Shown here piece after piece: positions 1-46,941 of a stretch of DNA of 46,941 nt. The number at the start of each line of letters is the position of its first letter. Position 1 is the first letter of the stretch. Position numbers and translations under genes: made by a program. The stretch is taken from contig JANNRA010000116.1 in NCBI GenBank assembly GCA_031401035.1, positions 1 through 46,941 of the forward strand. The letters are read 5' to 3'. The notes beneath the pieces were generated by a model. It was not told the origin of the DNA. It was given only the letters and a program-made list of their open reading frames with translations, and searched no databases. Origin of the DNA: a bacterium (lineage in GTDB: Bacteria; Desulfobacterota; Binatia; HRBIN30; CADEER01).

Positions 1-130
1 GGGGGGCGTGGGGGGCCCCGCCGGGGGGGGGCCCCCGGGGGGGGGGGGGGGTTGTGGGGGGTTAACGCCACCCCCCCCCGGGCTGGGCGCGGCCCCCCCC
101 CCAACGTCCCCATCCGAGACGCTTCCCCGG
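1..130. repeat. G/C homopolymer-rich low-complexity tract at contig start (poly-G and poly-C runs); probable assembly/sequencing artefact
   Basis: Runs of 10-17 G or C read directly in the sequence; a similar G-rich tract sits at the other contig end (46895..46941). Confidence 0.6.
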
Positions 131-135
131 TTGAC

Positions 136-1524
136 ATGCCCCCGGGGCGGCGGATTCTCTATTCCTCCGTGCCCTCCGTCGATCCCGCTCGCGACGCACT
201 CGTCCGCGCCGCCGTCGTCCGCGCCCGCCGCAGTCCCTTCTACGCGGCGCACCTCGCCGGACACAGCGACGATCTCGCCGCCCTGCCGCTGACCACCAAG
301 TCACACCTACGCGACGCGACGCCGTTCGGCATGCTGGCCGTGCCGCCACACCGCGCCTGGCACTACCACGAGACCAGCGGCACCGCCGGCGAGCCGATCT
401 CGACCTGGTGCGGCCTGACGGAACTGCGCGCCATGGCATCCATCGTCCAGCGCAGCGTGCCCGAGCTGGCGCAGGACACCATCCTCCTCAACCGCTTTCC
501 CCTCTTCGCGCCGGTCTCGTTCGTCTTCGAGGAGGCGCTGCGCGCCGCCAACGCCTGCCACATCGCCGCCGGGACGATGAGCTGGGACGTGCCGTTCGAG
601 CGCGCCGTCGACTTCATCCAGCGCCTCGGGGTGACCGCGGTCGCCAGCCTGCCGCTCGAGCCGATACTGCTGCACGACGTCGCCAAGGACCGCGGGCTGG
701 ATCCGCGCCAGGTCTTCCGCACCGTGCGCGTCGTCTTCTGCGGCGGCGCCATCCTGCCGCCGGCGCTGCGCCGCGCCATCGAGACCGACTGGGACGCGCG
801 CGTGGTCGAGATCTACGGGTCGAACGAGACCATGCTGATGGGCGTCGGCTGCCGGCGCGGCCGCCTGCACCTGTGCGACGAGCTGCTCGAGTTCGAAGTG
901 CTCGAGCCGCGCACACTGCAGCCCGTCGCGCCGGGTGCGCGCGGCGTCCTGACGGTCACCAGCCTGGTGCACGAGGTCATGCCGCTGGTGCGCTACGTCA
1001 CCGGCGACCTGGTGCGTATCGATCCGGTCGGCTGCGCCTGCGGTCAGGCCGGTCCGGTGGCGGAGGTGTACGGCCGCGCCGACGACGCGATCGAGATCGG
1101 CGGCGCCCAGACGACGTCCTACGAGGTGCTCGACGCCGCCTACGCCGCCGCCGATGGGCTCGGTACGCGCATCTTCTTTGCGCTGGTGCGACGCCGCACG
1201 TTGCATCTGCTGATGGAGGTGCCCGATCCCGGCCGCCACGATGCCCAACTGGCGGGCCGCCTGGCGGCCCAGCTCGGCGTGCCGGTGGTGGTCGAATTTC
1301 TCGCCCGCAACGAGGTCCTCGACCGCTCCGCCCTCTACCGCGGCCCGAAAATCTACAAGCCGTCCGTGCTCAGCGACTGGCGCGGCGCCGGCCGCAAGCC
1401 GATCACCATCATGGAAGCCCTGCTCGAGTGGCCGAAGTACGACCCCCGTACGCTGCTGCACCTGGCGCGACGGCAGTTCCGCAGTAGTCGACGGCGGGCG
1501 CGGATTCTCAAGGAAGACCGGTGA
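136..1524 (+). CDS. Adenylate-forming enzyme, phenylacetate-CoA ligase / CapK / coenzyme F390 synthetase-like
   Basis: ATG at 136 is the first in-frame start after the homopolymer junk. The product carries a HYHETSGTAGEPIS AMP-binding-like motif and overall PaaK-family architecture. It is translationally coupled to the next gene (GTGA overlap at 1521-1524). Confidence 0.7.
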   Translation: MPPGRRILYSSVPSVDPARDALVRAAVVRARRSPFYAAHLAGHSDDLAALPLTTKSHLRDATPFGMLAVPPHRAWHYHETSGTAGEPISTWCGLTELRAMASIVQRSVPELAQDTILLNRFPLFAPVSFVFEEALRAANACHIAAGTMSWDVPFERAVDFIQRLGVTAVASLPLEPILLHDVAKDRGLDPRQVFRTVRVVFCGGAILPPALRRAIETDWDARVVEIYGSNETMLMGVGCRRGRLHLCDELLEFEVLEPRTLQPVAPGARGVLTVTSLVHEVMPLVRYVTGDLVRIDPVGCACGQAGPVAEVYGRADDAIEIGGAQTTSYEVLDAAYAAADGLGTRIFFALVRRRTLHLLMEVPDPGRHDAQLAGRLAAQLGVPVVVEFLARNEVLDRSALYRGPKIYKPSVLSDWRGAGRKPITIMEALLEWPKYDPRTLLHLARRQFRSSRRRARILKEDR

Positions 1525-2450
1525 TCGTGGCGGATGTGTCGCCCGGCGACCCGCCGCCACTGCACGCAGGAGTTGAATCGCTGTTGGTGGTGGCCAACCC
1601 CAGCCGCATGCCGGCCGGCTTCGACGCGGCGGGGGCGCTGCGGCGGACGCGCGGTGACGGCGGCGATGTCGAACGCATCGTCGGATGGCTGCGCGCGGGG
1701 AGCCAGCATCTGGTCGTCGCGGCGGGCGGCGACGGCACCGCGCGCGCCGTCGCCGCGGCCCTGATGACGCTGCCGGCCGGCGAACGGCCGGCGCTCGGGC
1801 TGCTGCCGCTCGGCACCGCCAACAACCTGGCCCGCTCGCTCGGCCTGCGCCGCGTGCGCCGCGACGCGACGGCGTTGACGGTGGCGCTGGCGGCGCTGCG
1901 CCGCGGCAGGCTGCGGCCGCTCGACCTCGGCTGCGTCAACGGCGCCTGGTTCGTCGGATCCTGCGCCGCCGGCATGGACGGCGCCATCCTCGCCACGCGC
2001 AACCGCTGGCGCGCCCGCTGGAGGCTGCGCGGCGGCTATCCGCTGTATCTGGCCAGTTGCGCGGCGAACCTGCTGCGGCATCGCCCGGCGACACTCGCCC
2101 TGTCGCTCGACGGCGGCGCCGCCGCGTTTGTGCCGGCGCACAATCTCCTCGTCCTCAACACCGCACTGTACGCCGGCGAGTTCCGCTTCGACACCCGCGA
2201 CCGCAGCGCCGACGCACGGCTCGACCTGCTCGTCGCGGCGTCGGCACCCGCCTACGTCCGCGACTTCGTCAGCGCCTGGGGACGCCAGCTCGGCGTGCCA
2301 GTCGGCGCCGCCGACCTGCGCCCGTTCAGCACGGCGCGGATCGAAGCGGAGGCGCCACTGGCGCTGCAGGTGGACGGCGAGGAATTCGCCCCGACGCGCC
2401 TGCTCGAGGTACGCCTCGAGCCAGCCGCCCTGAGCGTGGTCGTCCCCTGA
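1521..2450 (+). CDS. Diacylglycerol-kinase catalytic-domain lipid kinase (YegS/BmrU family)
   Basis: DAGK_cat signature VVAAGGDGTARAV and LGTANNLARSLGL; GTG start overlaps the upstream stop codon. Confidence 0.7.
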   Translation: MIVADVSPGDPPPLHAGVESLLVVANPSRMPAGFDAAGALRRTRGDGGDVERIVGWLRAGSQHLVVAAGGDGTARAVAAALMTLPAGERPALGLLPLGTANNLARSLGLRRVRRDATALTVALAALRRGRLRPLDLGCVNGAWFVGSCAAGMDGAILATRNRWRARWRLRGGYPLYLASCAANLLRHRPATLALSLDGGAAAFVPAHNLLVLNTALYAGEFRFDTRDRSADARLDLLVAASAPAYVRDFVSAWGRQLGVPVGAADLRPFSTARIEAEAPLALQVDGEEFAPTRLLEVRLEPAALSVVVP

Positions 2451-2470
2451 GGGCGGGCGGGTCCGGATCT

Positions 2471-2556
2471 GCATCCCCTCACCCTGACCCTCTCCCTGCG
2501 GGAGAGGGGACCTTGTCGCATGCATGGGTCCCCTCTGCCGCAGGGTGAGGGGATGC
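2471..2556. repeat. Palindromic intergenic repeat element (REP/MITE-like), family copy 1
   Basis: gcatcccctcaccctg...cagggtgaggggatgc outer inverted repeat with an inner ccctctccctgcgggagagggg hairpin; about 50 bp near-identical to the copy at 10541..10585. Confidence 0.75.
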
Positions 2557-2613
2557 AGACAGGTTCCCAGCCCGCCCTTCGAATGCCCCGCCGCCCATAC
2601 TACGCTCTCTGCC

Positions 2614-3852
2614 ATGTCGTCTCGTGCGTTCCTCACCGGCTGCGGCGCCGTGTCGCCGTTCGGCGCCGGTGTCGAGAGCCTGTGGACGGCGCTCTGCGCC
2701 GGGCGCTCGGCCGTCGCGCCGCTGCGCGGCATCGTCGTCGACGGCCTCGGCGGCGTGCTGGCCGCCGAGGTACCGCCCGAGGCGGTCGCCGACGACGGGC
2801 GCGAACGCATCGACCGCTTTGCCCACGCCGCGGCGCTCGAGGCGCTACGCGACGCCGGATTGCGGCTCGCCGACTGCGACCGCACCCGCGTCGCGGTGGT
2901 CGTCGGCACGACGCTCGGCGCCATGCCGATCGGCGAGCGCTATCTGCGCGCCCGGCACGCCGGCGCGCCGTTCGCGGCGCGGCGGCTGCTCGGCCACCCC
3001 TACGCGGCGACGGCCACCAATCTCGCCCGCGCCCTCGGCACGCGCGGGCCGGTGCTCAGTCCGTCGATCGCCTGTGCCTCGGGCACGCACGCGCTCGGCC
3101 TGGCGCGCGACTTGATCCTCCACGACCACGCCGACGTGGTCCTCGCCGGCGGCGCCGAGGCACTGTGCGAGTTCGTGTTCGCCGGCTTCGCCTGCCTGCG
3201 CGCCACGACCGCGACGGCAGTGCGCCCCTTCGACGCGCGCCGCGACGGCCTGGCGCTGGGCGAGGGGGCGGCGCTGCTGGTGGTCGAGTCGGAGGCGCAC
3301 GCGCGCCGCCGCGGCGCGCCGCTGCAGGCGGAGATCGCCGGCAGCGGCCTGTCGTCCGACGCGGTGCACATGACCGCGCCGGCGCGCGACGGCGCCGGTG
3401 CCGCCCGCGCCATGCGCGCGGCACTCGCCGAGGCGGGCCTGACGGCGGACGCCGTCGACGTCGTCAGCGCGCACGGCACCGCGACAGTGTTCAACGACGC
3501 GATGGAGATGGCGGCCCTGGACGCCGTCTTCGGCACGGAACGCCGCGTCCCGGTCAGCGGCATCAAGGGCGCCATCGGCCACACCCTCGCCGCCGCCGGC
3601 GCCTTCGAGGCCATCCTCTGCGCCCGTATCCTACGCGACGGCGTCGTGCCGCCGACCGTCGGCTGCGACGAGGTCGACCCGACCTGCCGGCTCGACCTCG
3701 TGCGCGGCACGGCGCGGCGGGTCGCGGCGCGCGTCGTCTTGTCCACGTCGTCGGCGTTCGCCGGCAACAACGCGGCCCTGGTGCTGCGCGCCGTCGCGCC
3801 GTTCCCCGCGCCTGTCCGTCACCCGCAGGGGGAAACGGAAGCGAGGCCGTGA
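2614..3852 (+). CDS. Beta-ketoacyl synthase (KS; FabF/KS-alpha-like) with intact Cys-His-His triad
   Basis: Motifs IACASGTHALG, SAHGTATVFND and KGAIGHTLAAAG; start trimmed from the track ORF to the internal ATG (MSSRAFLTGCGAVSPFG). Confidence 0.85.
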   Translation: MSSRAFLTGCGAVSPFGAGVESLWTALCAGRSAVAPLRGIVVDGLGGVLAAEVPPEAVADDGRERIDRFAHAAALEALRDAGLRLADCDRTRVAVVVGTTLGAMPIGERYLRARHAGAPFAARRLLGHPYAATATNLARALGTRGPVLSPSIACASGTHALGLARDLILHDHADVVLAGGAEALCEFVFAGFACLRATTATAVRPFDARRDGLALGEGAALLVVESEAHARRRGAPLQAEIAGSGLSSDAVHMTAPARDGAGAARAMRAALAEAGLTADAVDVVSAHGTATVFNDAMEMAALDAVFGTERRVPVSGIKGAIGHTLAAAGAFEAILCARILRDGVVPPTVGCDEVDPTCRLDLVRGTARRVAARVVLSTSSAFAGNNAALVLRAVAPFPAPVRHPQGETEARP

Positions 3853-4928
3853 TGCGCGCCGTCGTGGTCACCGGCTTCGGTATTGTCTCGCCGCTCGGGC
3901 ACTCGCTGCAAGAGCTTGCGCGGCGGGTGGCGGCGGGAGAGCAGGCGGCGACGACGGCGGACGGCAGCGTCATCGCGTCGATCCCGCTCGATGTCGTTCC
4001 GGCGACGGCGCGGACGCGCATCGGCCGGCTCGATCGCCTCTGCCGCCTGGCGCTGGCAGCGTCCTACCTGGCGCTGGACGACGCCGCCGTGACCCTGCCG
4101 CTGGCGGTGCCGGAGCGCGTCGGGCTCGCCTTCGGCAGCGGACTCGGCTGCCTGCTCAGCAACGCCGAGTTCTACGCCAAGGTCGTCGCCCAGGGCGCTG
4201 CCGCGGCCAGTCCGCGCGCCTTCGCCTACACCGTCTCCAGCGCCGCCGCCGGGGAGGTGTCGATCGCGCTCGGCCTGCACGGCCCCAACACCACTCTGCA
4301 TATGGGCCTCGCCGCCGGCGTCGCGGCGCTCGGCTACGCCATGGACCTGGTCGGCAGCGGCCGCGCCGATATGGTCCTGGCCGGCGGCGTCGATGCGCTC
4401 GACGCGCCGCTCGCCGCGGCGCTGCGCGACATGGAGCTGTTCAAGACGCCGGCGCAGGCGCGGCCCTTCGTCGACGCGGTGGCCGGCCTGTGGCCGTCCG
4501 AGGGCGCCGCCATCGCCGTCGTCGAGAGCGCCGCCCACGCCGCGGCGCGCGGCGCCCGCGTGCGCGCCCGCCTGCTGGCACACGCGGCCGGCTTCGAACC
4601 GACGTTGAGCGGACGCGTGCCGCTGGCCGACGGCGTCGCCGCGACGCTGCGCCGTACCCTCGCCGGGCAGCCGATCCCGGCGCTGGTGCTGGCCAGCGCG
4701 CACGGCACGCCGCTCGACGCAATCGAACGCGCCGCGCTGCAGGAAGTAGGGCTCGGCGCCGTACCGATCGTCGCACCCAAGGCCTGCCTCGGCGACGCCT
4801 TCGCCGCCAGCGGCGCCTTTGCGGCGGCGCTCGCCAGCGCCGGTGGCCCGACGCCGGCGCTGATCAGCGCCCTGTGCCCATCCGGCAGCATCGCCGCGCT
4901 GCTCGTCGAGGCCTGCGCTCCCGCCTGA
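3852..4928 (+). CDS. KS-beta / chain-length-factor-like ketosynthase homolog lacking the catalytic Cys and both His
   Basis: TGATG stop/start overlap with the upstream KS. KS fold signature (VVVTGFGIVSPLG) is present, but the active-site position reads HMGLAAG and the His motifs are replaced (KACLGD). Confidence 0.75.
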   Translation: MRAVVVTGFGIVSPLGHSLQELARRVAAGEQAATTADGSVIASIPLDVVPATARTRIGRLDRLCRLALAASYLALDDAAVTLPLAVPERVGLAFGSGLGCLLSNAEFYAKVVAQGAAAASPRAFAYTVSSAAAGEVSIALGLHGPNTTLHMGLAAGVAALGYAMDLVGSGRADMVLAGGVDALDAPLAAALRDMELFKTPAQARPFVDAVAGLWPSEGAAIAVVESAAHAAARGARVRARLLAHAAGFEPTLSGRVPLADGVAATLRRTLAGQPIPALVLASAHGTPLDAIERAALQEVGLGAVPIVAPKACLGDAFAASGAFAAALASAGGPTPALISALCPSGSIAALLVEACAPA

Positions 4929-5079
4929 TGGGCGGCGCCCTCCAGGAAAATCACACCCCGGGTGGATTCGAGGTCGGGAACTGGATGCGCCCGCGGCGGC
5001 GCCGCGTTCGGGGTGCAACGGCGGACTGCATCGGGACTCGGGTTCCAGCCCGCGTCGGCGGCGTGCTAGCTCCCGGCCC

Positions 5080-5847
5080 ATGTCCGCACTCCCCGATCCG
5101 CTGCGCCTCGACGGCAAGCGGGCGCTGATCACTGGGGCCTCGCGCGGCATCGGGCGCGCGACGGCCGAGGCGCTCGCCGCCGCCGGCGCGGCGGTGGCGA
5201 TCAACTACGCACGCTCCGCCGACGAGGCGGAGGCGGTGGCCGCCGCCCTGCGCGCCGCCGGCGCCGAGGTCGAAGTGGTGCAGGCCGACGTCGCCGACCC
5301 CGCACAGGTCGAGGCGATGTTCGCATCTCTGAAGGCGCGCTGGGACGGCGTCGACATCGTCGTCAACAATGCCGCCATCTCGCGCGACGGCTTCGTCATG
5401 CTCACCAGCCCGGCGACGTGGGACGAGGTCGTGGCGGTCAACCTGCGCGGCCCCTTCCTGTGTGCGCGCGCGGCGCTGCGGCCAATGATCCGGCGGCGCT
5501 GGGGGCGCATCGTCAACATCATCTCGCCGGCCGCCCTGCTCGGTCAGGACGGCGCCGCCGCCTACGCCGCCACCAAGGGCGGCCTGCTCAGTTTCACCCG
5601 CTCGCTGGCGCGGGAGGTCGGCCGCTACGGCATCACCGTCAATGCCGTCTGCCCCGGCCTGGTCGAGACGCGCCTCATCGCCGGCATGCCCGCCGCCGTG
5701 CGCGAGCGCCACCTGCAGGCCATCCCCCTCGGCCGCTTTGGCGCACCGGACGAGATCGCCCACGCCGTCCGCTTCCTCGCCTCCCCCGCCGCCTCGTACG
5801 TCAGCGGCGCCCTGCTCGCCGTCGACGGCGGCCTGACCATGACGTGA
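5080..5847 (+). CDS. fabG: 3-oxoacyl-ACP reductase (SDR family, FabG-like)
   Basis: TGASRGIGRA Rossmann motif, NNAAI, and the YAATKGG catalytic Tyr/Lys. Confidence 0.85.
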   Translation: MSALPDPLRLDGKRALITGASRGIGRATAEALAAAGAAVAINYARSADEAEAVAAALRAAGAEVEVVQADVADPAQVEAMFASLKARWDGVDIVVNNAAISRDGFVMLTSPATWDEVVAVNLRGPFLCARAALRPMIRRRWGRIVNIISPAALLGQDGAAAYAATKGGLLSFTRSLAREVGRYGITVNAVCPGLVETRLIAGMPAAVRERHLQAIPLGRFGAPDEIAHAVRFLASPAASYVSGALLAVDGGLTMT

Positions 5848-5857
5848 AGAAGACACC

Positions 5858-5920
5858 TCACACGGAGACACGGAGGAACGGAGGTATCCGTACCCTCTCC
5901 GTGTCTCCGTCCTCCGTGTG
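5858..5920 (+). promoter_or_regulatory. Long GC-rich stem-loop between fabG and the downstream KS (candidate intra-operon terminator/attenuator or mRNA processing/stability element)
   Basis: acggagacacggag (5862-5875) pairs with ctccgtgtctccgt (5897-5910), with further nested complementarity (acgga/tccgt); no U-tract. Confidence 0.45.
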
Positions 5921-5938
5921 GAATAGTCGTTCGCTTCC

Positions 5939-7150
5939 ATGACCCGCATCGCCATCACCGGCCTCGGCAGCATCAACGCGCTTGGCGTCGGCGTCGCGGC
6001 GTTCGATGCCGGATTGCGCGCCGGGCGCTGCGGCATCGGGCCGCTGACGCGCTTCGCCGCTGACGGTTACCGTGTCGCCTGCGCGGCGGAAGCGCCGCCG
6101 CCGCCGCGCCTACCGGGAGTATCAGCGCGGGCGGCGCGGCGCTGGTCGTTGACGACGCGCCTGGCGCTGGCGGCGGCGGACGAGGCGTGGCGCGCTGCCG
6201 GTCTGGCGGACGGCGCCGCCTGCGGCGTCGTGCTCGGCACCACCACCGGCGGCATGGCCGGCGGCGAGGAGAGCTATCGACTGGAAGCGATCGGGGCGGA
6301 GGAACGCACCGCGTTGGCGAGCTGGCTCGAAACGCCGGTGGCGGTGCCGACCGACACCGTCGCGACGCTGATCGGCAGTCGTGGGCCGCGCCTGACGGTG
6401 TCGACGGCATGCTCCGCGGGCGCCAACGCCCTCGGTATCGGCGCCGATTGGATTCGCGCCGGGCGCGCCGCGGTCGTGCTGTGCGGCGGCGCCGAATCGC
6501 TGTGCCGCATGACGTATTCCGGCTTCAACAGCCTGCAGGCCCTCGACCGAGTGCCCTGCCGGCCGTTCGACCGCCAGCGCGCCGGACTGTCGCTCGGCGA
6601 GGGTGCGGCGCTGTTCGTGTTGGAGGACTGGAGCGCCGCGACGGCGCGCGGGGCGCGCATCCTCGGCGAGTTGCTCGGGTACGGCGTCAGTGCCGACGCC
6701 TATCACCTCACCCAGCCGCGCCCGGACGGCGCCGGCGCCGTGCTCGCCATGCGACGCGCCCTCGCGGATGCCGGCGTCGCGGCGGCGGCGATCGACTACG
6801 TCAACGCGCACGGCACCGGCACGCCGCTCAACGACGTCGCCGAGACGCGCGCGATCAAGGCCGTGCTCGGCGCCCGGGCGACGGCGGTGCCGGTGTCGTC
6901 GACCAAGTCGCAGGTCGGCCACTGTCTCGCCGCCGCCGGCGCCATCGAGGCGCTGGCGGCGCTGCTGGCGGCGCGCGGCGGCTTCGTGCCGGCGACCGTG
7001 ACGCTGCGCGACGCGGACCCGGAGTGCGACCTCGACTACGTGCCCGGACACAGTCGCGCCGCCGCGCTGCGCACGGTTCTGTCGAACTCGTACGGCTTCG
7101 GCGGCAACAACACGAGCCTCGTCCTGCGGGCGCCGGAGGCCGGCGCGTGA
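5939..7150 (+). CDS. Beta-ketoacyl synthase (KS, FabF-like) with intact triad
   Basis: Motifs STACSAGANALG, NAHGTGTPLND and KSQVGHCLAAAG. Confidence 0.85.
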   Translation: MTRIAITGLGSINALGVGVAAFDAGLRAGRCGIGPLTRFAADGYRVACAAEAPPPPRLPGVSARAARRWSLTTRLALAAADEAWRAAGLADGAACGVVLGTTTGGMAGGEESYRLEAIGAEERTALASWLETPVAVPTDTVATLIGSRGPRLTVSTACSAGANALGIGADWIRAGRAAVVLCGGAESLCRMTYSGFNSLQALDRVPCRPFDRQRAGLSLGEGAALFVLEDWSAATARGARILGELLGYGVSADAYHLTQPRPDGAGAVLAMRRALADAGVAAAAIDYVNAHGTGTPLNDVAETRAIKAVLGARATAVPVSSTKSQVGHCLAAAGAIEALAALLAARGGFVPATVTLRDADPECDLDYVPGHSRAAALRTVLSNSYGFGGNNTSLVLRAPEAGA

Positions 7151-8346
7151 GCGACCCGGTAGCGGTCACCGGCGTCGGCATCGTCAGTCCGATCGGCATC
7201 GGCGCGCGCCAGTTCTGGCAGGCCCTCGCCGCCGGCCGCTCCGGCATCGCGCCGGCGGCGGGGCTGGCCGGGCCCGACGGGCTGCCGACGCTCGCCGCCG
7301 CGGTGGGCGACTTCGCGGCGCGCGAGTTCATCACCTCGAGCCACTATCGGCGCATGGATCCGTTGTCGCGCATGGTGGTCGCCGCCTGCCGCATGGCCCT
7401 GGACGACGCCGACGCCGGCCCCGACCTCGACGTCGCGCGCACCGGCATCGTCGTCGGCTCCGCCATCGGCAATGCCTCGGAGTCGGCACAACACCTCGAC
7501 CGGCTGTTTCTGAAGGGGCCGGCGGCGGTGAGTCCGATGCTCTTTCCCAACCTGGTGCTCAACGCGCCGGCGAGCTACGCGGCGATGGAGTTCGGCTTCA
7601 CCGGCGTCAACTTCACCGTCGCGCAGGCGGAGATCTCCGGCGAGACGGCGATCGCGCTCGGCGTCGATGCGGTGCGCAGCGGCCGCGCCGACCGGGTGCT
7701 CGCCGGCGGCGGCGACGACCTGGCGCCGATCCTGCTCCGCACCCTGCATCGCAGCCGCGCCCTCGCCGGCCAGCGCGGCGGGCGCGAGTGGGCAAGCCCC
7801 TACGACGTGGCGCGCAGCGGTCTGGTGGCCGGTGCGGGCGCGGCGATGCTGGCCCTCGAACCGCTCGCCCGCGCCCGCCGCCGCGGCGCCCCGGTGTACG
7901 CCTGCATCGTCGGCAGCACCGCCTGGGCGGTGCCGGCGCCGCCGTACGGCTGGCCGTCGCGCGCCCCGGCGTCGCTGGCGCCGCTCGCGGCGCTGTGCGG
8001 TGCCGCGCCGATCGACCTCGTCTGCGGCGGCGCCAACTCGACCACGACGCTCGACGCCTGCGAGTTGGCGCTGTTCGACGCGCTCGCGCCGGTGCGCGGC
8101 GCGACCCTGACGTCGATCAAGGGCGCCATCGGCGAGTTCGGAGCCGCCGGGGCGCTGACCGTCGCCGCCGCCTGCCTGGCATTGCGCGAACAAGTCGTGC
8201 CGCCGCTCTGCGCGCTGGAGAGCGCGGCGCCGACCGGGCTGCGCCTGGCGGCACGACAGGCGCAGCCGGCGTGTCTGCGCCGCGCCCTCGTGCACGGCCT
8301 CGCCCGCGGTGGCGCGGCGGCGGCGCTGCTGCTGGAAGTGGCCTGA
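7147..8346 (+). CDS. KS-beta / chain-length-factor-like protein with Gln in place of the catalytic Cys
   Basis: GTGA stop/start overlap with the upstream KS; VAQAEISG at the active-site position and KGAIGEFGAAG replacing the His motif; the upstream 960 nt of track ORF 6187..8346 is out-of-frame Arg-rich junk. Confidence 0.75.
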   Translation: MSDPVAVTGVGIVSPIGIGARQFWQALAAGRSGIAPAAGLAGPDGLPTLAAAVGDFAAREFITSSHYRRMDPLSRMVVAACRMALDDADAGPDLDVARTGIVVGSAIGNASESAQHLDRLFLKGPAAVSPMLFPNLVLNAPASYAAMEFGFTGVNFTVAQAEISGETAIALGVDAVRSGRADRVLAGGGDDLAPILLRTLHRSRALAGQRGGREWASPYDVARSGLVAGAGAAMLALEPLARARRRGAPVYACIVGSTAWAVPAPPYGWPSRAPASLAPLAALCGAAPIDLVCGGANSTTTLDACELALFDALAPVRGATLTSIKGAIGEFGAAGALTVAAACLALREQVVPPLCALESAAPTGLRLAARQAQPACLRRALVHGLARGGAAAALLLEVA

Positions 8347-8403
8347 ATCGCCCCCGATTCCCGCTTGCGCCGCCGATTGGCCAGGGGTGGTGGTCCGATG
8401 CAA

Positions 8404-8428
8404 GAGGCGCGGACGGGGCCGCGCCCTC
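8404..8428. terminator. Hairpin between convergent genes (candidate bidirectional terminator)
   Basis: gcgcgg acgggg ccgcgc stem-loop in the 93-bp gap between the KS-beta stop (8346) and the minus-strand radical SAM stop (8440). Confidence 0.35.
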
Positions 8429-8439
8429 CAGCTCGGAGT

Positions 8440-9597
8440 TTAGGCTGGCGGCGGGAGGTAGTTCTCGATCGCCTCGCCCGGCCGCAGGTGGTCCGCCAGC
8501 ACCGCCTCGAAGGGGCGCTGATCGAGGACCTCGAACTGGCTGGCGTCGAGGGGGAAACGCGCGCCGTCCGCGGTATACGGCGCCACCGCCGCCGAACCGG
8601 CCGACAACACGGTCACCAGCGGCACCAACAACCGCTGCATCGCAGCCGGCTCACGCGTCGTCAGGACGATCTTCGCCTCGGGCAGGCCGCACGACAGGAT
8701 CGACACCAGGCGGATGAACGTCGCGTCGTCGGCGCCGCGCTGGTTGGCACGGCCGGCGATCTGACGCAGGCGCGGCACCGACAGATAGACCTCCATGCCA
8801 GCGTCGAGCAGGTGGCGGGCATGCAGAGCGAGGGCGACGAGCTCGAAGCCGAGGTCGGGGTTGAGGCCGACCAGGATGCCGGGGTTGGCGACGCGCAGGC
8901 CGGCGGCGCGGGCGCGATCGAAGTTGCCCAGGCGGCGGTCGTAGTCGGCGCGCGGATTGCCGGCCGCGGTGCCCATGAAGCGCGCGTAGTGGGGCCGCGA
9001 GTAGGTTTCCTGGAAAGTGCACATGGTCAGCTTGGCGGCGACGGCGCCGTCGGGTCGGCGAGCGAGGGCGTCGAGCAGCAGCGGATACTCGTCGGCGTCG
9101 AGCGAGCCGACGTTGATCAGTACGTGCCGGAAGGCGCGCGCCTGCGTCGCGTGCAACGCTTGGTTCACCTGCGCCAGCACCGGCGCGCGCCGCTCGGCGC
9201 GGTACTCGCCGGTGAGCAGCGCGACGCCGTACATGCCGCGCCGGCGCAGGACATCGAGCTGGTCCGCGATGGTCGCGGCGTCGACCGTCGTGCGGCGCAG
9301 CGCCGCGTTGTCATGGCGCATACCGCACATCCGGCACTCGGCGTCGCAGGTATTGGTCAGGTACAGCGGCGAGAAGGTCTCCAGGCGTGTCGGTCGGTGG
9401 GTGCGCGCGGCACGGGCCAGGGCGTACAGCGCGTCGGCGTCGAGCGGCGCCGTCCACAAGATCGCCAGGTCGTCGACGGCGAGGGGCGCGCCGGCGCGGG
9501 CGCGGCAGACGACCTCGTGACGAACCGCCGTCGGCGCCGCGGCGGCGGCGCGCAGGCGGGCGCTGACGTCGCTCGCGGCGAGGCGGAAGTGCATCAT
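8440..9597 (-). CDS. Radical SAM enzyme of the ThiH/HydG/BioB-like subfamily
   Basis: YLTNTCDAECRMC (CxxxCxxC preceded by Y-x-T/S-N-x-C as in the ThiH/HydE/BioB group); 385 aa. Confidence 0.7.
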   Translation of the reverse strand: MMHFRLAASDVSARLRAAAAAPTAVRHEVVCRARAGAPLAVDDLAILWTAPLDADALYALARAARTHRPTRLETFSPLYLTNTCDAECRMCGMRHDNAALRRTTVDAATIADQLDVLRRRGMYGVALLTGEYRAERRAPVLAQVNQALHATQARAFRHVLINVGSLDADEYPLLLDALARRPDGAVAAKLTMCTFQETYSRPHYARFMGTAAGNPRADYDRRLGNFDRARAAGLRVANPGILVGLNPDLGFELVALALHARHLLDAGMEVYLSVPRLRQIAGRANQRGADDATFIRLVSILSCGLPEAKIVLTTREPAAMQRLLVPLVTVLSAGSAAVAPYTADGARFPLDASQFEVLDQRPFEAVLADHLRPGEAIENYLPPPA

Positions 9598-9726
9598 GTG
9601 GTGCCCTCGCTAACCTTCGCCAGGGAGTCGGTCAACGTGTCGCGCGGCCATTTCGGGCCGCCCCCTCGGTCGCGCCTGTTGGCGCGCTCGGCTAGGCTCC
9701 GCCGCGTGCCCGCGCCCAGTCACGCC

Positions 9727-10521
9727 ATGTCGGTCGATGTCGAGGACTGGTTTCACGACGGCGGCCTGGCGCCGGCCGCGCCGACAGCGCACCGGGTCGA
9801 ACGCAACACCGACGCGCTGCTGGAGCTGTTCGCCGCCGCCGGCGCGCGGGCGACGTTCTTCGTCCTCGGCGACGTCGCCGCCCGTCACCCGCAGCTGATC
9901 GGCCGCATCGCCGCCGGCGGGCACGAGATCGCCAGTCACGGCTACGCGCACCAGCACCTGACGCGCCAGCTGTGGCGCGAGTTCCGCGCCGACGTCGAAC
10001 GCGCCCGCCTGCTGCTCGAGGACCGCGTCGGCGCCGCGGTGCGCGGCTACCGGGCGCCCTATTTCGCCATCCAGGCCGGCGTGCGCTGGCCGATCGAGCA
10101 GATCGCCGCGGCCGGCTACGGCTACGACTCCAGCCTGCTGCCGATGGGCCGCCCGCCGGGACTCGAGCTGGTCTGCCCGCGCGCCCCGTACCGCCATCAC
10201 AATGGCCTCTGGGAGGTACCGGTGGCGGTGCTGCAACTGGGGCGCTTCTGGCATCTGCCGCTGGCGAGCGGCTGGGGCCTGCGTCTGATGCCGCCGCGCC
10301 TGCTGCGACGCGGGCTGGCGCGCTTCGAGCGCGACGTCGGGTCGGGCGTATTCTATCTGCACCCGTGGGAGCTCGATGCCGATTCGCCGTGCGGGCCGGG
10401 TCCCTGGCGCTGGGCGCTGCGCGTCGGCCGCGGCCGGCTGGCGGAGCGCCTCGCGGCGCTGCTGGGCGAGCGGACGTTCGTGCCGATCCGCGACGTGTTT
10501 CCGGAGACGCAGGGCGGATGA
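9727..10521 (+). CDS. Polysaccharide deacetylase, CE4/NodB fold, PEP-CTERM-locus-type subfamily
   Basis: N-terminal MSVDVEDWFH and GHEIASHGYAH motifs; the upstream part of track ORF 8365..10521 overlaps the opposite-strand radical SAM and is rejected. Confidence 0.75.
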   Translation: MSVDVEDWFHDGGLAPAAPTAHRVERNTDALLELFAAAGARATFFVLGDVAARHPQLIGRIAAGGHEIASHGYAHQHLTRQLWREFRADVERARLLLEDRVGAAVRGYRAPYFAIQAGVRWPIEQIAAAGYGYDSSLLPMGRPPGLELVCPRAPYRHHNGLWEVPVAVLQLGRFWHLPLASGWGLRLMPPRLLRRGLARFERDVGSGVFYLHPWELDADSPCGPGPWRWALRVGRGRLAERLAALLGERTFVPIRDVFPETQGG

Positions 10522-10540
10522 GAGGTGTTGTGTCGGGTGC

Positions 10541-10585
10541 GAATCCCCTCACCCTGACCCTCTCGCTGCTGGAGAGGCGACCTTG
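10541..10585. repeat. Palindromic intergenic repeat, family copy 2 (half element)
   Basis: atcccctcaccctgaccctctcgctgctggagaggcgaccttg; near-identical to 2473..2516. Confidence 0.7.
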
Positions 10586-10648
10586 GGCCGCAGCGCGCGG
10601 CTTGCGTGCGTTTCGGCTGCGGCGGGGTGTGGGGATCGGACGCGCTCC

Positions 10649-11647
10649 ATGAAGGCCGCACTCCCGCTGCTCGTCGGCGGCGCGCTGTGTGCGCTGCTGC
10701 TCTGGTGGTTCGGCGTCGACGGCGTCGTCGCGGCGCTGCGCCAGGCGCGCCCGCTCGGGCTGGCGTGGTACGCGATCCTCTCCGCCCTCGTCCTCCTCCT
10801 GCTCGCCGTCCGCTGGCGGCTCGTCGCGCGGGCCCTCGGCGGCGCACCGCCGCTGGCGCGGCTGGCCGCGGCGCGTCTCGCCGGCGACGCGGTCGGCGCG
10901 CTGCTGCCGCTGACGCGCCTGGGCGGCGACCCCCTGCGTGCCGTCCTGGTGCGCGGCGCGGCGCCGTCGCTGGCGGCGGCCGGCGCCGGCGTCGCCATCG
11001 ACCGCCTGCTCGAGCTGATCGGCAACATGGTCGCCGCCATCGCCTATGTCACCGTCTTCGCGCTGACCCGCGCCGACGCCGCCACCCCGGCGCCGCGGTC
11101 GCTGGGCATCGCCATGGCGGTGCTGCTCGTGGTGCTCGCCGTACAACTGCTCGCCCTGGCGCGCGGCCACCGACCGTTGGCGCCGCTGTATGGCGCCCGC
11201 GTTCGGCGCCTGGCGCCGCGCCTGACGCCGTGGTTCGACGGACTGCGGCGCGTCGAGGACCATCTGCAGACCTTCTTCCAAGCCCACCGGCGCGCCTTCG
11301 TCGCCGGTCTCGCCTGCGCCGTCGGTACCGAGCTGCTGATCATCGCCCAGTACCACGCCCTGCTCGCCGCCTTCGGCATCGCCCTCGACCTGCCGGTGCT
11401 GTTGCTGGTCCTGCTCGGCGGCGGCCTGGCGCGCGCCGTGCCGCTGCCGGCCGGGCTCGGTGCGCTCGAAGCGGCGCAGGTCCTCGTCGTCGGCGCCAGC
11501 ACCGGCCGCGCCGATCTCGGTTTCGTCGTCGGTGTGCTGGTGCGCCTGCACGAGACGCTGCTGTTGCTCATCGGACTGGCGGCGCTGGCGTGGTGCGGGG
11601 CGTCGCCGATGCGACAGGCGGCCGTGGCGCGCGAGGCCAGCCGGTGA
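10649..11647 (+). CDS. Flippase-like / lysylphosphatidylglycerol-synthase-TM-region-like integral membrane protein (UPF0104 family)
   Basis: 8-10 predicted TM helices and a GDxxRxxLxRG-like motif (LTRLGGDPLRAV); start taken at MKAALPLL from the track frame. Confidence 0.6.
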   Translation: MKAALPLLVGGALCALLLWWFGVDGVVAALRQARPLGLAWYAILSALVLLLLAVRWRLVARALGGAPPLARLAAARLAGDAVGALLPLTRLGGDPLRAVLVRGAAPSLAAAGAGVAIDRLLELIGNMVAAIAYVTVFALTRADAATPAPRSLGIAMAVLLVVLAVQLLALARGHRPLAPLYGARVRRLAPRLTPWFDGLRRVEDHLQTFFQAHRRAFVAGLACAVGTELLIIAQYHALLAAFGIALDLPVLLLVLLGGGLARAVPLPAGLGALEAAQVLVVGASTGRADLGFVVGVLVRLHETLLLLIGLAALAWCGASPMRQAAVAREASR

Positions 11648-12198
11648 CCTCGGTCCTGCTCAGCATCGTCTTCGCGCTCGGCTGGCTGCCGCTGTTCGCC
11701 TTCCGCGCCGAAACCCTGACCGCGGCGTTGCCGCACTACTCCGCCGCCGAGCGCCTCTCGGTCTATGTCGCGCCACTGACCGTCGCCCTGCACGTCACGC
11801 TCGCCTGCCTGCTGGTGACGCAGGAGACGCCGCTGCCGCCGCTGCGCACGACGGCGGCGCTGGCGCTGTTCGCCGCCGCCCTCGCTTTCTGGTTCCGCGC
11901 CCGGGCGCAGATCGGTCCGCTGCGCAAGCGGCCGCTGCCCGACGAGCCGCCGCCGGTGCTGCGCCGCGACGGCCCCTTCGGCCTGGTGCGCAACCCGCTG
12001 TACCTGGCCTACCTCGGCGCCGCCGCCGCGCCGGCGCTGGTCGCGGCGCGGCCGCTCCTGCTGTTCACCTGGCTCATCTGCCTCGCGGCCCTGAGCGTCC
12101 GCGCGGCTCAGGAAGAAGGCCGCCTGCACGCCCAGCTCGGCCCCACCTACGCCGCCTACTGCCGCGAGGTGAAGCGCCTCATCCCCTTCGTGTGGTAG
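11644..12198 (+). CDS. Membrane methyltransferase of the ICMT/PEMT (isoprenylcysteine carboxyl / phospholipid methyltransferase) family
   Basis: GLVRNPLYLAY and C-terminal EEGRLHAQLGPTYAAYCREVKRLIPFVW motifs; GTGA overlap with the upstream gene. Confidence 0.65.
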   Translation: MTSVLLSIVFALGWLPLFAFRAETLTAALPHYSAAERLSVYVAPLTVALHVTLACLLVTQETPLPPLRTTAALALFAAALAFWFRARAQIGPLRKRPLPDEPPPVLRRDGPFGLVRNPLYLAYLGAAAAPALVAARPLLLFTWLICLAALSVRAAQEEGRLHAQLGPTYAAYCREVKRLIPFVW

Positions 12199-12209
12199 AG
12201 GGGCGCGGC

Positions 12210-13685
12210 ATGACGAGCGCTGGGCGCACCATCGTATTCTGCGAGCCGCCCTACCTGTTCTGGGATCGCCGCCGTGATCGGCTGCGGCAGGGCGAAGAGA
12301 CCATCCCGGGTATGGGCGTGCTGATGCTCGCGGCGGTGGCACGGCGGCGCGGCTATCGCGTCCACCTGCTCGACGCCAAACCGCAGGGCACGGCGCTCGA
12401 CGAGGTCTGCGCGCGCATCATCGCCCTGCGGCCGGACTATCTCGGCTTGTCGGCGACGACCATCTCGGTCACCAACGCGGCGCGTATCGCGGCGCGCGTC
12501 AAGGCGGCGCTGCCGGGGGTGGTGACGATCGTCGGCGGCGCCCATGTCAGCGCCATCCCCGAACGCACGCTCGACGCCTTCCCGAGTCTCGACTACGCCG
12601 TCGCCGGCGAGGGCGAGGTGGCGCTGTTCGCGTTGCTCGAGCACCTCGAACGCGGCGCGCCGCTCGACGACGTCGCCGGCGCCGTCTGGCGCCGCGACGG
12701 TCGCGCGGTGGCCAACCCGCGCGCGCCGTATATCGACGACCTCGACGCGCTGCCGGTGCCGGCCTGGGACCTGCTGCCCGACTTCCCGCACCGCTTTCAA
12801 CCCTCGCTGTTCAGCTATCCGCGCACGCCGGTGGCGACCCTGATCACCTCGCGCGGCTGCCCGTTCACCTGCGTCTTCTGCGACCGCTCGACCTCCGGTC
12901 GCAAGGGGCGCCTGCACGGCGTCGAGACCGTCGTCAGCCTGTGCGCCGACCTGGTCGGGCGCGGCGCGCGGCACATCATGTTCCTCGACGACCTGTTCAC
13001 CGTCCGCCAACGGCGCGTCGTCGAACTGTGCGAGGCGTTGCTTGCCGCCGACCTGCGCTTTTCGTGGAGCTGCAACAGCCACCCCAACCTGCTCGATCTG
13101 CCGACGCTGCGCCTGATGCAGCGCGCCGGCTGCTGGCAGATCGCCTACGGCATCGAGTCCGGCTCGCAGCGCGTGCTCGACACGGTCAAACGCGAGGTGC
13201 GCATCCCGCGCATGCGCGAGACGCTGCGCCTGACCCGCGCCGCCGGCATCCGCACCAAGGGCTACCTCATGCTCGGCCACCCGACCGAAACGCGCGAGAG
13301 TCTGGCCGAGACGGAGGCCTTCCTGCGCGTCGCCGAGCTCGACCTGTGCCAGATCACCAAGTTCACGCCCTACCCCGGCACACCGGCGTACCCGACCATC
13401 GCTCAGCACGGCGCCTTCAGCGAGGACTGGGAACGCATGAACGCCATGCAGTTCGTCTTCGTGCCGCACGGTCTGACGGTGGGTGAGCTCGAGCGCGCCT
13501 TCGACCGCTGCTACCGCACTTTCTACAGCCGCACGGACGTCCTCTGGGGCATGGCGAAGCTGATGGTCGGCGAGCCGCGCTTCATCGGCCGCATGGCCAG
13601 CTCGGCGGCGGTGTACCTCGGGGCGAAGCTGGCCGAGCCGGCGGCGCGGGCGGAGGCCCTGACAGGCTCGCCGGGCCTGAGGTGA
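12210..13685 (+). CDS. B12-binding-domain radical SAM enzyme (class B)
   Basis: N-terminal B12-binding Rossmann region followed by TSRGCPFTCVFCD (CxxxCxxC); 491 aa. Confidence 0.8.
   Translation: MTSAGRTIVFCEPPYLFWDRRRDRLRQGEETIPGMGVLMLAAVARRRGYRVHLLDAKPQGTALDEVCARIIALRPDYLGLSATTISVTNAARIAARVKAALPGVVTIVGGAHVSAIPERTLDAFPSLDYAVAGEGEVALFALLEHLERGAPLDDVAGAVWRRDGRAVANPRAPYIDDLDALPVPAWDLLPDFPHRFQPSLFSYPRTPVATLITSRGCPFTCVFCDRSTSGRKGRLHGVETVVSLCADLVGRGARHIMFLDDLFTVRQRRVVELCEALLAADLRFSWSCNSHPNLLDLPTLRLMQRAGCWQIAYGIESGSQRVLDTVKREVRIPRMRETLRLTRAAGIRTKGYLMLGHPTETRESLAETEAFLRVAELDLCQITKFTPYPGTPAYPTIAQHGAFSEDWERMNAMQFVFVPHGLTVGELERAFDRCYRTFYSRTDVLWGMAKLMVGEPRFIGRMASSAAVYLGAKLAEPAARAEALTGSPGLR
13556..13630. 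repeat. Copy A of a ~75-bp dispersed repeat (3' end of the radical SAM gene), repeated at 14893..14967
   Basis: ctgatggtcggcgagccgcgcttcatcggccgcatggccagctcggcggcggtgtacctcg versus cgatggtcggcgagccgcgcttcgtcggccgcagggccagcgcggcggcggtgtacctcg. Confidence 0.7.
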
Positions 13686-14103
13686 CAGGCCGCGCCGCCG
13701 GCCCCCTCGCCGCTGGTACATCACTACCGTCCGTGGCGTGCCACGTCGTATCGCTGAGACGACACCGAACGGCACCTGCTCTGCATCGCCTGCACCAGGG
13801 CGCGCGACCACCTCTGGGTGGCGACCGTCACGCCCGCTTCCGAGTCCCTCGAGACATGCAGGCACGCGGGCAAGAGGGTGCCACAGGGCCGGCGGACTCA
13901 CGAGCGCTACCGGTTGAGGTGCTTCTCGTAGGGCAACTGCCAGCGCTTGTAGGCGACCTCCATCGAACACTTGTACGCGGCATCTGAGGCGCTTGGCCGA
14001 CGTCAACCTTCCTTGCGAACCGTGTTGCGCTCGCCGCTGAACCCTAGCCGCAGGCCGACCGTACCCGGTAGACAGTCGTCCGTCACTGCCGTATAGGTAT
14101 AGC

Positions 14104-14418
14104 GTGTTCAGGTTCGTCGAGACGGCGCTCTTCACTCGCCTCGTCGATGGGTACCTGTCTGACGATGACTACCTCAAGCTCCAAGTGGCGCTCGCAGAGA
14201 ATCCCGAGCGGGGATCGGTCATTCCCGGGTCCAGCGGGGTGCGGAAGCTGCGCTGGGCTGCGCCGGGTCGAGGCAAGCGCGGAGGATACCGCGTGATCTA
14301 CTACTTGCGGTCACATGCCGGAGCGATTTGGATGCTGACGATGTACCCGAAGAACGTCGCCAACAGCATCCCGGCGCATGTCCTGCGGAAGATACGAAGG
14401 GAGATCGACGATGCGTAA
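14104..14418 (+). CDS. Type II toxin, RelE/HigB-like family (toxin-first arrangement)
   Basis: KRGGYRVIYY...AIWMLTMYPKN motif typical of HigB/RelE-like toxins; sits in a local low-GC island. Confidence 0.7.
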   Translation: MFRFVETALFTRLVDGYLSDDDYLKLQVALAENPERGSVIPGSSGVRKLRWAAPGRGKRGGYRVIYYLRSHAGAIWMLTMYPKNVANSIPAHVLRKIRREIDDA

Positions 14419-14689
14419 GAGCGGGAGGCGAGATGTTGGCGCTGAGATCCTCGAAGGCCTTCGACAGCTGAAGCGCGGAGAAATCGGGCGGGTCACGACC
14501 TTGCCCAGGGTAGCCGAAACACGGGCACGGATGGGGCTGTCGCAGGCGGAGTTTGCTCGCCTACTCGGAGTCTCCGTTCGAACTCTACAGGAATGGGAGC
14601 AGGGTCGCCGCGCCCCCTCGGGACCAGCACGCACCCTCCTGATCATCGCCCACAAGAATCCCCAGGCGTTGCTTGAGGTGGCGGCCTAA
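14411..14689 (+). CDS. HTH (XRE-type) antitoxin, HigA-like
   Basis: ATG at 14411 overlaps the toxin stop by 8 nt (ATGCGTAA); LSQAEFARLLGVSVRTLQEWEQG helix-turn-helix. Confidence 0.65.
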   Translation: MRKSGRRDVGAEILEGLRQLKRGEIGRVTTLPRVAETRARMGLSQAEFARLLGVSVRTLQEWEQGRRAPSGPARTLLIIAHKNPQALLEVAA

Positions 14690-14892
14690 CCCGGCGGGCA
14701 CCCCGATCAGGAGTTCGTCGATTCGACCCTCGGCATCCTGCGGTGGGTTAAAGACGACGAGGCCTGGTCTGGGCGGTCTTGTTTCAGACGTGGGCGGGAT
14801 CGTCTTCTGATGACGACAGGACCGTCTTCTGGCGCGGGCATCCGTGCTCCGGCAGGTCGGTGTAACCGCCCCAGCCGTCGCTACGCACCGTG

Positions 14893-14967
14893 GAGCCGAT
14901 GGTCGGCGAGCCGCGCTTCGTCGGCCGCAGGGCCAGCGCGGCGGCGGTGTACCTCGCGGCGAAGGTG
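14893..14967. repeat. Copy B of the radical SAM 3'-end repeat (relic; no longer in a gene's reading frame)
   Basis: About 85% identical to 13556..13630. The repeat frame (phase of 14881, not covered by any track ORF) reads ...EPMVGEPRFVGRRASAAAVYLAAK..., mirroring the radical SAM C-terminus. Confidence 0.65.
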
Positions 14968-15118
14968 CGCTGGCGGGGCGGGGCGCGCGAGCCCGTGCCG
15001 GCGGCGCCGGCGCGGTGACCGGACGCGGACCGACGCCATTCTCCATGCCGGACCCAGCGTCTCAGACCCAGCGTCGCACGTTTGCGGCGTTACCGGCGCG
15101 GTGCTAGCGGCGTCGCCG

Positions 15119-16801
15119 ATGCGCGGACGGAACGGATTCGTTTGGGCGCTGCCCGCACTGTGCCTCGGCGGCTGGCTCCTCTCCGGCTGCCTGCTGCTGC
15201 AGGGGCGGCACTGGGACGCGACGCGGACAACGGTGATCGAGCCGATCAACTCGGCCCTGCATCGCCACCTGCCGCGCGACATCAAAGCCAGGGATCTCGA
15301 TGCCATCGTGGCGCTCTACGACACCGCCACCGTCGGCGGTCTGAGCTGGGAGGCGCCGCGCGACATCTCCGCCGGCTTCGCCGAGCAGCGGTTGCGCTGG
15401 GACGGACCGGCCGCTGACGAGCCCGTCCGCCAGCGCTACGCGCGCCTGCTGGCGGAATTCGCCACCATCGAGCGCGCCGAGGTGCGCATCCACCGCATCG
15501 GCTGGCACGAGGCCGCGGCGGCCGGCTACCCGGCGGACGTGCGCGTCCTGGTGCGCGGCGTCGGTCCCGACGGGACGCGGCGCATGCTCGATCAGCGCAG
15601 CCGCATGTGGCTCGACCGGCGCGGCGGTGAGTGGCGCATCACCGGCGAGACGGTTTCCAGCCGGGAGATGGTGAGCACGGCGCAGCCGCGCTTCAGCGTC
15701 GTCACCGAGGAGGCGCGGCTGGTCGATGTCCACGACACCGCCGGGTCGCCGGTCTTCCGCCTCATCGGCGATCTCGCCGCCAGTTCCGGCGCGGCGGTCG
15801 CCGATATCGATTGCGACGGCTTCGAGGACGTGGCGCTGTTCAGCACCGATCGCCTGCGGCTCTATCGTAACAACGCCGACGGCACCTTCGCCGACGTCAG
15901 CGCCGCCATGCAGGTGCCGACGCCGCTCCCCCTCGCCGGCACCGGCCTGGTGTTTTTCGACGCCGACAACGACGGCGACCCCGACCTCTGGCTGTCCGGC
16001 ATCCACGGCGACCGCGTCTTGCGCAACGACGGGTGCCGCGCCTTCGTCGACATCACCACCGCCGCCGGCATCGACGCGCGTCCCTGGTCGAGCATGCCGC
16101 TGGTCGCCGACTACGATCGCGACGGCTTCCTGGACGTCTACGTGGTGCGCATGGGCGACCATGCGGAGAAGGCGCCGGAACCGAACTGGGACGCCCGCAA
16201 CGGCGAGGGCGACAGCCTCTACCGCAACAACGGCGACGGCACCTTTACCGACGCCACGCAGGCCGCCGGCATCGCCGAGACCGGTTGGGGCCTGGCCGGC
16301 GCCTGGGGCGACTACGACGGCGACGGCGACCCGGACGTTTACGTCGGCAACGAGTTCGGCACCAACGCCCTCTACCGCAACAACGGCGACGGCACCTTCA
16401 CCGACGTCGCCGCGCCAGCCGGCGTGCTCGATCGCGGCGCCGCCATGGGCGTCGCCTGGGGCGACGCCGACAACGACGGCGACCTCGATCTGTTCGTCGC
16501 CAACATGTACGCCAACTCGCGCTGGGCTCTCGTCCACCCCGAGTTTCCGCCGCCGGTTCCCTGGTACTTCGGCTGGGTGCCGCGCGCCGACGTCGATGCC
16601 ATCACCGACGAACTGACGCGCGGCAACTCGCTGTTGCGCAACAACGGCGACGGCACTTTCACCGACGTCAGCGACGCCGCCGGGGTGCGCGACGGGCAGT
16701 GGGGGTGGGGCGCGGAGTTCGTCGACTACGACAACGACGGCTGGCTCGACGTCTTCGCGACCAACGGATTCGTCACCGGGCCGAACCCGGACGATTTATG
16801 A
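15119..16801 (+). CDS. CRTAC1/ASPIC-family FG-GAP/VCBS-repeat lipoprotein, N-terminal part (terminated by an in-frame TGA)
   Basis: Lipobox signal MRGRNGFVWALPALCLGGWLLSGC; six or more YRNNGDGTFTDV FG-GAP-like repeats; stop at 16799-16801 is followed in the same frame by the next ORF. Confidence 0.7.
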   Translation: MRGRNGFVWALPALCLGGWLLSGCLLLQGRHWDATRTTVIEPINSALHRHLPRDIKARDLDAIVALYDTATVGGLSWEAPRDISAGFAEQRLRWDGPAADEPVRQRYARLLAEFATIERAEVRIHRIGWHEAAAAGYPADVRVLVRGVGPDGTRRMLDQRSRMWLDRRGGEWRITGETVSSREMVSTAQPRFSVVTEEARLVDVHDTAGSPVFRLIGDLAASSGAAVADIDCDGFEDVALFSTDRLRLYRNNADGTFADVSAAMQVPTPLPLAGTGLVFFDADNDGDPDLWLSGIHGDRVLRNDGCRAFVDITTAAGIDARPWSSMPLVADYDRDGFLDVYVVRMGDHAEKAPEPNWDARNGEGDSLYRNNGDGTFTDATQAAGIAETGWGLAGAWGDYDGDGDPDVYVGNEFGTNALYRNNGDGTFTDVAAPAGVLDRGAAMGVAWGDADNDGDLDLFVANMYANSRWALVHPEFPPPVPWYFGWVPRADVDAITDELTRGNSLLRNNGDGTFTDVSDAAGVRDGQWGWGAEFVDYDNDGWLDVFATNGFVTGPNPDDL

Positions 16802-17344
16802 ATGGAGATGTTTGACGGCGTCGGTCGACGCCGCGATCAGAAGTCCGGACAACTGGTGAGCATCGGCGAGAACAGCCTCAACGGCAACGAGCGCGACTGC
16901 CTGTTCCGCAACAACCGCGACGGCACCTTCACCGACACCGCCTACGTCAATCGCGCCGATCGCGTCGAGGACGGACGCGGCGTCGCGCTGCTCGACTACA
17001 ACCTCGACGGCGCCATGGACATCGTCTTGCGCAACTACCGTCAACCGGCGCAGTTGCTGCGCAACGACGGCGGCGCCGGCCACTGGTTGCAGGTCCGGCT
17101 GGTCGGGACGCGCAGCAATCGCGACGCGGTCGGCGCCCGCGTCACGGTGCGCAGCGGCGGCGTGCAACAGACGCGCGAAGTGCATGCCGGCTCTGGCTAC
17201 CTGTCGGCCTCCTCGCTGGCGCAGCACTTCGGCCTCGGCGGCGCCACGCGCGTCGAGGCGGTCGAGGTGGCCTGGCCGTCCGGCAGCCGATCGCAACTCT
17301 CCGACGTCGGCGTCGATCAACGCCTGACGATCCGCGAGGAGTGA
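16802..17344 (+). CDS. CRTAC1/ASPIC family C-terminal (UnbV_ASPIC-like) domain, same frame as the upstream gene
   Basis: ATG immediately after the TGA and in frame; content (LFRNNRDGTFTD, then an ASPIC-like tail) is the expected continuation of the upstream protein. Confidence 0.6.
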   Translation: MEMFDGVGRRRDQKSGQLVSIGENSLNGNERDCLFRNNRDGTFTDTAYVNRADRVEDGRGVALLDYNLDGAMDIVLRNYRQPAQLLRNDGGAGHWLQVRLVGTRSNRDAVGARVTVRSGGVQQTREVHAGSGYLSASSLAQHFGLGGATRVEAVEVAWPSGSRSQLSDVGVDQRLTIREE

Positions 17345-17360
17345 GCGGCGCACGCGCCGC
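17345..17360. terminator. Short GC hairpin between convergent genes
   Basis: gcggcg cacg cgccgc, lying between the stops at 17344 (+) and 17369 (-). Confidence 0.35.
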
Positions 17361-17368
17361 GGCGCGCG

Positions 17369-18922
17369 TCATCGTGCCGATGGTCCGCTCGCCGTCCCGT
17401 CATAGTAGGCTTGGCACTTCGGCCAGAGGTGCGCCGCGACCGTGCGGCCCAGGCGCAGACCCGCGACGTTGTCGGCCTGGATGTGGTAGCCGCCCATGAC
17501 GCGCGAGATGCCGGCCATCTCCGCGACGACGCTGAAAGTCGGCAGTGGCAGCGTCACGCGGCAGCTCTCGGCAGCGGCGGCGGGCGCGCGCCCCCGCACC
17601 GCCTGTATCGCCTCGCAGGCATAGCCGCGTTCGGTTTCGGAGCCCGCCACGCGCACCTCTTCGTCGCCGAACTGGTCGCTGCCGGTGAAGCGTTCGAGGA
17701 TGGACGCGCAGGCGCCGCTGACGGCGCTGTGGCCGGAGACGTAGCCGGGGAACGGCGGCGTGATGAACGTGGCGGGAGAGTATGGCATCCACTGCGCGCC
17801 CGTGATCGGGCCGACGCCCTTGCCGGGTCCGAGCCAGCCGTCGATCGGCTGGTCGCGGTAGTAGTGGCGAACGAGGGTCCACGGGCGCGACGAATCGTAG
17901 TAGCGCTTGCTCTCCCAGGCGGCGATGAAGGCGTCCATGGCGGTGTTGGCGACGCAGAAGTACAGCTTCACGTCGCGATCCATGTCCAAGCGGTCGCGGC
18001 GCGAGACCGCCTGCGCGAAGCGCAGCCAGTGCCCCGATTGTCCGGTCGAGCGCGGGCCGTCGCGCATGAACTCGACGATCGCCCTCTGCTCGGGCGTGAG
18101 GGTGGCGTTGAAGCGGAGGCACTCGTCCACTTCCGCCTTGAGCTGCGCCGTGCCGACGCGCGGCGGTGGCGGCGGGCGGAACATGTCGGCGCGCTCCAGG
18201 CCGAAGGGTCGCACCCGGTACCAGAAGGGGGTGAGGAAGTTCGGCGTGACCGTACCGCCCGTGCCGTCGGCGAAGGCGATTGGCTGCCAGCGGTCCGCAT
18301 CGCGGATCTCCGAGACGGGGTTGAGCGGGGTGTAGAACGTGTAATCCGCGTACGCCTCGCCGTTGCCGCCGATCTCGTCGCCGAGTTGGTTGGCGCCGTC
18401 GTGGTGGCGGGCATCGAGCAGCGCCGCCGCGCAGCGGTTGCCGATGCCCTGCGGCGTGGCGGGGTCGGTGGAGCGGTCGTTGACGTCGTAGCCCCACGCG
18501 CCCATCAGCGCCGTGATGTGGGTCGTCGTGACCGGATGCTGGTCAACGATGGCGCGATACGCCGCGAAGGCCATCGCCTTGCGCTTGTTGTCCGGCGTGC
18601 GTTCGGCGGCGGGCCGGCGCAGGCTGCCGCCGAACACCGTGCCGACGGCCTTCTCGTCGTAGCAGGCCCAGGCGTCGAACATCGCGGTCGCGACGATCGC
18701 CATCTGCCGCGACAGAATGGTCGGCCGCGGGCTGATGCGGACGACGTCGTCGGCGGCGTCCTCGAGCATCGCATCGAGGATGCGGTAGGTCGCCGACGGC
18801 TCGGCGCCACCCCAGTCTCGCGTCTGGGCCACGGTCGGGGTCGCCAGGAGGACGCCGACGAGGAGCGCGAGCAGGGCGCGCGCGCGCGGTCTCGGCAGGC
18901 GCCGCGCGCGCCCCCGGCGCAT
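17369..18922 (-). CDS. Secreted PAP2-superfamily enzyme, vanadium-dependent haloperoxidase-like (alternatively an acid phosphatase)
   Basis: Tat/Sec-like signal MRRGRARRLPRPRARALLALLVGVLLATPTVAQT; PAP2 motifs K-RYYDSS-RP, PGYVSGH and SRVMGGYHIQAD with haloperoxidase-like long spacing. An alternative upstream start at 19009 (MATLAMT...) would overlap the upstream gene. Confidence 0.65.
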   Translation of the reverse strand: MRRGRARRLPRPRARALLALLVGVLLATPTVAQTRDWGGAEPSATYRILDAMLEDAADDVVRISPRPTILSRQMAIVATAMFDAWACYDEKAVGTVFGGSLRRPAAERTPDNKRKAMAFAAYRAIVDQHPVTTTHITALMGAWGYDVNDRSTDPATPQGIGNRCAAALLDARHHDGANQLGDEIGGNGEAYADYTFYTPLNPVSEIRDADRWQPIAFADGTGGTVTPNFLTPFWYRVRPFGLERADMFRPPPPPRVGTAQLKAEVDECLRFNATLTPEQRAIVEFMRDGPRSTGQSGHWLRFAQAVSRRDRLDMDRDVKLYFCVANTAMDAFIAAWESKRYYDSSRPWTLVRHYYRDQPIDGWLGPGKGVGPITGAQWMPYSPATFITPPFPGYVSGHSAVSGACASILERFTGSDQFGDEEVRVAGSETERGYACEAIQAVRGRAPAAAAESCRVTLPLPTFSVVAEMAGISRVMGGYHIQADNVAGLRLGRTVAAHLWPKCQAYYDGTASGPSAR

Positions 18923-18990
18923 CAGCGAGGCCGGATGCCCGCCCCGCACCGGGGTGTCATCGACGCGGCTGATCAGGCCGCCGCCGCCGG

Positions 18991-20364
18991 TCATCGCAAG
19001 AGTCGCCATAGCTGCCCCTTGATCTTGCGCGCGCGCAGCTTCTGCAACACCTGCACGTTGGTCTTGATGCCGAGGCCGGGCACGATCCAGTTCGAGTGGC
19101 TGCGCGCGTAAGCCTCGATGCGCTCGATGAGGTGATCCTCGAGGCCGGGCGAGATGTAGAACTTCGGATGCAGGAGGTTGTCGTCGGCATCGATCTGGCC
19201 GTCGGCCAGGGCGATATCGACCATGCCGGTGCCGGGCAGGATGCGGATGCCGGTCAGGGCGACGACCGCGGTGGGCTTGAGCTCGTCCATCAGCGCGATC
19301 GTCTCGGTCACCGTCTGCTCGGTTTCGCCGGGTCCGCCGAAGATGAGGCTGTGGCAGAAGCGCAGGCCGTGCGCGTGGCACAGCGCCGAGGTGCGACGCA
19401 GGTCGGCGACGTCGAACTGCTTGCGCAGCTGCGCGATCATCGCCGGGGCGCCCGAGTCGGTGCCGAACTCGATGGCGCGACAGCCGGCGCGCGCCATCAG
19501 CGCGCACAGCTCGGCGTCGACGAACTTCGGGTTCAGGTACGCCGACCATTCGACGTCGAGCTGACGCGCCGCGATCTCCTCGCAGATCTCCTTGGCGTGC
19601 CGCATCGGCTGGTTGAAGATGTTGTCGACGAAGAACCAGTGCCGCACGCCGTCGTTCTCGCGCGCCGCCTGCAGCTCGTCGACCACCGCCGTCGCGGTGC
19701 GCATGCGGACCTTGGCGCCCTCGATCAATGGGTAGCTGCAGAAGACGCACTCGAAGATGCAGCCGCGCTTGGTCTGGATGTTCAGCGCGCCGCCGCGCTC
19801 GTAGTAGCGTTGCAGGTCGAAGCTGCGCCGCAACGGCACGCCGGTGCTGTCGAGCTGCTTGATGCGCGTCACCGACGTCACGCACGTCCCGCCGTTGACC
19901 GCCTCGCAACGATACTCGTCGGTCGAGCGCAGCGGGTGCCCGGCGGCGAGCTGCGCCAGCACCCAGGGGAACGCCAGCTCGCCCTCGCCGACGACGCCGA
20001 CGTCGGCGTGCAGGTAGTCCATGATCGCGCCGGGCATGACCGTGAACCCGGCGCCGCCGAGGATCACCGGCGCATCGCTGTGCGCGCGCACCGCGTCGAC
20101 CAGCGCCTTGTAGTCGTCGATGTACGAGGTGTTCTGCGGGTAGGCGGACGAATCGAGATTGCGCAGCGAGATCCCCACCACGTCGGGGGCGAACGCCGCG
20201 AGCTGCGTCGAGAGGGTCGGCTCAAGCGCGCCGAGGAAGCAGAGGTCGAGCGTCTCGACCTCGTGCCCATGCTGTTCCGCCACCGCCGCCATGTACGCCG
20301 CGCCGATCGGAAACACCGGGTCCGGCAGCTGCTCGGTATTGGCGGAGATCAGCAGAACGCGCAT
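18991..20364 (-). CDS. B12-binding-domain radical SAM enzyme
   Basis: MRVLLISANTEQ B12-binding N-terminus and TKRGCIFECVFCSYP cluster; 457 aa. Confidence 0.8.
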   Translation of the reverse strand: MRVLLISANTEQLPDPVFPIGAAYMAAVAEQHGHEVETLDLCFLGALEPTLSTQLAAFAPDVVGISLRNLDSSAYPQNTSYIDDYKALVDAVRAHSDAPVILGGAGFTVMPGAIMDYLHADVGVVGEGELAFPWVLAQLAAGHPLRSTDEYRCEAVNGGTCVTSVTRIKQLDSTGVPLRRSFDLQRYYERGGALNIQTKRGCIFECVFCSYPLIEGAKVRMRTATAVVDELQAARENDGVRHWFFVDNIFNQPMRHAKEICEEIAARQLDVEWSAYLNPKFVDAELCALMARAGCRAIEFGTDSGAPAMIAQLRKQFDVADLRRTSALCHAHGLRFCHSLIFGGPGETEQTVTETIALMDELKPTAVVALTGIRILPGTGMVDIALADGQIDADDNLLHPKFYISPGLEDHLIERIEAYARSHSNWIVPGLGIKTNVQVLQKLRARKIKGQLWRLLR

Positions 20365-20440
20365 GGGGTGTCACGGCCGCCGAGAGCCGAGTGGCGACTA
20401 CCATGGGGACCGCGGCCCTGTCCAAGTCGCGCCGAGCGCT

Positions 20441-21793
20441 TCACGAGATCGTCGCCCAGGCATTCTCATTGGCGCGCAGGTAGCGGTTCACCTTCAGGTT
20501 GGCGACCAGGTAGGCGAGCGTCTCGAGATAGCTGCCGGCTGGCGGCGGCAGCAGGCGGCGGGCGATGGCGCGGGCCGAGTAGAAGCCTTCGTAGACCGCC
20601 TTGAAGCCGTCCATCATCTGCTCGCTGGTCATCTGCGCCGGGCGCAGCAGCGGGCTGCCGTAATCGTAGCGGCCCCAGTCGTGCGTGGTGATGCGGTCGG
20701 CCGCCAGCATGTCGTCGTAGAACTTCGTCCCCGGGTACGGGCAGGGCGTGAAGAGCTTCAGGAACGAGACCTTGTTGTCGATCAGGAACTGCAGCGAGCG
20801 GCCGAAGGTGTCGACGGTGTCGCCGTCGAGGCCGACCATCAGCAGGCCGATGACCTGAATCCCTTTGGCACGGATGGCGGCGAGGTCGCGGTCGAAGCGC
20901 TCCGGCTTGTTGAAGCTCTTGCGGATCGACGCCAGGCTGTCCGGATTGATGCTCTCCAGGCCGATCGAGAGGCTGACGCAGCCGCTGCGCGCCGCCAGGT
21001 CGAGCAGCTCGGGATCGCGCGCGATGTTGATGGTGCATTGACTGGCCCACTTGAGGCGCAGCGGGATCATGGCCCGGAAGAGCTCCTTCGCCGCCGCCGG
21101 ATTGCCGATCGGGTTGTCGTCGAGGAACAAAATACGGCGACCGCCGAGCGCCATGACGGCGCGCAGGTCGGCGAGCACCTCCTCGACCGGACGGGTGCGG
21201 AAGCCGCGCTCGTAGAACGTCTGCACGGCGCAGTACTCGCAGGGGTGCGGGCAGCCGCGCGAGAAGACCACCGGCCAGTGGAAGTACATGCGGTACAGCC
21301 AGCTGGTCTTGAAGGCGTCGTACTTGAGCAGCGGCAGCGTCGTGTAGTCGACGCGCGCCATGTCGCGCAGGTCGTGCCAGCGGGCGGCGCGGTAGATGCC
21401 GCGGCTGCGGCCGGCGGCGAGGTCGGCGAGCACCTCGGGCCAGACCAGCTCCGCCTCGCCGGCGACGACGGCGTCGGCGTGGCGCAACGAGGCCTCGGCG
21501 GTGAGCGTCACCCAGGTGCCGCCGAGGACGACCTTGAGGCCGCGGGCGCGGAAATGGTCGGCGAGCTCGAAGGCGCGGCGGATCTGCGGGCCCATGGCGG
21601 TGATGCCGACGACGTCGCCGTCGAAGTCGAGATCGACGTCGTGGAACAGCTCGTCGACCATCGTCACCTGGTGCGGCGGCGGCGTCAGCGCGCGCAGCGT
21701 CGCCAGCGTCAGCCCGCTGGTCCAGTAGCGCGTCGTGCGCTGCAGCCGGCCGGCGCCGTCGTAGTGCGTCGGCGAGATGAGAAGGATGCGCAC
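20441..21793 (-). CDS. B12-binding-domain radical SAM enzyme (paralog of the downstream gene)
   Basis: VRILLISPTHYD N-terminus and FSRGCPHPCEYC cluster. GTG start at 21793 chosen by analogy with the paralog; the track ORF extends to 21922 with Arg-rich junk. Confidence 0.7.
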   Translation of the reverse strand: MRILLISPTHYDGAGRLQRTTRYWTSGLTLATLRALTPPPHQVTMVDELFHDVDLDFDGDVVGITAMGPQIRRAFELADHFRARGLKVVLGGTWVTLTAEASLRHADAVVAGEAELVWPEVLADLAAGRSRGIYRAARWHDLRDMARVDYTTLPLLKYDAFKTSWLYRMYFHWPVVFSRGCPHPCEYCAVQTFYERGFRTRPVEEVLADLRAVMALGGRRILFLDDNPIGNPAAAKELFRAMIPLRLKWASQCTINIARDPELLDLAARSGCVSLSIGLESINPDSLASIRKSFNKPERFDRDLAAIRAKGIQVIGLLMVGLDGDTVDTFGRSLQFLIDNKVSFLKLFTPCPYPGTKFYDDMLAADRITTHDWGRYDYGSPLLRPAQMTSEQMMDGFKAVYEGFYSARAIARRLLPPPAGSYLETLAYLVANLKVNRYLRANENAWATIS

Positions 21794-21909
21794 GCCCCGC
21801 ACGTTGCGGGGCGCTCTCCGCGCAGTCAATGCCCCCGCGGCGCAGCCGGCGCGGCCGGCCGCCGGCCGGCTACCTTGCCCGGCGCGACGGCGGCGCGGTA
21901 CGGTCGCGC

Positions 21910-22644
21910 ATGTCCGTCCCACTCGACGCCGCCCTCCCGGCCGCCGCCGCGCCGACGCGGCTGCGGGTGGTCGTCAACCGCGTCATCTTCCGCGGCATGC
22001 TGTTCGGGGCCGGGCTGATCGCCATCGGGCTCTATCGTTTCAGCCGCCCCGCCGCCTGGCGTTTCGCCAAGCAGCAGGCGCGCCTGTTGATGCGTCTGTG
22101 CGGGGTGCGGGTGCGCGTGCGCGGCCTCGAGCAACTCGGTCCCGGGCCCTACATCTTCACCCCCAACCACCAGAGCCACTTCGACATCGCGGCGCTGCTC
22201 GGGAGGCTGCCCGGCGTCACCCGCTTCGCCGCCAAGCGCGAGATGTTCGCCGAGCCGATCCTCGGCGCCGTGCTGCGCACCATGGGCATGGTGCCGATCG
22301 ACCGCGACGATCCGACGGCGTCGATTGAGCGTCTGCAGCGCGTCACCCTCGACGGCGGCTCGCTGGTCATCTTTCCCGAGGGCACGCGCAGCCGCGACGG
22401 CGCCCTGCTGCCGTTCCGCAAGGGCGCCTTCGTCGCCGCGCTGCAGCTCGGCGTGCCGCTGGTGCCGGTGGTGTGCAAGGGCACGACTGCCGTCATGCCG
22501 AAGGGCAAGTACCTGTCGATCGTGCCCGGCGACGTGGAGATCTGCGTGCTGGCGCCGATTCCGACCGCCGGGCTCGGCTACGACGACCGCGACCGGTTGC
22601 GCGATCTGGTGCGCGCGCGCATCGCGGCCGAGCTGGCGGCGTGA
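21910..22644 (+). CDS. 1-acyl-sn-glycerol-3-phosphate acyltransferase (PlsC / LPLAT family)
   Basis: NHQSHFD (HX4D) and FPEGTRS motifs; start trimmed to the internal ATG MSVPLD; divergent from the radical SAM operon. Confidence 0.75.
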   Translation: MSVPLDAALPAAAAPTRLRVVVNRVIFRGMLFGAGLIAIGLYRFSRPAAWRFAKQQARLLMRLCGVRVRVRGLEQLGPGPYIFTPNHQSHFDIAALLGRLPGVTRFAAKREMFAEPILGAVLRTMGMVPIDRDDPTASIERLQRVTLDGGSLVIFPEGTRSRDGALLPFRKGAFVAALQLGVPLVPVVCKGTTAVMPKGKYLSIVPGDVEICVLAPIPTAGLGYDDRDRLRDLVRARIAAELAA

Positions 22645-22716
22645 GGGAGTCAGTCGGCGGCGGGGTCGTCTGCATCTTCGGGGTTGGCGCCATCGATCTC
22701 GTGAAGGAGGCAATGC

Positions 22717-24792
22717 ATGGATTTCACACTCACGTCCCTCAGCGATCTGCCGGTGTCCTGGTTGGTAGTCGCGATCCTTATCATCGTCGTCATGCTCTTG
22801 AGTGGATACAAATTGCTCCTGCGGATGCTCGGGGTTTACATCATCCCGAATGATCAGATCGGATTGGTAACCAAGAAATTCGTCTTGCTTGGTTCGCATC
22901 GCGAACTGCCGCCGGGAAAGATCGTTGCCCTGCAGGGCGAGGCCGGCATTCAAGCGGCGACCTTGGCGCCGGGGCTGCATATCGGACTCTGGCCGTGGCA
23001 GTACGAGGTGCGGACGGAACACCTCTTCGTCGTGCCTCCCGGGGAGATCGGCATCGTCGAGTCCTGCGACGGCAAGGCGCTCCCGGATGGGCGCATCATC
23101 GCCCGCCAGGTCGAGTGTGACAATTTCCAGGACGCCGCCGCATTCCTCGCGGGTGGCGGCGAGCGCGGGGCTCAAATGGGGGTCGTCCCGCCCGGATCGT
23201 GGCGCATCAACACCTTGGTGTTCACCGTGCAGCGCGCTGCGATGACCGTGATTCCTGCCGGCAAGGTCGGTGTCGTCGAGGCCCGTGACGGTCGCGCTCT
23301 CTCCGGTGGCCGTATCATCGGCAAACACGTTGCGTGCGATTCCTTCCAGGACGCGCACGCGTTCATGAACGCAGGGGGCGAGCGCGGACCGCAGATGGCG
23401 ATCATCCCGCAGGGGCAGTATCGGATCAATCCAATGCTGTTCGACGTGACCCTGGCGGACACCACGGACATTCCCGACAACAAGATTGGGATCGTCATGA
23501 CCCGCGAGGGTACCCCCCTGCCGACTGGTGAAATCGCCGGCGGTGAGATTCCCGGGCACAACATGTACCAGGACCCGATGGCCTTCGTGGAGCAGGGCGG
23601 GTTCAAGGGTCTGCAGGAACAAGTCCTCTTGGCGGGTCGCTACTTCATCAATCCGCGTTTCGCCACGGTCGAAGTGGTCGACATGACCGAGGTGTCGATT
23701 GCCTCGGTCGGTGTGGTGGTGGCGTTCATCGGCAGGGAGGGTAAGGACGTCACCGGCATCACCTTCCGGCACGGCAATCTCGTCACCAAGGGCGAGCGTG
23801 GTGTCTGGGTCAATGTGCTCGATCCGGGGAAGTATCCGATCAACCCATTTACCCACAAGGTGAAGGTGGTGCCGACGGCGAACGTCGTCCTCAACTGGGC
23901 CAATGGCAAGACCGAGGCCCACGAGCTCGATGCGAACCTGTCGACGATCACCGTCCGATCGGCGGACGGCTTCACGTTCAACCTCGACGTAAGTCAGATC
24001 ATCCACATTCCGGCGCCCGATGCCCCGAAGGTCATCGCGCGCTTCGGAAGCATGGAGGCCTTGGTCACCCAGGTCCTCGAGCCGACGATCGGTAACTACT
24101 TTCGCAACGCCGCCCAGGGGTCCGACGTCATCGATTTCCTGAAGCAGCGCTCGGAGCGGCAGGCGGACGCCGAGAGCGCGATCAAGGCGGCGTTGGCCGA
24201 GTACAACGTCGGCGCGGTCGCCACCTTGATCGGCGATATCGCGCCGCCCGCAGACCTGATGAAGACGCTGACCGATCGCAAACTCGCCGAGCAGGAGCAG
24301 GTCACCTACGAAACGCAACGTCAGGCGCAAACCGTCCGGCAGCAACTCGAGCAAGCGACGGCCCTCGCCGACACGCAGCCTCAGGTTGTCGCCGCCGAGC
24401 GCAAGGTCACCATCGCCGAGTTCGATGCGCGCGCGGCGGTCAACGCGGCCAATGGCCAGGCGCAGGCGAAGACCATCAACGCGGAAGCCGACGCCAAGGT
24501 GACGCGGCTCAACGGCGACGCCGAAGCCGGCAGAACCCTCGCCGTCGGCGGCGCCGAGGCGACCGTCATCAAGCAGAAGATCGATTCGATGGAGTCCGGC
24601 AACTACGCGGTCGTGCAGGTGGCCGAGGCGCTGGCCAAAGCCGGGGTCAAGCTGGTGCCCGACATCGTCGCGGGCGGGTCGTCGGGAGCGGGTGGCGGCA
24701 CATTGGTCGATGTCCTGCTCGCCAACCTGTTGCGCGACGGCATCCGGGGACGTGATGAGAAGGGGGCGACGACCGCGCCCTCGGTGAAGTAA
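22717..24792 (+). CDS. Flotillin-like SPFH/band-7 membrane protein (YqiK-like) with internal ~50-aa duplication and C-terminal coiled coil
   Basis: N-terminal TM helix; repeated GKALPDGRIIARQVECDNFQDAAAFLAGGGERGAQMGV / GRALSGGRIIGKHVACDSFQDAHAFMNAGGERGPQMAI; Ala/Gln/Glu-rich coiled-coil tail. GAAGGAGG RBS 8 nt upstream. Locally lower GC. Confidence 0.7.
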   Translation: MDFTLTSLSDLPVSWLVVAILIIVVMLLSGYKLLLRMLGVYIIPNDQIGLVTKKFVLLGSHRELPPGKIVALQGEAGIQAATLAPGLHIGLWPWQYEVRTEHLFVVPPGEIGIVESCDGKALPDGRIIARQVECDNFQDAAAFLAGGGERGAQMGVVPPGSWRINTLVFTVQRAAMTVIPAGKVGVVEARDGRALSGGRIIGKHVACDSFQDAHAFMNAGGERGPQMAIIPQGQYRINPMLFDVTLADTTDIPDNKIGIVMTREGTPLPTGEIAGGEIPGHNMYQDPMAFVEQGGFKGLQEQVLLAGRYFINPRFATVEVVDMTEVSIASVGVVVAFIGREGKDVTGITFRHGNLVTKGERGVWVNVLDPGKYPINPFTHKVKVVPTANVVLNWANGKTEAHELDANLSTITVRSADGFTFNLDVSQIIHIPAPDAPKVIARFGSMEALVTQVLEPTIGNYFRNAAQGSDVIDFLKQRSERQADAESAIKAALAEYNVGAVATLIGDIAPPADLMKTLTDRKLAEQEQVTYETQRQAQTVRQQLEQATALADTQPQVVAAERKVTIAEFDARAAVNAANGQAQAKTINAEADAKVTRLNGDAEAGRTLAVGGAEATVIKQKIDSMESGNYAVVQVAEALAKAGVKLVPDIVAGGSSGAGGGTLVDVLLANLLRDGIRGRDEKGATTAPSVK

Positions 24793-24841
24793 CCTCGAGG
24801 CGGGCCCCGGTGGAACGCTGCTCCGTGCTGGCGCGGTTGCC

Positions 24842-27800
24842 CTAGGGAATCCGTCTGAGATCCGCTTCGGCTGCCGCCAGCCACAGCGACATCGCGGTCG
24901 AGCGGAAGAGGTCTACGGCTGCCGAGAGATCAACGCGGGCCCGGCCGTGGTCCCCGACGCGGTGCCGGTGGCGTCCGCGCCCCAGGTGGCAGTGGGCTCG
25001 CAGCGGCACCATTCCGAGCTCCTCAGCCAGAGCAAGCGCATCGTGGTACAAAATCTCCGCCTCGGCGGGCCCCTCGCCGCATGCAGTGTCCGCCAGCAGC
25101 CGCAGGGCCCACGCCTCGTAGCCTCGCTCGCCGCGCTGGCGCGTCAGTCCGATCGCACGCTGGGCGAGCGCCTGGGCTTCCTCGATGCGCCCGCTCAGTA
25201 GCTGGGCCTCGGCGAGGAAGACGAGCGACGGGGATTCAGAATGTATGGGTTGGAAGACGCGGACGGAGCCGTCGAGTAGCTCGACGCCCTCCGTCGGGCG
25301 ACCAGACAACGCGTATCCATAGCCCAGCAACCCCGCGAGTGCGGCGGCGAGCAACGGCGCCTCCTGCTCATGGCAGAGACTCAGACCGCGCTCCAGGACG
25401 GCAAGCGCGCTGCTCAGCTCTCCTTGGCGGAGGTGGAGAAATCCAAGGCCGAAGCAGGCGTGCGACAGACCATAGGTTCGGCCCGCCGTCTCGGCGATGC
25501 GGATCGCCTCTTCGCCGTGCGCGAGCCCCTCGGCAAACTCGCCGAGCTCGGCCAGCGAGCAGCTCATCCCGGCGCGTGAGTAGATCTGTTGCGCCGCCCG
25601 ATCCCCGCGGCCGGTCAATTCGCCCTCCAGAGACTCGATGCTCTGGCGCATGAGATCGGCCGCACGCTGATACTGCCCGACCGCGTGGCAGGCCAGCCCG
25701 TGAAACAGATGCACCGCGATGCGCAGCCTCGGTTCGGCCAGGGCCTCGGCGATGGCGACGGCGCGCTGCCCTACCTGTACGGCTTTGTCCTGCTCGCCGA
25801 GCAACAGATGGCTGCTGGTCCGGTACGCCAGGACCCAGCCGAGACGAAGGCGGTCCCCGAGAGTCTCGGCCACGGCCTCCGCCGCCCGGAGGTGATCGGA
25901 GATCTGGCCTATCTCGCCGACCGCGACACACGAGTTGCGCAGGGCGAAGCGCAGGTCGATGGCCTGCTCGAGCAGATCGCGACGACTCGGGAGATGCCGC
26001 AGCGCTTCCAGCCCCTGCTCGAAACACGCCATCGCCTGGCGATGCGCCGACCGCCTGGCCGCCGTCAGCCCGGCCTGACGCAGGTAGGGCAGCGCCCTCT
26101 CCCATAGCCCTGCGCTGCGGCAGTGTCTGCCGAGGGCGACGCAGTGCGGGTCGAGGTCATCCCGGTAGAGATCTTCGATGGCGTCCACCACCAACGCGTG
26201 CAGCAGCCTTCGGCGCGGCGCGATCAGCTGATCGTAGGCGACCTCGCGCATCCGGTCGTGGGTGAAGTCGAGGCGTTCGCCGACGACGTGCAGGATGCGC
26301 CGCGCCACCAGCTCTTCCACCGCTGCCGCCGCGGCGTGGGTGCCGATCGCCGCCGCGCGGTCGAGCAGCGCGAAGTCGCACTCGCGCCCGACGACGCTGA
26401 CGATCGCGGCGAGTTGCCGCCCGGACTCACTCAGCCGCTCGAGGCGTGTGGCGATGACGTCGCGCACGCGGCGCGGGGTGCGCAGCTCGTCGCCGCGACC
26501 GGCGGCGTCCTCGTAGAGCGCCCGCATCGTCTCCACGACCATGAACGGGTTTCCCTCGCTGACGCGCCAGATCTGCGCGCCGAGGTGGCGCACGGCAGGA
26601 TCGTCGGTTCCGGCGCGGCACAACGTCCGCACCAACTCCGCCGTGTGCGGCTCGGTCAACGGCGACAGGGTGAGCGCGCACACGTCGGCCCCGCCGTGCA
26701 GTTCGACCAGCGTGCGCCGGAGCAGCGGTGCGTCGATGACGTCCTCGCTGCGCGCCGTCGCCACGAGCAGCACCGACCACTCCGACAGACGGCGGCTGAC
26801 GAAGGCGAGCAGCCTGAGGGTCATTTCGTCGGCCCAGTGGATGTCCTCGAGAATCAGCAGCAGTGGCCGCTCGGTCGCGAGGGTACCGATGACCTGGGCG
26901 ATGGCCTCGAACAAGCGCACGTAGTCTTCGGCGTCCGCCACCGCGCGCGTCGATGCGCCGAGTTCCGGAAAGAGCCGCGCCAGCTCGGCCACCCAGATCG
27001 CCTTCGCGTCGCGCTGCGCCGCCAGCTCGGCAATCACCCGCCCGGAGCGCAGGGCATCGGCCCAGGGGCCGAAGGGCAGGATCTGTTCGCTGTCGTGGGC
27101 GCGACCGAGGAGGACGCGTCCGCCGCCGGCGATCACGGCGCCGACGAGGTCGGCGACGAGCCGACTCTTGCCGGTGCCCGTCTCGCCCAGGATCACGGCG
27201 ATCCGTCCGCGCCGCTGCCGCGCCTGCTCCCATGCCTCGCGCAGCGTCGCGCTCTCCTCCTGGCGCCCGACCAGCGGGGTCGCGGGAGTCACCGCGGCCG
27301 CTCCGAGGTCGTTGCCGTCGGGGTGGGCGGACGCGGCGGAGGGCGGTGGGGCTACCGCCGGCACGGAATCCGCGTCGGCGCCCTCGAGGATCTCCTGGTA
27401 GACCTGACGCGTCGTCGCCTCCGGCTCGACCCCGAGCTCGCGCTGCAGGACGTCGACGCAGACCTGGTACTGGCGCAGCGCCACCCCGCGACGCCCTTGC
27501 CGCGCATAGAGGCGCATCAGCGTCCGGTGCACGGCCTCCCGCAGCGGATCGAGGCTGAGCAGGCGCGCGGCGATCGGGATGGCCTGCGCAATCGGACCAG
27601 CCTGGACGTGATGTGCGAGCAGTTGGGCGAGTGACTCGACGGCCAACTCACGCAGGCGTTCTCGCTGGGTGATCAGCCAGTCCTCGAACGGGCTCTCCTG
27701 GACGCTCAGTCCGGCGAGGAACTCGCCGCGGTAGAGCGCGCACGCTTCGCTGAGCGCCGCGACGGTTCCCCGTGCCACCAGGTCCTCGAACGCCGCGACA

Positions 27801-28105
27801 TCGACGTCCGCCGCCGCCTGATTCAAGCTCACCGTGTCGGGTCCGATGGTGAGGAGTTCCCCTTGTGGCGACGGCAGGGCCTGCTTGATCGCCAGCAGGG
27901 CCTGCCGCAGGCTCTGTCGCGCCTGCCCGTCCGTGCTCTCGCCCCAGAGGAGCGCCGCCAACGTGTCGCGGCGGTGGACGCGCTGCGGTTGGACGGCCAC
28001 GTAGGCCAGCAGAGCCTGGGCTTTTCGGCGCGCCAGGATGACCGCGGCTCCGGTGCCCCGCCGAGCGTCAAAGCCACCGAGCAGGTTGAGCCGGATCGGC
28101 AACAT
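24842..28105 (-). CDS. SARP-family (AfsR-like) transcriptional regulator with BTAD, AAA/NB-ARC ATPase and TPR domains (STAND architecture)
   Basis: N-terminal OmpR-type wHTH + BTAD (LPIRLNLLGGFDARRG...), Walker A ILGETGTGKSRLV, and long TPR-like C-terminus. Start set at MLPIRL (28105); the track ORF extends to 28327. Confidence 0.7.
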   Translation of the reverse strand: MLPIRLNLLGGFDARRGTGAAVILARRKAQALLAYVAVQPQRVHRRDTLAALLWGESTDGQARQSLRQALLAIKQALPSPQGELLTIGPDTVSLNQAAADVDVAAFEDLVARGTVAALSEACALYRGEFLAGLSVQESPFEDWLITQRERLRELAVESLAQLLAHHVQAGPIAQAIPIAARLLSLDPLREAVHRTLMRLYARQGRRGVALRQYQVCVDVLQRELGVEPEATTRQVYQEILEGADADSVPAVAPPPSAASAHPDGNDLGAAAVTPATPLVGRQEESATLREAWEQARQRRGRIAVILGETGTGKSRLVADLVGAVIAGGGRVLLGRAHDSEQILPFGPWADALRSGRVIAELAAQRDAKAIWVAELARLFPELGASTRAVADAEDYVRLFEAIAQVIGTLATERPLLLILEDIHWADEMTLRLLAFVSRRLSEWSVLLVATARSEDVIDAPLLRRTLVELHGGADVCALTLSPLTEPHTAELVRTLCRAGTDDPAVRHLGAQIWRVSEGNPFMVVETMRALYEDAAGRGDELRTPRRVRDVIATRLERLSESGRQLAAIVSVVGRECDFALLDRAAAIGTHAAAAAVEELVARRILHVVGERLDFTHDRMREVAYDQLIAPRRRLLHALVVDAIEDLYRDDLDPHCVALGRHCRSAGLWERALPYLRQAGLTAARRSAHRQAMACFEQGLEALRHLPSRRDLLEQAIDLRFALRNSCVAVGEIGQISDHLRAAEAVAETLGDRLRLGWVLAYRTSSHLLLGEQDKAVQVGQRAVAIAEALAEPRLRIAVHLFHGLACHAVGQYQRAADLMRQSIESLEGELTGRGDRAAQQIYSRAGMSCSLAELGEFAEGLAHGEEAIRIAETAGRTYGLSHACFGLGFLHLRQGELSSALAVLERGLSLCHEQEAPLLAAALAGLLGYGYALSGRPTEGVELLDGSVRVFQPIHSESPSLVFLAEAQLLSGRIEEAQALAQRAIGLTRQRGERGYEAWALRLLADTACGEGPAEAEILYHDALALAEELGMVPLRAHCHLGRGRHRHRVGDHGRARVDLSAAVDLFRSTAMSLWLAAAEADLRRIP

Positions 28106-28369
28106 CAGTTCACACGACGGCTCGGGGCCTAGCACGGTCGGGCCCGCACTGCCTAGCGACGCCATCGGCCCGTCACACCGCGTGTGACGTTCCTGTGACG
28201 GGCTCGATGTACAGCCGGCTGCATGCAACCAGACCAATCTCCGATGACCTTCGTCGTCCGTGTCACCGTAGCCGCCGACGGCGATGTGAACGGTGTCGTG
28301 GAACGACCGAAAACCGGCGAGAAGCACCGCTTTCAGGGCGCCGCTGCGTTGGGCGCTGTCGTCGTGCAG

Positions 28370-29674
28370 ATGGCCAGGAGGGCGGCCCAGGTGGCTACCC
28401 TCCTGGCGCTGATCGCGGCGGCCACGACCGGCCCCGCCACGGCGCAGCTCGCGACGCGGACGTTCACCCCGACCGCGCTGCGAACCCCCACAAGCACTGC
28501 GACGGCGACCTTCACATCGGCAAACATGTTCTCCACACTCACAGCCACGGCGACCTTCACCAGCACTGCACTGCCGACCGCCACGAACACCCCGTCCCCC
28601 GTGCCCACCGCAACGCGCACCCGGACGGCAACCTCCACCCTCACCCGAACCTCGACCCCCACCCCGTCCGCCGTGCCGACCGACACGCGCACCCGGACGG
28701 CGACCTTCACGCCGACGGCGCTGCCGACCGCTTCGCCGACGATCCCGCTCGGGCTGAGCATCGGCGACGTTGCCATCCTGGAGGGCGACACCGGCACGCG
28801 ATCGGCGGTTTTCGTCGTCCGCCTGCGTAGCCCGGCCGCGTTCCCGGTTTCGGTCAGCGCCAAGACCGCGGACGGCACCGCGACGGCCGGCTCCGACTAC
28901 GATGCGTCGAGCACGCTTCTGCTATTCAATTCGTTCGAGACGCAGAAGACCGTCTCCGTCACCATCCGTGGCGATCGGCTTCTCGAGCCGAGCGAGGCGT
29001 TCACCGTCAGGCTCAGCGGGGCGGTCGGCGCCCCGCTCGGCGACCCCCTCGCCATCGGCACGATTCTCAACGACGAAGGGCTCCTCGTCGGCGTCCCGGA
29101 GCTGTTCCCCGCCAACCCCGCCACCGGGCCGGACGCGCCGACGAGCCTGCTCCTGCATTGGGCGCATCCGGATCGCTGGCGGGCGCTGAACACGGTCGAC
29201 CTGCGTCTGGTCGACGGCGACCAGCCGGTGCTCTGGGCGCGCTTCGACGAAGCGGCCAACACGCTCGCCGCCTGCGACGCCGACGGCGGCTGCGCAGCGG
29301 GTGTCCCGCCGGGTACCGGCGCGCCGATCGTCAGCGAGACGGCGACCTTCTACCCGGCCGAGAGCGCCGTGCGCGGCAGCGGCCCCACCGGGCCGAGCGT
29401 CGACCTGATCTTCACCTTCAGCGTCGCCCGGTCGCTCGGCGGTCGCGTGCTGCGGGTCGAGACCGCCGCCACCGAGGACTCCGGGGAGGAGCAGGGGTTC
29501 CAGCCCATCGGGTATCTCACCGTCATCGGGGCCAGCGTGCCGACCACCGACGACGACGGCTGTGCGATCGACCCGGCGCGCGGCGGCGGACGCCAGAGCC
29601 AGGGGTTCCTTGCGCTCGGGCTGCTGGCGCTCGTCAGACTCGCAACCCGGTGCCGTCGAGGACAGGGGCGATGA
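28370..29674 (+). CDS. Secreted protein with Thr/Pro-rich linker, Calx-beta domain and C-terminal Gly-rich/TM/basic tail
   Basis: Signal [26 protein letters not shown]; TPT/TRT low-complexity linker; Calx-beta-like [11 protein letters not shown]...[22 protein letters not shown]; tail [30 protein letters not shown]. Confidence 0.6.
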
Positions 29675-30792
29675 CGAACCGGTCAGCGATGCGGCGGCGT
29701 TTGGCTCTCCTCGGGCTGGGGGTGGCCTTGTCGGCGCTGACTCCAGTCGGTGCTTCGGCGTTCTGCTCGAGCCAAAGCGATTGCGAGGACGGCTTGTTCT
29801 GCACGGTCGACGACTGCTTCCTCGGCTTTTGCGTTCGCACCGGGCGGATCTGCGCCGATCTCAACTTTCAGTGCACCGCCGACAGTTGCAACGAGAGCGG
29901 GAACCGGTGCGAACATACCGTGGTGGTCGACCGCCCATGCGAGGATTTCGACATCTCCACAGTCAGAGACACGTGCAACCCGGACGGCAGTTGCCGGGGG
30001 ACGGTTGGAGTCCCAATGGCCGGGACGTGTGACAGCGACTCCGACTGCTCAGCAGGACTGATCTGTTCCGCGGGGAGTTGCATAGAGGGAAATTTCCCGG
30101 ACGACGATACGCAGACCCCGACCCGGACCGCGACGCGGACCGCGACGCGGACGCCGAGGCCAACCCGCGTGAAAACGCAGACGCAGACGCCGACGAGGAC
30201 CGCCACCCGCCCCCCCACGGCAACGCACACGCACACGCCGACACGGACCGGCACCCACACCCCCACCCGCACGGCAACGAACACCCACACGCCGTCGTCG
30301 ACGCCGACCAACACCCGCAGGCTCACCAGGACACCGAGCCTGACCCCGACACCAACCAGCAGCGCAACACCAACATCGTCCTCGACCCCGACCGCAACGG
30401 CTTCTGAGGGCGCCACCGCGGTCCCGACGCGGACGGACACCGTCACACCGACGGCAACGGCCGCCGATGCGCCCACCGCATCGCCTTCGCCAGCCCCAAC
30501 CACCCCGGTGGAACAGCCGACCGATGCGCCGACAGCCTCGCCCACGCTCACGCCGCCCGACGCGGTCCCATCCCCGACGCCCTCGCCCAGCCCGACGCTG
30601 GCGGCGCCGTGCCCCGGCGACTGCGACGGCGATGCGGCGGTCGGGGTCAACGAAGTGGTGCTCGGCGTCAACATCGCGCTGAACGCCCTGCCGATCGGCG
30701 CCTGTCCACCGTTCGACACCAACGCCAGCGGCGCGGTCGAAATCACCGAGGTCATCGCCGCCGTGAGTGCCGCGTTGCTCGGATGCGGGTGA
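29671..30792 (+). CDS. Secreted Cys-rich protein with long Thr/Pro/Arg linker and C-terminal dockerin-like Ca-binding module
   Basis: ATGA overlap with the upstream gene; signal [30 protein letters not shown]; Cys-rich N-domain; C-terminal [24 protein letters not shown]...[24 protein letters not shown]. Confidence 0.55.
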
Positions 30793-30955
30793 GGTGCGGG
30801 GTCTCGCACGCGGCTTCTCGCCTCGCCTCCAGCGGGCGCAGGGCGACGCACTGGGGCTGGCGCGCTCGCACAGCCACGTGATCTTTCTCCTGATGCCATC
30901 CGCCACTCGCGGCGACCTCCGGCGGCCGCGCCGTGCTGGAGGACGGCGTCTTCGG

Positions 30956-31924
30956 TCAGGGAGAGGGGACCGCGCGTGCTGAGATACCCACCGCGTCCTC
31001 GGGCCAGAACGGCGCGAATTGAAACCACTGCTGCGGAAACTCGCGCACCATGGCTTCGAGCTCGGCCACCACGGCGCGCATGGCGCGGTCGAGCGCCGCG
31101 TCGTCATGCGCCGCGCGCGGCAGGGTGACGCGGGCGCCGAGGCGGACGCCGTAATGGCGCCGGCCGAGGCGCGGGAAGAAGATGGGCAGGATCGGCGCGC
31201 CGGCGAGGCGGGCGAGGACGAACGGGCCGGAGGGAAAGGGCGCCGCCGCGCCGAAGAACGGCACCAGCCGCATGCCGTCGGCGGCGCCGGCGGTGCGGTC
31301 GAGCTGGATGGCGACGATCTCGTTGTCGCGCAGAGCGCGCAGCATGTTCAGCGACGAGAAGACCGAACTGTCCGCGTAGAGCACGCGCACGCCGGCGCGG
31401 GCGCGGATGGCCTCGGCGTAGCCGCCGGTGGTGGCGTTGGCCTCGTGTGCCATGACCACGTTGAACGGTCGATCGTAGGCGCGCAGCGTCTGCGCCGCCA
31501 GGTCCCAGTTGCCGAAGTGGCCGGTGACCAGCACCACTCCGCGCCCGTCGTGCAACGCCTCGGCGATCAGGTCGCGCGGCGGGGCGTCGATGCGCACCGC
31601 CGGCGGCCGGGGCCCGCACGACTCGAGCGTTTCCGTCAAACAGTGCGCGAACTCGGCGAACATGCCGAGCGCCGCACGGCGCACCTGGCGCGGGTCGGGC
31701 TCGCCCGTCCGCGGGTCGGTCAGGATGCGCCGCAGGTTGGCCATCGCACCGCGTCGATTGCGGCCGACGGCGGCGAAGATGATCGCGGCGATCAGCGGCG
31801 GCGAACCGCGCTTCCACCAGTCGGGGCCGTAGACGCAGCCGAGATAGGCGAAGCGCCGCCAGAACACGCCGTCGAAGCGGAGAGCGGCCGCGAGGCCGGC
31901 GACGGCGCCGCGCTGCATGCGCAT
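30956..31924 (-). CDS. Lysophospholipid/lipid A acyltransferase (LpxL/HtrB family)
   Basis: GHFGNWD (HX4D) motif and family-typical length of 322 aa; start at MRMQRG. The longer track ORF extension overlaps the divergent GT2 gene. Confidence 0.65.
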   Translation of the reverse strand: MRMQRGAVAGLAAALRFDGVFWRRFAYLGCVYGPDWWKRGSPPLIAAIIFAAVGRNRRGAMANLRRILTDPRTGEPDPRQVRRAALGMFAEFAHCLTETLESCGPRPPAVRIDAPPRDLIAEALHDGRGVVLVTGHFGNWDLAAQTLRAYDRPFNVVMAHEANATTGGYAEAIRARAGVRVLYADSSVFSSLNMLRALRDNEIVAIQLDRTAGAADGMRLVPFFGAAAPFPSGPFVLARLAGAPILPIFFPRLGRRHYGVRLGARVTLPRAAHDDAALDRAMRAVVAELEAMVREFPQQWFQFAPFWPEDAVGISARAVPSP

Positions 31925-32011
31925 CGGGCTAGCACAGCGAGCGCGGTGTGACACTCCGACGCAGGGCGACGGGCGGCGAACGGGCGGCGTCTCTCTGCTA
32001 CAGCTCTGCCG

Positions 32012-32695
32012 ATGGTGCGTGACGATGTGGCGGTGCTGATCCCGGCCTACGATTGCGCGGCGACGATCGCGGCGGTGGTCGCGGCGGCGCGGACGCATGC
32101 GGCGCAGGTCCTGGTGGTCGACGACGGCTCGCACGACGAAACCGCGGCGTGCGCCGCGACGGCCGGTGCGGAGGTGCTGCGCCTGAGCGAGAACCGCGGC
32201 AAGGGCGCGGCACTGCGGACGGGCCTGGCGCGCCTGGCGGACGCCGGGGTCCGCCGCGTCCTGAGCATGGACGGCGACGGCCAGCACCTCGGGGACGAGA
32301 TCCCGCGCCTGCTGGCCGCGTCCGACGCGGCGCCGACGGCGCTGATCATCGGCGCCCGGCGCGTCGACGGCCAGCCGGTGCACCCGATCAAGCTGTTCGG
32401 CAACCGCTTCGCCAACCGCTGGGTGGCGATCGCCTGCGGCTGCGCCCTGCCGGACACGCAGTCGGGCTTCCGCATCTACCCGCTGCCCGAAACCCTGCGG
32501 CTGGGGGCGCGCGCCGAGCGCTTCGCCTTCGAGACCGAGGTCCTGATCCGCGCCGCGCGCGTCGACATGGCGATCCACTCCGTGCCGGTGGCGGTCTACT
32601 ATCCGCCGCCCGCGCAGCGCCTCAGCCACTACCGCCCGTGGCGCGACACGCTGCGCATCATAGCCGTGGTGGTCGGCCTCATCCTGCGGCGCTGA
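32012..32695 (+). CDS. Family 2 glycosyltransferase
   Basis: VLIPAYDCAATI...VVDDGSHDET...SMDGDGQH DXD-type GT-A motifs. Confidence 0.7.
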   Translation: MVRDDVAVLIPAYDCAATIAAVVAAARTHAAQVLVVDDGSHDETAACAATAGAEVLRLSENRGKGAALRTGLARLADAGVRRVLSMDGDGQHLGDEIPRLLAASDAAPTALIIGARRVDGQPVHPIKLFGNRFANRWVAIACGCALPDTQSGFRIYPLPETLRLGARAERFAFETEVLIRAARVDMAIHSVPVAVYYPPPAQRLSHYRPWRDTLRIIAVVVGLILRR

Positions 32696-32737
32696 CGGAC
32701 GCGCGCAGGCGGGCGCGCCGACCGCCGCGCCCGCCGT

Positions 32738-33445
32738 TCACAGCAGCCGCCCCAACAGCGCCGGCACGGCGTGCTCGACCCGCAGCGGCCGCACGCCGAG
32801 ACTGACCAGCCGACACCCCGCCGCCTGCAGGGCGTCGAGCTCGTACTGGGTGAAGCCCCCCTCGGGGCCGACGACCAGGGTCGCGTGCGCGCCGACGCCG
32901 CGCGGACACGGCGTGGCGGCGCCCGGATCGGCGGCGAGGCCGCGTGAGTCCGCCAGCAGTCCGGCCAGCTCGTCCTCGACGAACGGCTTGAAGCGCCGCC
33001 GCTGCTCGACGAGGGGCACGATCGTGTCGCCGCCCTGCTCGAGGCCGAGCAGCAGCTGCTCGCGCAGCGCCGTCGCGGCGAGCAACGGGCTGTGCCAGAA
33101 GCTCTTCTCCACCCGCCAGGTTTCGAGCAGCCAGATCTCCTTGACGCCGAAGGCGGCGGCGCACTGCAAGACGCGTCGCAGTGCCTTCGGACGCGGCAGG
33201 GCGAGCAGCAGGCGCAGCGGCGCGGGCGGCGGCGGCGGGCGATCGAGGCGGACGACGAGAATTGCCGCGTCGTCGTCGAGCCCGACCAGCTCGCCGGTAC
33301 CGCAGGCGCCGTCGACGCGCCCGACCCGCAGCGTGTCGCCGACCGCGGCGCGGTGCACCAACCGCAGGTGCGCCAGGCGGCGGCCGGTAAGGCGGACGCG
33401 ATCAACGGCGATGAAGTCGTCGTCGTGCAGCAGGACCAGGTTCAT
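32738..33445 (-). CDS. rsmE: 16S rRNA (uracil1498-N3)-methyltransferase RsmE
   Basis: RsmE family motifs LVVGPEGGF and the C-terminal SPOUT-like region; start MNLVLL. Confidence 0.75.
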   Translation of the reverse strand: MNLVLLHDDDFIAVDRVRLTGRRLAHLRLVHRAAVGDTLRVGRVDGACGTGELVGLDDDAAILVVRLDRPPPPPAPLRLLLALPRPKALRRVLQCAAAFGVKEIWLLETWRVEKSFWHSPLLAATALREQLLLGLEQGGDTIVPLVEQRRRFKPFVEDELAGLLADSRGLAADPGAATPCPRGVGAHATLVVGPEGGFTQYELDALQAAGCRLVSLGVRPLRVEHAVPALLGRLL

Positions 33446-33566
33446 GGCGCGGCGCCCCGACGCCACGGCGCGACGGCAGGGCCGCACCGGTCGACGCCGA
33501 GATCGAGGCGGTTGCGCAGCGCGGCTGACGGAGCCTGATCGGAGACGATGCGCGGTCGCGGCATTA

Positions 33567-34187
33567 TCAGACCCGGCGCGCGTCCGACTCGGGGTAGCGA
33601 CACTCCATGTGTCGCGCCGTGGCGCGGGCGACGGGCTCGCCGTGCAGGCGGGCGACGACGCGCAGCGCCATGTCGATGCCGGCGCTGATGCCGGCGGAGG
33701 TGATCACATGGCCGTCCTCGACCCAGTGCCGGTCGCGTTCGACCGTGACGCGCGGAAAGCGCTCGGTCATCCAGTCGAGCGACCGCCAGTGCGTCGTGGC
33801 ACGGCGACCGTCGAGCAGGCCGGCTTCGCCGAGCAACATGGCGCCGGTGCACACCGACGTCAGCGTCGCGACGTTGGCGCCGCGGGCGGCGATCCAGTCG
33901 ATGAGGACGCGATTGGCGATCTCGCGGCGCGTGCCCCAGCCGCCGGGAACGACCAGCAGGTCGAGCGCCGGGCAGCTCGCCAGATCGTGATCCGGGAGCA
34001 CGCGCAGGCCGCCGGTGGCGGTGACCGGCTGCGTGCGCTCGGCGACCAGCAGCACCTCGAACGGCGACGGCGTCTCGCGTCGCATCTCCTCGTCGAGCCG
34101 CGTCACCGCGAAGACTTCGAACGGCCCGCAGACGTCGAGCACCTCGACCTCGGGAAAGACCAGAATGCCGACGCGACGACGGGTCAT
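33567..34187 (-). CDS. DJ-1/PfpI (ThiJ) family protein
   Basis: Nucleophile elbow TSVCTGAMLLGEAGLL with the conserved Cys; family fold length of 206 aa. Confidence 0.75.
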   Translation of the reverse strand: MTRRRVGILVFPEVEVLDVCGPFEVFAVTRLDEEMRRETPSPFEVLLVAERTQPVTATGGLRVLPDHDLASCPALDLLVVPGGWGTRREIANRVLIDWIAARGANVATLTSVCTGAMLLGEAGLLDGRRATTHWRSLDWMTERFPRVTVERDRHWVEDGHVITSAGISAGIDMALRVVARLHGEPVARATARHMECRYPESDARRV

Positions 34188-34217
34188 GTCGCCTCCAGAA
34201 TCATGCGCCCTGCACCG

Positions 34218-34775
34218 TCAGACCGCCTCGATGAGACGCAAGCCGCCCGGCGCCGCGGCGCCGTCGGCCGGTTCGATGACATAGCGCACGCAGTCGAGGC
34301 CGTGATAGGGCGCGCGTTCCACGAAGCGCATGCCGAGGCGGCGCATCACCGCCTCCGAGCGGGTATTGGGCGCGTCGGTCAGCGCCCAGACGCGCGGCAG
34401 GGCCAGGCGCGTGAAGGCGACATGGATCCAGGCGGCCGCCGCCTCGGTGATCAGGCCGGCGCCCCAGTGCGCCGGCAGCAGGCCGTACATGAGTTCCACC
34501 TCGCTCGGCTCGGCCATGTGCTTGAGGCCACAGAAGCCGATCAGGGCCGCCGCGTCGCGCCGCGCCAGCGCCCAGTGGCCGAAGCCGTGCGCCTGCGTGC
34601 AGGCGATGCTGGCGCGCATCGCCTCGGCGGCGGCGCCGCGCGCGATGACGGTATCGTCCCAGAGGAAGCGGCGCACCTGCGCATCGGTCCACAGCCGATG
34701 CAGCGCCTCGAGGTCCGCCTCGACGTACGGCCGCATACGCAGCCGTGCCGTCTCGATGGCAATCAGGCGCGCCAT
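34218..34775 (-). CDS. GNAT family N-acetyltransferase (RimJ/RimL-like)
   Basis: RLRMRPYVEADLEALHRLW N-terminus and acetyl-CoA-binding-like core. Confidence 0.65.
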   Translation of the reverse strand: MARLIAIETARLRMRPYVEADLEALHRLWTDAQVRRFLWDDTVIARGAAAEAMRASIACTQAHGFGHWALARRDAAALIGFCGLKHMAEPSEVELMYGLLPAHWGAGLITEAAAAWIHVAFTRLALPRVWALTDAPNTRSEAVMRRLGMRFVERAPYHGLDCVRYVIEPADGAAAPGGLRLIEAV

Positions 34776-35437
34776 CAGCGAGCGAGGACCCCAGGCTGCA
34801 GAGCGCGCAGCGCCGCCGGCACCGCGCTGGCGTCGTCGAGCACCGCCTGCGCGGCGCCGAAGTCGCCGCCGCGGGTGAGACCGCGCGGGATGACCAGGCA
34901 GCGCAGGCCGGCGGCGACGGCGGCGGCGAGGCCGCGCTCGGAGTCCTCGATGGCGACGACTTCGTCGGCCGCCAGGCCGGCGCGCCGCAACGCGGTCGCG
35001 TACGCATCCGGGTGCGGTTTGCTGCGCGCGTAGTCGCGGTGGGTGACGGCGAACTCGAAATAGCGCAGCAGGCCGGTGTGGGTGTGGATGAGCTCGAAGT
35101 GCTCGCGCGGGGCGCTGGTCACCACCGCCAGGCGCAGCTGGCCGCGCAGCGCCGCGAGCACCGGCTCGACGCCGGCGAGCGCCGGCACGCCGGCGCGCAG
35201 CAGGTCGGCGTAGCGCTCGTTGCGACGCGTGCGCAGCGCATCGATGGCGGCCGCGTCGACGCGGGCGGCCGCGAGATCGAAGACGCTGCGCCCCTGGCGC
35301 AGCGAGAGGTCGATGAACTCGGCCTCGCCGAGGGCGACGCCGATCTCGGCCAGCGTCACGCGCGAGGCCTCGAGGTAGAGGTGCTCGGTGTCCACCAGCA
35401 CCCCGTCGTTGTCCCAGAACACCGCTTTGAGCGTCAT
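34775..35437 (-). CDS. HAD-superfamily hydrolase (beta-phosphoglucomutase-like subfamily IA)
   Basis: Motif I AVFWDNDGVLVDTE; start at MTLKAV; overlaps neighbours by 1 and 4 nt. Confidence 0.7.
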   Translation of the reverse strand: MTLKAVFWDNDGVLVDTEHLYLEASRVTLAEIGVALGEAEFIDLSLRQGRSVFDLAAARVDAAAIDALRTRRNERYADLLRAGVPALAGVEPVLAALRGQLRLAVVTSAPREHFELIHTHTGLLRYFEFAVTHRDYARSKPHPDAYATALRRAGLAADEVVAIEDSERGLAAAVAAGLRCLVIPRGLTRGGDFGAAQAVLDDASAVPAALRALQPGVLAR

Positions 35438-35859
35438 CGCGCCAGCGTCCGCCCCATGCTGATGCGCGGCTCGACCGCGTAGCCGAGGCGTTCGTAGAAG
35501 GCGACGACGGCCTCGTTGTGCGGCATCACCTGCAGGTTGATCTTCGGGCAGCCGCGCGCCGCCAGGTGCTGCTCGGCGGCACGCACCATGGCGGCACCGA
35601 TGCCGCGCCGGCGCACGGCGGCGTCGACGGCCAGATGGTAGAGCCAGCCGCGCACGCCGTCGTAGCCGGCGGCGACGGCGGCGACGAGGCGTCCGTCGAG
35701 GATGCCGACGAGCAGCAGCTCGGGCTGCGTGCGCCGCTTGCGCTCCAGATAGGCGGCCGGCGTGCTCCAGGCGCGGCGGTCGTCGAAGGCGCCGCCCCAC
35801 AGGGCGATCAACGCGGCCGCGTCGGCGGCGGCGCAGGCGCGGATGTCGAGTCCCGTCAT
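35434..35859 (-). CDS. GNAT family acetyltransferase; the reading frame continues upstream without a stop to 36111 through a uracil-DNA-glycosylase-like C-terminal fragment
   Basis: GNAT core LYHLAVDAAVRRRGIGAAMV. The in-frame upstream 84 codons (MCARGFFNGLL...PLPHPSPRKNQWLRANP...) resemble a UDG-superfamily C-terminus rather than GNAT. Confidence 0.55.
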   Translation of the reverse strand: MTGLDIRACAAADAAALIALWGGAFDDRRAWSTPAAYLERKRRTQPELLLVGILDGRLVAAVAAGYDGVRGWLYHLAVDAAVRRRGIGAAMVRAAEQHLAARGCPKINLQVMPHNEAVVAFYERLGYAVEPRISMGRTLAR

Positions 35860-36074
35860 AGGAAGGGAATTAGCGCGACCCGGCCCGGCCCGGCCAGGGG
35901 AGTCCTCGCTCGTGCGATCGCGCCCACCCCGGATCGCCGCGAGGCGTTGGCGCAGTACCGGGACCACCGCGCGCTCGAAGCAGGGGTTGGCGCGCAGCCA
36001 TTGGTTTTTGCGTGGGCTGGGATGGGGCAGCGGGATGATGTTCGGCCCGTAGACGCGCCAGTCGGCGACCGTCT

Positions 36075-36330
36075 CCGTTAGCAGCCCGTTGAAAAACCCT
36101 CGAGCGCACATCGGGCCAGGATTCCCTCGCCCGCATTGCTCGCGGGAGAGGGTTAGGGTGAGGGTTCCCCGAGCGGGCCCAGAGGCCCGCTCGGCCTAGC
36201 AGCGCAGGGCCGTTCAGGAAGCGGACCCCTCACCTCAATCCTCTCCCGCGAGCAATGCGGGAGAGGAGGTCGGAGTGATCGTTGGCCGCTGAAGGAGCGG
36301 CGCGGAGCTTTTCAACGGGCTGTTAGGGTC
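36075..36330. repeat. Large composite palindromic element containing two inverted copies of the ccctcacc-ctctcc repeat family
   Basis: 36126-36167 and 36225-36268 are reverse complements (cccgcattgctcgcgggagagg / cctctcccgcgagcaatgcggg); outer inverted arms gttagcagcccgttgaaaa (36077-36095) and ttttcaacgggctgttag (36308-36326); central hairpin gagcgggcc...gcccgctc. Confidence 0.7.
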
Positions 36331-36522
36331 GGGCGGACACGTCCGGCGAGGTGATGGGCGATTGCGTAGCGACCGACGACGAGCGTCAGCGCGACGCGCG
36401 GCAGGCGCGCCAGCAGCCGCGCACATCGACGAGCAGCGCCGCGAGATCGCGACTCTCCTCGATCACCGGACAGGGTGGAGGCTGGCGCGTCTCATGCGGC
36501 GGCGGCATCCGCGCAGCGTCGT

Positions 36523-37254
36523 CTACAGGCGGCGCCACTCCGCGCTCGCATCGATGACGCAGGCATCCAGCGAGCAGGCGCCGCTGAAGCTGATGGCGAA
36601 GGTGTAGTTGGCGGTGGTCGGACTCGTCGCGGCGGGGATGACCGCGCTGGTGGTCAGCGTCACCGTGCAGCCGTTGACCGTGTCGGCGTCGGGCGGGAAG
36701 GCGAGGCGGATGGTGCCGTCGCGGTCGACGGTGCCGTCGGTCATCTGGCCACTGCAGTCCGAGACGCGCACGGTGAGTTCGCCGCTGCTGACCACCTCCT
36801 GCTCGCATGCACCGCGCGCCGCCAGTTCCGCCGCGAAGGTCGCGGTCAGCGGCTCGGCGCAGGTCGACCCATCGACGGTCAGCGTCGACTCGCGCCAGCG
36901 GCCGGCGACCGGTGGGACGGTGGGCGTCGCCGTCGCGGTGCCAGTCGGCGTCGCGGTCGCGGTCGAGGTCGGCGTATCCGCCGGCGTCGGCGTGCGCGAC
37001 GGCGTCGGCGTCGCCGGGCAGCCGTCGCTGGCGGCGGCGACGCCGCGCACCAGCTCGTCGATGCGCAGCACGCCGTCGGGCGTCGCGTCGAAGGCGGGGC
37101 AGGCCGCCAGCGCGGCGTCGCCGAGGCTGATGCGCACGCCGAGGATCAGCTCGTCGATCGTCACGGCGCCGTCGCCGTTGCAATCGCCCGGGCAGAGTTG
37201 GGCGGAAAGCGGGCCGGCGGCGAGGCAGGCGAACAGGGCGAGGAGCGGGCGCAT
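36523..37254 (-). CDS. Secreted protein with N-terminal dockerin-like Cys-bracketed Ca-binding module and Thr/Pro linker
   Basis: Signal MRPLLALFACLAAGPLSAQ, then LCPGDCNGDGAVTIDELILGVRISLGDAALAACPAFDATPDGVLRIDELVRGVAAASDGC, paralogous to the C-terminus of 29671..30792. Confidence 0.55.
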   Translation of the reverse strand: MRPLLALFACLAAGPLSAQLCPGDCNGDGAVTIDELILGVRISLGDAALAACPAFDATPDGVLRIDELVRGVAAASDGCPATPTPSRTPTPADTPTSTATATPTGTATATPTVPPVAGRWRESTLTVDGSTCAEPLTATFAAELAARGACEQEVVSSGELTVRVSDCSGQMTDGTVDRDGTIRLAFPPDADTVNGCTVTLTTSAVIPAATSPTTANYTFAISFSGACSLDACVIDASAEWRRL

Positions 37255-37340
37255 TGGATTGAGCCTGCCCCACGCGCACGTCTGGAGCAACGCGCCCGGG
37301 CGCGGTACAGTCCGCCGCTCGCCGCCGAAAGGAGCCCCAC

Positions 37341-38153
37341 TTGGACGACCAAGCCACGACGACGCGCCACGTCGAACGCATCCGCAGCGACGGCTACACG
37401 ATCCTCGAGTCCGTCATCGAGCCCGAGTTCGTCGACGCCCTGGTCGCCGACCTGCACCGCCTCGAACGCGAGCTGACCGTCGCGCCGGCACGCAATCGCT
37501 TCGAGGGGCGCCAGACGGTGCGCATCTACAACCTGCTGGTCTACGGCAAGCTCTACGAGCGCATCCCCGTCCACCCGCACATCCTGCCGATCGTCGAGCA
37601 GGTGCTCGATGCGGGCTGCCTGGTGTCGTCGTTGTCGTCGATCTCGATCTGCGCCGACGAGAAGCCGCAGCCGCTGCATGCCGACGACCAGCTCATCCCG
37701 CTGCCGCGCCCGCACCCACCGATCGTCTGCAACACCATGTGGGCGCTGACCGACTTCACCGACGCCAACGGCGCGACGCGCATCATCCCCGGCTCGCACC
37801 TGCGCCCGGACACGCCGCACTACGGCACCGCCTACGACACCGTGCCGGCGGCGATGCCGAAAGGCAGCGTGATGATCTACAACGGCAGCATGTGGCACGG
37901 GGGCGGCGCCAATCGCACCGGCGCGCGCCGCATCGGCGTGGCGATGAACTATTGCGCCGGCTGGGTCCGCCAGCAGGAGAACCAGCAGCTCGGCATTCCG
38001 CGCGAGATCGCGGCGCAGTTCGACCCGCGCCTGCAGGCGTTGGTCGGCTACTCGCTGTACAACGGCCTCATCGGGCACGTCGACAAGAAGCACCCGGTGA
38101 CCCTGCTCGGGCGGCAGCCCGACGGCCCGCTGGTCTGGGATCTGGTGGGATGA
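37341..38153 (+). CDS. Phytanoyl-CoA dioxygenase (PhyH) family Fe(II)/2-oxoglutarate oxygenase
   Basis: PhyH-like HxD...H pattern (PLHADDQ, GSMWHGGGAN); TTG start 6 nt after a perfect AAAGGAG RBS. Confidence 0.65.
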   Translation: MDDQATTTRHVERIRSDGYTILESVIEPEFVDALVADLHRLERELTVAPARNRFEGRQTVRIYNLLVYGKLYERIPVHPHILPIVEQVLDAGCLVSSLSSISICADEKPQPLHADDQLIPLPRPHPPIVCNTMWALTDFTDANGATRIIPGSHLRPDTPHYGTAYDTVPAAMPKGSVMIYNGSMWHGGGANRTGARRIGVAMNYCAGWVRQQENQQLGIPREIAAQFDPRLQALVGYSLYNGLIGHVDKKHPVTLLGRQPDGPLVWDLVG

Positions 38154-39244
38154 TGATCGATCGCGACCACTTCTACCGCTTCTACGGCAGCGACGTATCC
38201 TACTTCACCGCCAAGGTGCGCCCGGCGCTGCGTTACAAGCGCGTGCCCCACGTCGAGCTGCTGGCGACGACGCGCGTCTATCAGGAGGTGATCCTGGCGC
38301 GTACCGGGCTGCGCTTCATCCCCATCGTCATCACCGACCGCGACGAGGTGTGGCAGGACACCAGCGCCATTCTCGACGCCCTCGAGGAGCGCTTTCCCGA
38401 GCCGCCGCTGTACCCGGCCGACGCGGTGCTGCGCGTCGTCGCGTCGCTGTTCGAGGTCTACGCCGACGAGTTCATGATCCTGCCGGCGATGCACTACCGC
38501 TGGAGCTTCCCCGAGAGCGTCGCCAAGGCGCGCGCCGACTTCGCCGCCACCAGCGGTGACGTCGCGCAGGCCAACAAGTTCGCCGATCGTATGTCCGGCA
38601 GCATCGGCTTTCTCGGCGTCGGCCCCGAGTCGATCCCCGCTATCGAGGCGCACCTGCGCGACCTGCTCGAGCGCCTGTCAGCGCATTTCGCCGTGCACCC
38701 GTTCCTGCTCGGCGGCCGGCCGTCGCTGGCCGACCACGCCATGATGGGGCCGATGTACGCCCACCTCTACCTCGACGCCGTGCCGGGTCGGCTGCTGCGC
38801 GAAACGGCGCCGGCGGTGTGCCACTGGATCCAGCGCTGCAACTGCCCCGATCCCGACGATGGCGGCGCCTGGGCGGCGCCGGCGGCGCTGGCGCCGACGC
38901 TACGGCCGCTGCTCGAGCTGATCGGCGCCGATGCCGTGCCGCTGCTGCTCGATACCGTGCGCGGCGTCGAAACGTGGGCGGCCACCCGCCCGCCCGACGT
39001 CGTCGAACCGCCGCGCGCCCTCGGCGGCCACACGACGACGCTGCGCGGCGCCTCGTTCGGTCGCTACACCAGCTCCTACGCGCTGTGGATGGTGCAGCGC
39101 CCGCTCGACGCCTATCGCGCCCTCGCCGCCGGCGAGCGCACCAGCGTCGACGCCTACCTCGCCGGCAGCGGCTGCGAGGCGCTGCTCGCCCTGACGCCGT
39201 CGATCCGCCTGGTCAAGCGCGGCTTCGCACTGGCCATCGACTGA
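38150..39244 (+). CDS. Glutathione S-transferase-like protein (thioredoxin-fold N-domain + GST C-domain)
   Basis: ATGA overlap with phyH-like gene; N-terminal FYRFYGSDVSYFTAKVRPAL GST_N-like; upstream part of track ORF 36608..39244 rejected. Confidence 0.55.
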   Translation: MMIDRDHFYRFYGSDVSYFTAKVRPALRYKRVPHVELLATTRVYQEVILARTGLRFIPIVITDRDEVWQDTSAILDALEERFPEPPLYPADAVLRVVASLFEVYADEFMILPAMHYRWSFPESVAKARADFAATSGDVAQANKFADRMSGSIGFLGVGPESIPAIEAHLRDLLERLSAHFAVHPFLLGGRPSLADHAMMGPMYAHLYLDAVPGRLLRETAPAVCHWIQRCNCPDPDDGGAWAAPAALAPTLRPLLELIGADAVPLLLDTVRGVETWAATRPPDVVEPPRALGGHTTTLRGASFGRYTSSYALWMVQRPLDAYRALAAGERTSVDAYLAGSGCEALLALTPSIRLVKRGFALAID

Positions 39245-39254
39245 AGGGACGTGA

Positions 39255-40727
39255 ATGAGTTTCTTCCGCCGCAAGACCGTCAAGCAACTGCAGACCGAGG
39301 CCGCCGGTGGAAGTCTCCGGCGCGCGCTCGGGCCCGTCAACCTGACCGCGCTCGGCATCGGCGCCATCATCGGCGCCGGTATCTTCGTGCTCACCGGCCA
39401 GGCGGCGGCCCAGTATGCCGGCCCGGCGATCGTCTACTCGTTCCTGCTCGCCGGTCTGGCCTGCGCCTTCGCCGGCCTGTGCTACGCCGAGTTCTCGGCA
39501 ATGATCCCCGCCGCCGGCTCGGCGTACACGTACAGCTACGCGACGCTCGGCGAGCTGTTCGCCTGGATCATCGGCTGGGACCTGATTCTCGAATACCTCT
39601 TCGCCTCGGCCACCGTGGCCGTCGGCTGGTCCGGGTACGTGGTCTCGCTGCTCAAGGACTGGGGCATCGAGATCCCCGCCCAGTACGCGTCGGCCCCTTA
39701 CAACCACATCGTGCCGGCGGATGCGGGCTGGAACGTCTGGCGCATCTTCACCGAGGGCTGGACGGCGACGGGCGCGGTGCTGAACGTCCCGGCGATGCTC
39801 ATCGTGGCCCTCGTGACCATCCTGCTGGTGGTCGGCATCAAGGAATCAGCGCGCTTCAACAACGTCATCGTCGCCATCAAACTGGCGGTGATCCTCGCCT
39901 TCGTCGGCTTCGGCATGTTCTACGTCAACGTCGACAACTGGCAGCCCTTCGTGCCGCCGGCCGAGGGCGAGGGCCGCTACGGCTGGGACGGCGTGGTGCG
40001 CGGCGCCGGGGTGATCTTCTTCGCCTACATCGGCTTCGACGCCGTCTCGACCACCGCGCAGGAGGTGCGCAACCCGCAGCGCGACATGCCGATCGGCATC
40101 CTCGGATCGCTGGCGTTGTGCACGGTGCTCTACGTGGCGGTGGCGCTGGTACTCACCGGCATCGTCGACTATCGCCAGCTCAACGTCCCCGATCCGATCG
40201 CCGTCGGCATCAACGCCGCCGGGCCCGAGTTGGCGTGGCTGCGCAGCGTCGTCAAGATCGGCGCCGTCGCCGGCCTCTCGTCGGTGATTCTGGTGATGCT
40301 GCTCGGCCAACCGCGCATCTTCTACGCCATGGCCCAAGACGGCCTGCTGCCGCCGGCCTTTGCCTCGGTGCACCCGATCTTTCGCACGCCGTGGGTGGCG
40401 ACGCTGCTCACCGGCGGCGTCGCGATGATCGTCGCCGGCCTCCTGCCCATCGGTCTGCTCGGCGAGTTGGTGTCGATCGGCACGCTGCTCGCCTTCGTCA
40501 TCGTCTGCGTCGGCGTCCTGGTGCTGCGCTACACCGATCCCGACCTGCCGCGACCGTTCCGCGCCCCGTTCGTCCCCTTCGTGCCGATCGCCGGGGCCCT
40601 CACCTGCGGCTACCTGATGCTCGGCCTGCCGGTCGATACCTGGGCGCGCCTGCTGGTGTGGATGCTGCTCGGTCTGGCGATCTACCTGCTCTACGGGCGG
40701 CGGCACTCGAAACTGGTTCCCCGCTGA
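39255..40727 (+). CDS. Amino acid permease, APC superfamily (cationic amino acid transporter-like)
   Basis: 12-TM architecture and the APC signature region GAGIFVLTG...[19 protein letters not shown]. Confidence 0.8.
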
Positions 40728-40839
40728 GCGCCGGGGCTCCCGACCCCCGGACTTTCCGGGCCGGACCCCCTTGCCGCACCCCTGCCGGGCAACGATAACG
40801 TCAAATGAAAAGCTTTCCACGGCACATGATGGAGGGGGC

Positions 40840-42612
40840 ATGGAATACAGGATCAGCGGCCTGACGATCGCGTTCTTCGTCGTCGCATCGGCGCTTTCCG
40901 CACCCGCCGCCGTCACGTCCATGCGCACAACCTCCCTCGGGGTACGGGACGATGTGTCAGACCCCAGCCGGCGCAAGCTGCGCTTCCGCGCCGTCACCAG
41001 CAGGGACGCGGCGGCCAATCGCATCGTCGCGCCGGTGCCCGGCGGCGCCGCGGATCCGACCATCGTCGGCGCCGTGTTGACGGTCGAGAACGCCGCCGGC
41101 AGCGGCGAACGCGCCCAGATCGCGCTGCCGGCGGCGGGCTGGACGCGGCGCGGCACGACAACCAACCCGCAGGGCTACCTCTACCGCGAGGCAACCCCCG
41201 GCGCGGCGATCAGCAAGGTGCTGCTGAGGGACGACCTGCTGCGCGTGCGCGGTGGCGGCGCCGCGTTCGCCTACACCCTCGACGAGTCGCAGCAGGGCCG
41301 CGTCGGCCTGCGCCTCGATAGCGGCGCCGACGCCTGGTGCGCCGAGGCGCCGGCGCGCGCCAGCGGCAGTCCGCCGAGCACGGCCAACAACGACGCGCCC
41401 GAGCGGTTCGAGGCGGCCGGCAACAGCCCCGCCCCGGCGGCCTGCGCCATCGGCCCGCGTTTCGCCCTGACGGTGCAGAACGGCTACGGGTCGGGCGCCT
41501 ATCCGGTCGGCGCGACCGTGCACGTCTGGGCCGCGCTCGATCCCGCCGATCAGCTGCTCAGTGGCTGGAGCGGCGACGCCGCGCTGCTTGTCGAGCCGCT
41601 CGAGTGGCATACGACGCTGGTCATGCCGGCGCGCGACGCGACGGTCGACGCCGCGATCGTCGACCGACCGACAGCGCTGGCGGTGAGCCAGTTCAGCGGC
41701 CCGAACGGTACGCCGAAGACCGTGCGCCGCTTCATCCCGCCGGCGCCGCGCGGCCTGGTGTTGATCCTGCACGGCAGCGGCGGCAGCGCCAACTTCATCA
41801 CCAGCACCGAGGCCTTCGCGGTGGCGCTGCGGCTGATCGAGAGCGGCTACGGCGTCCTCGGCACGGAAGCCGAGGAGGCGATGGTCGGCGATCTCGACGG
41901 CGACGGCAAGGAGCGCTGGAACGCCGCCCTGACCGTCGGCAACCTCGATCTGGCGACGCTCGATGCGCTGGTCGCCGACCTGCGCGGTAGCGGCGCGATC
42001 GGCGCAGCGACGCCGCTCTTCGCCCTCGGCATGTCGAACGGCGGCAGCATGGCGGTGACACTGGGAGCGGGCGACGCCTCGGCGTTGGCGCCGGTGTTTC
42101 CCAACCTGACCTTCGCCGCCGTCATCTCCCACAGCGCCAGTGCGCGCGCCGCGTCGGTGGCCGTGACGACGACGCCGTCGGCGTGGTTCATGTGCCAGAA
42201 CGACGACAACGAGAACGTCGGCAGCGCCGGCAACGCCGACGCCGCCGCCAACAGCGCCACGCTGGCCGGCCGCGGCGTGCCGACGCTCTACGACGAGCAC
42301 CCGGCCTCGCCGCTCTACGACGCGCGCTTCGAGCGCATCGGACTGTCCAGCGGCACCTCGGCGGCGCTCGCCGCCGATCTTGGCGCGGCGGGTTTCGTCG
42401 ACGCCGACGGGTTCTTCACCCTCGGCACCGACGCGCTGACCGCCGCCGTGCTGGCGATGCCGTCGCTGGCGCCGGCGCTCGCCGCCCTGTCGCCGGCCCA
42501 GCAACGCAACGTCGTCGACCAGCTGCGCGCCATGCAGGCCGAACACCAGATGTTCTCCGACTGGGCGGCGCGCGCGGCGGCGTGGTTCGACACGCACGGC
42601 GCGCTGCCGTGA
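40840..42612 (+). CDS. Secreted alpha/beta-hydrolase-like protein (candidate esterase/lipase)
   Basis: GGAGGGGG RBS, then ATG; signal MEYRISGLTIAFFVVASALSAPAAVTS; GxSxG nucleophile elbow GMSNGGSMAV. Confidence 0.55.
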   Translation: MEYRISGLTIAFFVVASALSAPAAVTSMRTTSLGVRDDVSDPSRRKLRFRAVTSRDAAANRIVAPVPGGAADPTIVGAVLTVENAAGSGERAQIALPAAGWTRRGTTTNPQGYLYREATPGAAISKVLLRDDLLRVRGGGAAFAYTLDESQQGRVGLRLDSGADAWCAEAPARASGSPPSTANNDAPERFEAAGNSPAPAACAIGPRFALTVQNGYGSGAYPVGATVHVWAALDPADQLLSGWSGDAALLVEPLEWHTTLVMPARDATVDAAIVDRPTALAVSQFSGPNGTPKTVRRFIPPAPRGLVLILHGSGGSANFITSTEAFAVALRLIESGYGVLGTEAEEAMVGDLDGDGKERWNAALTVGNLDLATLDALVADLRGSGAIGAATPLFALGMSNGGSMAVTLGAGDASALAPVFPNLTFAAVISHSASARAASVAVTTTPSAWFMCQNDDNENVGSAGNADAAANSATLAGRGVPTLYDEHPASPLYDARFERIGLSSGTSAALAADLGAAGFVDADGFFTLGTDALTAAVLAMPSLAPALAALSPAQQRNVVDQLRAMQAEHQMFSDWAARAAAWFDTHGALP

Positions 42613-42712
42613 TCCGAGCCTGGGCGGCCGACAGCGCGTCGGATCGCACCCGCGATCGCTGTTGGCGTCGATGTGGATTGACAGCCTCTTGGCATCACGC
42701 CATTCTAGCCTT

Positions 42713-42991
42713 ATGAAAACGGCGCCGGTCACGGATCTGAAGAACCGCCTGAGTCACTACCTGCGTCTCGTCGCGCGCGGCGAGAATGTGACCGTCCTCG
42801 ATCGTGGGCGGCCGGTCGCCCGCCTGACCCGGGTCGAGTCGGATGACAGCGAATTGGACGCGCTGGTCGCCGCCGGTCTGGCGCGACCGCCGCTGACGCC
42901 CCTGCCGGAGGATTTCTTGGTGCGCGACCTGCCCCGACCGCGGCTGTCGGTCGTGCAGGCCCTGATCGAGGATCGCGCCGACCGCTTTTGA
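42713..42991 (+). CDS. Type II antitoxin, Phd/YefM (VapB-like) family
   Basis: VTDLKNRLSHYLRLVARGENVTVLDRGRPVARL; low-GC leader. Confidence 0.7.
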   Translation: MKTAPVTDLKNRLSHYLRLVARGENVTVLDRGRPVARLTRVESDDSELDALVAAGLARPPLTPLPEDFLVRDLPRPRLSVVQALIEDRADRF

Positions 42992-43416
42992 CCGTGCGCT
43001 ACTGGGACGCCTCAGCCCTGGTATCGCTGTGCCTTGCCGAGGAGGCGACCGCATCGCTGCGCGGTCTCGCCGCCGCCGGCCTCGCCACGTGGGCCGTCTC
43101 ATCGGTCGAGATCGCCTCGGCCATCGAGCGCCGCACGCGCGAGGGACATCTGACCCAGACCGAGCAGGCGGCGGCGCGCGCCGCCCTGCTCCAGTTGGCG
43201 GCGGCGTGGACCGAGATTTCGGCTCTCGCGCCGGTGCGCGACCGCGCTCTGCGACTGGTTGCGACGCACGCCGTGCGGGCCGCCGACGCGATGCAGCTCG
43301 GCGCGGCCCTGGTCGCCGTCGCGGATCGCCCCGCCGGACACGCCTTCGTCTGCGCCGATCGCCGCCTGCGCGAGGCGGCCGCGCGCGAAGGGTTCGTCGT
43401 CCTCCCCGACCAGTGA
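42988..43416 (+). CDS. PIN-domain toxin VapC
   Basis: Conserved acidic residues (YWDASALV, E, RAADAMQLG, CADRRL); TTGA overlap with the antitoxin (alternative GTG at 42994). Confidence 0.7.
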   Translation: MTVRYWDASALVSLCLAEEATASLRGLAAAGLATWAVSSVEIASAIERRTREGHLTQTEQAAARAALLQLAAAWTEISALAPVRDRALRLVATHAVRAADAMQLGAALVAVADRPAGHAFVCADRRLREAAAREGFVVLPDQ

Positions 43417-43434
43417 CGGGGGCGCGGCCCGCCG

Positions 43435-43785
43435 TCAGTTCAGCGGGGCGCCGCCGATCGGCGCATCGTCGTCTTCCTGGCCGACCGCCGCACCGCCCAT
43501 CGCCGGGCCGCCGACCGGGGCGTCGTCGTCCTCCTGACCGACCGCGGCGCCACCCATTGCCGGGCCGCCGACCGGGGCGTCGTCGTCTTCCTGGCCGACC
43601 GCCGCGCCGCCCATCGCCGGGCCGCCGACCGCCGCGTCGTCGTCCTCCTGCCCGACCGCCGCACCGCCGACGGCCGCGCCGCCGATCGGGCCGTCGTCCT
43701 CGCCGATCGGCTGGGCGAGCGCAACAGTGGACCACAGGAGCAGGACGGCGACGAGAATCGAAGGGGTGTGCATAACGCATCTCAT
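43435..43785 (-). CDS. Small secreted acidic protein made of four-plus tandem 19-aa repeats (AAVGQEDDDAPVGGPAMGG)
   Basis: Signal MRCVMHTPSILVAVLLLWSTVALAQP (alternative start 43773) followed by 57-bp-period tandem repeats; low-GC 5' end. Confidence 0.5.
   Translation of the reverse strand: MRCVMHTPSILVAVLLLWSTVALAQPIGEDDGPIGGAAVGGAAVGQEDDDAAVGGPAMGGAAVGQEDDDAPVGGPAMGGAAVGQEDDDAPVGGPAMGGAAVGQEDDDAPIGGAPLN
43455..43700. repeat. Tandem repeat, 57-bp period, ~4.3 copies (coding)
   Basis: ggcgcatcgtcgtcttcctggccgaccgccgcaccgcccatcgccgggccgccgaccgg repeated head-to-tail with a few substitutions. Confidence 0.8.
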
Positions 43786-43831
43786 ACTCCGCCGACACGC
43801 AGCGCGAAACCGAGAACCGCCGCTGTTGCTG

Positions 43832-43902
43832 GCGCCACCCCGTCGGCGCCGGTTGCATTGCTGTGCTGTCGCGCCATCCAACCGGCGCCGACGGGGTGGC
43901 GC
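43832..43902. promoter_or_regulatory. Perfect 24-bp-stem hairpin (23-nt loop) in a divergent intergenic region
   Basis: gcgccaccccgtcggcgccggttg (43832-43855) is exactly complementary to caaccggcgccgacggggtggcgc (43879-43902). Confidence 0.6.
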
Positions 43903-43992
43903 CCACCGAGGGACCGCGCGACCACCAGGTGCCCCACGATCTGGCGCGGCCGTCGGTTGACTCTGGGCGACGCCCCTGCGAGCGGGAATCGC

Positions 43993-44868
43993 ATGCGCCT
44001 TGCCGAAGATCAGGTGACCACCGCCGAGGTGAAGGACTGGCGCGGCCTGCACCTGCTGCATTTCGCCACGTCGTCGTGCTCGCAGAAGGTGCGCATCCTG
44101 CTCGGCGAGAAGGGCATCGACTGGATCTCGCATCCGGTCAACCTCGCCCGGCACGAGAACGCGACGCCGTGGTTTCTCGGCATCAACCCGCGCGGCGTCC
44201 TGCCGGTGCTGGTGCACGACGGCGTCGTGCACGTCGAGAGCAACGACATCATGGAGTATCTCGACACCCAGGTGCCCTCCGCCGCGCCGCCGTTGCTGCC
44301 GCGCGACGAGGCGGAGCGACAGGTGGCGCGCGCGTCCCTGGCGCGCGAGGACGCGCTGCATCAGGCGCTGCGGACCATCACCATGGGATTCCTGGTGCCG
44401 GTCGCCGCGGCGCGCAAGCCGCCGCGCACCCTCGAAACCTATGAGCACGGTGGCGCCGCCGACGAGCACCGCGCGCGCGCGGTCGCCTGGTGGCGCGACT
44501 TCGCGCGCCAGGGCGTGCCGCGTGCCGACGCCCTGGAGGCCGCCGCCGCCTTTGCGGCCGCGTTCGCGGAACTCGACGTGCAGCTCGGCACGCGGCCGTG
44601 GCTGCTCGGCGACCGCATCTCGCTGCTCGAGATCGCCTGGTTCATCTCGCTGCACCGGCTGGTCCTCGCCGGCTACCCGCTGGCTCGCCATGCGCGCCTC
44701 CAGGCGCACTACGCGCGACTGCGCCAGCGGCCGGCTTTTGCGCGCGAGATCGGCGCCGGCGGTGCCGTGGCGCTGCTGATGCGCGGCTACGCGCGCTATC
44801 GCCGACTGACCCGCCGCACGCTCGCCGACCTCCTCGCGGAGGGCGCCGACGCGGGCGCGCCGCGTTAG
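43993..44868 (+). CDS. Glutathione S-transferase family protein
   Basis: GST_N LHLLHFATSSCSQKVRILLGEKGIDW...NPRGVLPVLVHDG; start trimmed to MRLAEDQ. Confidence 0.65.
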   Translation: MRLAEDQVTTAEVKDWRGLHLLHFATSSCSQKVRILLGEKGIDWISHPVNLARHENATPWFLGINPRGVLPVLVHDGVVHVESNDIMEYLDTQVPSAAPPLLPRDEAERQVARASLAREDALHQALRTITMGFLVPVAAARKPPRTLETYEHGGAADEHRARAVAWWRDFARQGVPRADALEAAAAFAAAFAELDVQLGTRPWLLGDRISLLEIAWFISLHRLVLAGYPLARHARLQAHYARLRQRPAFAREIGAGGAVALLMRGYARYRRLTRRTLADLLAEGADAGAPR

Positions 44869-44888
44869 GCGGGCCCGCGGAGACTCGC

Positions 44889-45563
44889 TCAGGAGAGGAT
44901 CTTGCGCCCCGCCGCGACGACCGTCTCCGCCGTCGCCTTGGCGTCGAGCAGCGGCGACTGCGGCACCTGGCGGCCCTTCTCCACCGCCGCCCGGGAACCG
45001 ATCGCCGCCAGCCAACGCTGCAGGTGGTCGAGGCCTTCCACCTCGACGCCCGACCACGGGTAGGTGTGCACCCAACTCCAGTTGGCGATGTCGGCGATCG
45101 AGTAGTCGCCGGCGAGGAACTCCTGCGTCGCCAGGCGCGTGTTCAATACCTCGAACAGGCGGCGGCTCTCGCGCTGGTAGCGCTCGATGGCGAACGGGAT
45201 CTTCTCCGGCGCGTAGCGGAAGAAGACGTTCGCCTGGCCCATCATCGGCCCGATGCCGCCCATCTGGAACATCAGCCACTGCATCACCAGCGAGCGGCCC
45301 TTGGCATCGGTGGGCATGAGTCGGCCGGTCTTCTCGGCCAGGTAGACGAGGATGGCGCCGGATTCAAAGACGGCGAAATCGCTGCCGTCGTGGTCGACGA
45401 TGGTCGGAATGCGCCCGTTCGGATTGAGCGCGACGTACCACTCCTCCTTCTGCTCGAGCGTCTGCAGGGCGATCGGCTGGACGGTGTACGGCAGCGCCAG
45501 CTCCTCGAGGGCGATCGAGACCTTCCAACCGTTCGGTGTCGGTGAAGTATAGAGGGTGATCAT
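44889..45563 (-). CDS. Nu-class glutathione S-transferase (YfcG/YghU-like GSH-dependent disulfide reductase)
   Basis: [22 protein letters not shown]...[14 protein letters not shown]...[10 protein letters not shown]; GAGGAG RBS 6 nt upstream. Confidence 0.75.
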
Positions 45564-45591
45564 CGCTGGCTCCTCTGACCGGCCCGTGCGC

Positions 45592-46773
45592 TCAGCGCAG
45601 CGAGGCGTAGGTGGCGTCGAGCAGCGCCGTGGCGCGCGGGTCGAGCAGGATGTGCGGGCCGAGGCGGTTGGGGGTGTAGCCGAAGCCGATCTTGGCCGCC
45701 GGGTCGGCGCAGCCGAGGGCGCCGCCGGCGCCGGGATGGCCGAAGGCGCCGGGGTTGGGGCCGAAGCGGGCATCGGCGCGCTCCTGCGACAGCATGACGC
45801 CGAGGCCGAAGCGGGTGGGCACCTGGAGGACCAGGTCCGGGCCGTTCGACTGCAGCGTGCGCAGGCGCTCGATGCCGGCGCCGTCGAGGACGTGCGCGCC
45901 GGCGAGATCGCCGCCGCGCGCCAGCGCGCCGTACACGCGCGCCAGGTCGCGGGCGCCGCCGTGCCCGTTGGCGCCGGGGATCTCGGCGCTGCGCCAGTCC
46001 GCGTTGTTGACGCCGAGCGCCATCGAGGGCGGGTTCATGAACGCGCGCGCGGTCATGCTGTTCGGGTCGGCGAGGATCACCTGGGCGAGACCCAGAGCGT
46101 CGGCGGGCAGCTCGTCGCCGGGGGCCAGCGCCAGCTCGCTCAGCTCGGCGACCCGATCATGCTCGGCCGCCGCCAGGCCGATGTGGAAATCGAGGCCGAG
46201 CGGGCGGGCGATCTCGTCGCGAAAGTAGGTGCCGAGGCTGCGCCCGTCGATGCGCCGCACCACTTCACCGACCAGCCAGCCGAAGGTGACGGCGTGATAC
46301 CCGTGCGCCGTGCCCGGCTCCCACCACGGCTCCTCGGCGGCGAGCGCCGCGGTGATCATGCCCCAGTCGTAGAGCGCCTCGGGCGGAAGCAGTTCGCGTA
46401 CCGCCGGCACGGCGGCGCGATGGCTGAGCAGCCAGCACACCGGAATGCGCGCCTTGCCGCGCGCCGCGAACTCCGGCCAGTAGTCGGCCACCGGCGCGTC
46501 GAGATCGAGGCGGCCGCGTTCGACCAGCTGGTGCGCGCAGAGCGCCGCCATCGCCTTGGTGCACGAGTAGACGTTGGCGATCGTGTCGCGCTGCCACGGC
46601 TTGCTGCGCGCCTGATCGGCCCACCCCGCCCACAGATCGACGACGGTCTCGCCGTCGTGCACCACCGCCAGCGCCGCTCCGACCTCGCGTCCGCGCCGGA
46701 AGTTGGCCGCGAACGCCTCGCGCACCGGCGCGAACCGCGCCGCGCACTCGCCGTGGATCTCGATGTCGCTCAT
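45592..46773 (-). CDS. Beta-lactamase-family serine hydrolase (class C / EstB-like esterase or DD-peptidase)
   Basis: SxxK motif VYSCTKAM and beta-lactamase fold length; start MSDIEIHG. Confidence 0.75.
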
Positions 46774-46816
46774 CGCTCGGTTATGGCCGATGCAGGCGGG
46801 CCGGAACAAGCGACAG

Positions 46817-46844
46817 GGAGAAAGGGGGACGGAGAAAGGGGGAC
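46817..46844. repeat. Direct tandem repeat ggagaaagggggac x2, about 45-70 nt upstream of the minus-strand hydrolase start
   Basis: Exact 14-bp duplication read directly from the sequence. Confidence 0.6.
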
Positions 46845-46941
46845 GTAGGGGCGGTAAGGGCACATAGGAACCGAAATTACCGGTTAGCCCCCAACGACCC
46901 CAATGTCCTGAACCCCCTCACGCCCGGGGTTGGGGGCGGGG

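Follow-up and report, generated by a model that had tools for sequence, protein, structure and literature searches.

A conserved ketosynthase gene unit from a Binatia bacterium that may combine aryl-polyene and ladderane-type designs for an aromatic-primed envelope lipid

Introduction

The closest known systems to the locus described here are aryl-polyene (APE) clusters of the E. coli type and the anammox 'ladderane' cluster I. Heterodimers of a ketosynthase (KS) and a dead FabF encoded in the anammox cluster are functional, and the amxFabF2/amxFabFmut pair primes itself by decarboxylation of malonyl-ACP (bioRxiv 10.64898/2026.05.19.726425). The related clusters of Kuenenia and Desulfotalea encode FabF paralogues in which Glu or Val replaces Cys163, accompanied by a 'phenylacetyl-CoA ligase', a glycosyltransferase, a deacetylase-like gene and an odd methyltransferase (Rattray 2009, PMC2649909). 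For the indolic acid of nosiheptide, a route from NosL via the adenylating enzyme NosI to the carrier protein NosJ is established (PMC5585349).

Here, we analyze a window of 46,941 nucleotides (contig JANNRA010000116.1, assembly GCA_031401035.1), for which an aryl-polyene-like pigment-lipid operon had originally been predicted at 136-8346. Reference systems were ApeA-ApeR from E. coli CFT073 (L090, 23728-38749), anammox cluster I together with non-anammox clusters termed 'ladderane-type' by antiSMASH (PMC2649909; bioRxiv 10.64898/2026.05.19.726425; PMC9902471) and the indolic-acid branch of nosiheptide biosynthesis with the radical-SAM enzyme NosL, NosI and NosJ (PMC5585349, PMC9046217).

Results

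Gene arrangement

All seven genes predicted at 136-8346 are present on the forward strand (Table 1), and their frames exhibit a GC3 of 0.87-0.92 as compared to an overall GC content of about 0.74. The gene for the FabG-type reductase KR is not the last in the series, as had been stated, but sits between the two KS/partner pairs. Translational coupling had been claimed for the complete run. It applies within G1/G2, KS1/P1 and KS2/P2, where start and stop codons overlap (GTGA, GTGATG and GTGA, respectively), but not between the gene pairs, which are separated by gaps of 163, 151 and 91 nt; the genes are co-directional throughout. Most likely, 136-8346 opens a single conserved biosynthetic unit of roughly 32 kb that occupies 136-22644 and 30956-32695 of the window and thus includes the LpxL-like and GT2 genes already noted further downstream in the original prediction. 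The cluster had been suspected to be fragmented by insertions and rearranged, and both features were found: the PlsC gene is parted from LpxL/GT2, its direct neighbors in L109 and L086, by an 8.3-kb block of lower GC content, and the TIGR04072 radical-SAM gene B12b is displaced from the P1/KR junction, where orthologues of 72-77% identity reside directly 5' of KR in 27 related loci. A toxin-antitoxin cassette of 1.3 kb occurs on the window's contig only.

Table 1. Genes assigned to the biosynthetic unit, with positions in the window
Gene	Position	Strand	Predicted product	Profile matches
G1	136-1524	+	PaaK/NatL2-type aryl-acid adenylating ligase	Pfam AMP-binding
G2	1521-2450	+	divergent DAGK_cat/YegS-family lipid kinase	Pfam DAGK_cat 63 bits, YegS_C
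KS1	2614-3852	+	active-type ketosynthase	full ketoacyl-synt N and C domains
P1	3852-4928 (start 3849/3852)	+	dead CLF-like KS partner, C-terminally short	ketoacyl-synt N domain only
KR	5080-5847	+	FabG-type 3-oxoacyl-ACP reductase (SDR)	
KS2	5939-7150	+	active-type ketosynthase	full ketoacyl-synt N and C domains
P2	7147-8346	+	dead CLF-like KS partner	N domain, weak C domain
NosL-like	8440-9597	-	radical-SAM aromatic amino-acid lyase	TIGR04158 239 bits (cutoff 400), ThiH 148
Deacetylase	9679-10521	+	polysaccharide-deacetylase-family protein with DUF3473	Pfam; TIGR03006 210 bits (cutoff 276)
Flippase-like	10649-11647	+	LPG_synthase_TM flippase-like membrane protein	PF03706; TIGR00374 60.9 bits (cutoff 43.2)
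ICMT-like	11590-12198	+	ICMT/PEMT-like membrane methyltransferase	NF040696 39 bits; weak PEMT match
B12a	12312-13685	+	cobalamin radical-SAM enzyme	B12-binding, Radical_SAM; best match HpnJ 187 bits (cutoff 578)
Haloperoxidase-like	17369-19009	-	vanadium-haloperoxidase-like protein	Pfam DUF6851/VCPO_2nd/PAP2
B12b	18991-20364	-	'lipid biosynthesis B12-binding/radical SAM protein' (ladderane-type)	TIGR04072 396.6 bits, full length
B12c	20441-21829	-	cobalamin radical-SAM enzyme	Pfam; best match BchE 101 bits
PlsC	21910-22644	+	PlsC-family acyltransferase (ApeD counterpart)	Pfam Acyltransferase 109 bits
LpxL	30956-31954	-	LpxL-family acyltransferase (ApeJ C-terminal half)	Pfam Lip_A_acyltrans
GT2	32012-32695	+	glycosyltransferase (ApeJ N-terminal half)	Pfam Glycos_transf_2

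Ketosynthases, their partners and the reductase

The two predicted pairs of a KS and a dead partner are borne out by the catalytic residues. Cys-His-His-Lys is intact in KS1 and KS2, whereas P1 carries Leu at the Cys position, lacks the first His and retains the second, and P2 carries Glu and has lost both His residues. With the catalytic Cys and His residues absent upon re-alignment, the partners are not ordinary FabF duplicates with intact active sites. The combination of intact KS triads and dead partners recurs in all relatives examined. P2 has 316 homologues, nearly all of them metagenomic, and its residue E162 is at least 90% conserved (26 homologues). Among solved structures, 9s5h_B is the best match for KS1 (254.9 bits) and 9s5h_C for P2 (156 bits), while KS2 matches FabF (290 bits), 9s5h_B (265 bits) and ApeO (170 bits). 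Probably, 9s5h_B and 9s5h_C represent the anammox heterodimer mentioned above (bioRxiv 10.64898/2026.05.19.726425). In a neighbor-joining tree of moderate support, none of the four proteins fell inside the approximately 75 housekeeping FabF sequences included. KS1 and P1 formed clades with 99% and 100% bootstrap support, respectively, KS2 grouped with ApeO (67%), and P1 and P2 grouped with ApeC (87%), a grouping of fast-evolving dead partners to which long-branch attraction may contribute. KR scored 231 bits with adh_short_C2, 266 bits with TIGR01830 and 220 bits with FlxB.

Ligase and kinase

The prediction of an aryl-acid-type adenylating enzyme agrees with the best solved relatives of G1, AjiA1 (164 bits) and NatL2 (156 bits), with PaaK reaching 80-94 bits; the NCBIfam scores for BagE_FevW (172 bits) and PaaK (107-110 bits) all lie below their cutoffs. 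The characterized proteins closest to G1 all act on aromatic acids. Similarity between G1 and E. coli ApeH was not detected; the two are not homologous, and G1 could serve another step. Orthologues of G1 are 63-67% identical in related loci and 93% identical in L091.

A DAGK-family lipid kinase is indeed encoded by G2, and its GGDGT and DGE motifs are kept. About 100 clusters of homologues score 157-303 bits, followed by a sharp fall to generic YegS proteins at 96 bits or less; in the PDB, YegS matches with only 50.7 bits. The kinase gene is found just 5' of KS1 in 11 contigs and is conserved in this architecture, contrary to its earlier classification as a non-standard member.

Genes downstream of the ketosynthases

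The NosL-like protein resembles NosL/NocL (223 bits) more than HydG (97 bits) or ThiH (79 bits) in the PDB. It contains a CDAECRMC motif and, within TTREP, the Arg equivalent to R323 of SaNosL, and sequence comparison revealed neither a ThiH-type insertion nor tyrosine-lyase markers (PMC9046217). As its score of 239 bits stays below the equivalog cutoff, substrate and product are uncertain. The gene occurs in 19 related loci. The R323 equivalent, the conserved cluster motif and the clustering with an aryl-acid adenylating enzyme and an ACP are shared with nosiheptide biosynthesis. In contrast, the ligase is PaaK/NatL2-like, the NosL-like score is below cutoff, thiopeptide genes are not present here, and the downstream chemistry would consist of KS-driven chain extension and lipid anchoring.

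All four radical-SAM genes are part of the unit, which they tie to 'ladderane-type' clusters, with B12b exceeding the TIGR04072 cutoff of 360 bits. Orthologues of B12a are 71-91% identical in relatives; those of B12c (76-86%) adjoin PlsC in L109, L116, L136 and L001. The deacetylase gene adjoins that for the flippase-like protein (start at 10376 or 10649) in related loci too, and a 184-aa counterpart of the ICMT-like methyltransferase is kept in relatives. We infer that the haloperoxidase-like protein is also part of the unit: its gene is conserved in L091/L092, and in the corresponding place L001, L086 and L116 contain a gene of the FAD halogenase family.

Related loci and missing genes

About 50 related loci share a KS1-P1-B12b-KR-(ACP)-KS2-P2 core, around which genes for the NosL-like, deacetylase, flippase-like, ICMT-like, B12a, B12c, PlsC, LpxL and GT2 proteins recur. 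In a compact architecture, ligase and exporter genes follow downstream of P2, and the NosL-like gene adjoins the ligase gene. Aromatic ammonia-lyase genes reside inside L086, L087, L116 and L136, and a DAHP synthase gene adjoins the ACP gene in L088. Since some relatives possess both NosL-like and aromatic ammonia-lyase genes, the nature of the starter is ambiguous. The cluster is kept in uncultured soil bacteria, probably Binatia as judged only from homologue names in MAGs.

Genes for ACP, hotdog dehydratase, thioesterase, LolA and MMPL were not found anywhere in the window by tblastn and Pfam searches, so the absence of ACP, dehydratase, thioesterase and exporter noted originally holds. The window covers the contig from end to end and starts with some 115 nt of G/C junk. 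In the collinear locus L088, an ACP-LolA-LolB-like-MMPL series is located directly upstream of G1; ACP and exporter are missing because the contig ends. A FabZ-like dehydratase occurs in relatives only in the architecture without the kinase. As a dedicated dehydratase or enoyl reductase is lacking, full conjugation of the chain is not expected, and the polyene implied by the pigment-lipid reading finds no support.

Discussion

Judged from homology and synteny, the unit appears to combine the designs of APE and 'ladderane-type' clusters, and its putative product is a specialized, unusual aromatic-primed membrane or envelope lipid; we assign a probability of roughly 0.6 to this explanation as a whole. 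The aryl-polyene-like reading is supported by the comparison with E. coli CFT073 and by the KS/partner tree, in which KS2 groups with ApeO and P1/P2 with ApeC. Both systems contain a FabG-type KR and combine an active KS with a dead, CLF-like protein: ApeO and ApeR match KS1/KS2 with 33-41% identity and ApeQ matches KR with 34%. The PlsC-type acyltransferase corresponds to ApeD (27% identity, tblastn). GT2 and the LpxL-type acyltransferase, separate here, correspond to one fused E. coli protein, ApeJ, residues 8-223 of which match 32030-32659 of the window (GT2, 37%) and residues 360-549 match 31004-31549 (LpxL-like, 29%). Inclusion of L088 adds ACP, LolA, a LolB-like protein and an MMPL exporter, such that ApeJ, ApeD, ApeQ, ApeE and ApeM have counterparts in the window or in L088. 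On the other hand, the window lacks the ApeI/ApeP dehydratases, the ApeK thioesterase, ApeB, ApeG and ApeA, and its ligase is of the PaaK/NatL2 and not the ApeH family. Two KS/partner pairs are present, with partners of 358-399 aa compared to 240 aa for ApeC, and four radical-SAM enzymes, the DAGK-type kinase, deacetylase, flippase-like protein, ICMT-like methyltransferase and haloperoxidase-like protein are additional.

Several features would suit a non-aryl 'ladderane-type' pathway to an unusual fatty acid, in which the KS/dead-partner heterodimers are self-priming through decarboxylation of malonyl-ACP, an aliphatic chain is remodeled by the B12 radical-SAM enzymes, and the ligase and NosL-like enzyme serve the head group or an unrelated step. 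FabF-like KS proteins are combined with triad-less FabF paralogues, the closest solved structures being 9s5h_B for KS1 and 9s5h_C for P2, B12b is a true TIGR04072 member, a PaaK-like ligase, glycosyltransferase, deacetylase-like gene and odd methyltransferase accompany them as in the Kuenenia and Desulfotalea clusters with their comparable FabF paralogues (Rattray 2009, PMC2649909), and the missing dehydratase speaks against a polyene. We nevertheless consider this pathway rather unlikely. In the tree, ApeO/ApeC and not the amxFabF clades (own support 99-100%) are the neighbors of KS2 and the partners, the KS/partner clades being separate from amxFabF2/amxFabFmut; neither a phytoene-dehydrogenase homologue nor an amxFabZ-type gene was found in the window; and the NosL-like enzyme, the PaaK/NatL2-like ligase, aromatic ammonia-lyases and DAHP synthase are conserved in the cluster or its relatives. 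The anammox system also differs at the Cys position, which is occupied by Glu in P2 and Leu in P1 as opposed to Val or Thr in amxFabFmut, whereas APE-type anchoring genes, the NosL-like gene and the kinase gene are present here and APE-type export genes in L088.

It is far less probable that two unrelated operons, G1-G4 (ligase, kinase, KS1, P1) and G5-G7 with the downstream genes, are merely adjacent. The sub-operons are spaced 91-163 nt apart, and in GCA_019637795.1 both parts reside on one contig at a distance of about 500 kb; even when split, however, they share one genome, over 20 loci have KS1-P1 immediately 5' of B12b-KR-KS2-P2, and the compact architecture places ligase and exporter genes 3' of P2. 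Housekeeping fabF/fabG duplicates or an aromatic type II PKS of the actinorhodin type were the least probable candidates and are refuted by the catalytic residues and the tree. Although FabF models generically score highest (TIGR03150, 332-375 bits for KS1/KS2), the cutoff is 494 bits, the partners are devoid of the catalytic residues, and all four proteins stay outside the FabF clade. Act CLF reaches only 61-91 bits, the partners contain Glu or Leu instead of Gln, and a cyclase or aromatase was not found in the window.

For an aromatic-primed lipid, homology and synteny suggest the following working model. From an aromatic amino acid, for which tryptophan is the most likely candidate, the NosL-like lyase would generate an aromatic carboxylic acid, which G1 may adenylate and load onto the cluster ACP, the gene for which would have been lost upstream at the contig end. 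The KS1/P1 and KS2/P2 heterodimers would add malonyl-ACP units, with KR reducing the beta-keto groups. The chain or ring might then be altered by the three cobalamin radical-SAM enzymes, the ICMT-like methyltransferase and the haloperoxidase-like enzyme. PlsC, the LpxL-type acyltransferase and GT2 could provide the chain with an anchor, either a glycerolipid or a glycolipid; the deacetylase could process a head group and the flippase-like protein translocate it, while the kinase may phosphorylate a lipid hydroxyl. LolA, the LolB-like protein and MMPL, as seen in L088, would carry the product to the outer membrane.

Flexirubin and xanthomonadin pigment-lipid clusters resemble the unit in part. 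DarA/DarB are not present here, and among the flexirubin models, FlxY reaches only 82 bits (cutoff 520) and the FlxB score is below the cutoff of 340 bits. Shared traits are an aromatic starter enzyme, represented by the aromatic ammonia-lyases of the four relatives, a halogenating enzyme, KS genes, a FabG-type KR, LpxL/GT2 and an MMPL exporter.

Gene content and active sites of the seven-gene run

The observation behind the original prediction is confirmed, and its interpretation is supported once four points are corrected. The window has a GC content of about 74% and most mechanically derived open reading frames are spurious. Gene calling by third-position GC yielded seven genes on the plus strand between positions 136 and 8346, which encode a PaaK/NatL2-type ligase (G1), a DAGK-type kinase (G2), a FabG-type reductase (KR) and two active ketosynthases (KS1 and KS2), each with a catalytically dead, CLF-like partner (P1 and P2). 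Third-position GC, domain content and active-site residues all confirm the predicted run with its two KS/dead-partner pairs. The proposed gene order stands for content but not for position, as KR is not the last gene and resides between the two KS pairs. Translational coupling, assumed for the whole run, applies within G1/G2, KS1/P1 and KS2/P2, where stop and start overlap, but not across the gaps between these pairs (about 163-167 nt between G2 and KS1, 151 nt and 91 nt). A promoter and terminator scan of positions 1-10000 returned nothing exceeding shuffled expectation. Exact look-ups gave no match for G1 or KS2, and G2 was found only in a 2.4-kb Logan contig.

Catalytic residues were read from alignments to solved FabF structures and from a MAFFT alignment of 112 sequences. 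In both, KS1 and KS2 retain Cys-His-His-Lys. In P1, Leu replaces the Cys and the first His is missing, and P2 carries Glu162 at the Cys position and has lost both His residues. Re-alignment therefore does not turn the partners into intact FabF duplicates, and the pattern of an intact ketosynthase beside a dead partner is common to all relatives examined. Gln160 of P2 was considered as a CLF-type Gln and rejected, because HMMER and MAFFT both place it two residues before the Cys position.

Features of the window discussed in the text (positions in nt)
Feature	Position	Strand	Annotation
G1	136-1524	+	adenylating ligase; AMP-binding, PaaK-like (Pfam, NCBIfam)
G2	1521-2450	+	DAGK-type kinase; DAGK_cat and YegS_C (Pfam, NCBIfam)
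REP-like element	2470-2512		palindromic, between kinase and KS1
KS1	2614-3852	+	complete ketosynthase (Pfam, NCBIfam)
P1	3849/3852-4928	+	dead KS partner; N-terminal KS domain only
KR	5080-5847	+	FabG-type reductase
KS2	5939-7150	+	complete ketosynthase (Pfam, NCBIfam)
P2	7147-8346	+	dead KS partner; N domain and weak C domain
NosL-like gene	8440-9597	-	NosL/ThiH-family radical-SAM enzyme; directly 3' of P2, convergent
Deacetylase-like gene			polysaccharide-deacetylase/DUF3473 protein; between NosL-like gene and B12a
Flippase-like gene			LPG_synthase_TM flippase-like protein; between NosL-like gene and B12a
ICMT-like gene			ICMT-like methyltransferase; between NosL-like gene and B12a
B12a	12312-13685		cobalamin radical-SAM enzyme
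Direct repeat	13549-13674, 14885-15010		126 nt, from the 3' end of B12a
Toxin gene	14104-14418		RelE/HigB-like
Antitoxin gene	14378-14689		HTH/Xre
FG-GAP/ASPIC frame	14810-17344		in-frame TGA followed immediately by ATG (16799-16804)
Haloperoxidase-like gene	17369-19009	-	vanadium-haloperoxidase-like protein
B12b	18991-20364	-	cobalamin radical-SAM enzyme, TIGR04072
B12c	20441-21829	-	cobalamin radical-SAM enzyme
PlsC	21910-22644		acyltransferase
Low-GC block	22717-30900		8.3 kb, GC 63-69%
LpxL-like gene	30956-31954	-	acyltransferase; beyond the 8.3-kb block
GT2	32012-32695		beyond the 8.3-kb block
Hairpin pair	36125-36266		related to the REP-like element
GST-family genes	38150-45563		four clustered genes
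Tandem repeats	43393-43734		5-6 copies of a 57-nt unit (19 aa)
GST-domain ORF	43417-44868		contains the tandem repeats

The contig start and the upstream export module

A protein identical to G2 has been recorded from a contig of 46,941 nt, which makes the window a whole contig. The first ~115 nt of the window consist of G/C homopolymer junk. The nearest relative, a collinear 116-kb JGI contig (L088) with a kinase 84% identical to G2, shows no homology to positions 1-125 and begins to match at position 126, and the G/C-rich start probably arose as an artefact of assembly or sequencing that caused the contig break. Directly upstream of G1, L088 encodes an ACP, LolA, a protein of 248 aa that matches LolB weakly, and an MMPL transporter, with a divergent DAHP synthase gene beside them; the same ACP and LolA/MMPL/LolB-like module is present in L089. 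Given that the window is a whole contig with a junk start and that its collinear relative carries these genes just upstream, we take the missing ACP and exporter to reflect an assembly break and not a biological absence. The statement that neither lies in the window is correct.

Conservation and two gene arrangements

Among the candidates scored, 316 homologues of P2 were found at E<=1e-10, the best 120 of them with identities of 56% or more. Almost all come from metagenomes, and the named ones stem mostly from Candidatus Binatia or 'Deltaproteobacteria bacterium' MAGs. A profile scan of genome contigs using the complete P2 alignment drowned in hits to the generic FabF N-terminal pattern and delivered only one true relative (L004), while a scan of metagenome contigs with a P2-specific sub-alignment delivered 49 loci. 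The gene contexts of these 49 loci and of six look-ups share a consistent core, KS1-P1-B12b-KR-(ACP)-KS2-P2, in which B12b denotes a cobalamin radical-SAM enzyme of the TIGR04072 type. The B12b gene immediately precedes KR in 27 loci. Four lack it there (the window, L088/L091, L086 and L118), and the window copy has been relocated to 18991-20364. The copy in L001 is 72% identical to that of the window, an identity that marks the two as orthologues. In 19 loci a NosL-like gene was found, after which come a deacetylase/flippase-like/ICMT-like trio and B12a. L109 and L086 carry B12c, PlsC, LpxL and GT2 as one contiguous block. The unit is about four times as long as the seven-gene stretch noted originally, and the LpxL-like acyltransferase and GT2 predicted further downstream are indeed present. 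B12b scores 396.6 bits against TIGR04072 ('lipid biosynthesis B12-binding/radical SAM protein'; curated cutoff 360).

Two arrangements can be distinguished. In the compact type, the ACP gene lies between KR and KS2, P2 is followed by genes for LolA, a FabZ-like dehydratase, a LolB-like protein, MMPL and a ligase, and a kinase gene upstream of KS1 is absent. In the window type, the ACP gene heads the upstream export module, P2 is followed by the convergent NosL-like gene, the kinase is present and the dehydratase is absent. L004 and L106-L137 were compared with the window, L088, L089, L086, L087, L096, L103, L104, L109, L110 and L117. We found the FabZ-like dehydratase in 16 loci, the kinase in 11 contigs and the two together in none; only seven of the loci allow both positions to be judged, and the two groups represent separate lineages. 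The kinase, originally regarded as a non-standard member, is a regular component of the window-type arrangement. About 100 homologue clusters of G2 score 157-303 bits before the score drops sharply, and solved YegS reaches only 50.7 bits, which places G2 in a distinct subfamily. In assembly GCA_019637795.1, the unit is present in two parts about 500 kb apart. The more distant relatives L136/L137 feature an aromatic ammonia-lyase gene followed directly by P1 (3151-5812) and have no KS1 gene, so a dead partner can occur without its usual active neighbor.

Relationship to aryl-polyene and ladderane-type clusters

We fetched the aryl-polyene (APE) cluster of E. coli CFT073 and compared it directly by tblastn. 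ApeO and ApeR are 33-41% identical to KS1/KS2, ApeQ matches KR, and ApeE and ApeM match the ACP and the MMPL protein of L088. The APE hallmark of a ketosynthase with a catalytically dead CLF (ApeO:ApeC) is present, with partners lacking the Cys, and the lipid-anchoring acyltransferases and glycosyltransferase (ApeD, ApeJ) have counterparts in the window. ApeD matches PlsC weakly (27% identity), while ApeJ turns out to be a fusion of GT2-type and LpxL-like parts, its N-terminal half being 37% identical to GT2 and its C-terminal half 29% identical to the LpxL-like protein. No tblastn match was obtained for ApeH, ApeC, ApeI, ApeP, ApeK, ApeN, ApeG, ApeB or ApeA. Neither the window (E<=1) nor L088/L089 yielded a dehydratase in searches with ApeI, ApeP and the FabZ-like dehydratase of relatives; the thioesterase ApeK has no match in the window or L088, and ApeH has none at E<=1e-3, the PaaK/NatL2-type ligase standing in its stead. 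The window shares the KS/CLF pairs and anchoring genes with the E. coli APE cluster, but not the ApeI/ApeP dehydratases, ApeH and ApeK.

Phylogeny agrees with a relationship to APE. In a neighbor-joining tree (100 bootstraps) that included about 75 housekeeping FabF sequences, KS1 (99%) and KS2 (98%) form clades of their own, KS2 joins ApeO (67%) and P1, P2 and ApeC fall together (87%). An origin from housekeeping FAS II (FabF/FabB) was rejected on this ground, as all four proteins lie outside the FabF sequences and the partners lack the triad. An actinorhodin-type aromatic type II PKS, which would have a KS-alpha, a CLF with Gln at the Cys position and cyclase/aromatase genes, was also rejected, since the partners have Glu or Leu in place of Gln, the Act CLF reaches only 61-91 bits and the window genes contain no cyclase domains.

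Among solved structures, KS1 is most similar to 9s5h_B (254.9 bits, just over FabFs at ~247) and P2 to 9s5h_C (156 bits), with Act KS/CLF, Iga11 and ApeO scoring lower. The names of its molecules, a Val in place of the Cys and relatives resembling Planctomycetia indicate that 9S5H is probably the anammox amxFabF2/amxFabFmut pair of a May 2026 preprint, which forms a functional KS/CLF-like heterodimer (bioRxiv 10.64898/2026.05.19.726425). Despite these best matches, the amx proteins form clades separate from KS1, KS2, P1 and P2 in the tree. 'Ladderane-like' FAS clusters have been described in Kuenenia, Desulfotalea and Geobacter (Rattray 2009, PMC2649909); they contain FabF paralogues that lack Cys163 (a paralogue of R. 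baltica has Glu163), and also radical-SAM genes, a 'phenylacetyl-CoA ligase', a glycosyltransferase, a deacetylase-like gene and an unusual methyltransferase (PMC2649909). The TIGR04072 B12-binding radical-SAM enzyme, a hallmark of the ladderane type, is encoded in the window, and the radical-SAM genes tie the unit to these clusters, while no window gene carries a phytoene-dehydrogenase Pfam domain or encodes an amxFabZ-type dehydratase. A tblastn of the cluster proteins against 79 housekeeping-FabF loci, including Brocadia L024, revealed no special genes in common.

The unit is a variant of a known cluster type, and a literature search covering the 9S5H structure, the TIGR04072 family and aryl-polyene or ladderane clusters in Binatia turned up no paper on this Binatia-type cluster. 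Genome-mining labels such as 'ladderane' and 'arylpolyene' have been reported in many phyla, with antiSMASH 'ladderane' calls in many non-anammox phyla and no products known outside anammox (PMC9902471). Here, one conserved unit, whose family comprises over 300 homologues of P2 and some 50 loci of known gene context, joins a TIGR04072 enzyme and KS/dead-KS pairs with APE-type anchoring and export genes and additionally with aromatic-acid enzymes. This suggests that APE and ladderane-type clusters share ancestry and offers a non-anammox setting to test TIGR04072 chemistry, the ladderane route still being an open question.

Proposed aromatic starter and pathway

The closest characterized relatives of G1 are AjiA1 (164 bits), NatL2 (156), BagE/FevW and PaaK, all of which activate aromatic acids. 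The radical-SAM enzyme convergent to P2 resembles NosL/NocL (223 bits) more than HydG (97) or ThiH (79), and reaches 239 bits against TIGR04158, below the equivalog cutoff of 400. It retains the CxxxCxxC motif for cluster binding and an Arg where SaNosL has R323, and has neither the one-residue ThiH-type insertion nor the marker Arg of tyrosine lyases (PMC9046217). In nosiheptide biosynthesis, NosL forms an indolic acid that NosI adenylates and NosJ carries (PMC5585349). The ligase and NosL-like genes are neighbors in the compact arrangement, and several relatives also carry an aromatic ammonia-lyase. Together, the relatives of G1, the NosL-like enzyme and the gene context favor an aromatic acid starter, as far as homology can tell. 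Such a starter would be loaded on the ACP, extended by the two KS/dead-partner heterodimers and reduced by KR. Tailoring would fall to the cobalamin radical-SAM enzymes together with the methyltransferase and the halogenating enzyme, anchoring of the product to PlsC, LpxL and GT2, and its export to LolA/MMPL. A classical polyene is disfavored by the lack of a dehydratase in the window-type arrangement. If the aromatic-primed model is true, uncultured Binatia-like soil bacteria possess a distinct envelope lipid.

A more specific scheme, which we consider improbable as a whole, would make the product an undescribed lipid class. A tryptophan-derived indolic acid would pass from the NosL-like enzyme via the PaaK/NatL2-like ligase to the ACP and prime an acyl chain, which would be extended by the two heterodimers and remodeled by the three cobalamin radical-SAM enzymes including the TIGR04072 protein. 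The DAGK-type kinase may replace the FabZ-like dehydratase by phosphorylating a hydroxyl, followed by elimination or retention of the phospho group, which would explain why kinase and dehydratase were not observed together in the related loci.

Insertions, a possible gene exchange and repeats

That the cluster is fragmented by insertions, as predicted, is borne out in two places. The 8.3-kb block of lower GC content, containing an SPFH protein, a BTAD-AAA-TPR regulator, a Calx-beta protein and Thr/Pro-rich repeats, separates PlsC from LpxL/GT2, which are contiguous in L109 and L086. The toxin-antitoxin genes reside in a patch of 65.5% GC flanked by the direct repeat of the B12a 3' end. The repeats are spaced 1336 nt apart, and in the closest relatives L091/L092 the distance from B12a to the haloperoxidase gene is smaller by 1316 nt, which marks the cassette as an insertion private to the window contig. 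The slot beside the B12 radical-SAM genes is occupied by the vanadium-haloperoxidase-like protein in the window and L091/L092 and by an FAD-dependent Trp_halogenase-family protein in L001 (18080-19399), L086 (16247-17602) and L116 (16374-17726), which looks like a non-homologous swap of halogenating enzymes.

Further observations concern single frames and repeats. The in-frame TGA in the FG-GAP/ASPIC frame is found at the identical place in the 94%-identical relative L091 and hence is a conserved split or readthrough site and no private error. The REP-like element has the form CCCTCTCCC..GGGAGAGGG with AGGGTGAGGG; the kinase-KS1 gap in which it lies measures only 23 nt in L091. The arms of the related hairpin pair at 36.1-36.3 kb are 89% complementary, and CGGGAGAGGG was seen twice versus 0.19 expected. 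Within the cluster of GST-family genes, the 57-nt repeats are located N-terminal to the GST domains of their ORF.

Follow-up and report, generated by a model that had tools for sequence, protein, structure and literature searches.

The 46,941-nt stretch of Binatia DNA analysed here, hereafter the window, contains a lipid gene cluster in which four adjacent genes, named g1 to g4, would remove the acetyl group from a lipid-linked hexosamine, methylate it, alter it by radical chemistry and flip it, once a split homologue of ApeJ has acted. This analogy-based reading is favored with moderate confidence. The cluster of this uncultured organism (Candidatus Binatota) is, judging from its gene content, a variant of the aryl-polyene or 'ladderane-type' FAS-II-like lipid gene clusters, and represents a pathway variant that nobody has characterised. 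The original prediction had assigned the four genes to the tailoring of a membrane glycolipid or polyketide-lipid outside any textbook pathway; this core idea is well supported by the gene context, while its details have to be corrected.

Gene structure and protein families

The GC3 frame plot and the translations resolve g1 to g4 as four co-directional genes on the forward strand (Table 1), whose outer limits of 9727 and 13685 agree exactly with those announced initially. The GTGA overlap joining the g2 stop to the g3 start (11644-11647) is present, and g3 and g4 are separated by a spacer, which measures 11 nt (12199-12209) instead of 12. The gap between g1 and g2 reaches 127 nt in this window because an inverted-repeat element of about 105 nt interrupts the junction, whereas the two genes overlap in relatives, g2 beginning 4-10 nt before the end of the g1 stop. 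Sequence comparison with locus L001, in which the element is missing, reveals a g2 starting by an ATGA overlap, and the start chosen for g2 is backed by the N-terminus of L003. A second copy of the element lies at about 2473-2575, with 0 expected by chance.

Table 1. Features of the lipid gene cluster and of the g1-g4 block.
Feature	Position	Strand	Evidence or description
PaaK/FlxY-like aryl-acid AMP ligase (truncated at the window edge); YegS/DAGK-type lipid kinase	1-2450	+	Domain/family searches
Two KS/CLF-like pairs and FabG-type ketoreductase (chain-building part)	2614-8346	+	KS 33-35% to ApeO/ApeR; KR 34% to ApeQ
ThiH/NosL-like radical SAM, non-B12	8440-9597	-	TIGR04158 239 bits (cutoff 400); ThiH 148 bits; CxxxCxxC at residue 84
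g1, predicted CE4 deacetylase with C-terminal DUF3473	9727-10521	+	264 aa, ATG start
MITE/REP-like element with terminal inverted repeats	10543-10647		Inserted between g1 and g2
g2, LPG_synthase_TM/flippase-like polytopic membrane protein	10649-11647	+	332 aa, ATG start
g3, predicted ICMT/PEMT-fold integral-membrane SAM-dependent methyltransferase	11644-12198	+	184 aa, GTG start
g4, B12-binding-domain radical SAM enzyme	12210-13685	+	491 aa, ATG start
B12 radical SAM, TIGR04072 'lipid biosynthesis (ladderane-type cluster)' family	18991-20364	-	396.6 bits (cutoff 360)
Third B12-binding radical SAM, no named family	20441-21802	-	PF04055 73.4 bits; PF02310 30.8 bits
PlsC-type acyltransferase (ApeD-like)	21829-22644	+	PF01553 109 bits; 27% identity to ApeD, E=2e-7
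LpxL/PatA-type acyltransferase	30956-31924	-	PF03279 86 bits; PIM acyltransferase model 83 bits; 29% to ApeJ 360-549, E=6e-14
Small GT2 glycosyltransferase	32012-32695	+	37% to ApeJ residues 9-223, E=1e-35; best NCBIfam matches AglJ 95.6 bits, PpgS 80.5 bits

The g1 product is predicted to be a cytoplasmic, metal-dependent CE4 deacetylase. Domain searches detect PF01522 (72.7 bits) and PF11959 (70.2 bits), the full catalytic set (DxED, HExxSH, RAPY, LHPWE) is kept in 10 orthologs, and the translated sequence has no hydrophobic or signal segment. Its best family match is TIGR03006, with NodB second at 58 bits. The TIGR03006 architecture is present, but the score of 207.7 bits lies below the cutoff of 276.2 and no exosortase or PEP-CTERM context is seen; g1 is therefore rejected as an equivalog of this family, and the 'PEP-CTERM-locus type' label first given to it has to be dropped.

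In g2, PF03706 (77.7 bits) is matched from position 2 to 301 of 302, at least seven hydrophobic segments are found, and TIGR00374 is reached with 60.9 bits for a cutoff of 43.2. HpnL, its second NCBIfam match, stays at 47.5 bits, far under the 195.65 that membership requires, and this assignment was rejected. The third protein, g3, is a predicted membrane methyltransferase whose sequence does not reveal its substrate class. It scores 18.4 bits against PEMT, under the 25-bit cutoff, and 39 bits against NF040696 (ICMT). Many of its orthologs carry PF04191/PF04140, an ortholog profile aligns over the full length with the Methanosarcina ICMT (Ma-ICMT, 4a2n; E=1e-5), and the ICMT cofactor motif VRNPLY...QEExxLxxxxGxxYxxY is invariant.

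The g4 product combines PF02310 (78.9 bits) and PF04055 (74.4 bits) with a CxxxCxxC motif at C217/C221/C224 (CPFTCVFC at residue 217). HpnJ is its best NCBIfam match, with a full-length alignment, but the 187 bits obtained, against a cutoff of 577.6, led to the rejection of g4 as an HpnJ. None of its 71 nearest representative relatives reaches this threshold and BchE scores equally well, and the likeness to HpnJ is generic. The qualification 'C-methylase-type' cannot be asserted for a member of this large unnamed B12 radical SAM family, about equidistant from HpnJ and BchE. Domain searches do recover the three B12 radical SAM genes that had been counted in the window. The one at 20441-21802, for which no NCBIfam family scores above cutoff, is conserved beside the PlsC-type acyltransferase gene. 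The ThiH/NosL-like gene, divergent from g1 across an intergenic region of 129 nt, is the fourth radical SAM gene of the window.

Conservation of the arrangement in Binatia

At least 13 distinct contigs from related Binatia show the order ThiH(-)-g1-g2-g3-g4, at 49-94% identity, and a reverse test started from the g3 homologs recovered the same order. The arrangement is therefore not a product of chance, and the four genes are found together in related genomes, as the original prediction required. Their linkage is largely restricted to one g4 clade, so that the syntenic loci are not independent observations. The ThiH/NosL-like gene adjoins g1 in every type A locus with a visible flank. Wherever flanks are visible, the g1-g3 cassette is bounded by the ThiH-like gene and g4, even after rearrangements (L007, L017 and the P0232 contig); KS/KR genes lie upstream in most cassette loci and are absent on the P0232 contig.

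The comparison does not show the block to be indivisible. More than 1100 close homologs of g4 exist, the top 120 sharing at least 71% identity, and g4 is found without g1-g3 in about two thirds of the Binatia species examined. This gene is better described as a core cluster gene in Binatia, and g1-g3 as an optional, clade-restricted accessory cassette. Some loci count against the favored reading: in a close relative (L008), the ThiH-like gene stands directly beside g4 with no cassette between them, and in L019 and L020 no recognised cluster genes occur within 10 kb of g4.

Probable target of the proposed tailoring reactions

Gene neighbourhoods and domain fusions indicate that the sugar head group, and not the acyl chain, is the likely target. 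In other clades, the same functions recur independently around g4. An ortholog of the ApeJ-like GT2 directly follows g4 in at least 13 loci of Binatia, and the LpxL-type acyltransferase holds this position in clade B2 loci; a different CE4 protein (PF01522 only) is found around g4 in six loci and a different PF03706 protein adjoins g4 in six. Three non-orthologous CE4 deacetylases stand next to g4 homologs. In several phyla, members of the g4 family neighbour GT2, GT4, YdjC, DegT, Wzx and GT-C genes or are fused to them. Distant relatives are ATGA-coupled to a GT2 gene followed by Wzx and two further GT2 genes (L054), form part of a GT-C, GT2 and radical SAM group (L059) or of a CE4, radical SAM and GNAT group (L062), or take the form of a radical SAM protein fused to GT2 (L063). 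Other distant representatives are fused to GT2, GT4, a YdjC deacetylase (HpnK family, in P0363), a DegT aminotransferase, Lip_A_acyltrans (LpxL-type) or a class I methyltransferase.

The small GT2 of the window may add the HexNAc on which g1 would act. PpgS, among its best NCBIfam matches, is a polyprenyl-P-GalNAc synthase. With the E. coli CFT073 protein as reference, the GT2 matches the N-terminal half of ApeJ and the LpxL-type acyltransferase its C-terminal half. Aryl-polyene lipids contain GalNAc-phosphate-glycerol, and ApeJ has been proposed as the enzyme that attaches their GalNAc; in a delta-apeJ mutant, the pre-GalNAc intermediate builds up (bioRxiv 10.1101/2020.12.19.423268).

Gene structure, domain families, conserved catalytic motifs, synteny, ApeJ homology and the repeated association of the g4 family with sugar enzymes, by linkage or by fusion, are observed, whereas all substrates, the sequence of reactions and what g3 and g4 do chemically are inferred. 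By analogy with aryl-polyene lipids, the GT2 would place a HexNAc on a lipid phosphate and the LpxL-type enzyme would acylate this sugar. The N-acetyl group would then be stripped by g1, in the manner of ArnD, NodB or HpnK, leaving a free amine on the lipid-linked sugar. The head group would be methylated by g3, most probably on the new amine (as from PE to PC or by NodS), a hydroxyl or carboxyl being possible as well. A radical reaction of g4 on the sugar would result in C-methylation or rearrangement, and g2, of the MprF-flippase type, would carry the lipid, by then cationic or zwitterionic, to the outer leaflet.

The most serious competitor, which we nevertheless consider unlikely, is that no sugar is involved and that the acyl or aryl-polyene chain or the lipid phosphate is tailored: g4 would C-methylate or cyclise the chain, as the other B12 radical SAM enzymes that modify lipids do, g3 would form the methyl ester of a carboxylate, the classical substrate of ICMT-type enzymes, or O-methylate a phenol, and g1 would cleave an ester or amide in a compound other than a sugar. 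The block directly follows the two KS/CLF pairs and the ketoreductase, and the cluster includes a member of TIGR04072, whose presumed substrates are lipid chains (PMC13459092). The best plasmid-borne relative (Azoarcus pAZKH, 35% identity) lies beside an ICMT-family gene, KS, ACP and a PAP2 phosphatase, with no glycosyltransferase, a context that suits an acyl chain or a lipid phosphate as target just as well. Against these points stand the sugar enzymes that neighbour or are fused to g4-family proteins, the position of one or the other half of the ApeJ equivalent beside g4 in Binatia, the recruitment of three non-orthologous CE4 deacetylases, and the complete carbohydrate-esterase-4 motif set of g1.

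Ranking behind it, and doubtful, is a literal transposition of the HpnI/K/J/L logic. After GT2 action and deacetylation, g4 would contract the hexosamine ring, the reaction put forward for HpnJ and calditol synthase, to give a carbocyclic head group of the cyclitol type, with g2 in the role of HpnL. The set of GT2, deacetylase, B12 radical SAM and PF03706 protein does mirror HpnI/K/J/L (PMC13459092), HpnJ and HpnL rank first for g4 and second for g2, and P0363 carries the YdjC fusion. Yet both scores lie far below the family cutoffs, the nearest representative relatives all miss the HpnJ threshold, BchE scores just as high, no hpn or shc genes are seen in the window, and methylation chemistry fits at least as well, several relatives being fused to methyltransferase domains.

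That the block serves exopolysaccharide or cell-envelope glycan synthesis, as a PEP-CTERM/XrtA-type deacetylase with its flippase, and adjoins the lipid cluster by accident is improbable. TIGR03006, the best match of g1, does describe the XrtA-system polysaccharide deacetylase, and some distant g4 relatives belong to Wzx-type polysaccharide operons, but g1 is under the cutoff, no exosortase, PEP-CTERM, Wzx/Wzy or polymerising glycosyltransferase was found in the window, and the cassette keeps its ThiH-like and g4 borders, mostly with KS/KR upstream. An MprF-like aminoacyl-phospholipid resistance system is hardly credible: PF03706 is indeed the TM/flippase region of MprF, but g2 was rejected as such a protein, being a stand-alone TM domain, not the full-length MprF envisaged at the outset as a counter-case, and domain searches of g2 and its neighbours found no Lys-PG synthase domain, nor did a PDB sequence search of g2 match MprF.

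Comparison with known systems

The lipid-linked hexosamine favored here recalls the ArnC-ArnD-ArnE/F (polymyxin-resistance Ara4N) and NodC-NodB-NodS-NodA (Nod factor) pathways, in which a GT2 builds an N-acyl amino sugar, either lipid-linked or oligomeric, whose N-acyl group is taken off by a cytoplasmic CE4 enzyme; methylation or re-acylation of the amine follows, and the lipid is flipped. Both pathways differ from the Binatia block in lipid carrier, sugar and flippase family, and they have no radical SAM step. The hopanoid module HpnI (GT2)-HpnK (YdjC deacetylase)-HpnJ (B12 radical SAM)-HpnL (PF03706) assembles the same four kinds of activity on lipid-linked GlcNAc, whereas the Binatia deacetylase is a CE4 rather than a YdjC protein, an ICMT-fold methyltransferase is added, and the window is without hopanoid genes.

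The 'ladderane-type' FAS-II and radical SAM clusters of Kuenenia stuttgartiensis (kuste3335-3352) and Desulfotalea psychrophila share the TIGR04072 marker, additional copies of FabF, a phenylacetyl-CoA-ligase-like gene and a glycosyltransferase. The Kuenenia cluster also has a 'polysaccharide deacetylase-like' ORF, Kuste3351 (PMC2649909). The organism here is nevertheless a member of the Binatia, with no evidence for ladderanes.

The APE cluster (apeA-R; E. coli CFT073 and Xenorhabdus doucetiae), whose product APEL is APE-acyl-GalNAc-phosphate-diacylglycerol, resembles the Binatia cluster by its type II KS/CLF/KR chain synthesis, the ApeD-like acyltransferase, the two ApeJ halves and the aryl-acid ligase, to which sister Binatia loci add a tyrosine/aromatic ammonia-lyase and an FAD halogenase. 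In Binatia, however, the ApeJ equivalent is split into two divergent genes, and three B12 radical SAM genes, a ThiH-like radical SAM gene, a lipid kinase and the CE4/flippase-like/ICMT cassette are added. It also weighs against the favored reading that no ACP, dehydratase or MMPL/LolA exporter is found in the window, where the 5' end of the cluster is cut; MMPL, LolA and DUF3261 export genes were not seen, and relatives have BamE-like lipoproteins instead. Finally, APEL retains its N-acetyl group, whereas the Binatia cluster encodes a deacetylase.

Gene structure of the block

At a G+C content of about 72%, raw ORF lists of the window are useless, and the genes were resolved with a per-phase GC3 plot and translations. 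The original prediction of a tightly packed four-gene block between 9727 and 13685 was borne out in this way: g1 (a deacetylase with CE4 and DUF3473 domains), g2 (a flippase-like membrane protein), g3 (an ICMT-fold methyltransferase) and g4 (a B12 radical SAM protein) are co-directional, fill exactly this range and include the GTGA overlap between g2 and g3. The gap of 127 nt between g1 and g2 is due to an inverted-repeat element of about 105 nt that occupies the junction. In the relatives, the start of g2 overlaps the stop of g1, and the element destroys this ancestral ATGA-overlap start. A second copy was found near the beginning of the window. The element, with its terminal inverted repeats (ATCCCCTCACCCTG ... 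GGGTG(T/A)GGGGAT), looks like a mobile element of the MITE/REP type; apart from it, repeat scans inside the operon returned only GC-rich chance matches. Promoter and terminator scans gave no excess over the shuffle expectation, such scans being uninformative in DNA of 72% G+C.

Features of the block and of its surroundings in the window
Feature	Position	Strand	Remarks
PaaK/FlxY-like aryl-acid ligase, YegS-type lipid kinase, two KS/CLF pairs, FabG-type reductase			upstream of g1-g4
~105-nt element, copy 2	~2473-2575		lipid-kinase/KS intergenic region
ThiH/NosL-like radical SAM	8440-9597	-	divergent from g1, conserved there
g1	9727-10521	+	GC3 plot, translation
~105-nt element, copy 1	10543-10647		g1/g2 junction; terminal inverted repeats, internal hairpin
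g2	10649-11647	+	GC3 plot, translation; 332 aa
g3	11644-12198	+	GTG start within GTGA overlap with g2
g4	12210-13685	+	11-nt spacer behind g3
Weak RelE-like ORF	14104-14418	+	PF06296, 22.9 bits, below cutoff of 27
FG-GAP/ASPIC proteins			downstream of g4
DUF6851 + VCPO_2nd + PAP2 protein	17369-18994	-	vanadium-haloperoxidase-like
B12 radical SAM, TIGR04072 member	18991-20364		396.6 bits, cutoff 360
B12 radical SAM	20441-21802		downstream of g4
PlsC-type acyltransferase			downstream of the two preceding B12 radical SAM genes
~8-kb insertion	22717-30755		SPFH/Band-7 (691 aa), BTAD-AAA-TPR regulator (1087 aa), Calx-beta protein, one unknown ORF
LpxL-type acyltransferase	30956-31924	-	divergent from GT2
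Small GT2	32012-32695	+	divergent from LpxL-type acyltransferase

Family membership of the four proteins

The g1 protein belongs to the CE4 family by its PF01522 match (residues 25-121, 72.7 bits for a cutoff of 23.1), and the DUF3473 domain (PF11959) at residues 135-258 completes the two-domain architecture of TIGR03006. The motifs DVED, HExxSH, RAPY and LHPWE are kept across 10 orthologs, and the protein has neither a signal peptide nor a transmembrane segment. It had been described as a deacetylase of the PEP-CTERM-locus type, a label that has to be abandoned: its score as an XrtA-system equivalog of TIGR03006 is 207.7 bits, under the cutoff of 276.2, and no exosortase, PEP-CTERM or EPS genes occur among the scanned ORFs of the window or the called genes of eight related loci (L001-L006, L090-L091). 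An exopolysaccharide reading of the block was rejected on these membership tests.

The g2 protein matches PF03706 over residues 8-308 (77.7 bits, cutoff 33.4) as well as TIGR00374. The PF03706-family region of MprF flips cationic Lys-PG, and g2 shares this transmembrane region but not the tRNA-dependent aminoacyl-PG synthase domain. The possibility raised at the outset, that of an MprF with its synthase domain encoded elsewhere, did not materialize, as g2 consists of PF03706 without a second domain and no synthase gene lies nearby. Assignment to HpnL (TIGR03476), considered because it ranks among the top named matches, fails as well, with 47.5 bits where 195.65 are needed.

Taken alone, g3 scores weakly (PEMT, 18.4 bits for a cutoff of 25; NF040696, 39 bits for a cutoff of 160). 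Precomputed PF04191/PF04140 matches are nevertheless present in many of its orthologs, and when 15 orthologs are combined in a profile, the alignment with the Methanosarcina ICMT 4a2n spans the full length (residues 30-193 of 194, E=1e-5). The residues of the C-terminal cofactor motif (RxPxY ... EExxL...G..Y..Y) are invariant in these 15 sequences, so that g3 presents the characteristics of the ICMT/PEMT fold, a polytopic protein of about 190 aa with a C-terminal cofactor-binding motif. The domain assignments, namely PF01522/DUF3473, PF03706/TIGR00374 and PF02310 with PF04055, and for g3 the matches of its orthologs, largely agree with those proposed initially.

With an N-terminal B12-binding domain (PF02310, 78.9 bits) followed by a radical SAM core (PF04055, 74.4 bits; CxxxCxxC at C217/C221/C224), g4 has the architecture of a class B radical SAM enzyme. 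Its best PDB sequence match is AprD4, which carries a B12-binding domain yet is known not to use cobalamin, and for g4 cobalamin binding and methyl transfer are putative. The top named match is HpnJ (TIGR03471), but at 187.1 bits against the 577.6 required, with ApyD and BchE close behind, and the window holds no hopanoid (hpn/shc) genes. Among the 71 nearest representatives of g4, the best HpnJ E-value is 6.5e-77, BchE scores equally well, and none reaches the threshold of either family. A TBLASTN search of plasmids for a true HpnJ yielded BchE and unnamed radical SAM proteins but no HpnJ. Membership of TIGR04072 is likewise rejected (119.2 bits, cutoff 360). On these scores the resemblance to HpnJ is generic and the family is unnamed; in the searches of this analysis, none of its members matched a named or characterised family.

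A clade-restricted cassette and the partners of g4

More than 1100 close homologs of g4 were detected in metagenomes, the best 120 all having at least 71% identity. Identity reaches 91% with JGI/ENA contigs and 70-83% with MAGs mostly labelled Binatia. A scan of species-representative genomes recovered about 55 orthologs with identities of at least 57%, mostly from MAGs labelled Candidatus Binatia or 'delta proteobacterium'. In an exhaustive search of representatives, the Binatia clade amounts to one representative, and the next relatives drop to 43% identity; all of the 150 matches listed score at least 283 bits.

For the synteny analysis, the window proteins were compared by TBLASTN, called genes were clustered and a neighbor-joining tree of g4 was built; the type of neighborhood tracks the g4 clade. 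In clade A, comprising the window and the loci L001, L003, L005, L007, L011, L014, L015, L017, L018, L053 and L055, the order is the divergent ThiH/NosL-like gene followed by g1-g2-g3-g4, rearranged in L007 by a 6-kb insertion and in L017 by inversion of the g1-g3 cassette. The four genes are therefore co-localised in relatives, an outcome that the original prediction depended on. A reverse test starting from g3 homologs (56-63% identity) always recovered g1 and g2, with g4 just 3' of them in two further members of clade A, L090 and the contig of protein P0232. The cassette of L091 (2191-10555) is interrupted by an ISL3-family transposase together with several unrelated genes; a 137-aa ORF follows g2 where g3 would be expected, an intact g3 lies 7 kb downstream, and a contig-end ORF is found at the position of g4. 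The cassette is absent from a close relative, L008, where the ThiH-like gene directly adjoins g4. In clade B1, at least 13 loci have an ApeJ-like GT2 directly 3' of g4, and 6 loci have a different CE4 gene (PF01522 only) near g4. In clade B2, g4 is followed by an LpxL-type acyltransferase, while in clade B3 a different PF03706 gene is divergent beside g4 in 6 loci. The genes g1-g3 thus make up a cassette of three genes restricted to one clade, whereas g4 belongs to the core of the cluster. The syntenic loci of clade A are not phylogenetically independent of one another; functional coupling is argued more strongly by the fact that other CE4 and PF03706 genes were recruited independently than by synteny itself.

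Gene fusions extend this picture. Long representatives of the g4 family are fused to class I methyltransferases in four cases, and to GT4, DegT aminotransferase, Lip_A_acyltrans, YdjC deacetylase or GT2 domains in others (among the examples with GT2, YdjC, DegT, LpxL-type and GT4 partners are the radical SAM-GT2 protein of L063, 9914-12193, and the proteins P0363, P0289, P0346, P0255 and P0368). The deacetylase, methyltransferase, GT2 and LpxL-type acyltransferase surrounding g4 thus each recur as a fusion partner, Rosetta-stone evidence for a predicted sugar-directed function of the family. More distant neighborhoods include L054 (40% identity to g4), ATGA-coupled to a GT2 and followed by Wzx and two further GT2 genes, L059 (GT-C, GT2 and radical SAM) and L062 (CE4, radical SAM and GNAT); the relatives on Solidesulfovibrio and Azospirillum plasmids lie among glycan genes. 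A counter-example devoid of glycosyltransferase is L087, on plasmid pAZKH of Azoarcus sp. KH32C (7914-12399), where a B12 radical SAM gene (35% identical to g4) accompanies an ICMT-family methyltransferase, a KS, an ACP and a PAP2 phosphatase. This set may represent a minimal relative of the g3/g4 pair and, being carried by the megaplasmid of a cultured betaproteobacterium, is open to experimental testing.

An aryl-polyene-type cluster and its predicted lipid

The three B12 radical SAM genes announced for the window were all found, g4 being joined by two genes downstream. The ThiH/NosL-like protein, which we take to be of the aromatic amino-acid lyase type, may act with the aryl-acid ligase to provide an uncommon aromatic starter unit. 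Behind g4 lies 1.4 kb of low coding potential (13686-15118); in L003 the same position is occupied by a DUF7662 and PIN toxin-antitoxin pair, which suggests that such modules tend to land here. In several sister clusters, a FAD-dependent Trp-halogenase-type gene takes the place of the haloperoxidase-like gene, which suggests two alternative routes of halogenation; in L001 the haloperoxidase-like gene is split by gene calling into two ORFs of 281 and 168 aa. The large insertion separates the PlsC-type acyltransferase from the GT2/LpxL-type pair, whereas these genes are adjacent in L001, a relative with 91% identity.

Comparison by BLASTP with the ape cluster of E. coli CFT073 gave E-values from 1e-62 to 2e-7. 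The KS proteins of the window are 33-35% identical to ApeO/R, the KR 34% to ApeQ and the PlsC-type acyltransferase 27% to ApeD. The GT2 is 37% identical to residues 9-223 of ApeJ, its N-terminal half, and the LpxL-type acyltransferase 29% to residues 360-549, its C-terminal half. The cluster therefore contains the KS, CLF, KR, ApeD-like and ApeJ-like components of the aryl-polyene (APE) type. Dedicated ACPs, dehydratases and the MMPL/LolA/DUF3261 export set are absent from the window; since the window start cuts the cluster, ACP and DH may be encoded beyond that edge. BamE-like small lipoproteins and a CsgG-like lipoprotein recur in Binatia clusters (L005, L011, L024, L040 and others; recurrent lipoprotein gene families C1, C19, C34, C35 and C44) and may replace this export set. 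ApeJ is bifunctional, proposed to add GalNAc to a phosphatidyl intermediate before aryl-polyene acylation, and the lipid product is APE-GalNAc-phosphate-diacylglycerol (bioRxiv 10.1101/2020.12.19.423268). On the basis of this homology the cluster has ApeJ in split form, and its product is very probably a HexNAc-phospholipid. TIGR04072 marks clusters combining FAS-II and radical SAM genes, first noted in Kuenenia and Desulfotalea; a 'polysaccharide-deacetylase-like' ORF is part of the Kuenenia cluster, along with a phenylacetyl-CoA-ligase-like gene and a GT (PMC2649909; PMC13459092).

The locus can be regarded, from its gene content, as an APE/'ladderane-type' lipid cluster of an uncultured phylum, equipped with a novel set of putative amino-sugar tailoring genes. 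The initial idea of lipid tailoring stands in substance; its four-gene unit, like the PEP-CTERM type, required correction. A search of the literature on Binatia/Binatota lipids, aryl polyenes, DUF3473 and cobalamin radical SAM glycolipids found no description of the system. Few biosynthetic gene clusters of bacteria are as widespread as those of the aryl-polyene type and, to our knowledge, the head-group chemistry of their lipids has been characterised in a single organism only. Binatota, an uncultured phylum abundant in soils and sediments, carry a radical-SAM-rich version with a dedicated deacetylase/methyltransferase/flippase cassette, which predicts a new amino-sugar phospholipid. Given the repeated fusion or adjacency of the g4 family to glycosyltransferases, sugar deacetylases, aminotransferases and LpxL-type acyltransferases, both the locus and the family are concrete targets for enzymology and biomarker lipidomics. 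A bolder and rather unlikely proposal is that g4 typifies a large, unnamed and uncharacterised B12 radical SAM family modifying lipid-linked amino sugars, by C-methylation or a carbocycle-forming rearrangement, and that the Binatia cassette and g4 convert an APE-type GalNAc-phospholipid into a cationic, methylated or cyclitol-type outer-membrane head group.

By analogy with known pathways, the GT2 would build a lipid-phosphate-HexNAc on a lipid phosphate provided by the lipid kinase and the PlsC-type acyltransferase. The g1 enzyme, which keeps all CE4 catalytic motifs and has no signal peptide or membrane segment, would then remove the acetyl group on the cytoplasmic side. The head group would be N- or O-methylated by g3, the freed amine being the chemically most coherent target, g4 would carry out a radical step on the sugar, either C-methylation or a rearrangement, and g2 would translocate the finished lipid. 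The ArnC/ArnD/ArnEF and NodC/NodB/NodS/NodA pathways are analogous to this scheme, and a further analogue is provided by HpnI/K/J/L (PMC13459092).

Follow-up and report, generated by a model that had tools for sequence, protein, structure and literature searches.

Gene content of the locus

The window analyzed here, a 46,941-nucleotide stretch of DNA from an uncultured Binatia bacterium, contains a B12-binding radical SAM (rSAM) gene whose protein is 91% identical to its closest relative (P0001). Past the stop codon of this gene lies DNA of lower GC content bearing a pair of small overlapping toxin and antitoxin genes, then a second copy of the rSAM gene's own 3′ end, and finally an FG-GAP repeat gene (Table 1). 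A sequence-only reading of this DNA had interpreted the arrangement as the footprint of an insertion that either duplicated or displaced the end of the rSAM gene.

Table 1. Features of the rSAM locus, with positions in the window
Feature	Position	Strand	Basis
B12-binding radical SAM gene, 491 codons, chimeric by alignment	12210..13685	+	Pfam B12-binding 3.5e-22, Radical_SAM 1.6e-20
Repeat copy 1 (attL-like core), within the live rSAM gene, encodes MVGEPRFIGRMASSAAVYLGAK	13562..13629	+	63/68 identical to 14898-14965
Putative crossover block CGGCGGCGGTGTACCTCG, 18 nt identical	13603..13620	+	Mismatch partition versus L082, L049, L001, L002, L092
Substitute gene end LAEPAARAEALTGSPGLR plus stop, apparently insert-supplied	13630..13685	+	No alignment to empty site
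Whole insert, 1268 bp	13630..14897 (13636-14893 by BLAST end points)	.	Absent from L081-L084
UvrD-like helicase gene remnant, last 31 codons (DTERHLLCIACTRARDHLWVATVTPASESLE)	13761..13853	+	C-terminal matches to library proteins; in-frame stop precedes
Upstream region conserved with toxin–antitoxin genes	14015..14103	+	DNA identity to L087
HigB-2-type (RelE-superfamily) toxin gene, 104 codons, full length	14104..14418	+	PDB HigB-2, homologues
HigA-2-type HTH antitoxin gene, 92 codons	14411..14689	+	PDB HigA-2; Pfam HTH_3 1.3e-10
Right-hand non-coding part of insert; one weak terminator-like hairpin, 14762-14774	14690..14897	.	No ORF with family match
Repeat copy 2 (attR-like core), pseudogene relic	14898..14965	+	Repeat alignment, orthologue comparison
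Displaced native gene end VRWRGGAREPVPAAPAR plus stop, 53-bp tail	14966..15018	+	Aligns to L082 tail MRRSESRESAPAAPAH plus stop, into intergenic region and FG-GAP gene
FG-GAP repeat gene, native downstream neighbour of rSAM	15119..16801	+	Pfam FG-GAP_3 8.1e-46; 94% identical to L081-L084 neighbour

A direct repeat of the gene end

A repeat search of the window returned a 126-nt direct repeat, 13549-13674 versus 14885-15010, with 76% ungapped identity and a spacing of 1336. Embedded in it is a sharply conserved 68-bp core, in which the two copies are 92.6% identical. The recurrence of the last ~75 bp of the gene had been noted in the sequence-only reading at ~85% identity, with a partner at 14893-14967; the recurrence holds, at a higher identity than reported (68 of the 75 positions of 13556-13630, or 90.7%) and with a partner one base off, at 14892-14966. 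The same reading would have been undercut by a similarity below 70% confined to low-complexity GC codons, or by orthologous genomes carrying the same two copies; the identity is 91-93%, and orthologous genomes are single-copy. Because a 59-nt core pattern, with up to three mismatches allowed, matches only at the two repeat copies and nowhere in 100 dinucleotide-preserving shuffles, the repeat cannot be ascribed to GC-rich low complexity. It is real and non-random.

The two copies occupy distinct contexts. Copy 1 is part of the live gene and matches the single copy in the closest relative (L082, 9349-9427). Copy 2 lies outside any real gene, as the earlier reading had recognized, and still reads MEPMVGEPRFVGRRASAAAVYLAAKVRWRGGAREPVPAAPAR up to a stop in a mechanical 42-codon ORF (14890-15018). 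Three conserved residues are altered in it (I>V, M>R, and S>A), and the derived states are unique to copy 2 among orthologues. The DNA ahead of 14886 agrees with the native upstream region at 19/69 positions, the background level, and contains no rSAM-like sequence. The mismatches within the core split cleanly about an 18-nt identical block: leftward of it the orthologue-like bases are in copy 1, and rightward they are in copy 2. Mismatch density also changes at the left edge of the core, from 5/13 immediately outside it to 5/68 within (Fisher p 0.008, for boundaries picked post hoc).

An empty site in the closest relative

In the closest relative (L081-L084; five contigs, with the protein 91% identical), there is one copy of the core, and an FG-GAP gene lies 84 bp past the rSAM stop, with no toxin–antitoxin genes between the two. 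Judged by alignment, its locus is the empty site. To the left of the core, the empty site aligns to copy 1 only, and to the right, to copy 2 only; this alignment sets the polarity of the event: native DNA extends leftward from copy 1 and rightward from copy 2, and the 1268 bp between are inserted. An insertion is thereby confirmed, and of the two fates that the sequence-only reading had left open for the gene end, displacement stands and mere duplication does not. The relative's locus continues with two further B12-radical SAM genes downstream on the opposite strand. Beyond this relative, synteny downstream of the rSAM gene is lost: aromatic-lyase and halogenase genes occupy this position in L001 and L049, without an integrase.

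Neither a second copy of the gene end nor an intact element at the site was present in any of 80 genome loci of rSAM relatives. Viral contigs yielded no relative when queried with the gene end plus new tail, and only 39-45% relatives when queried with the toxin. A single metagenome scan for the gene end and new tail together recovered one ordinary orthologue (L092), and DNA and protein searches of a plasmid collection with the insert found no match. Since nothing comparable appeared in the viral contigs or the single metagenome scan, there is no evidence of any integrase that targets the rSAM gene.

A substitute end for the rSAM gene

Alignment to the empty site shows the rSAM gene to be native up to about 13629. 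Its last 18 codons and stop align to nothing in the empty site and derive, on this evidence, from the insert, which renders the C-terminus of the protein chimeric, as the sequence-only reading had suspected. That reading had also proposed comparing orthologues to decide which C-terminus is ancestral. The relic tail aligns to the relative's tail with a BLOSUM62 local score of 39, and all other orthologues score <=26, which supports the relic as the ancestral tail.

The new tail is not a wholly unrelated sequence. It is identical to the native tail at 28 of 57 nt (49%), where the in-phase coding background has a mean of 18 (sd 3.5) and a fraction of only 0.001-0.003 reaches 28. It spans 18 codons versus the native 17, and read-through would end within 16-19 codons with a chance of 3-5%. 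The similarity ends at the stop codon, as it does in e14/icd. These features lend moderate support to the view that the new tail is a diverged homologue of the native one rather than the product of random read-through. A comparison of tails among orthologues found no orthologue or donor carrying it. The new stop codon lies within a GC-rich hairpin of marginal significance (z -1.8). The rSAM gene ahead of the core was also checked for an imported, diverged donor tract, an idea rejected because identity to L082 is 0.89-0.97 over 13000-13600.

Composition and decay of the insert

Along a GC profile, the insert is lower than both flanks, in line with the sequence-only reading: 200-nt windows from 13800 to 14900 range over 0.595-0.68 versus 0.70-0.78 on either side (about 0.72), and the region is the second-lowest 1-kb GC bin of the contig (0.655). 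For the insert taken whole, GC is 0.66-0.68. There is no further copy of the insert in the window, which elsewhere has an 8.3-kb indel (22642-30990) with no integrase in it. No terminal inverted repeats mark the insert ends. Pfam and NCBIfam scans of the ORFs and translated frames of 13630-14897 revealed no integrase/recombinase, excisionase, transposase, or conjugation gene, and returned a UvrD_C_2 remnant and the toxin–antitoxin pair only.

The remnant, a feature beyond those of the sequence-only reading, is the tail end of a UvrD-like helicase gene. In an exhaustive representative search, 343 library proteins at E<=1e-3 match it by their C-terminal ends; the longer among the matching proteins carry Pfam UvrD_C / UvrD_C_2, and the C-terminus of P0246 is 77% identical to it. 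Its direct Pfam match is weak (UvrD_C_2, E 0.0083), and a word-indexed protein search with the fragment gave no candidates. Decay of the insert is thus visible in the reduction of a helicase gene to its 3′ remnant. A minus-strand peptide ending in MEVAYKRWQLPYEKHLNR plus a stop, at about 13900-14000, was rejected as a gene for want of a family match. The right-hand non-coding part folds no better than its shuffles (z -0.97) and has no attC-like structure; its terminator-like hairpin, when folded, is likewise no better than shuffles. No sigma-70-like promoter was found, and Rfam gave a single chance-level match only.

The RelE/HigB-like toxin and HTH antitoxin that the sequence-only reading had placed between the copies form, by homology, an intact type II pair of the HigBA-2 kind. 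The toxin matches PDB HigB-2 over residues 4-95 (5JA8, 5JA9, 9TV9; E 1.5e-20), and nearly all of its 3598 homologues are 104 aa long. Its PF06296 score of 22.9 bits falls under the cut-off of 27, but most of the homologues listed have PF06296 on record. The antitoxin matches PDB HigA-2 (5J9I, 5JAA; E 1.3e-11), with NCBIfam MqsA-family/NadS matches under cut-off. The toxin gene comes first and is overlapped by the antitoxin gene by 8 nt. Antitoxin partners of 92 aa occur in L087 and L088; for the antitoxin itself, neither the 92-aa nor the 103-aa form (two alternative starts) has a product on record. The stretch 14015-14696 has 82.5% DNA identity to L087 1908-2591, in which the gene ahead of the module is an unrelated one, and the conserved region that precedes the toxin gene is probably a promoter/operator. 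Relatives of the module adjoin an hsdR-like gene, a HipBA pair, or a fragment of an integrase accompanied by transposase and TIR-domain genes, all of them mobile or defence contexts.

Origin of the insert

The reading that we favour, with confidence somewhat short of even, is an integrative element with a substitute gene end (cf. e14 at icd) that decayed to an att-flanked remnant and was kept since losing a toxin–antitoxin pair is harmful. Foreign DNA would have entered the last ~120 bases of the rSAM gene by recombination within the shared 68-bp stretch, with the crossover probably in the 18-nt identical block. The enzyme would have stayed intact because the foreign DNA supplied a gene end of its own, 18 codons and a stop, while the native end was shifted downstream by 1.3 kb to become the pseudogene that is now decaying. 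Because the insert has no mobility gene, we infer its route of entry: it most likely arrived as a site-specific integrative element, presumably a larger one, whose attachment site mimicked the 3′ end of the gene. It would later have lost its integrase and nearly all else, reaching a CIME-like state bracketed by att-like repeats, with the helicase gene's tail end and the HigBA-2-type pair as survivors and the pair probably the last of them. As cells keep a stable toxin without its antitoxin, deletions of the pair, including those by recombination between the 68-bp repeats, would be counter-selected; passages in two reports describe toxin–antitoxin pairs as stabilizing integrated elements (PMC2654960, PMC5006074). 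Several observations count against an integrative element. The three core differences of copy 2 are all non-synonymous and to G, which neutral decay of a native relic fits equally; the right junction rests on one assembly, as both same-organism Logan contigs stop at 14617; and no intact element, donor, or mobility gene was found. If the integrative-element reading is correct, the insert is the ordinary scar of a decayed mobile element. A bolder version, which we regard as very improbable, holds that the 1.27-kb unit is a still-mobile miniature cassette, an att-bracketed HigBA-2 addiction module with a substitute gene end, moved in trans by an unseen recombinase targeting the Binatia rSAM 3′ end. 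If true, it would be the smallest kind of site-specific, gene-end-replacing toxin–antitoxin element.

A serious rival, albeit one that we consider unlikely, is one-ended homologous recombination with foreign DNA. Linear DNA of another Binatia lineage, in which a diverged rSAM 3′ end preceded the helicase remnant and the toxin–antitoxin genes, would have joined homologously within the 68-bp core on the left and illegitimately just upstream of the recipient core on the right, with no need for an integrase. Such homology-facilitated illegitimate recombination, which passages of one report document in several bacteria (PMC3240628), yields an identical topology and likewise a homologous new tail, and accords with an insert lacking an integrase. 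Copy 2 would be wholly native and its differences later decay; indeed, unique, non-synonymous changes all towards G are as expected of a neutral relic at 72% GC. However, a homologous anchor of only about 68 bp would have to suffice, the DNA upstream of the core shows no donor-derived tract, and the donor would need an rSAM end already abutting a truncated helicase gene, an arrangement not found in the 80 loci, the orthologue tails, or the metagenome scan. Alternatively, an unrelated fragment was captured while a break was repaired, or in some other illegitimate process, with a duplication of about 70-80 bp at the target, or was inserted after a tandem duplication; the new tail would then be read-through, and its likeness to the native tail chance. 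In favour of this, the insert is a patchwork of gene remnants lacking both mobility functions and terminal structure, and the tails share just 49% identity in GC-rich, Ala/Gly/Arg-rich sequence. Nonetheless, a tail similarity in the top 0.1-0.3% of in-phase comparisons, together with a length within one codon (3-5% chance), makes such a capture improbable, and duplication followed by insertion takes two steps and is less parsimonious. A target duplication of 68-79 bp is also too long for transposases, which typically duplicate 2-15 bp; to our knowledge, none makes one near this length. The insert was rejected as a transposon or insertion sequence for this reason and for its lack of inverted repeats and a transposase.

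Two further explanations were considered. That two places were mis-joined through a repeated antitoxin segment during assembly might be suspected from two independent Logan contigs with identical toxin that both end at window position 14617, and from the missing record of either antitoxin form. This would be an extremely improbable artefact: two sequencing runs bear out the left junction at 99.75-100% identity, and each half alone sets the toxin–antitoxin genes beside rSAM (left) or beside the relic and the FG-GAP gene (right), mutual neighbours in the relative, such that a mis-join would need two such inserts. The several B12-radical SAM genes of the cluster could instead suggest that copy 2 is the leftover of a tandem paralogous rSAM gene, mostly deleted or overwritten by the toxin–antitoxin genes. 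We give this practically no credence, as it is already contradicted by the single gene in the relative's empty site, to whose tail the relic tail is orthologous; besides, the 19/69 identity upstream of 14886 betrays no rSAM-like sequence, and the 80 loci contain no second copy.

Implications

The locus reveals no new mechanism and is a further case of a known kind of event. Its value lies in being a clean, fully resolved example, empty site included, of a biosynthetic gene that survives the entry of accessory DNA at its end, in a group known from metagenomes only. The annotated C-terminus of the rSAM protein is partly foreign by alignment, which matters when the protein is compared or expressed. 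The FG-GAP gene formerly lay close to the rSAM gene; the insert now separates the two and may have changed their co-expression. Lastly, the locus fits the idea that toxin–antitoxin pairs outlast the elements that brought them.

Comparison with known systems

In polymorphic toxin arrays (Rhs, CDI, T6SS effector-immunity orphans), recombination at a conserved stretch of the upstream gene brings in a new 3′ module and pushes the old end downstream, where it persists as an orphan headed by part of that stretch, much as here. Homology-facilitated illegitimate recombination is discussed for Vibrio cholerae T6SS arrays in a passage of one report (PMC5361080). Unlike these systems, the rSAM protein is no toxin, the displaced 17-codon tail has no domain, and the toxin–antitoxin pair is a separate operon instead of a fused tip with an immunity gene. 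The HigBA-2 pair of V. cholerae (5JA8, 5JAA, 5J9I) is an integron cassette. It shares with the Binatia pair homologous partners, a toxin-first order, overlapping genes, and residence in accessory DNA; the Binatia pair differs in having neither an attC-like structure nor an integron. Interpretation of the insert as an integron gene cassette was rejected, given the absence of an attC fold (z -0.97) and of an integron integrase in the examined parts of the window.

The CIMEs of S. thermophilus that are related to ICESt1/ICESt3 sit at the 3′ end of fda, and the Binatia insert has a comparable position, at the 3′ end of a gene with a housekeeping or biosynthetic role. CIMEs are elements without integration and transfer genes that keep attL and attR (PMC5704250); congruently, att-like repeats are kept here and the insert has no mobility genes. 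The Binatia repeats differ in being 93% rather than 100% identical, and no cognate ICE, IME, or integrase is known for the site. No ICE- or IME-specific features survive in the insert, and a related intact element was not found in the 80 loci, the viral contigs, or the one metagenome scan.

Unlike e14, which retains its integrase and excises, the Binatia insert is only 1.27 kb long and has no tyrosine or serine recombinase gene in the scanned frames of 13630-14897, such that we infer integrase action. Its replacement tail is also strongly diverged (about 50% nt identity), and its host is uncultured. In several respects, the insert parallels e14 and phage 21 at icd of E. coli (icd' = icdC), where integration likewise takes place inside the 3′ end of a protein-coding gene and the element supplies a slightly different replacement end that keeps the gene intact; here the reading frame stays open through the new 18-codon tail, a probable replacement of this kind. 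In both settings, direct repeats bound the insert, and relatives have an unoccupied, single-copy site (attB). Just as e14 supplies the icd end and leaves a 163-bp icd' pseudogene (PMC6379469), the displaced native end persists here as a short downstream pseudogene in direct repeat, 68 bp plus a 53-bp tail.

A displaced gene end

The repeat search of the window returned a direct repeat of 126 nt (13549-13674 and 14885-15010; 76% ungapped identity, spacing 1336), within which position-by-position comparison sharply delimits a core that is identical at 63 of 68 bases. A 59-nt core pattern, allowed up to 3 mismatches, matched at the two copies only, and shuffles gave 0. The sequence-only reading had proposed that the end of the radical SAM gene recurs downstream; the recurrence stands (68/75 over its 75-nt span), although the partner begins at 14892, not 14893. 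As it had also stated, the second copy lies outside any real gene by ORF check, reading MEPMVGEPRFVGRRASAAAVYLAAKVRWRGGAREPVPAAPAR*, and the GC profile is lower between the copies, at 0.60-0.68 versus 0.70-0.78 on either side, making this the second-lowest 1-kb bin in the 46.9-kb contig.

Features of the radical SAM locus and its insert
Feature	Position	Strand	Length	Description
Radical SAM gene	12210-13685	+	491 codons	B12-binding and Radical_SAM domains
Copy 1 core	13562-13629		68 bp	inside the radical SAM gene
New tail	13630-13685		18 codons	last codons of the present gene
Insert	13630-14897			DNA between the copies
Helicase remnant	13761-13853	+	last 31 codons	DTERHLLCIACTRARDHLWVATVTPASESLE; in-frame stop before it
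Toxin gene	14104-14418		104 codons	homologous to HigB-2, E 1.5e-20
HTH antitoxin gene	14411-14689		92 codons	homologous to HigA-2, E 1.3e-11
Copy 2 core (relic)	14898-14965		68 bp
Native tail	14966-15018			relic end after copy 2
FG-GAP repeat gene	start 15119			downstream of insert and relic

The polarity of the event is given by the closest orthologue, P0001 (91% identity), for which there are five contigs, from different samples. In four of these (L081-L084), an interval of 84 bp separates the radical SAM gene from the FG-GAP gene that comes next, and the toxin-antitoxin genes are absent. When the window was compared by BLAST with one of them, L082, a single 79-bp stretch (L082 9349-9427) matched both 13557-13635 and 14894-14972, and the 1258 bp between the two matches were absent. 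The four-way alignment is unambiguous: left of the core, copy 1 alone aligns to this empty site, and right of the core copy 2 alone does so, through the tail, stop codon and intergenic region into the FG-GAP gene. Therefore, the relic tail VRWRGGAREPVPAAPAR is ancestral. Its local score is 39 against the P0001 end ...MRRSESRESAPAAPAH and at most 26 against any other orthologue, which answers the earlier question of which C-terminus came first. The suspicion that the present C-terminus might be chimeric was correct, as the last 18 codons, LAEPAARAEALTGSPGLR*, are insert-derived. Among 80 loci in more distant relatives, none carried the gene end twice. Taken jointly, three points are firmly established: an insertion took place, the native end was displaced by it, and the C-terminus seen today is chimeric.

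Gene context

The relatives of the radical SAM protein come almost exclusively from Candidatus Binatia MAGs, and its best NCBIfam match, HpnJ, falls far below the cut-off (187 vs 577.6 bits). The surrounding cluster (about 4000-22600) is conserved in L081-L084 and looks like a lipid-modification cluster, comprising two ketoacyl synthases, a short-chain dehydrogenase, a polysaccharide deacetylase, an LPG_synthase_TM protein, FG-GAP/UnbV_ASPIC proteins, a PAP2 protein, two more B12-radical SAM genes and acyltransferases. Relative to L082, identity is 88-98% except in a short unalignable block at 10531-10680 (0.25) and a more diverged stretch at 11056-11730 (0.73-0.81), both around the genes that precede radical SAM, namely the LPG_synthase_TM region and the 184-codon gene after it. 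The direct repeats at 15860-16499 (about 44-131 nt, families D1 and D3-D5) are not mobile DNA; they lie within the downstream gene and encode its FG-GAP protein repeats. An 8.3-kb stretch at 22642-30990 is likewise missing from the closest relative (L082 17204 to 17320); its products are a Band_7/SPFH protein, a large BTAD-AAA_16-TPR regulator and a Calx-beta protein, its GC falls to 0.63 at 23001-24000, and no integrase was found in it.

Contents of the insert

An exhaustive HMMER search with the remnant DTERHLLCIACTRARDHLWVATVTPASESLE retrieved 343 proteins at E ≤ 1e-3, aligned by their extreme C-termini (e.g., ...DTERHLLYVACTRARDHLWVSGVEPASEFLDDL); the longer matches bear UvrD_C or UvrD_C_2 domains, and identity to the C-terminus of one match, P0246, is 77% over 31 residues. 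By homology, the remnant is what is left of the 3′ end of a UvrD-like helicase gene, which makes the insert a probable decayed fragment of something larger. Many library matches are short proteins whose N-terminal parts derive from unrelated gene ends (an ABC_tran end in P0246, EamA in P0385), so helicase stumps beside unrelated genes may be recurrent.

The toxin and HTH antitoxin that had been read between the copies form a pair clearly homologous in both partners to the structurally solved HigB-2/HigA-2; the genes overlap by 8 nt, and their lengths are usual for their many homologues. Together with about 90 bp of DNA before it (14015-14696), the module shares 82.5% DNA identity with a metagenome contig; there an hsdR-like gene precedes it and the rest of the insert is absent. 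Elsewhere, relatives of the module adjoin a HipBA pair or belong to an island that also has TIR-domain genes and fragments of an integrase and of transposases.

Searches of the insert found no integrase or transposase, no terminal inverted repeats and no Rfam family; folding of its right flank gave no unusual structure, and the window holds no further copy of it. A perfect 13-nt GC-only inverted repeat (13637-13649/13690-13702) brackets the new radical SAM stop codon, with an RNA fold z of only -1.8. An 8-nt inverted repeat, GGCCAGCT/AGCTGGCC (13596-13603/13627-13634), read by eye from the sequence, brackets the putative crossover block; its right arm straddles the native/insert boundary.

Origin of the insert

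The order native-left, core, foreign, then foreign, core, native-right is that expected if the gene recombined with a foreign molecule in which the core was also present. The new tail matches the native tail at 28 of 57 positions, compared with 18 ± 3.5 in codon-phase-matched comparisons in real window genes, where at least 28 occurs in 0.1-0.3%. Its length is within one codon of the native one (random read-through chance 3-5%). Mismatches in the core fall into two groups on either side of one identical 18-nt block, CGGCGGCGGTGTACCTCG (13603-13620), with orthologue-like bases to its left in copy 1 and to its right in copy 2. Tail similarity, tail length and mismatch pattern suggest a foreign molecule with its own diverged homologue of the entire gene end, as opposed to arbitrary DNA. 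An integrative element is our leading, if tentative, candidate for that molecule. If unrelated DNA had been captured with a long target duplication, tail similarity and length match would both have to be coincidence, which makes this reading improbable.

Ranked next below the integrative element, as a serious but less likely rival, is one-ended homologous recombination with DNA from another Binatia lineage (homology-facilitated illegitimate recombination; PMC3240628), which would give the same picture with no integrase needed. The lack of any recombinase in the insert favors it, as do the three changes in copy 2: each is unique, non-synonymous at a conserved residue and directed towards G, which fits a neutral relic. 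However, its anchor would be very short and no imported diverged tract lies upstream of the core. The empty site contradicts the idea that copy 2 was left over from a tandem paralogue since deleted. Mis-assembly is unlikely: taken independently, both halves of the contig put toxin-antitoxin sequence beside one of two genes that are neighbors in the relative. The identical toxin and the left junction also occur on two Logan contigs of the same organism from different sequencing runs (L085 and L086); both contigs end at the same base, 14617, inside the antitoxin gene, and the right junction is known from the window contig alone. A branch in the assembly graph or a drop in coverage may explain this shared stop.

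Comparison with known systems

Toxin-antitoxin pairs are known to stabilize integrated elements (PMC2654960, PMC5006074), and the pair appears to be the insert's sole intact survivor, as addiction predicts. The two 68-bp repeats would be a ready substrate for deletion, which would restore the native gene, yet remove the antitoxin gene; addiction may thus be why the insert persists. The phenomenon is modest in significance, and we infer its agent from the pattern. That pattern is the one known from prophage e14 in the E. coli icd gene, where the element supplies the gene end, and the displaced end is left as a pseudogene (the 163-bp icd′; PMC6379469). Gene-end-replacing integration, a decayed att-flanked remnant and a toxin-antitoxin pair as survivor are all known already; only the target gene and host lineage are new here.

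Follow-up and report, generated by a model that had tools for sequence, protein, structure and literature searches.

Radical SAM genes of a widespread lipid cluster lie beside an exported vanadium-haloperoxidase-like gene in one narrow bacterial clade

Clusters that carry TIGR04072 or are described as 'ladderane-like' have been reported in many non-anammox phyla (PMC2649909; PMC9902471; PMC13459092). We analysed one contig of a Binatia bacterium (46,941 nucleotides, hereafter the window), which encodes a cluster of this kind. Like Kuste3335-3352 of Kuenenia stuttgartiensis, the syntenic cluster of Desulfotalea psychrophila, and the antiSMASH 'ladderane' class, it has FabF paralogues and FabG, together with the several radical SAM (rSAM) genes and the polysaccharide-deacetylase-like gene that are also common to such clusters. 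It differs from them in having four rSAM genes, one of them ThiH/NosL-like, and in the position of one of the four, rSAM2, which is found away from the KS core and beside another, rSAM1. We found no signs of ladderane production in the window cluster. The locus also resembles aryl-polyene and flexirubin clusters, with which it shares a PaaK/FlxY-like aryl-acid ligase, KS pairs, and LPLAT, LpxL-like, and GT2 genes; its FabG scores 218.9 bits as FlxB-like, and none of the scores reaches the equivalog cutoffs for flexirubin. Unlike those clusters, it has four rSAM genes and HpnJ- and HpnL-like genes, and neither an ammonia-lyase nor an ApeB-type methyltransferase occurs among the window ORFs scanned (the stretch at ~36-47 kb is partly outside the annotation).

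Next to rSAM2, the window encodes an exported protein that resembles vanadium haloperoxidases (VHPOs). It shares with NapH1 (3w36), esVHPO (9ptr), and the AQ-VHPOs a two-bundle fold with a DUF6851-type N-terminal bundle and the predicted vanadate ligands Lys, Arg, Ser, Arg, and His, and it has an N-terminal signal peptide, as do most AQ-VHPOs, but it is only 26-28% identical to these enzymes. It also has the acid-base His in S-G-H and the Pro at the selective-lysine position of Curvularia CiVCPO (1vnc) and Zobellia ZgVIPO (4usz), even if identity to these drops to 13-19%, its N-terminal domain is nearer to that of the NapH1 type, and it falls in another phylogenetic clade. The acid phosphatases PhoN, PhoC, and EB-NSAP have the same three PAP2 motifs, including H-x3-D, but they are single domains of ~215-230 aa and differ from the VHPO-like protein, in which motifs 2 and 3 are 75 aa apart. 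The features of the window discussed here are the following.

232-13685, plus strand: lipid-cluster core (rSAM2 is a member of this cluster)
From 232, plus strand: first part of the core, in the order PaaK/FlxY-like ligase, YegS-like lipid kinase, KS, KS, FabG, KS, KS
3852-about 5090, plus strand: KS2, in the core
5101-5847, plus strand: FabG, directly after KS2
8440-9609, minus strand: ThiH/NosL-like rSAM, after the KS genes in the core
From there to 13685, plus strand: deacetylase, HpnL-like flippase, ICMT-like protein, HpnJ-like B12-rSAM
12213-13685, plus strand: the HpnJ-like B12-rSAM (rSAM3), last gene of the core
15119-16801, plus strand: FG-GAP repeat (CRTAC1-like) protein, 560 aa (Pfam FG-GAP_3, 2.5e-45), convergent with the VHPO-like gene
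16802-17344, plus strand: FG-GAP_3 and UnbV_ASPIC ORF, 180 aa, in frame with the upstream ORF across a TGA-ATG junction
17369-18922, minus strand: VHPO-like gene, 517 aa, predicted exported, with DUF6851, VCPO_2nd, and PAP2 domains
18991-20364, minus strand: rSAM2, TIGR04072 'lipid biosynthesis B12-binding/radical SAM protein', 457 aa
20441-21793, minus strand: rSAM1, cobalamin-type (class B) radical SAM, 450 aa
21829-22644, plus strand: PlsC-like 1-acylglycerol-3-phosphate acyltransferase (LPLAT; Pfam Acyltransferase, 1.9e-31), divergent from rSAM1, start codon uncertain
30956-32695, mixed strands: LpxL-like acyltransferase (minus) and GT2 glycosyltransferase (plus), of the rSAM1/LPLAT sub-cluster

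The first-pass annotation had described rSAM1, rSAM2, and the VHPO-like gene as a co-directional trio of two B12-rSAMs and a signal-peptide-bearing PAP2 protein, and we confirm all three genes. Their third-codon-position GC of 0.89-0.94 and the presence of orthologues at 60-85% identity across several phyla indicate that they are real genes and not chance ORFs. The gaps between them are of 76 and 68 nt, and a promoter and terminator scan of 17000-22300 revealed no terminator-like or sigma-70-like sites, which makes co-transcription of the trio plausible on these sequence criteria. Searches of the window with Rfam at the gathering threshold and with a tRNA scan gave no matches, cobalamin riboswitch included. 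An alternative start of the VHPO-like gene at ATG 18994 overlaps the rSAM2 stop codon as ATGA. We regard it as less likely and favour the start at 18922, because the upstream extension is not conserved in a sister lineage (L089), where the Met at 18922 and the signal peptide are. The same annotation had read the trio as a cassette for methylation and halogenation of the product of the KS genes. We think it probable, instead, that this is a juxtaposition: two rSAMs of a widespread lipid cluster and a separate, exported VHPO-like neighbour.

The general lipid context suggested at first fits: the KS genes at 2.5-8.3 kb belong to an aryl-polyene/'ladderane'-type lipid cluster. This cluster is widespread across phyla, uncharacterised, 'ladderane-like' and aryl-polyene-related, and is conserved at 66-85% protein identity between distant phyla. 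Four radical SAM enzymes, rSAM1 and rSAM2 included, are part of it, and its class is the one given the label 'ladderane' by genome-mining tools when it occurs outside anammox bacteria. Its other genes in the window are those of 232-13685 together with the acyltransferase and GT2 genes at 21.8-22.6 kb and 31-32.7 kb. From 232 to 13685, the window is collinear, gene for gene, with a Deltaproteobacteria MAG (L085), save that rSAM2 is absent between KS2 and FabG. In that MAG and in a Binatia MAG (L087), rSAM2 occupies precisely this slot in a KS-KS-rSAM-SDR-KS-KS core. In the window, it lies on the same contig as the cluster but ~13 kb away from the KS core: rSAM2 was relocated in this lineage from the KS2-FabG slot to the side of rSAM1.

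The assignment of rSAM2 is supported by its match to TIGR04072 (396.6 bits for an equivalog cutoff of 360, residues 2-454). The protein starts with MRVLLISANT, matches the B12-binding (64.8 bits) and Radical_SAM (60.5 bits) profiles, has the cluster motif CIFECVFC, and has orthologues across phyla at 73-83% identity. Its best characterised relatives are the cobalamin-dependent aromatic-carbon methylases TsrM (6wte, the closest solved structure, 6.5e-41) and BzaD (212.9 bits with its model), although it scores far below both family cutoffs. Arg68 of rSAM2 aligns with Arg69 of TsrM, which sits under the cobalt. Glu273 of TsrM, which blocks the binding of SAM to the iron-sulfur cluster, is replaced by Ile, so that canonical radical chemistry is possible for rSAM2.

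The second enzyme, rSAM1, has a GTG start and the N-terminus VRILLISPT; both rSAMs have the LLIS-type B12-binding N-terminus noted at first. It matches Radical_SAM (73.4 bits) and, slightly below the Pfam cutoff of 32.1, B12-binding (30.8 bits); with the CxxxCxxC core of its motif CPHPCEYC, this gives it the domains of a class B, predicted cobalamin-dependent, enzyme. No curated equivalog matches it: its scores with the closest NCBIfam models (BchE, HpnJ, PhpK) all fall far short of the cutoffs, and it is 27% identical to the HpnJ-like rSAM3. The initial description of the two rSAMs as paralogues is right at the level of the superfamily, but not for a closer kinship: they are 29% identical over 342 aa and form separate, tightly conserved orthologous families. 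The closest named relatives of the window's rSAMs are Binatia and Deltaproteobacteria MAGs, and rSAM1 orthologues with 66-97% identity are found in Binatia, Kryptonia, Terriglobales, and Deltaproteobacteria MAGs. We analysed the neighbourhoods of rSAM1 in 80 metagenome loci within this range of identity. The commonest neighbour, within 10 kb in 47 of the loci, is the PlsC-like acyltransferase, typically directly upstream on the opposite strand, followed by the LpxL-like acyltransferase (35/80), GT2 (17/80), and rSAM3 (11/80). The two acyltransferases are conserved partners of rSAM1. The LpxL-like and GT2 genes directly adjoin the LPLAT gene in the sister lineage (L089), and are separated from it by ~8.3 kb in the window. 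Both rSAMs would be cytoplasmic cobalamin-dependent enzymes that methylate, or form other C-C bonds on, a growing or assembled acyl/aryl lipid, with the chain on the ACP, or its aromatic starter, as the probable substrate of rSAM2, and with rSAM1 probably acting at the acylation stage.

The product of the third gene has a predicted signal peptide (MRRGRARRLPRPRARALLALLVGVLLATPTVAQ) and matches Pfam DUF6851 (143.1 bits), VCPO_2nd (54.7 bits), and PAP2. The first-pass annotation had pointed to PAP2 motifs with a gap of ~75 aa, closer to VHPOs than to small acid phosphatases, and this was borne out. The motifs are K339-x6-R346-P347, S396-G397-H398, and S473-R474-x5-H480-x3-D484, with 75 residues between SGH and SR. 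All their residues are invariant in a family alignment of 26 sequences, both the catalytic set (K339, R346, S396, G397, H398, R474, H480, D484) and P347 and S473. The predicted vanadate site (K339, R346, S396-G397, R474, H480) aligns with K373, R380, S427-A428, R490, and H496 of esVHPO. The best solved-structure matches are esVHPO (2.4e-53), XhnO11 (9l8x), NapH3, and NapH1, and no phosphatase was among the PDB entries matched by sequence at E <= 1. An AlphaFold (AF2) model (pLDDT 83.7) is matched over its whole length in Foldseek by NapH3, NapH1, and XhnO11 (TMq 0.74-0.75) and by ZgVIPO and CiVCPO (TMq 0.61-0.63), whereas PhoN/PhoC-type phosphatases match the C-terminal half alone (TMq ~0.3, E ~1e-4). 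According to this model, the 517-aa protein carries the full two-bundle VHPO fold, a four-helix N-terminal bundle followed by a PAP2-like C-terminal one; class A non-specific acid phosphatases are, in contrast, made of a single PAP2 domain.

A vanadate-independent activity should nevertheless be considered. The protein could be an exported phosphatase or another such enzyme on a VHPO scaffold, because the K/R/SGH/R/H/D set is common to PAP2 phosphatases, with the Asp of H-x3-D kept here, because the structure of apo-chloroperoxidase with a trapped phosphate intermediate has been solved (3bb0), and because NapH3, an isomerase, does other chemistry on the VHPO fold. Furthermore, no characterised member of the clade was found in the literature, no NCBIfam model matches the protein, and its relatives in the PDB are those at 26-28% identity. 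We find this unlikely, if not negligible: all the vanadate-binding residues of esVHPO and NapH1 are present and invariant, the whole-length fold matches are VHPOs, and the acid-base His of the CiVCPO type is retained at a site that the non-halogenating NapH3 has lost (SGF).

What the protein lacks is the lysine that transfers the halogen. This residue is strictly conserved in selective VHPOs and replaced by Pro in non-selective ones (PMC11312541; PMC12633397, which also describe the roles of the residues at this site in esVHPO). In contrast to NapH1, esVHPO, and the AQ-VHPOs, the protein has Gly289(-Pro290) at the position of Lys329, His398 at that of Ser429, with which the lysine is paired, and Arg287 at that of Glu327. 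Site-selective halogenation of the NapH1/esVHPO type is therefore unlikely. The enzyme, if it binds vanadate, would be a non-selective haloperoxidase producing hypohalous acid outside the cytoplasm, and not a halogenase that tailors the lipid made by the cluster. Most likely, it is a stand-alone exported enzyme. Secreted bacterial VHPOs whose genes lie outside biosynthetic clusters have a precedent in the AQ-VHPOs (PMC11312541).

Orthologues of the VHPO-like protein (54-86% identity) were found in Planctomycetota, Acidobacteriota, Verrucomicrobiota, and Myxococcota. They reveal a large exported family in soil and aquatic Planctomycetota, Acidobacteriota, and Verrucomicrobiota, with 54-77% identity across phyla, which could be relevant to natural halogen cycling. 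In an unbiased census of their neighbours, FG-GAP/UnbV formed the largest family, and such genes are found at distances of up to 6-10 kb in 22 of 83 loci, including in Planctomycetota and Acidobacteriota; in Pyrinomonadaceae, such genes are often directly upstream on the same strand. The second-largest family, PAS/histidine-kinase proteins (18 loci), was treated as generic domain clustering and not as a specific partner. An extracytoplasmic pair formed by the VHPO-like enzyme and the FG-GAP/UnbV lipoprotein, independent of the rSAMs, would fit these associations and the export signals read from both proteins (the 560-aa FG-GAP protein is probably a lipoprotein, given its LLSGC lipobox). We consider it improbable. 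In other phyla, the neighbours share only 28-44% identity with those of the window and are more distant paralogues, whereas true orthologues of the 560-aa protein (53-70% identity) adjoin rSAM1/LPLAT in other lineages, where there is no VHPO. The phyla concerned are believed to carry CRTAC1-like genes in multiple copies. Finally, FG-GAP/UnbV remains intact in a lineage where the VHPO decays (see below). Since the FG-GAP/UnbV genes recur as accessories to the lipid cluster and their paralogues lie near about a quarter of the VHPO loci, they may provide an indirect link between the two. Our literature searches found nothing on UnbV together with a haloperoxidase, nor under the TIGR04072 name or 9L8X. 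The split into two FG-GAP/UnbV ORFs is also observed in L003, L089-L092, and L094, and, because it recurs in other lineages with spacers of 6 bp and 18 bp, we rejected selenocysteine or read-through at the in-frame TGA.

If the trio were a cassette, it would be a new route to halogenated, methylated lipids, but the comparative evidence contradicts it. The rSAM pair is found beside a VHPO orthologue in 1 of the 83 VHPO loci (L003, with rSAMs 98-99% identical to those of the window). There is no B12-rSAM, LPLAT, or KS gene within 10 kb of the VHPO in any of 80 genome loci, or in two metagenome loci that are close relatives (77% and 71% identity). Reciprocally, a VHPO adjoins rSAM1 in 2 of its 80 loci (L095 and L096), both from the window's clade. 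The rSAM-rSAM-VHPO arrangement is thus confined to one clade, and the cassette interpretation, which predicted a unit conserved in relatives, fails. The sister lineage within this clade, represented by five separate metagenome assemblies (L089-L092 and L096; L089 and L095 are one contig), is informative. Codon 158 of its VHPO has changed from CAG to the stop codon TAG, residues that are invariant or near-invariant in the family are substituted (L261R, Y342D, Y354D, W378R, Y381S), and dN/dS is 0.35 versus 0.11-0.12 for the rSAMs. These sequences indicate that the VHPO is a decaying pseudogene in the sister lineage, while both rSAMs, the whole lipid cluster, and FG-GAP/UnbV are intact. The window and two close relatives have an intact VHPO.

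Could the trio still be a functional tailoring operon in the window lineage, in which the rSAMs methylate the KS-made lipid or polyketide and the exported VHPO halogenates or oxidises it? Halogenation is known from aryl-polyene pigments such as xanthomonadins and chloroflexirubins. The genes are closely spaced on the same strand, two of them may overlap by ATGA, and no terminator was detected; the intact VHPO has its complete catalytic set in an arrangement retained in close relatives. We regard this as very unlikely, given that the arrangement is missing from 82 of the 83 VHPO loci and 78 of the 80 rSAM1 loci, that the sister lineage has a VHPO pseudogene together with intact rSAMs and an intact lipid cluster, that the halogen-transfer lysine is absent, and that the rSAMs are predicted to be cytoplasmic and the VHPO exported. 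To our knowledge, no halogenase has been assigned to halogenated aryl-polyene-like lipids. One would be supplied if, in this lineage alone, an exported, non-selective VHPO had been recruited, co-transcribed with the rSAMs, to act at the envelope on the exported aryl/polyene-type lipid by halogenation or oxidative cross-linking, possibly with the FG-GAP/UnbV lipoprotein; we find this very unlikely.

A juxtaposition accounts better for these observations: the VHPO-like gene would have entered between rSAM2 and the FG-GAP/UnbV genes in the window's narrow clade alone. The earlier interpretation is in this sense partly supported, with the genes and their families upheld and the cassette not. The trio is not a new biosynthetic cassette, because the rSAMs are those of a widespread lipid cluster and the VHPO-like gene is their neighbour in one narrow lineage alone. 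The cluster and the exported family are experimental leads, neither of them new in kind. Two other genes beside rSAM1, of 517 aa (L093, no family match) and 506 aa (L094), were considered as cryptic VHPOs and rejected; they are unrelated to each other. The 506-aa protein is secreted, di-haem peroxidase-like (weak match), and encoded in a position comparable to that of the VHPO.

The three genes that the first-pass annotation had placed at 17369-21793, as a minus-strand operon of two paralogous B12-radical SAM enzymes and a secreted PAP2 enzyme, are all present exactly there:

20441-21793, minus strand: rSAM1, 450 aa, GTG start, N-terminus VRILLISPT
18991-20364, minus strand: rSAM2, 457 aa, N-terminus MRVLLISANT
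17369-18922, minus strand: VHPO gene, encoding a vanadium-haloperoxidase-like protein of 517 aa with a signal-peptide-like start, MRRGRARRLPRPRARALLALLVGVLLATPTVAQ

The GC content at third codon positions (0.89-0.94, in a contig with 70-75% GC) supports the coding status of all three. Gaps of 76 nt and 68 nt separate them, and a promoter and terminator scan of the trio region gave neither terminator-like nor sigma-70-like sites. No Rfam family or tRNA was found in the window. In both rSAM1 and rSAM2, B12-binding and Radical_SAM domains are accompanied by a CxxxCxxC motif, in agreement with their assignment to class B. They share only 29% identity, and are thus superfamily relatives rather than recent paralogues; the term 'paralogous' holds in the former sense and not in the latter.

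The third protein had been regarded as closer to vanadium haloperoxidases than to small acid phosphatases because of its PAP2 motifs and their spacing. These are found as quoted (K339-x6-R346-P347, S396-G397-H398 and S473-R474-x5-H480-x3-D484, the last two spaced by 75 residues), and all motif residues are invariant in an alignment of 26 orthologues. Domain matches, sequence searches and the full-length fold all favour the haloperoxidase assignment. Pfam gives DUF6851 (143 bits), VCPO_2nd (54.7 bits) and PAP2 (35.8 bits). The PDB sequence search retrieved haloperoxidase-family chains only, with no acid phosphatase among them: esVHPO (9ptr, 2.4e-53), XhnO11 (9l8x), NapH3 (8cxl), NapH1 (3w35), ZgVIPO (4cit) and, weakly, CiVCPO. 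The AlphaFold model (mean pLDDT 83.7) can be superposed along its entire length on NapH3, NapH1 and XhnO11 with TMq of 0.74-0.75, and on ZgVIPO and CiVCPO with 0.61-0.63; PhoN/PhoC-type phosphatases match only its C-terminal half (TMq ~0.3).

The vanadate ligands of esVHPO, i.e., K373, R380, S427, A428, S429, R490 and H496 (PMC12633397), are, S429 apart, matched in the window protein in the alignment with the 9ptr sequence. In esVHPO, the halogen is transferred to the substrate by K329, with E327 in support (PMC12633397). This lysine is strictly conserved in the selective AQ-VHPO subfamily (PMC11312541) and replaced by Pro in the non-selective CiVCPO, ZgVIPO and CoVBPO (PMC12633397, PMC11312541). 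The window protein has His398 where the selective enzymes have Ser429, and its counterparts of E327 and K329 are Arg287 and Gly289-Pro290. Because the vanadate ligands are kept, while His398 stands for Ser429 and Gly289-Pro290 for K329, the protein, if it is a haloperoxidase, looks from its sequence like the type releasing free hypohalous acid rather than a tailoring halogenase with site selectivity. Neither the NCBIfam models nor the literature search turned up a characterised member of its clade. The most likely reading, to which we give somewhat better than even odds, is that this predicted exported enzyme acts alone as a non-selective haloperoxidase. AQ-VHPOs provide a precedent for secreted VHPOs encoded outside biosynthetic clusters (PMC11312541). 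That it is instead a phosphatase-like enzyme, likewise exported, seems less likely.

The VHPO family is large (3,654 matches at E <= 1e-10, 576 confirmed genome loci) and tightly conserved, with 54-77% identity over Planctomycetota, Acidobacteriota, Verrucomicrobiota and Myxococcota. We queried 80 of its genome loci, with flanks of up to 10 kb, and three close-relative contigs using the window proteins. The rSAM pair was near the VHPO gene in only one of them, L003 (GCA_031397705.1), where the rSAMs are 98-99% identical to those of the window. The next-closest orthologues, on contigs L001 (77%) and L002 (71%), have no rSAM nearby; their neighbours are instead FG-GAP and UnbV_ASPIC genes, an alginate-export-like porin and a DUF417/DoxX protein. 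An unbiased count of the ORFs up to 6 kb from the VHPO gene at 82 loci gave FG-GAP/CRTAC1-like proteins as the largest neighbour family (22 loci, raw count), and no lipid-synthesis-related neighbour was found.

The rSAM genes have a different context, which includes a cluster on the same contig:

232-13685, plus strand (8440-9609 minus): lipid cluster core, collinear with clusters of Deltaproteobacteria and Binatia MAGs

Its genes encode, in order, a PaaK/BagE/FlxY-like ligase, a YegS-like kinase, two FabF-like KS, a FabG/FlxB-like reductase, two further KS, a ThiH/NosL-like rSAM (8440-9609), a deacetylase, an HpnL-like flippase, an ICMT-like protein and an HpnJ-like B12-rSAM (rSAM3), which brings the radical SAM genes of the contig to four, including rSAM1 and rSAM2. 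The ThiH/NosL-like enzyme scores 239 bits, below cutoff, against the 3-methyl-2-indolic-acid synthase model; together with the aryl-acid-type ligase, it hints at an aromatic starter unit. The first report of this class of clusters concerned Kuenenia and Desulfotalea (PMC2649909). Genome mining labels such clusters 'ladderane' in many non-anammox phyla, their product being unknown (PMC9902471), and their B12-rSAM was still listed as uncharacterised in a 2026 review (PMC13459092).

rSAM2 matches TIGR04072 ('lipid biosynthesis B12-binding/radical SAM protein') with 396.6 bits (cutoff 360), and has orthologues with 73-83% identity in Binatia, Deltaproteobacteria, Acidoferrales, Kryptonia, Dormibacteraeota and others. 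In a Deltaproteobacteria MAG (L085) and a Binatia contig (L087), the orthologue lies within a KS-KS-rSAM-FabG-KS-KS core flanked by genes for an AMP-ligase, a YegS-like kinase, a further rSAM, a deacetylase, an LPG-synthase-TM/HpnL-like protein and another B12-rSAM. When the L085 proteins were mapped to the window, 232-13685 was collinear gene for gene except for rSAM2, whose sole match is at 18994-20364 on the opposite strand. Hence, rSAM2 belongs to the lipid cluster of the same contig and was relocated. rSAM1 is as conserved (77-87% identity, same range of phyla). Its neighbours in 80 metagenome loci include the PlsC-like acyltransferase LPLAT (47 loci, typically directly upstream on the opposite strand), an LpxL-like acyltransferase (35), GT2 (17) and the HpnJ-like rSAM3 (11). 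VHPO is found in only two of these loci, the same two that have an adjacent rSAM2, and both are from the window's own clade. Thus, neither the VHPO nor the rSAM1 side shows the trio to be a conserved unit.

Two ORFs, both convergent with the VHPO gene, lie between it and the lipid cluster core:

15119-16801, plus strand: FG-GAP ORF with a lipobox-like LLSGC
16802-17344, plus strand: FG-GAP_3/UnbV_ASPIC ORF in the same frame, with a TGA-ATG join at 16799-16804

The split into ~560 aa and ~180 aa also occurs in L003, L089-L092 and L094. Nine of the 80 rSAM1 loci have further orthologues (53-70% identity), which match both ORFs or the UnbV one. In seven of these nine and in L094, all outside the window's clade, they adjoin rSAM1/LPLAT in the absence of VHPO; this CRTAC1-like predicted lipoprotein thus recurs as an accessory of the lipid cluster in several lineages. 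It is less likely, but conceivable, that VHPO is tied indirectly to the cluster through this protein; the FG-GAP/UnbV proteins near VHPO orthologues of other phyla are more distant (28-44% identity). In L094, the gene between LPLAT and rSAM1 (8394-9914), adjacent to FG-GAP/UnbV and approximately at the VHPO position, encodes a secreted protein of 506 aa that has two CxxCH motifs and resembles di-haem cytochrome c peroxidases only weakly (E 0.006).

The sister lineage of the window, represented by five separate metagenome assemblies (L089-L092 and L096; L095 is the L089 contig), keeps the gene order, with 92-97% protein identity for the rSAMs, LPLAT, FG-GAP and UnbV. Its VHPO gene (L089:11442-13028, and the same region in the other four) has a CAG-to-TAG change at codon 158 that cuts the reading frame short, and replacements at invariant or near-invariant family positions (L261R, Y342D, Y354D, W378R, Y381S). 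The dN/dS relative to the window is 0.35 for VHPO and 0.11-0.12 for rSAM1 and rSAM2. The gene has the appearance of a pseudogene that became fixed in the population. With VHPO broken and the rSAMs constrained, the lipid genes are maintained without a working VHPO, which speaks more strongly than any other finding against a functional coupling. The proposed cassette for methylation and halogenation of the lipid made by the KS genes is not supported, since the trio is confined, in the loci compared, to the window's clade and its VHPO has decayed in the sister lineage. What the locus shows is a juxtaposition specific to this lineage, within a class of lipid cluster that is known but uncharacterised.

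The closest characterised relatives of rSAM2 are TsrM and BzaD, which methylate aromatic carbons. Arg69 lies beneath the cobalamin in TsrM, and rSAM2 has Arg68 at that position. Glu273 of TsrM caps the iron-sulfur cluster and keeps SAM off, whereas rSAM2 has Ile there, so ordinary radical chemistry is possible. We infer that rSAM1 and rSAM2 would be cytoplasmic cobalamin-dependent enzymes making methylations or other C-C bonds on the cluster lipid, rSAM2 probably at a chain-building or aryl-starter step and rSAM1 probably during acylation. The VHPO-like enzyme would be exported and most likely work on its own.

Two further observations concern the trio and its surroundings. The window VHPO gene and its counterpart in L003, the window's closest relative (2979-4610), have 88% nucleotide identity (dS 0.28), with only 67-87% in the last ~400 nt, versus 97-98% (dS 0.06-0.11) for the flanking rSAM genes, suggesting that the VHPO gene alone underwent allelic recombination or came under relaxed constraint. 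Between LPLAT and the LpxL-like acyltransferase, ~8.3 kb of the window (22717-30950) encode an SPFH/Band7 protein, a large BTAD-AAA-TPR regulator, a Calx-beta protein and a 411-aa ORF without family; the segment is absent from the sister lineage (L089) and looks like an insertion into the lipid cluster.
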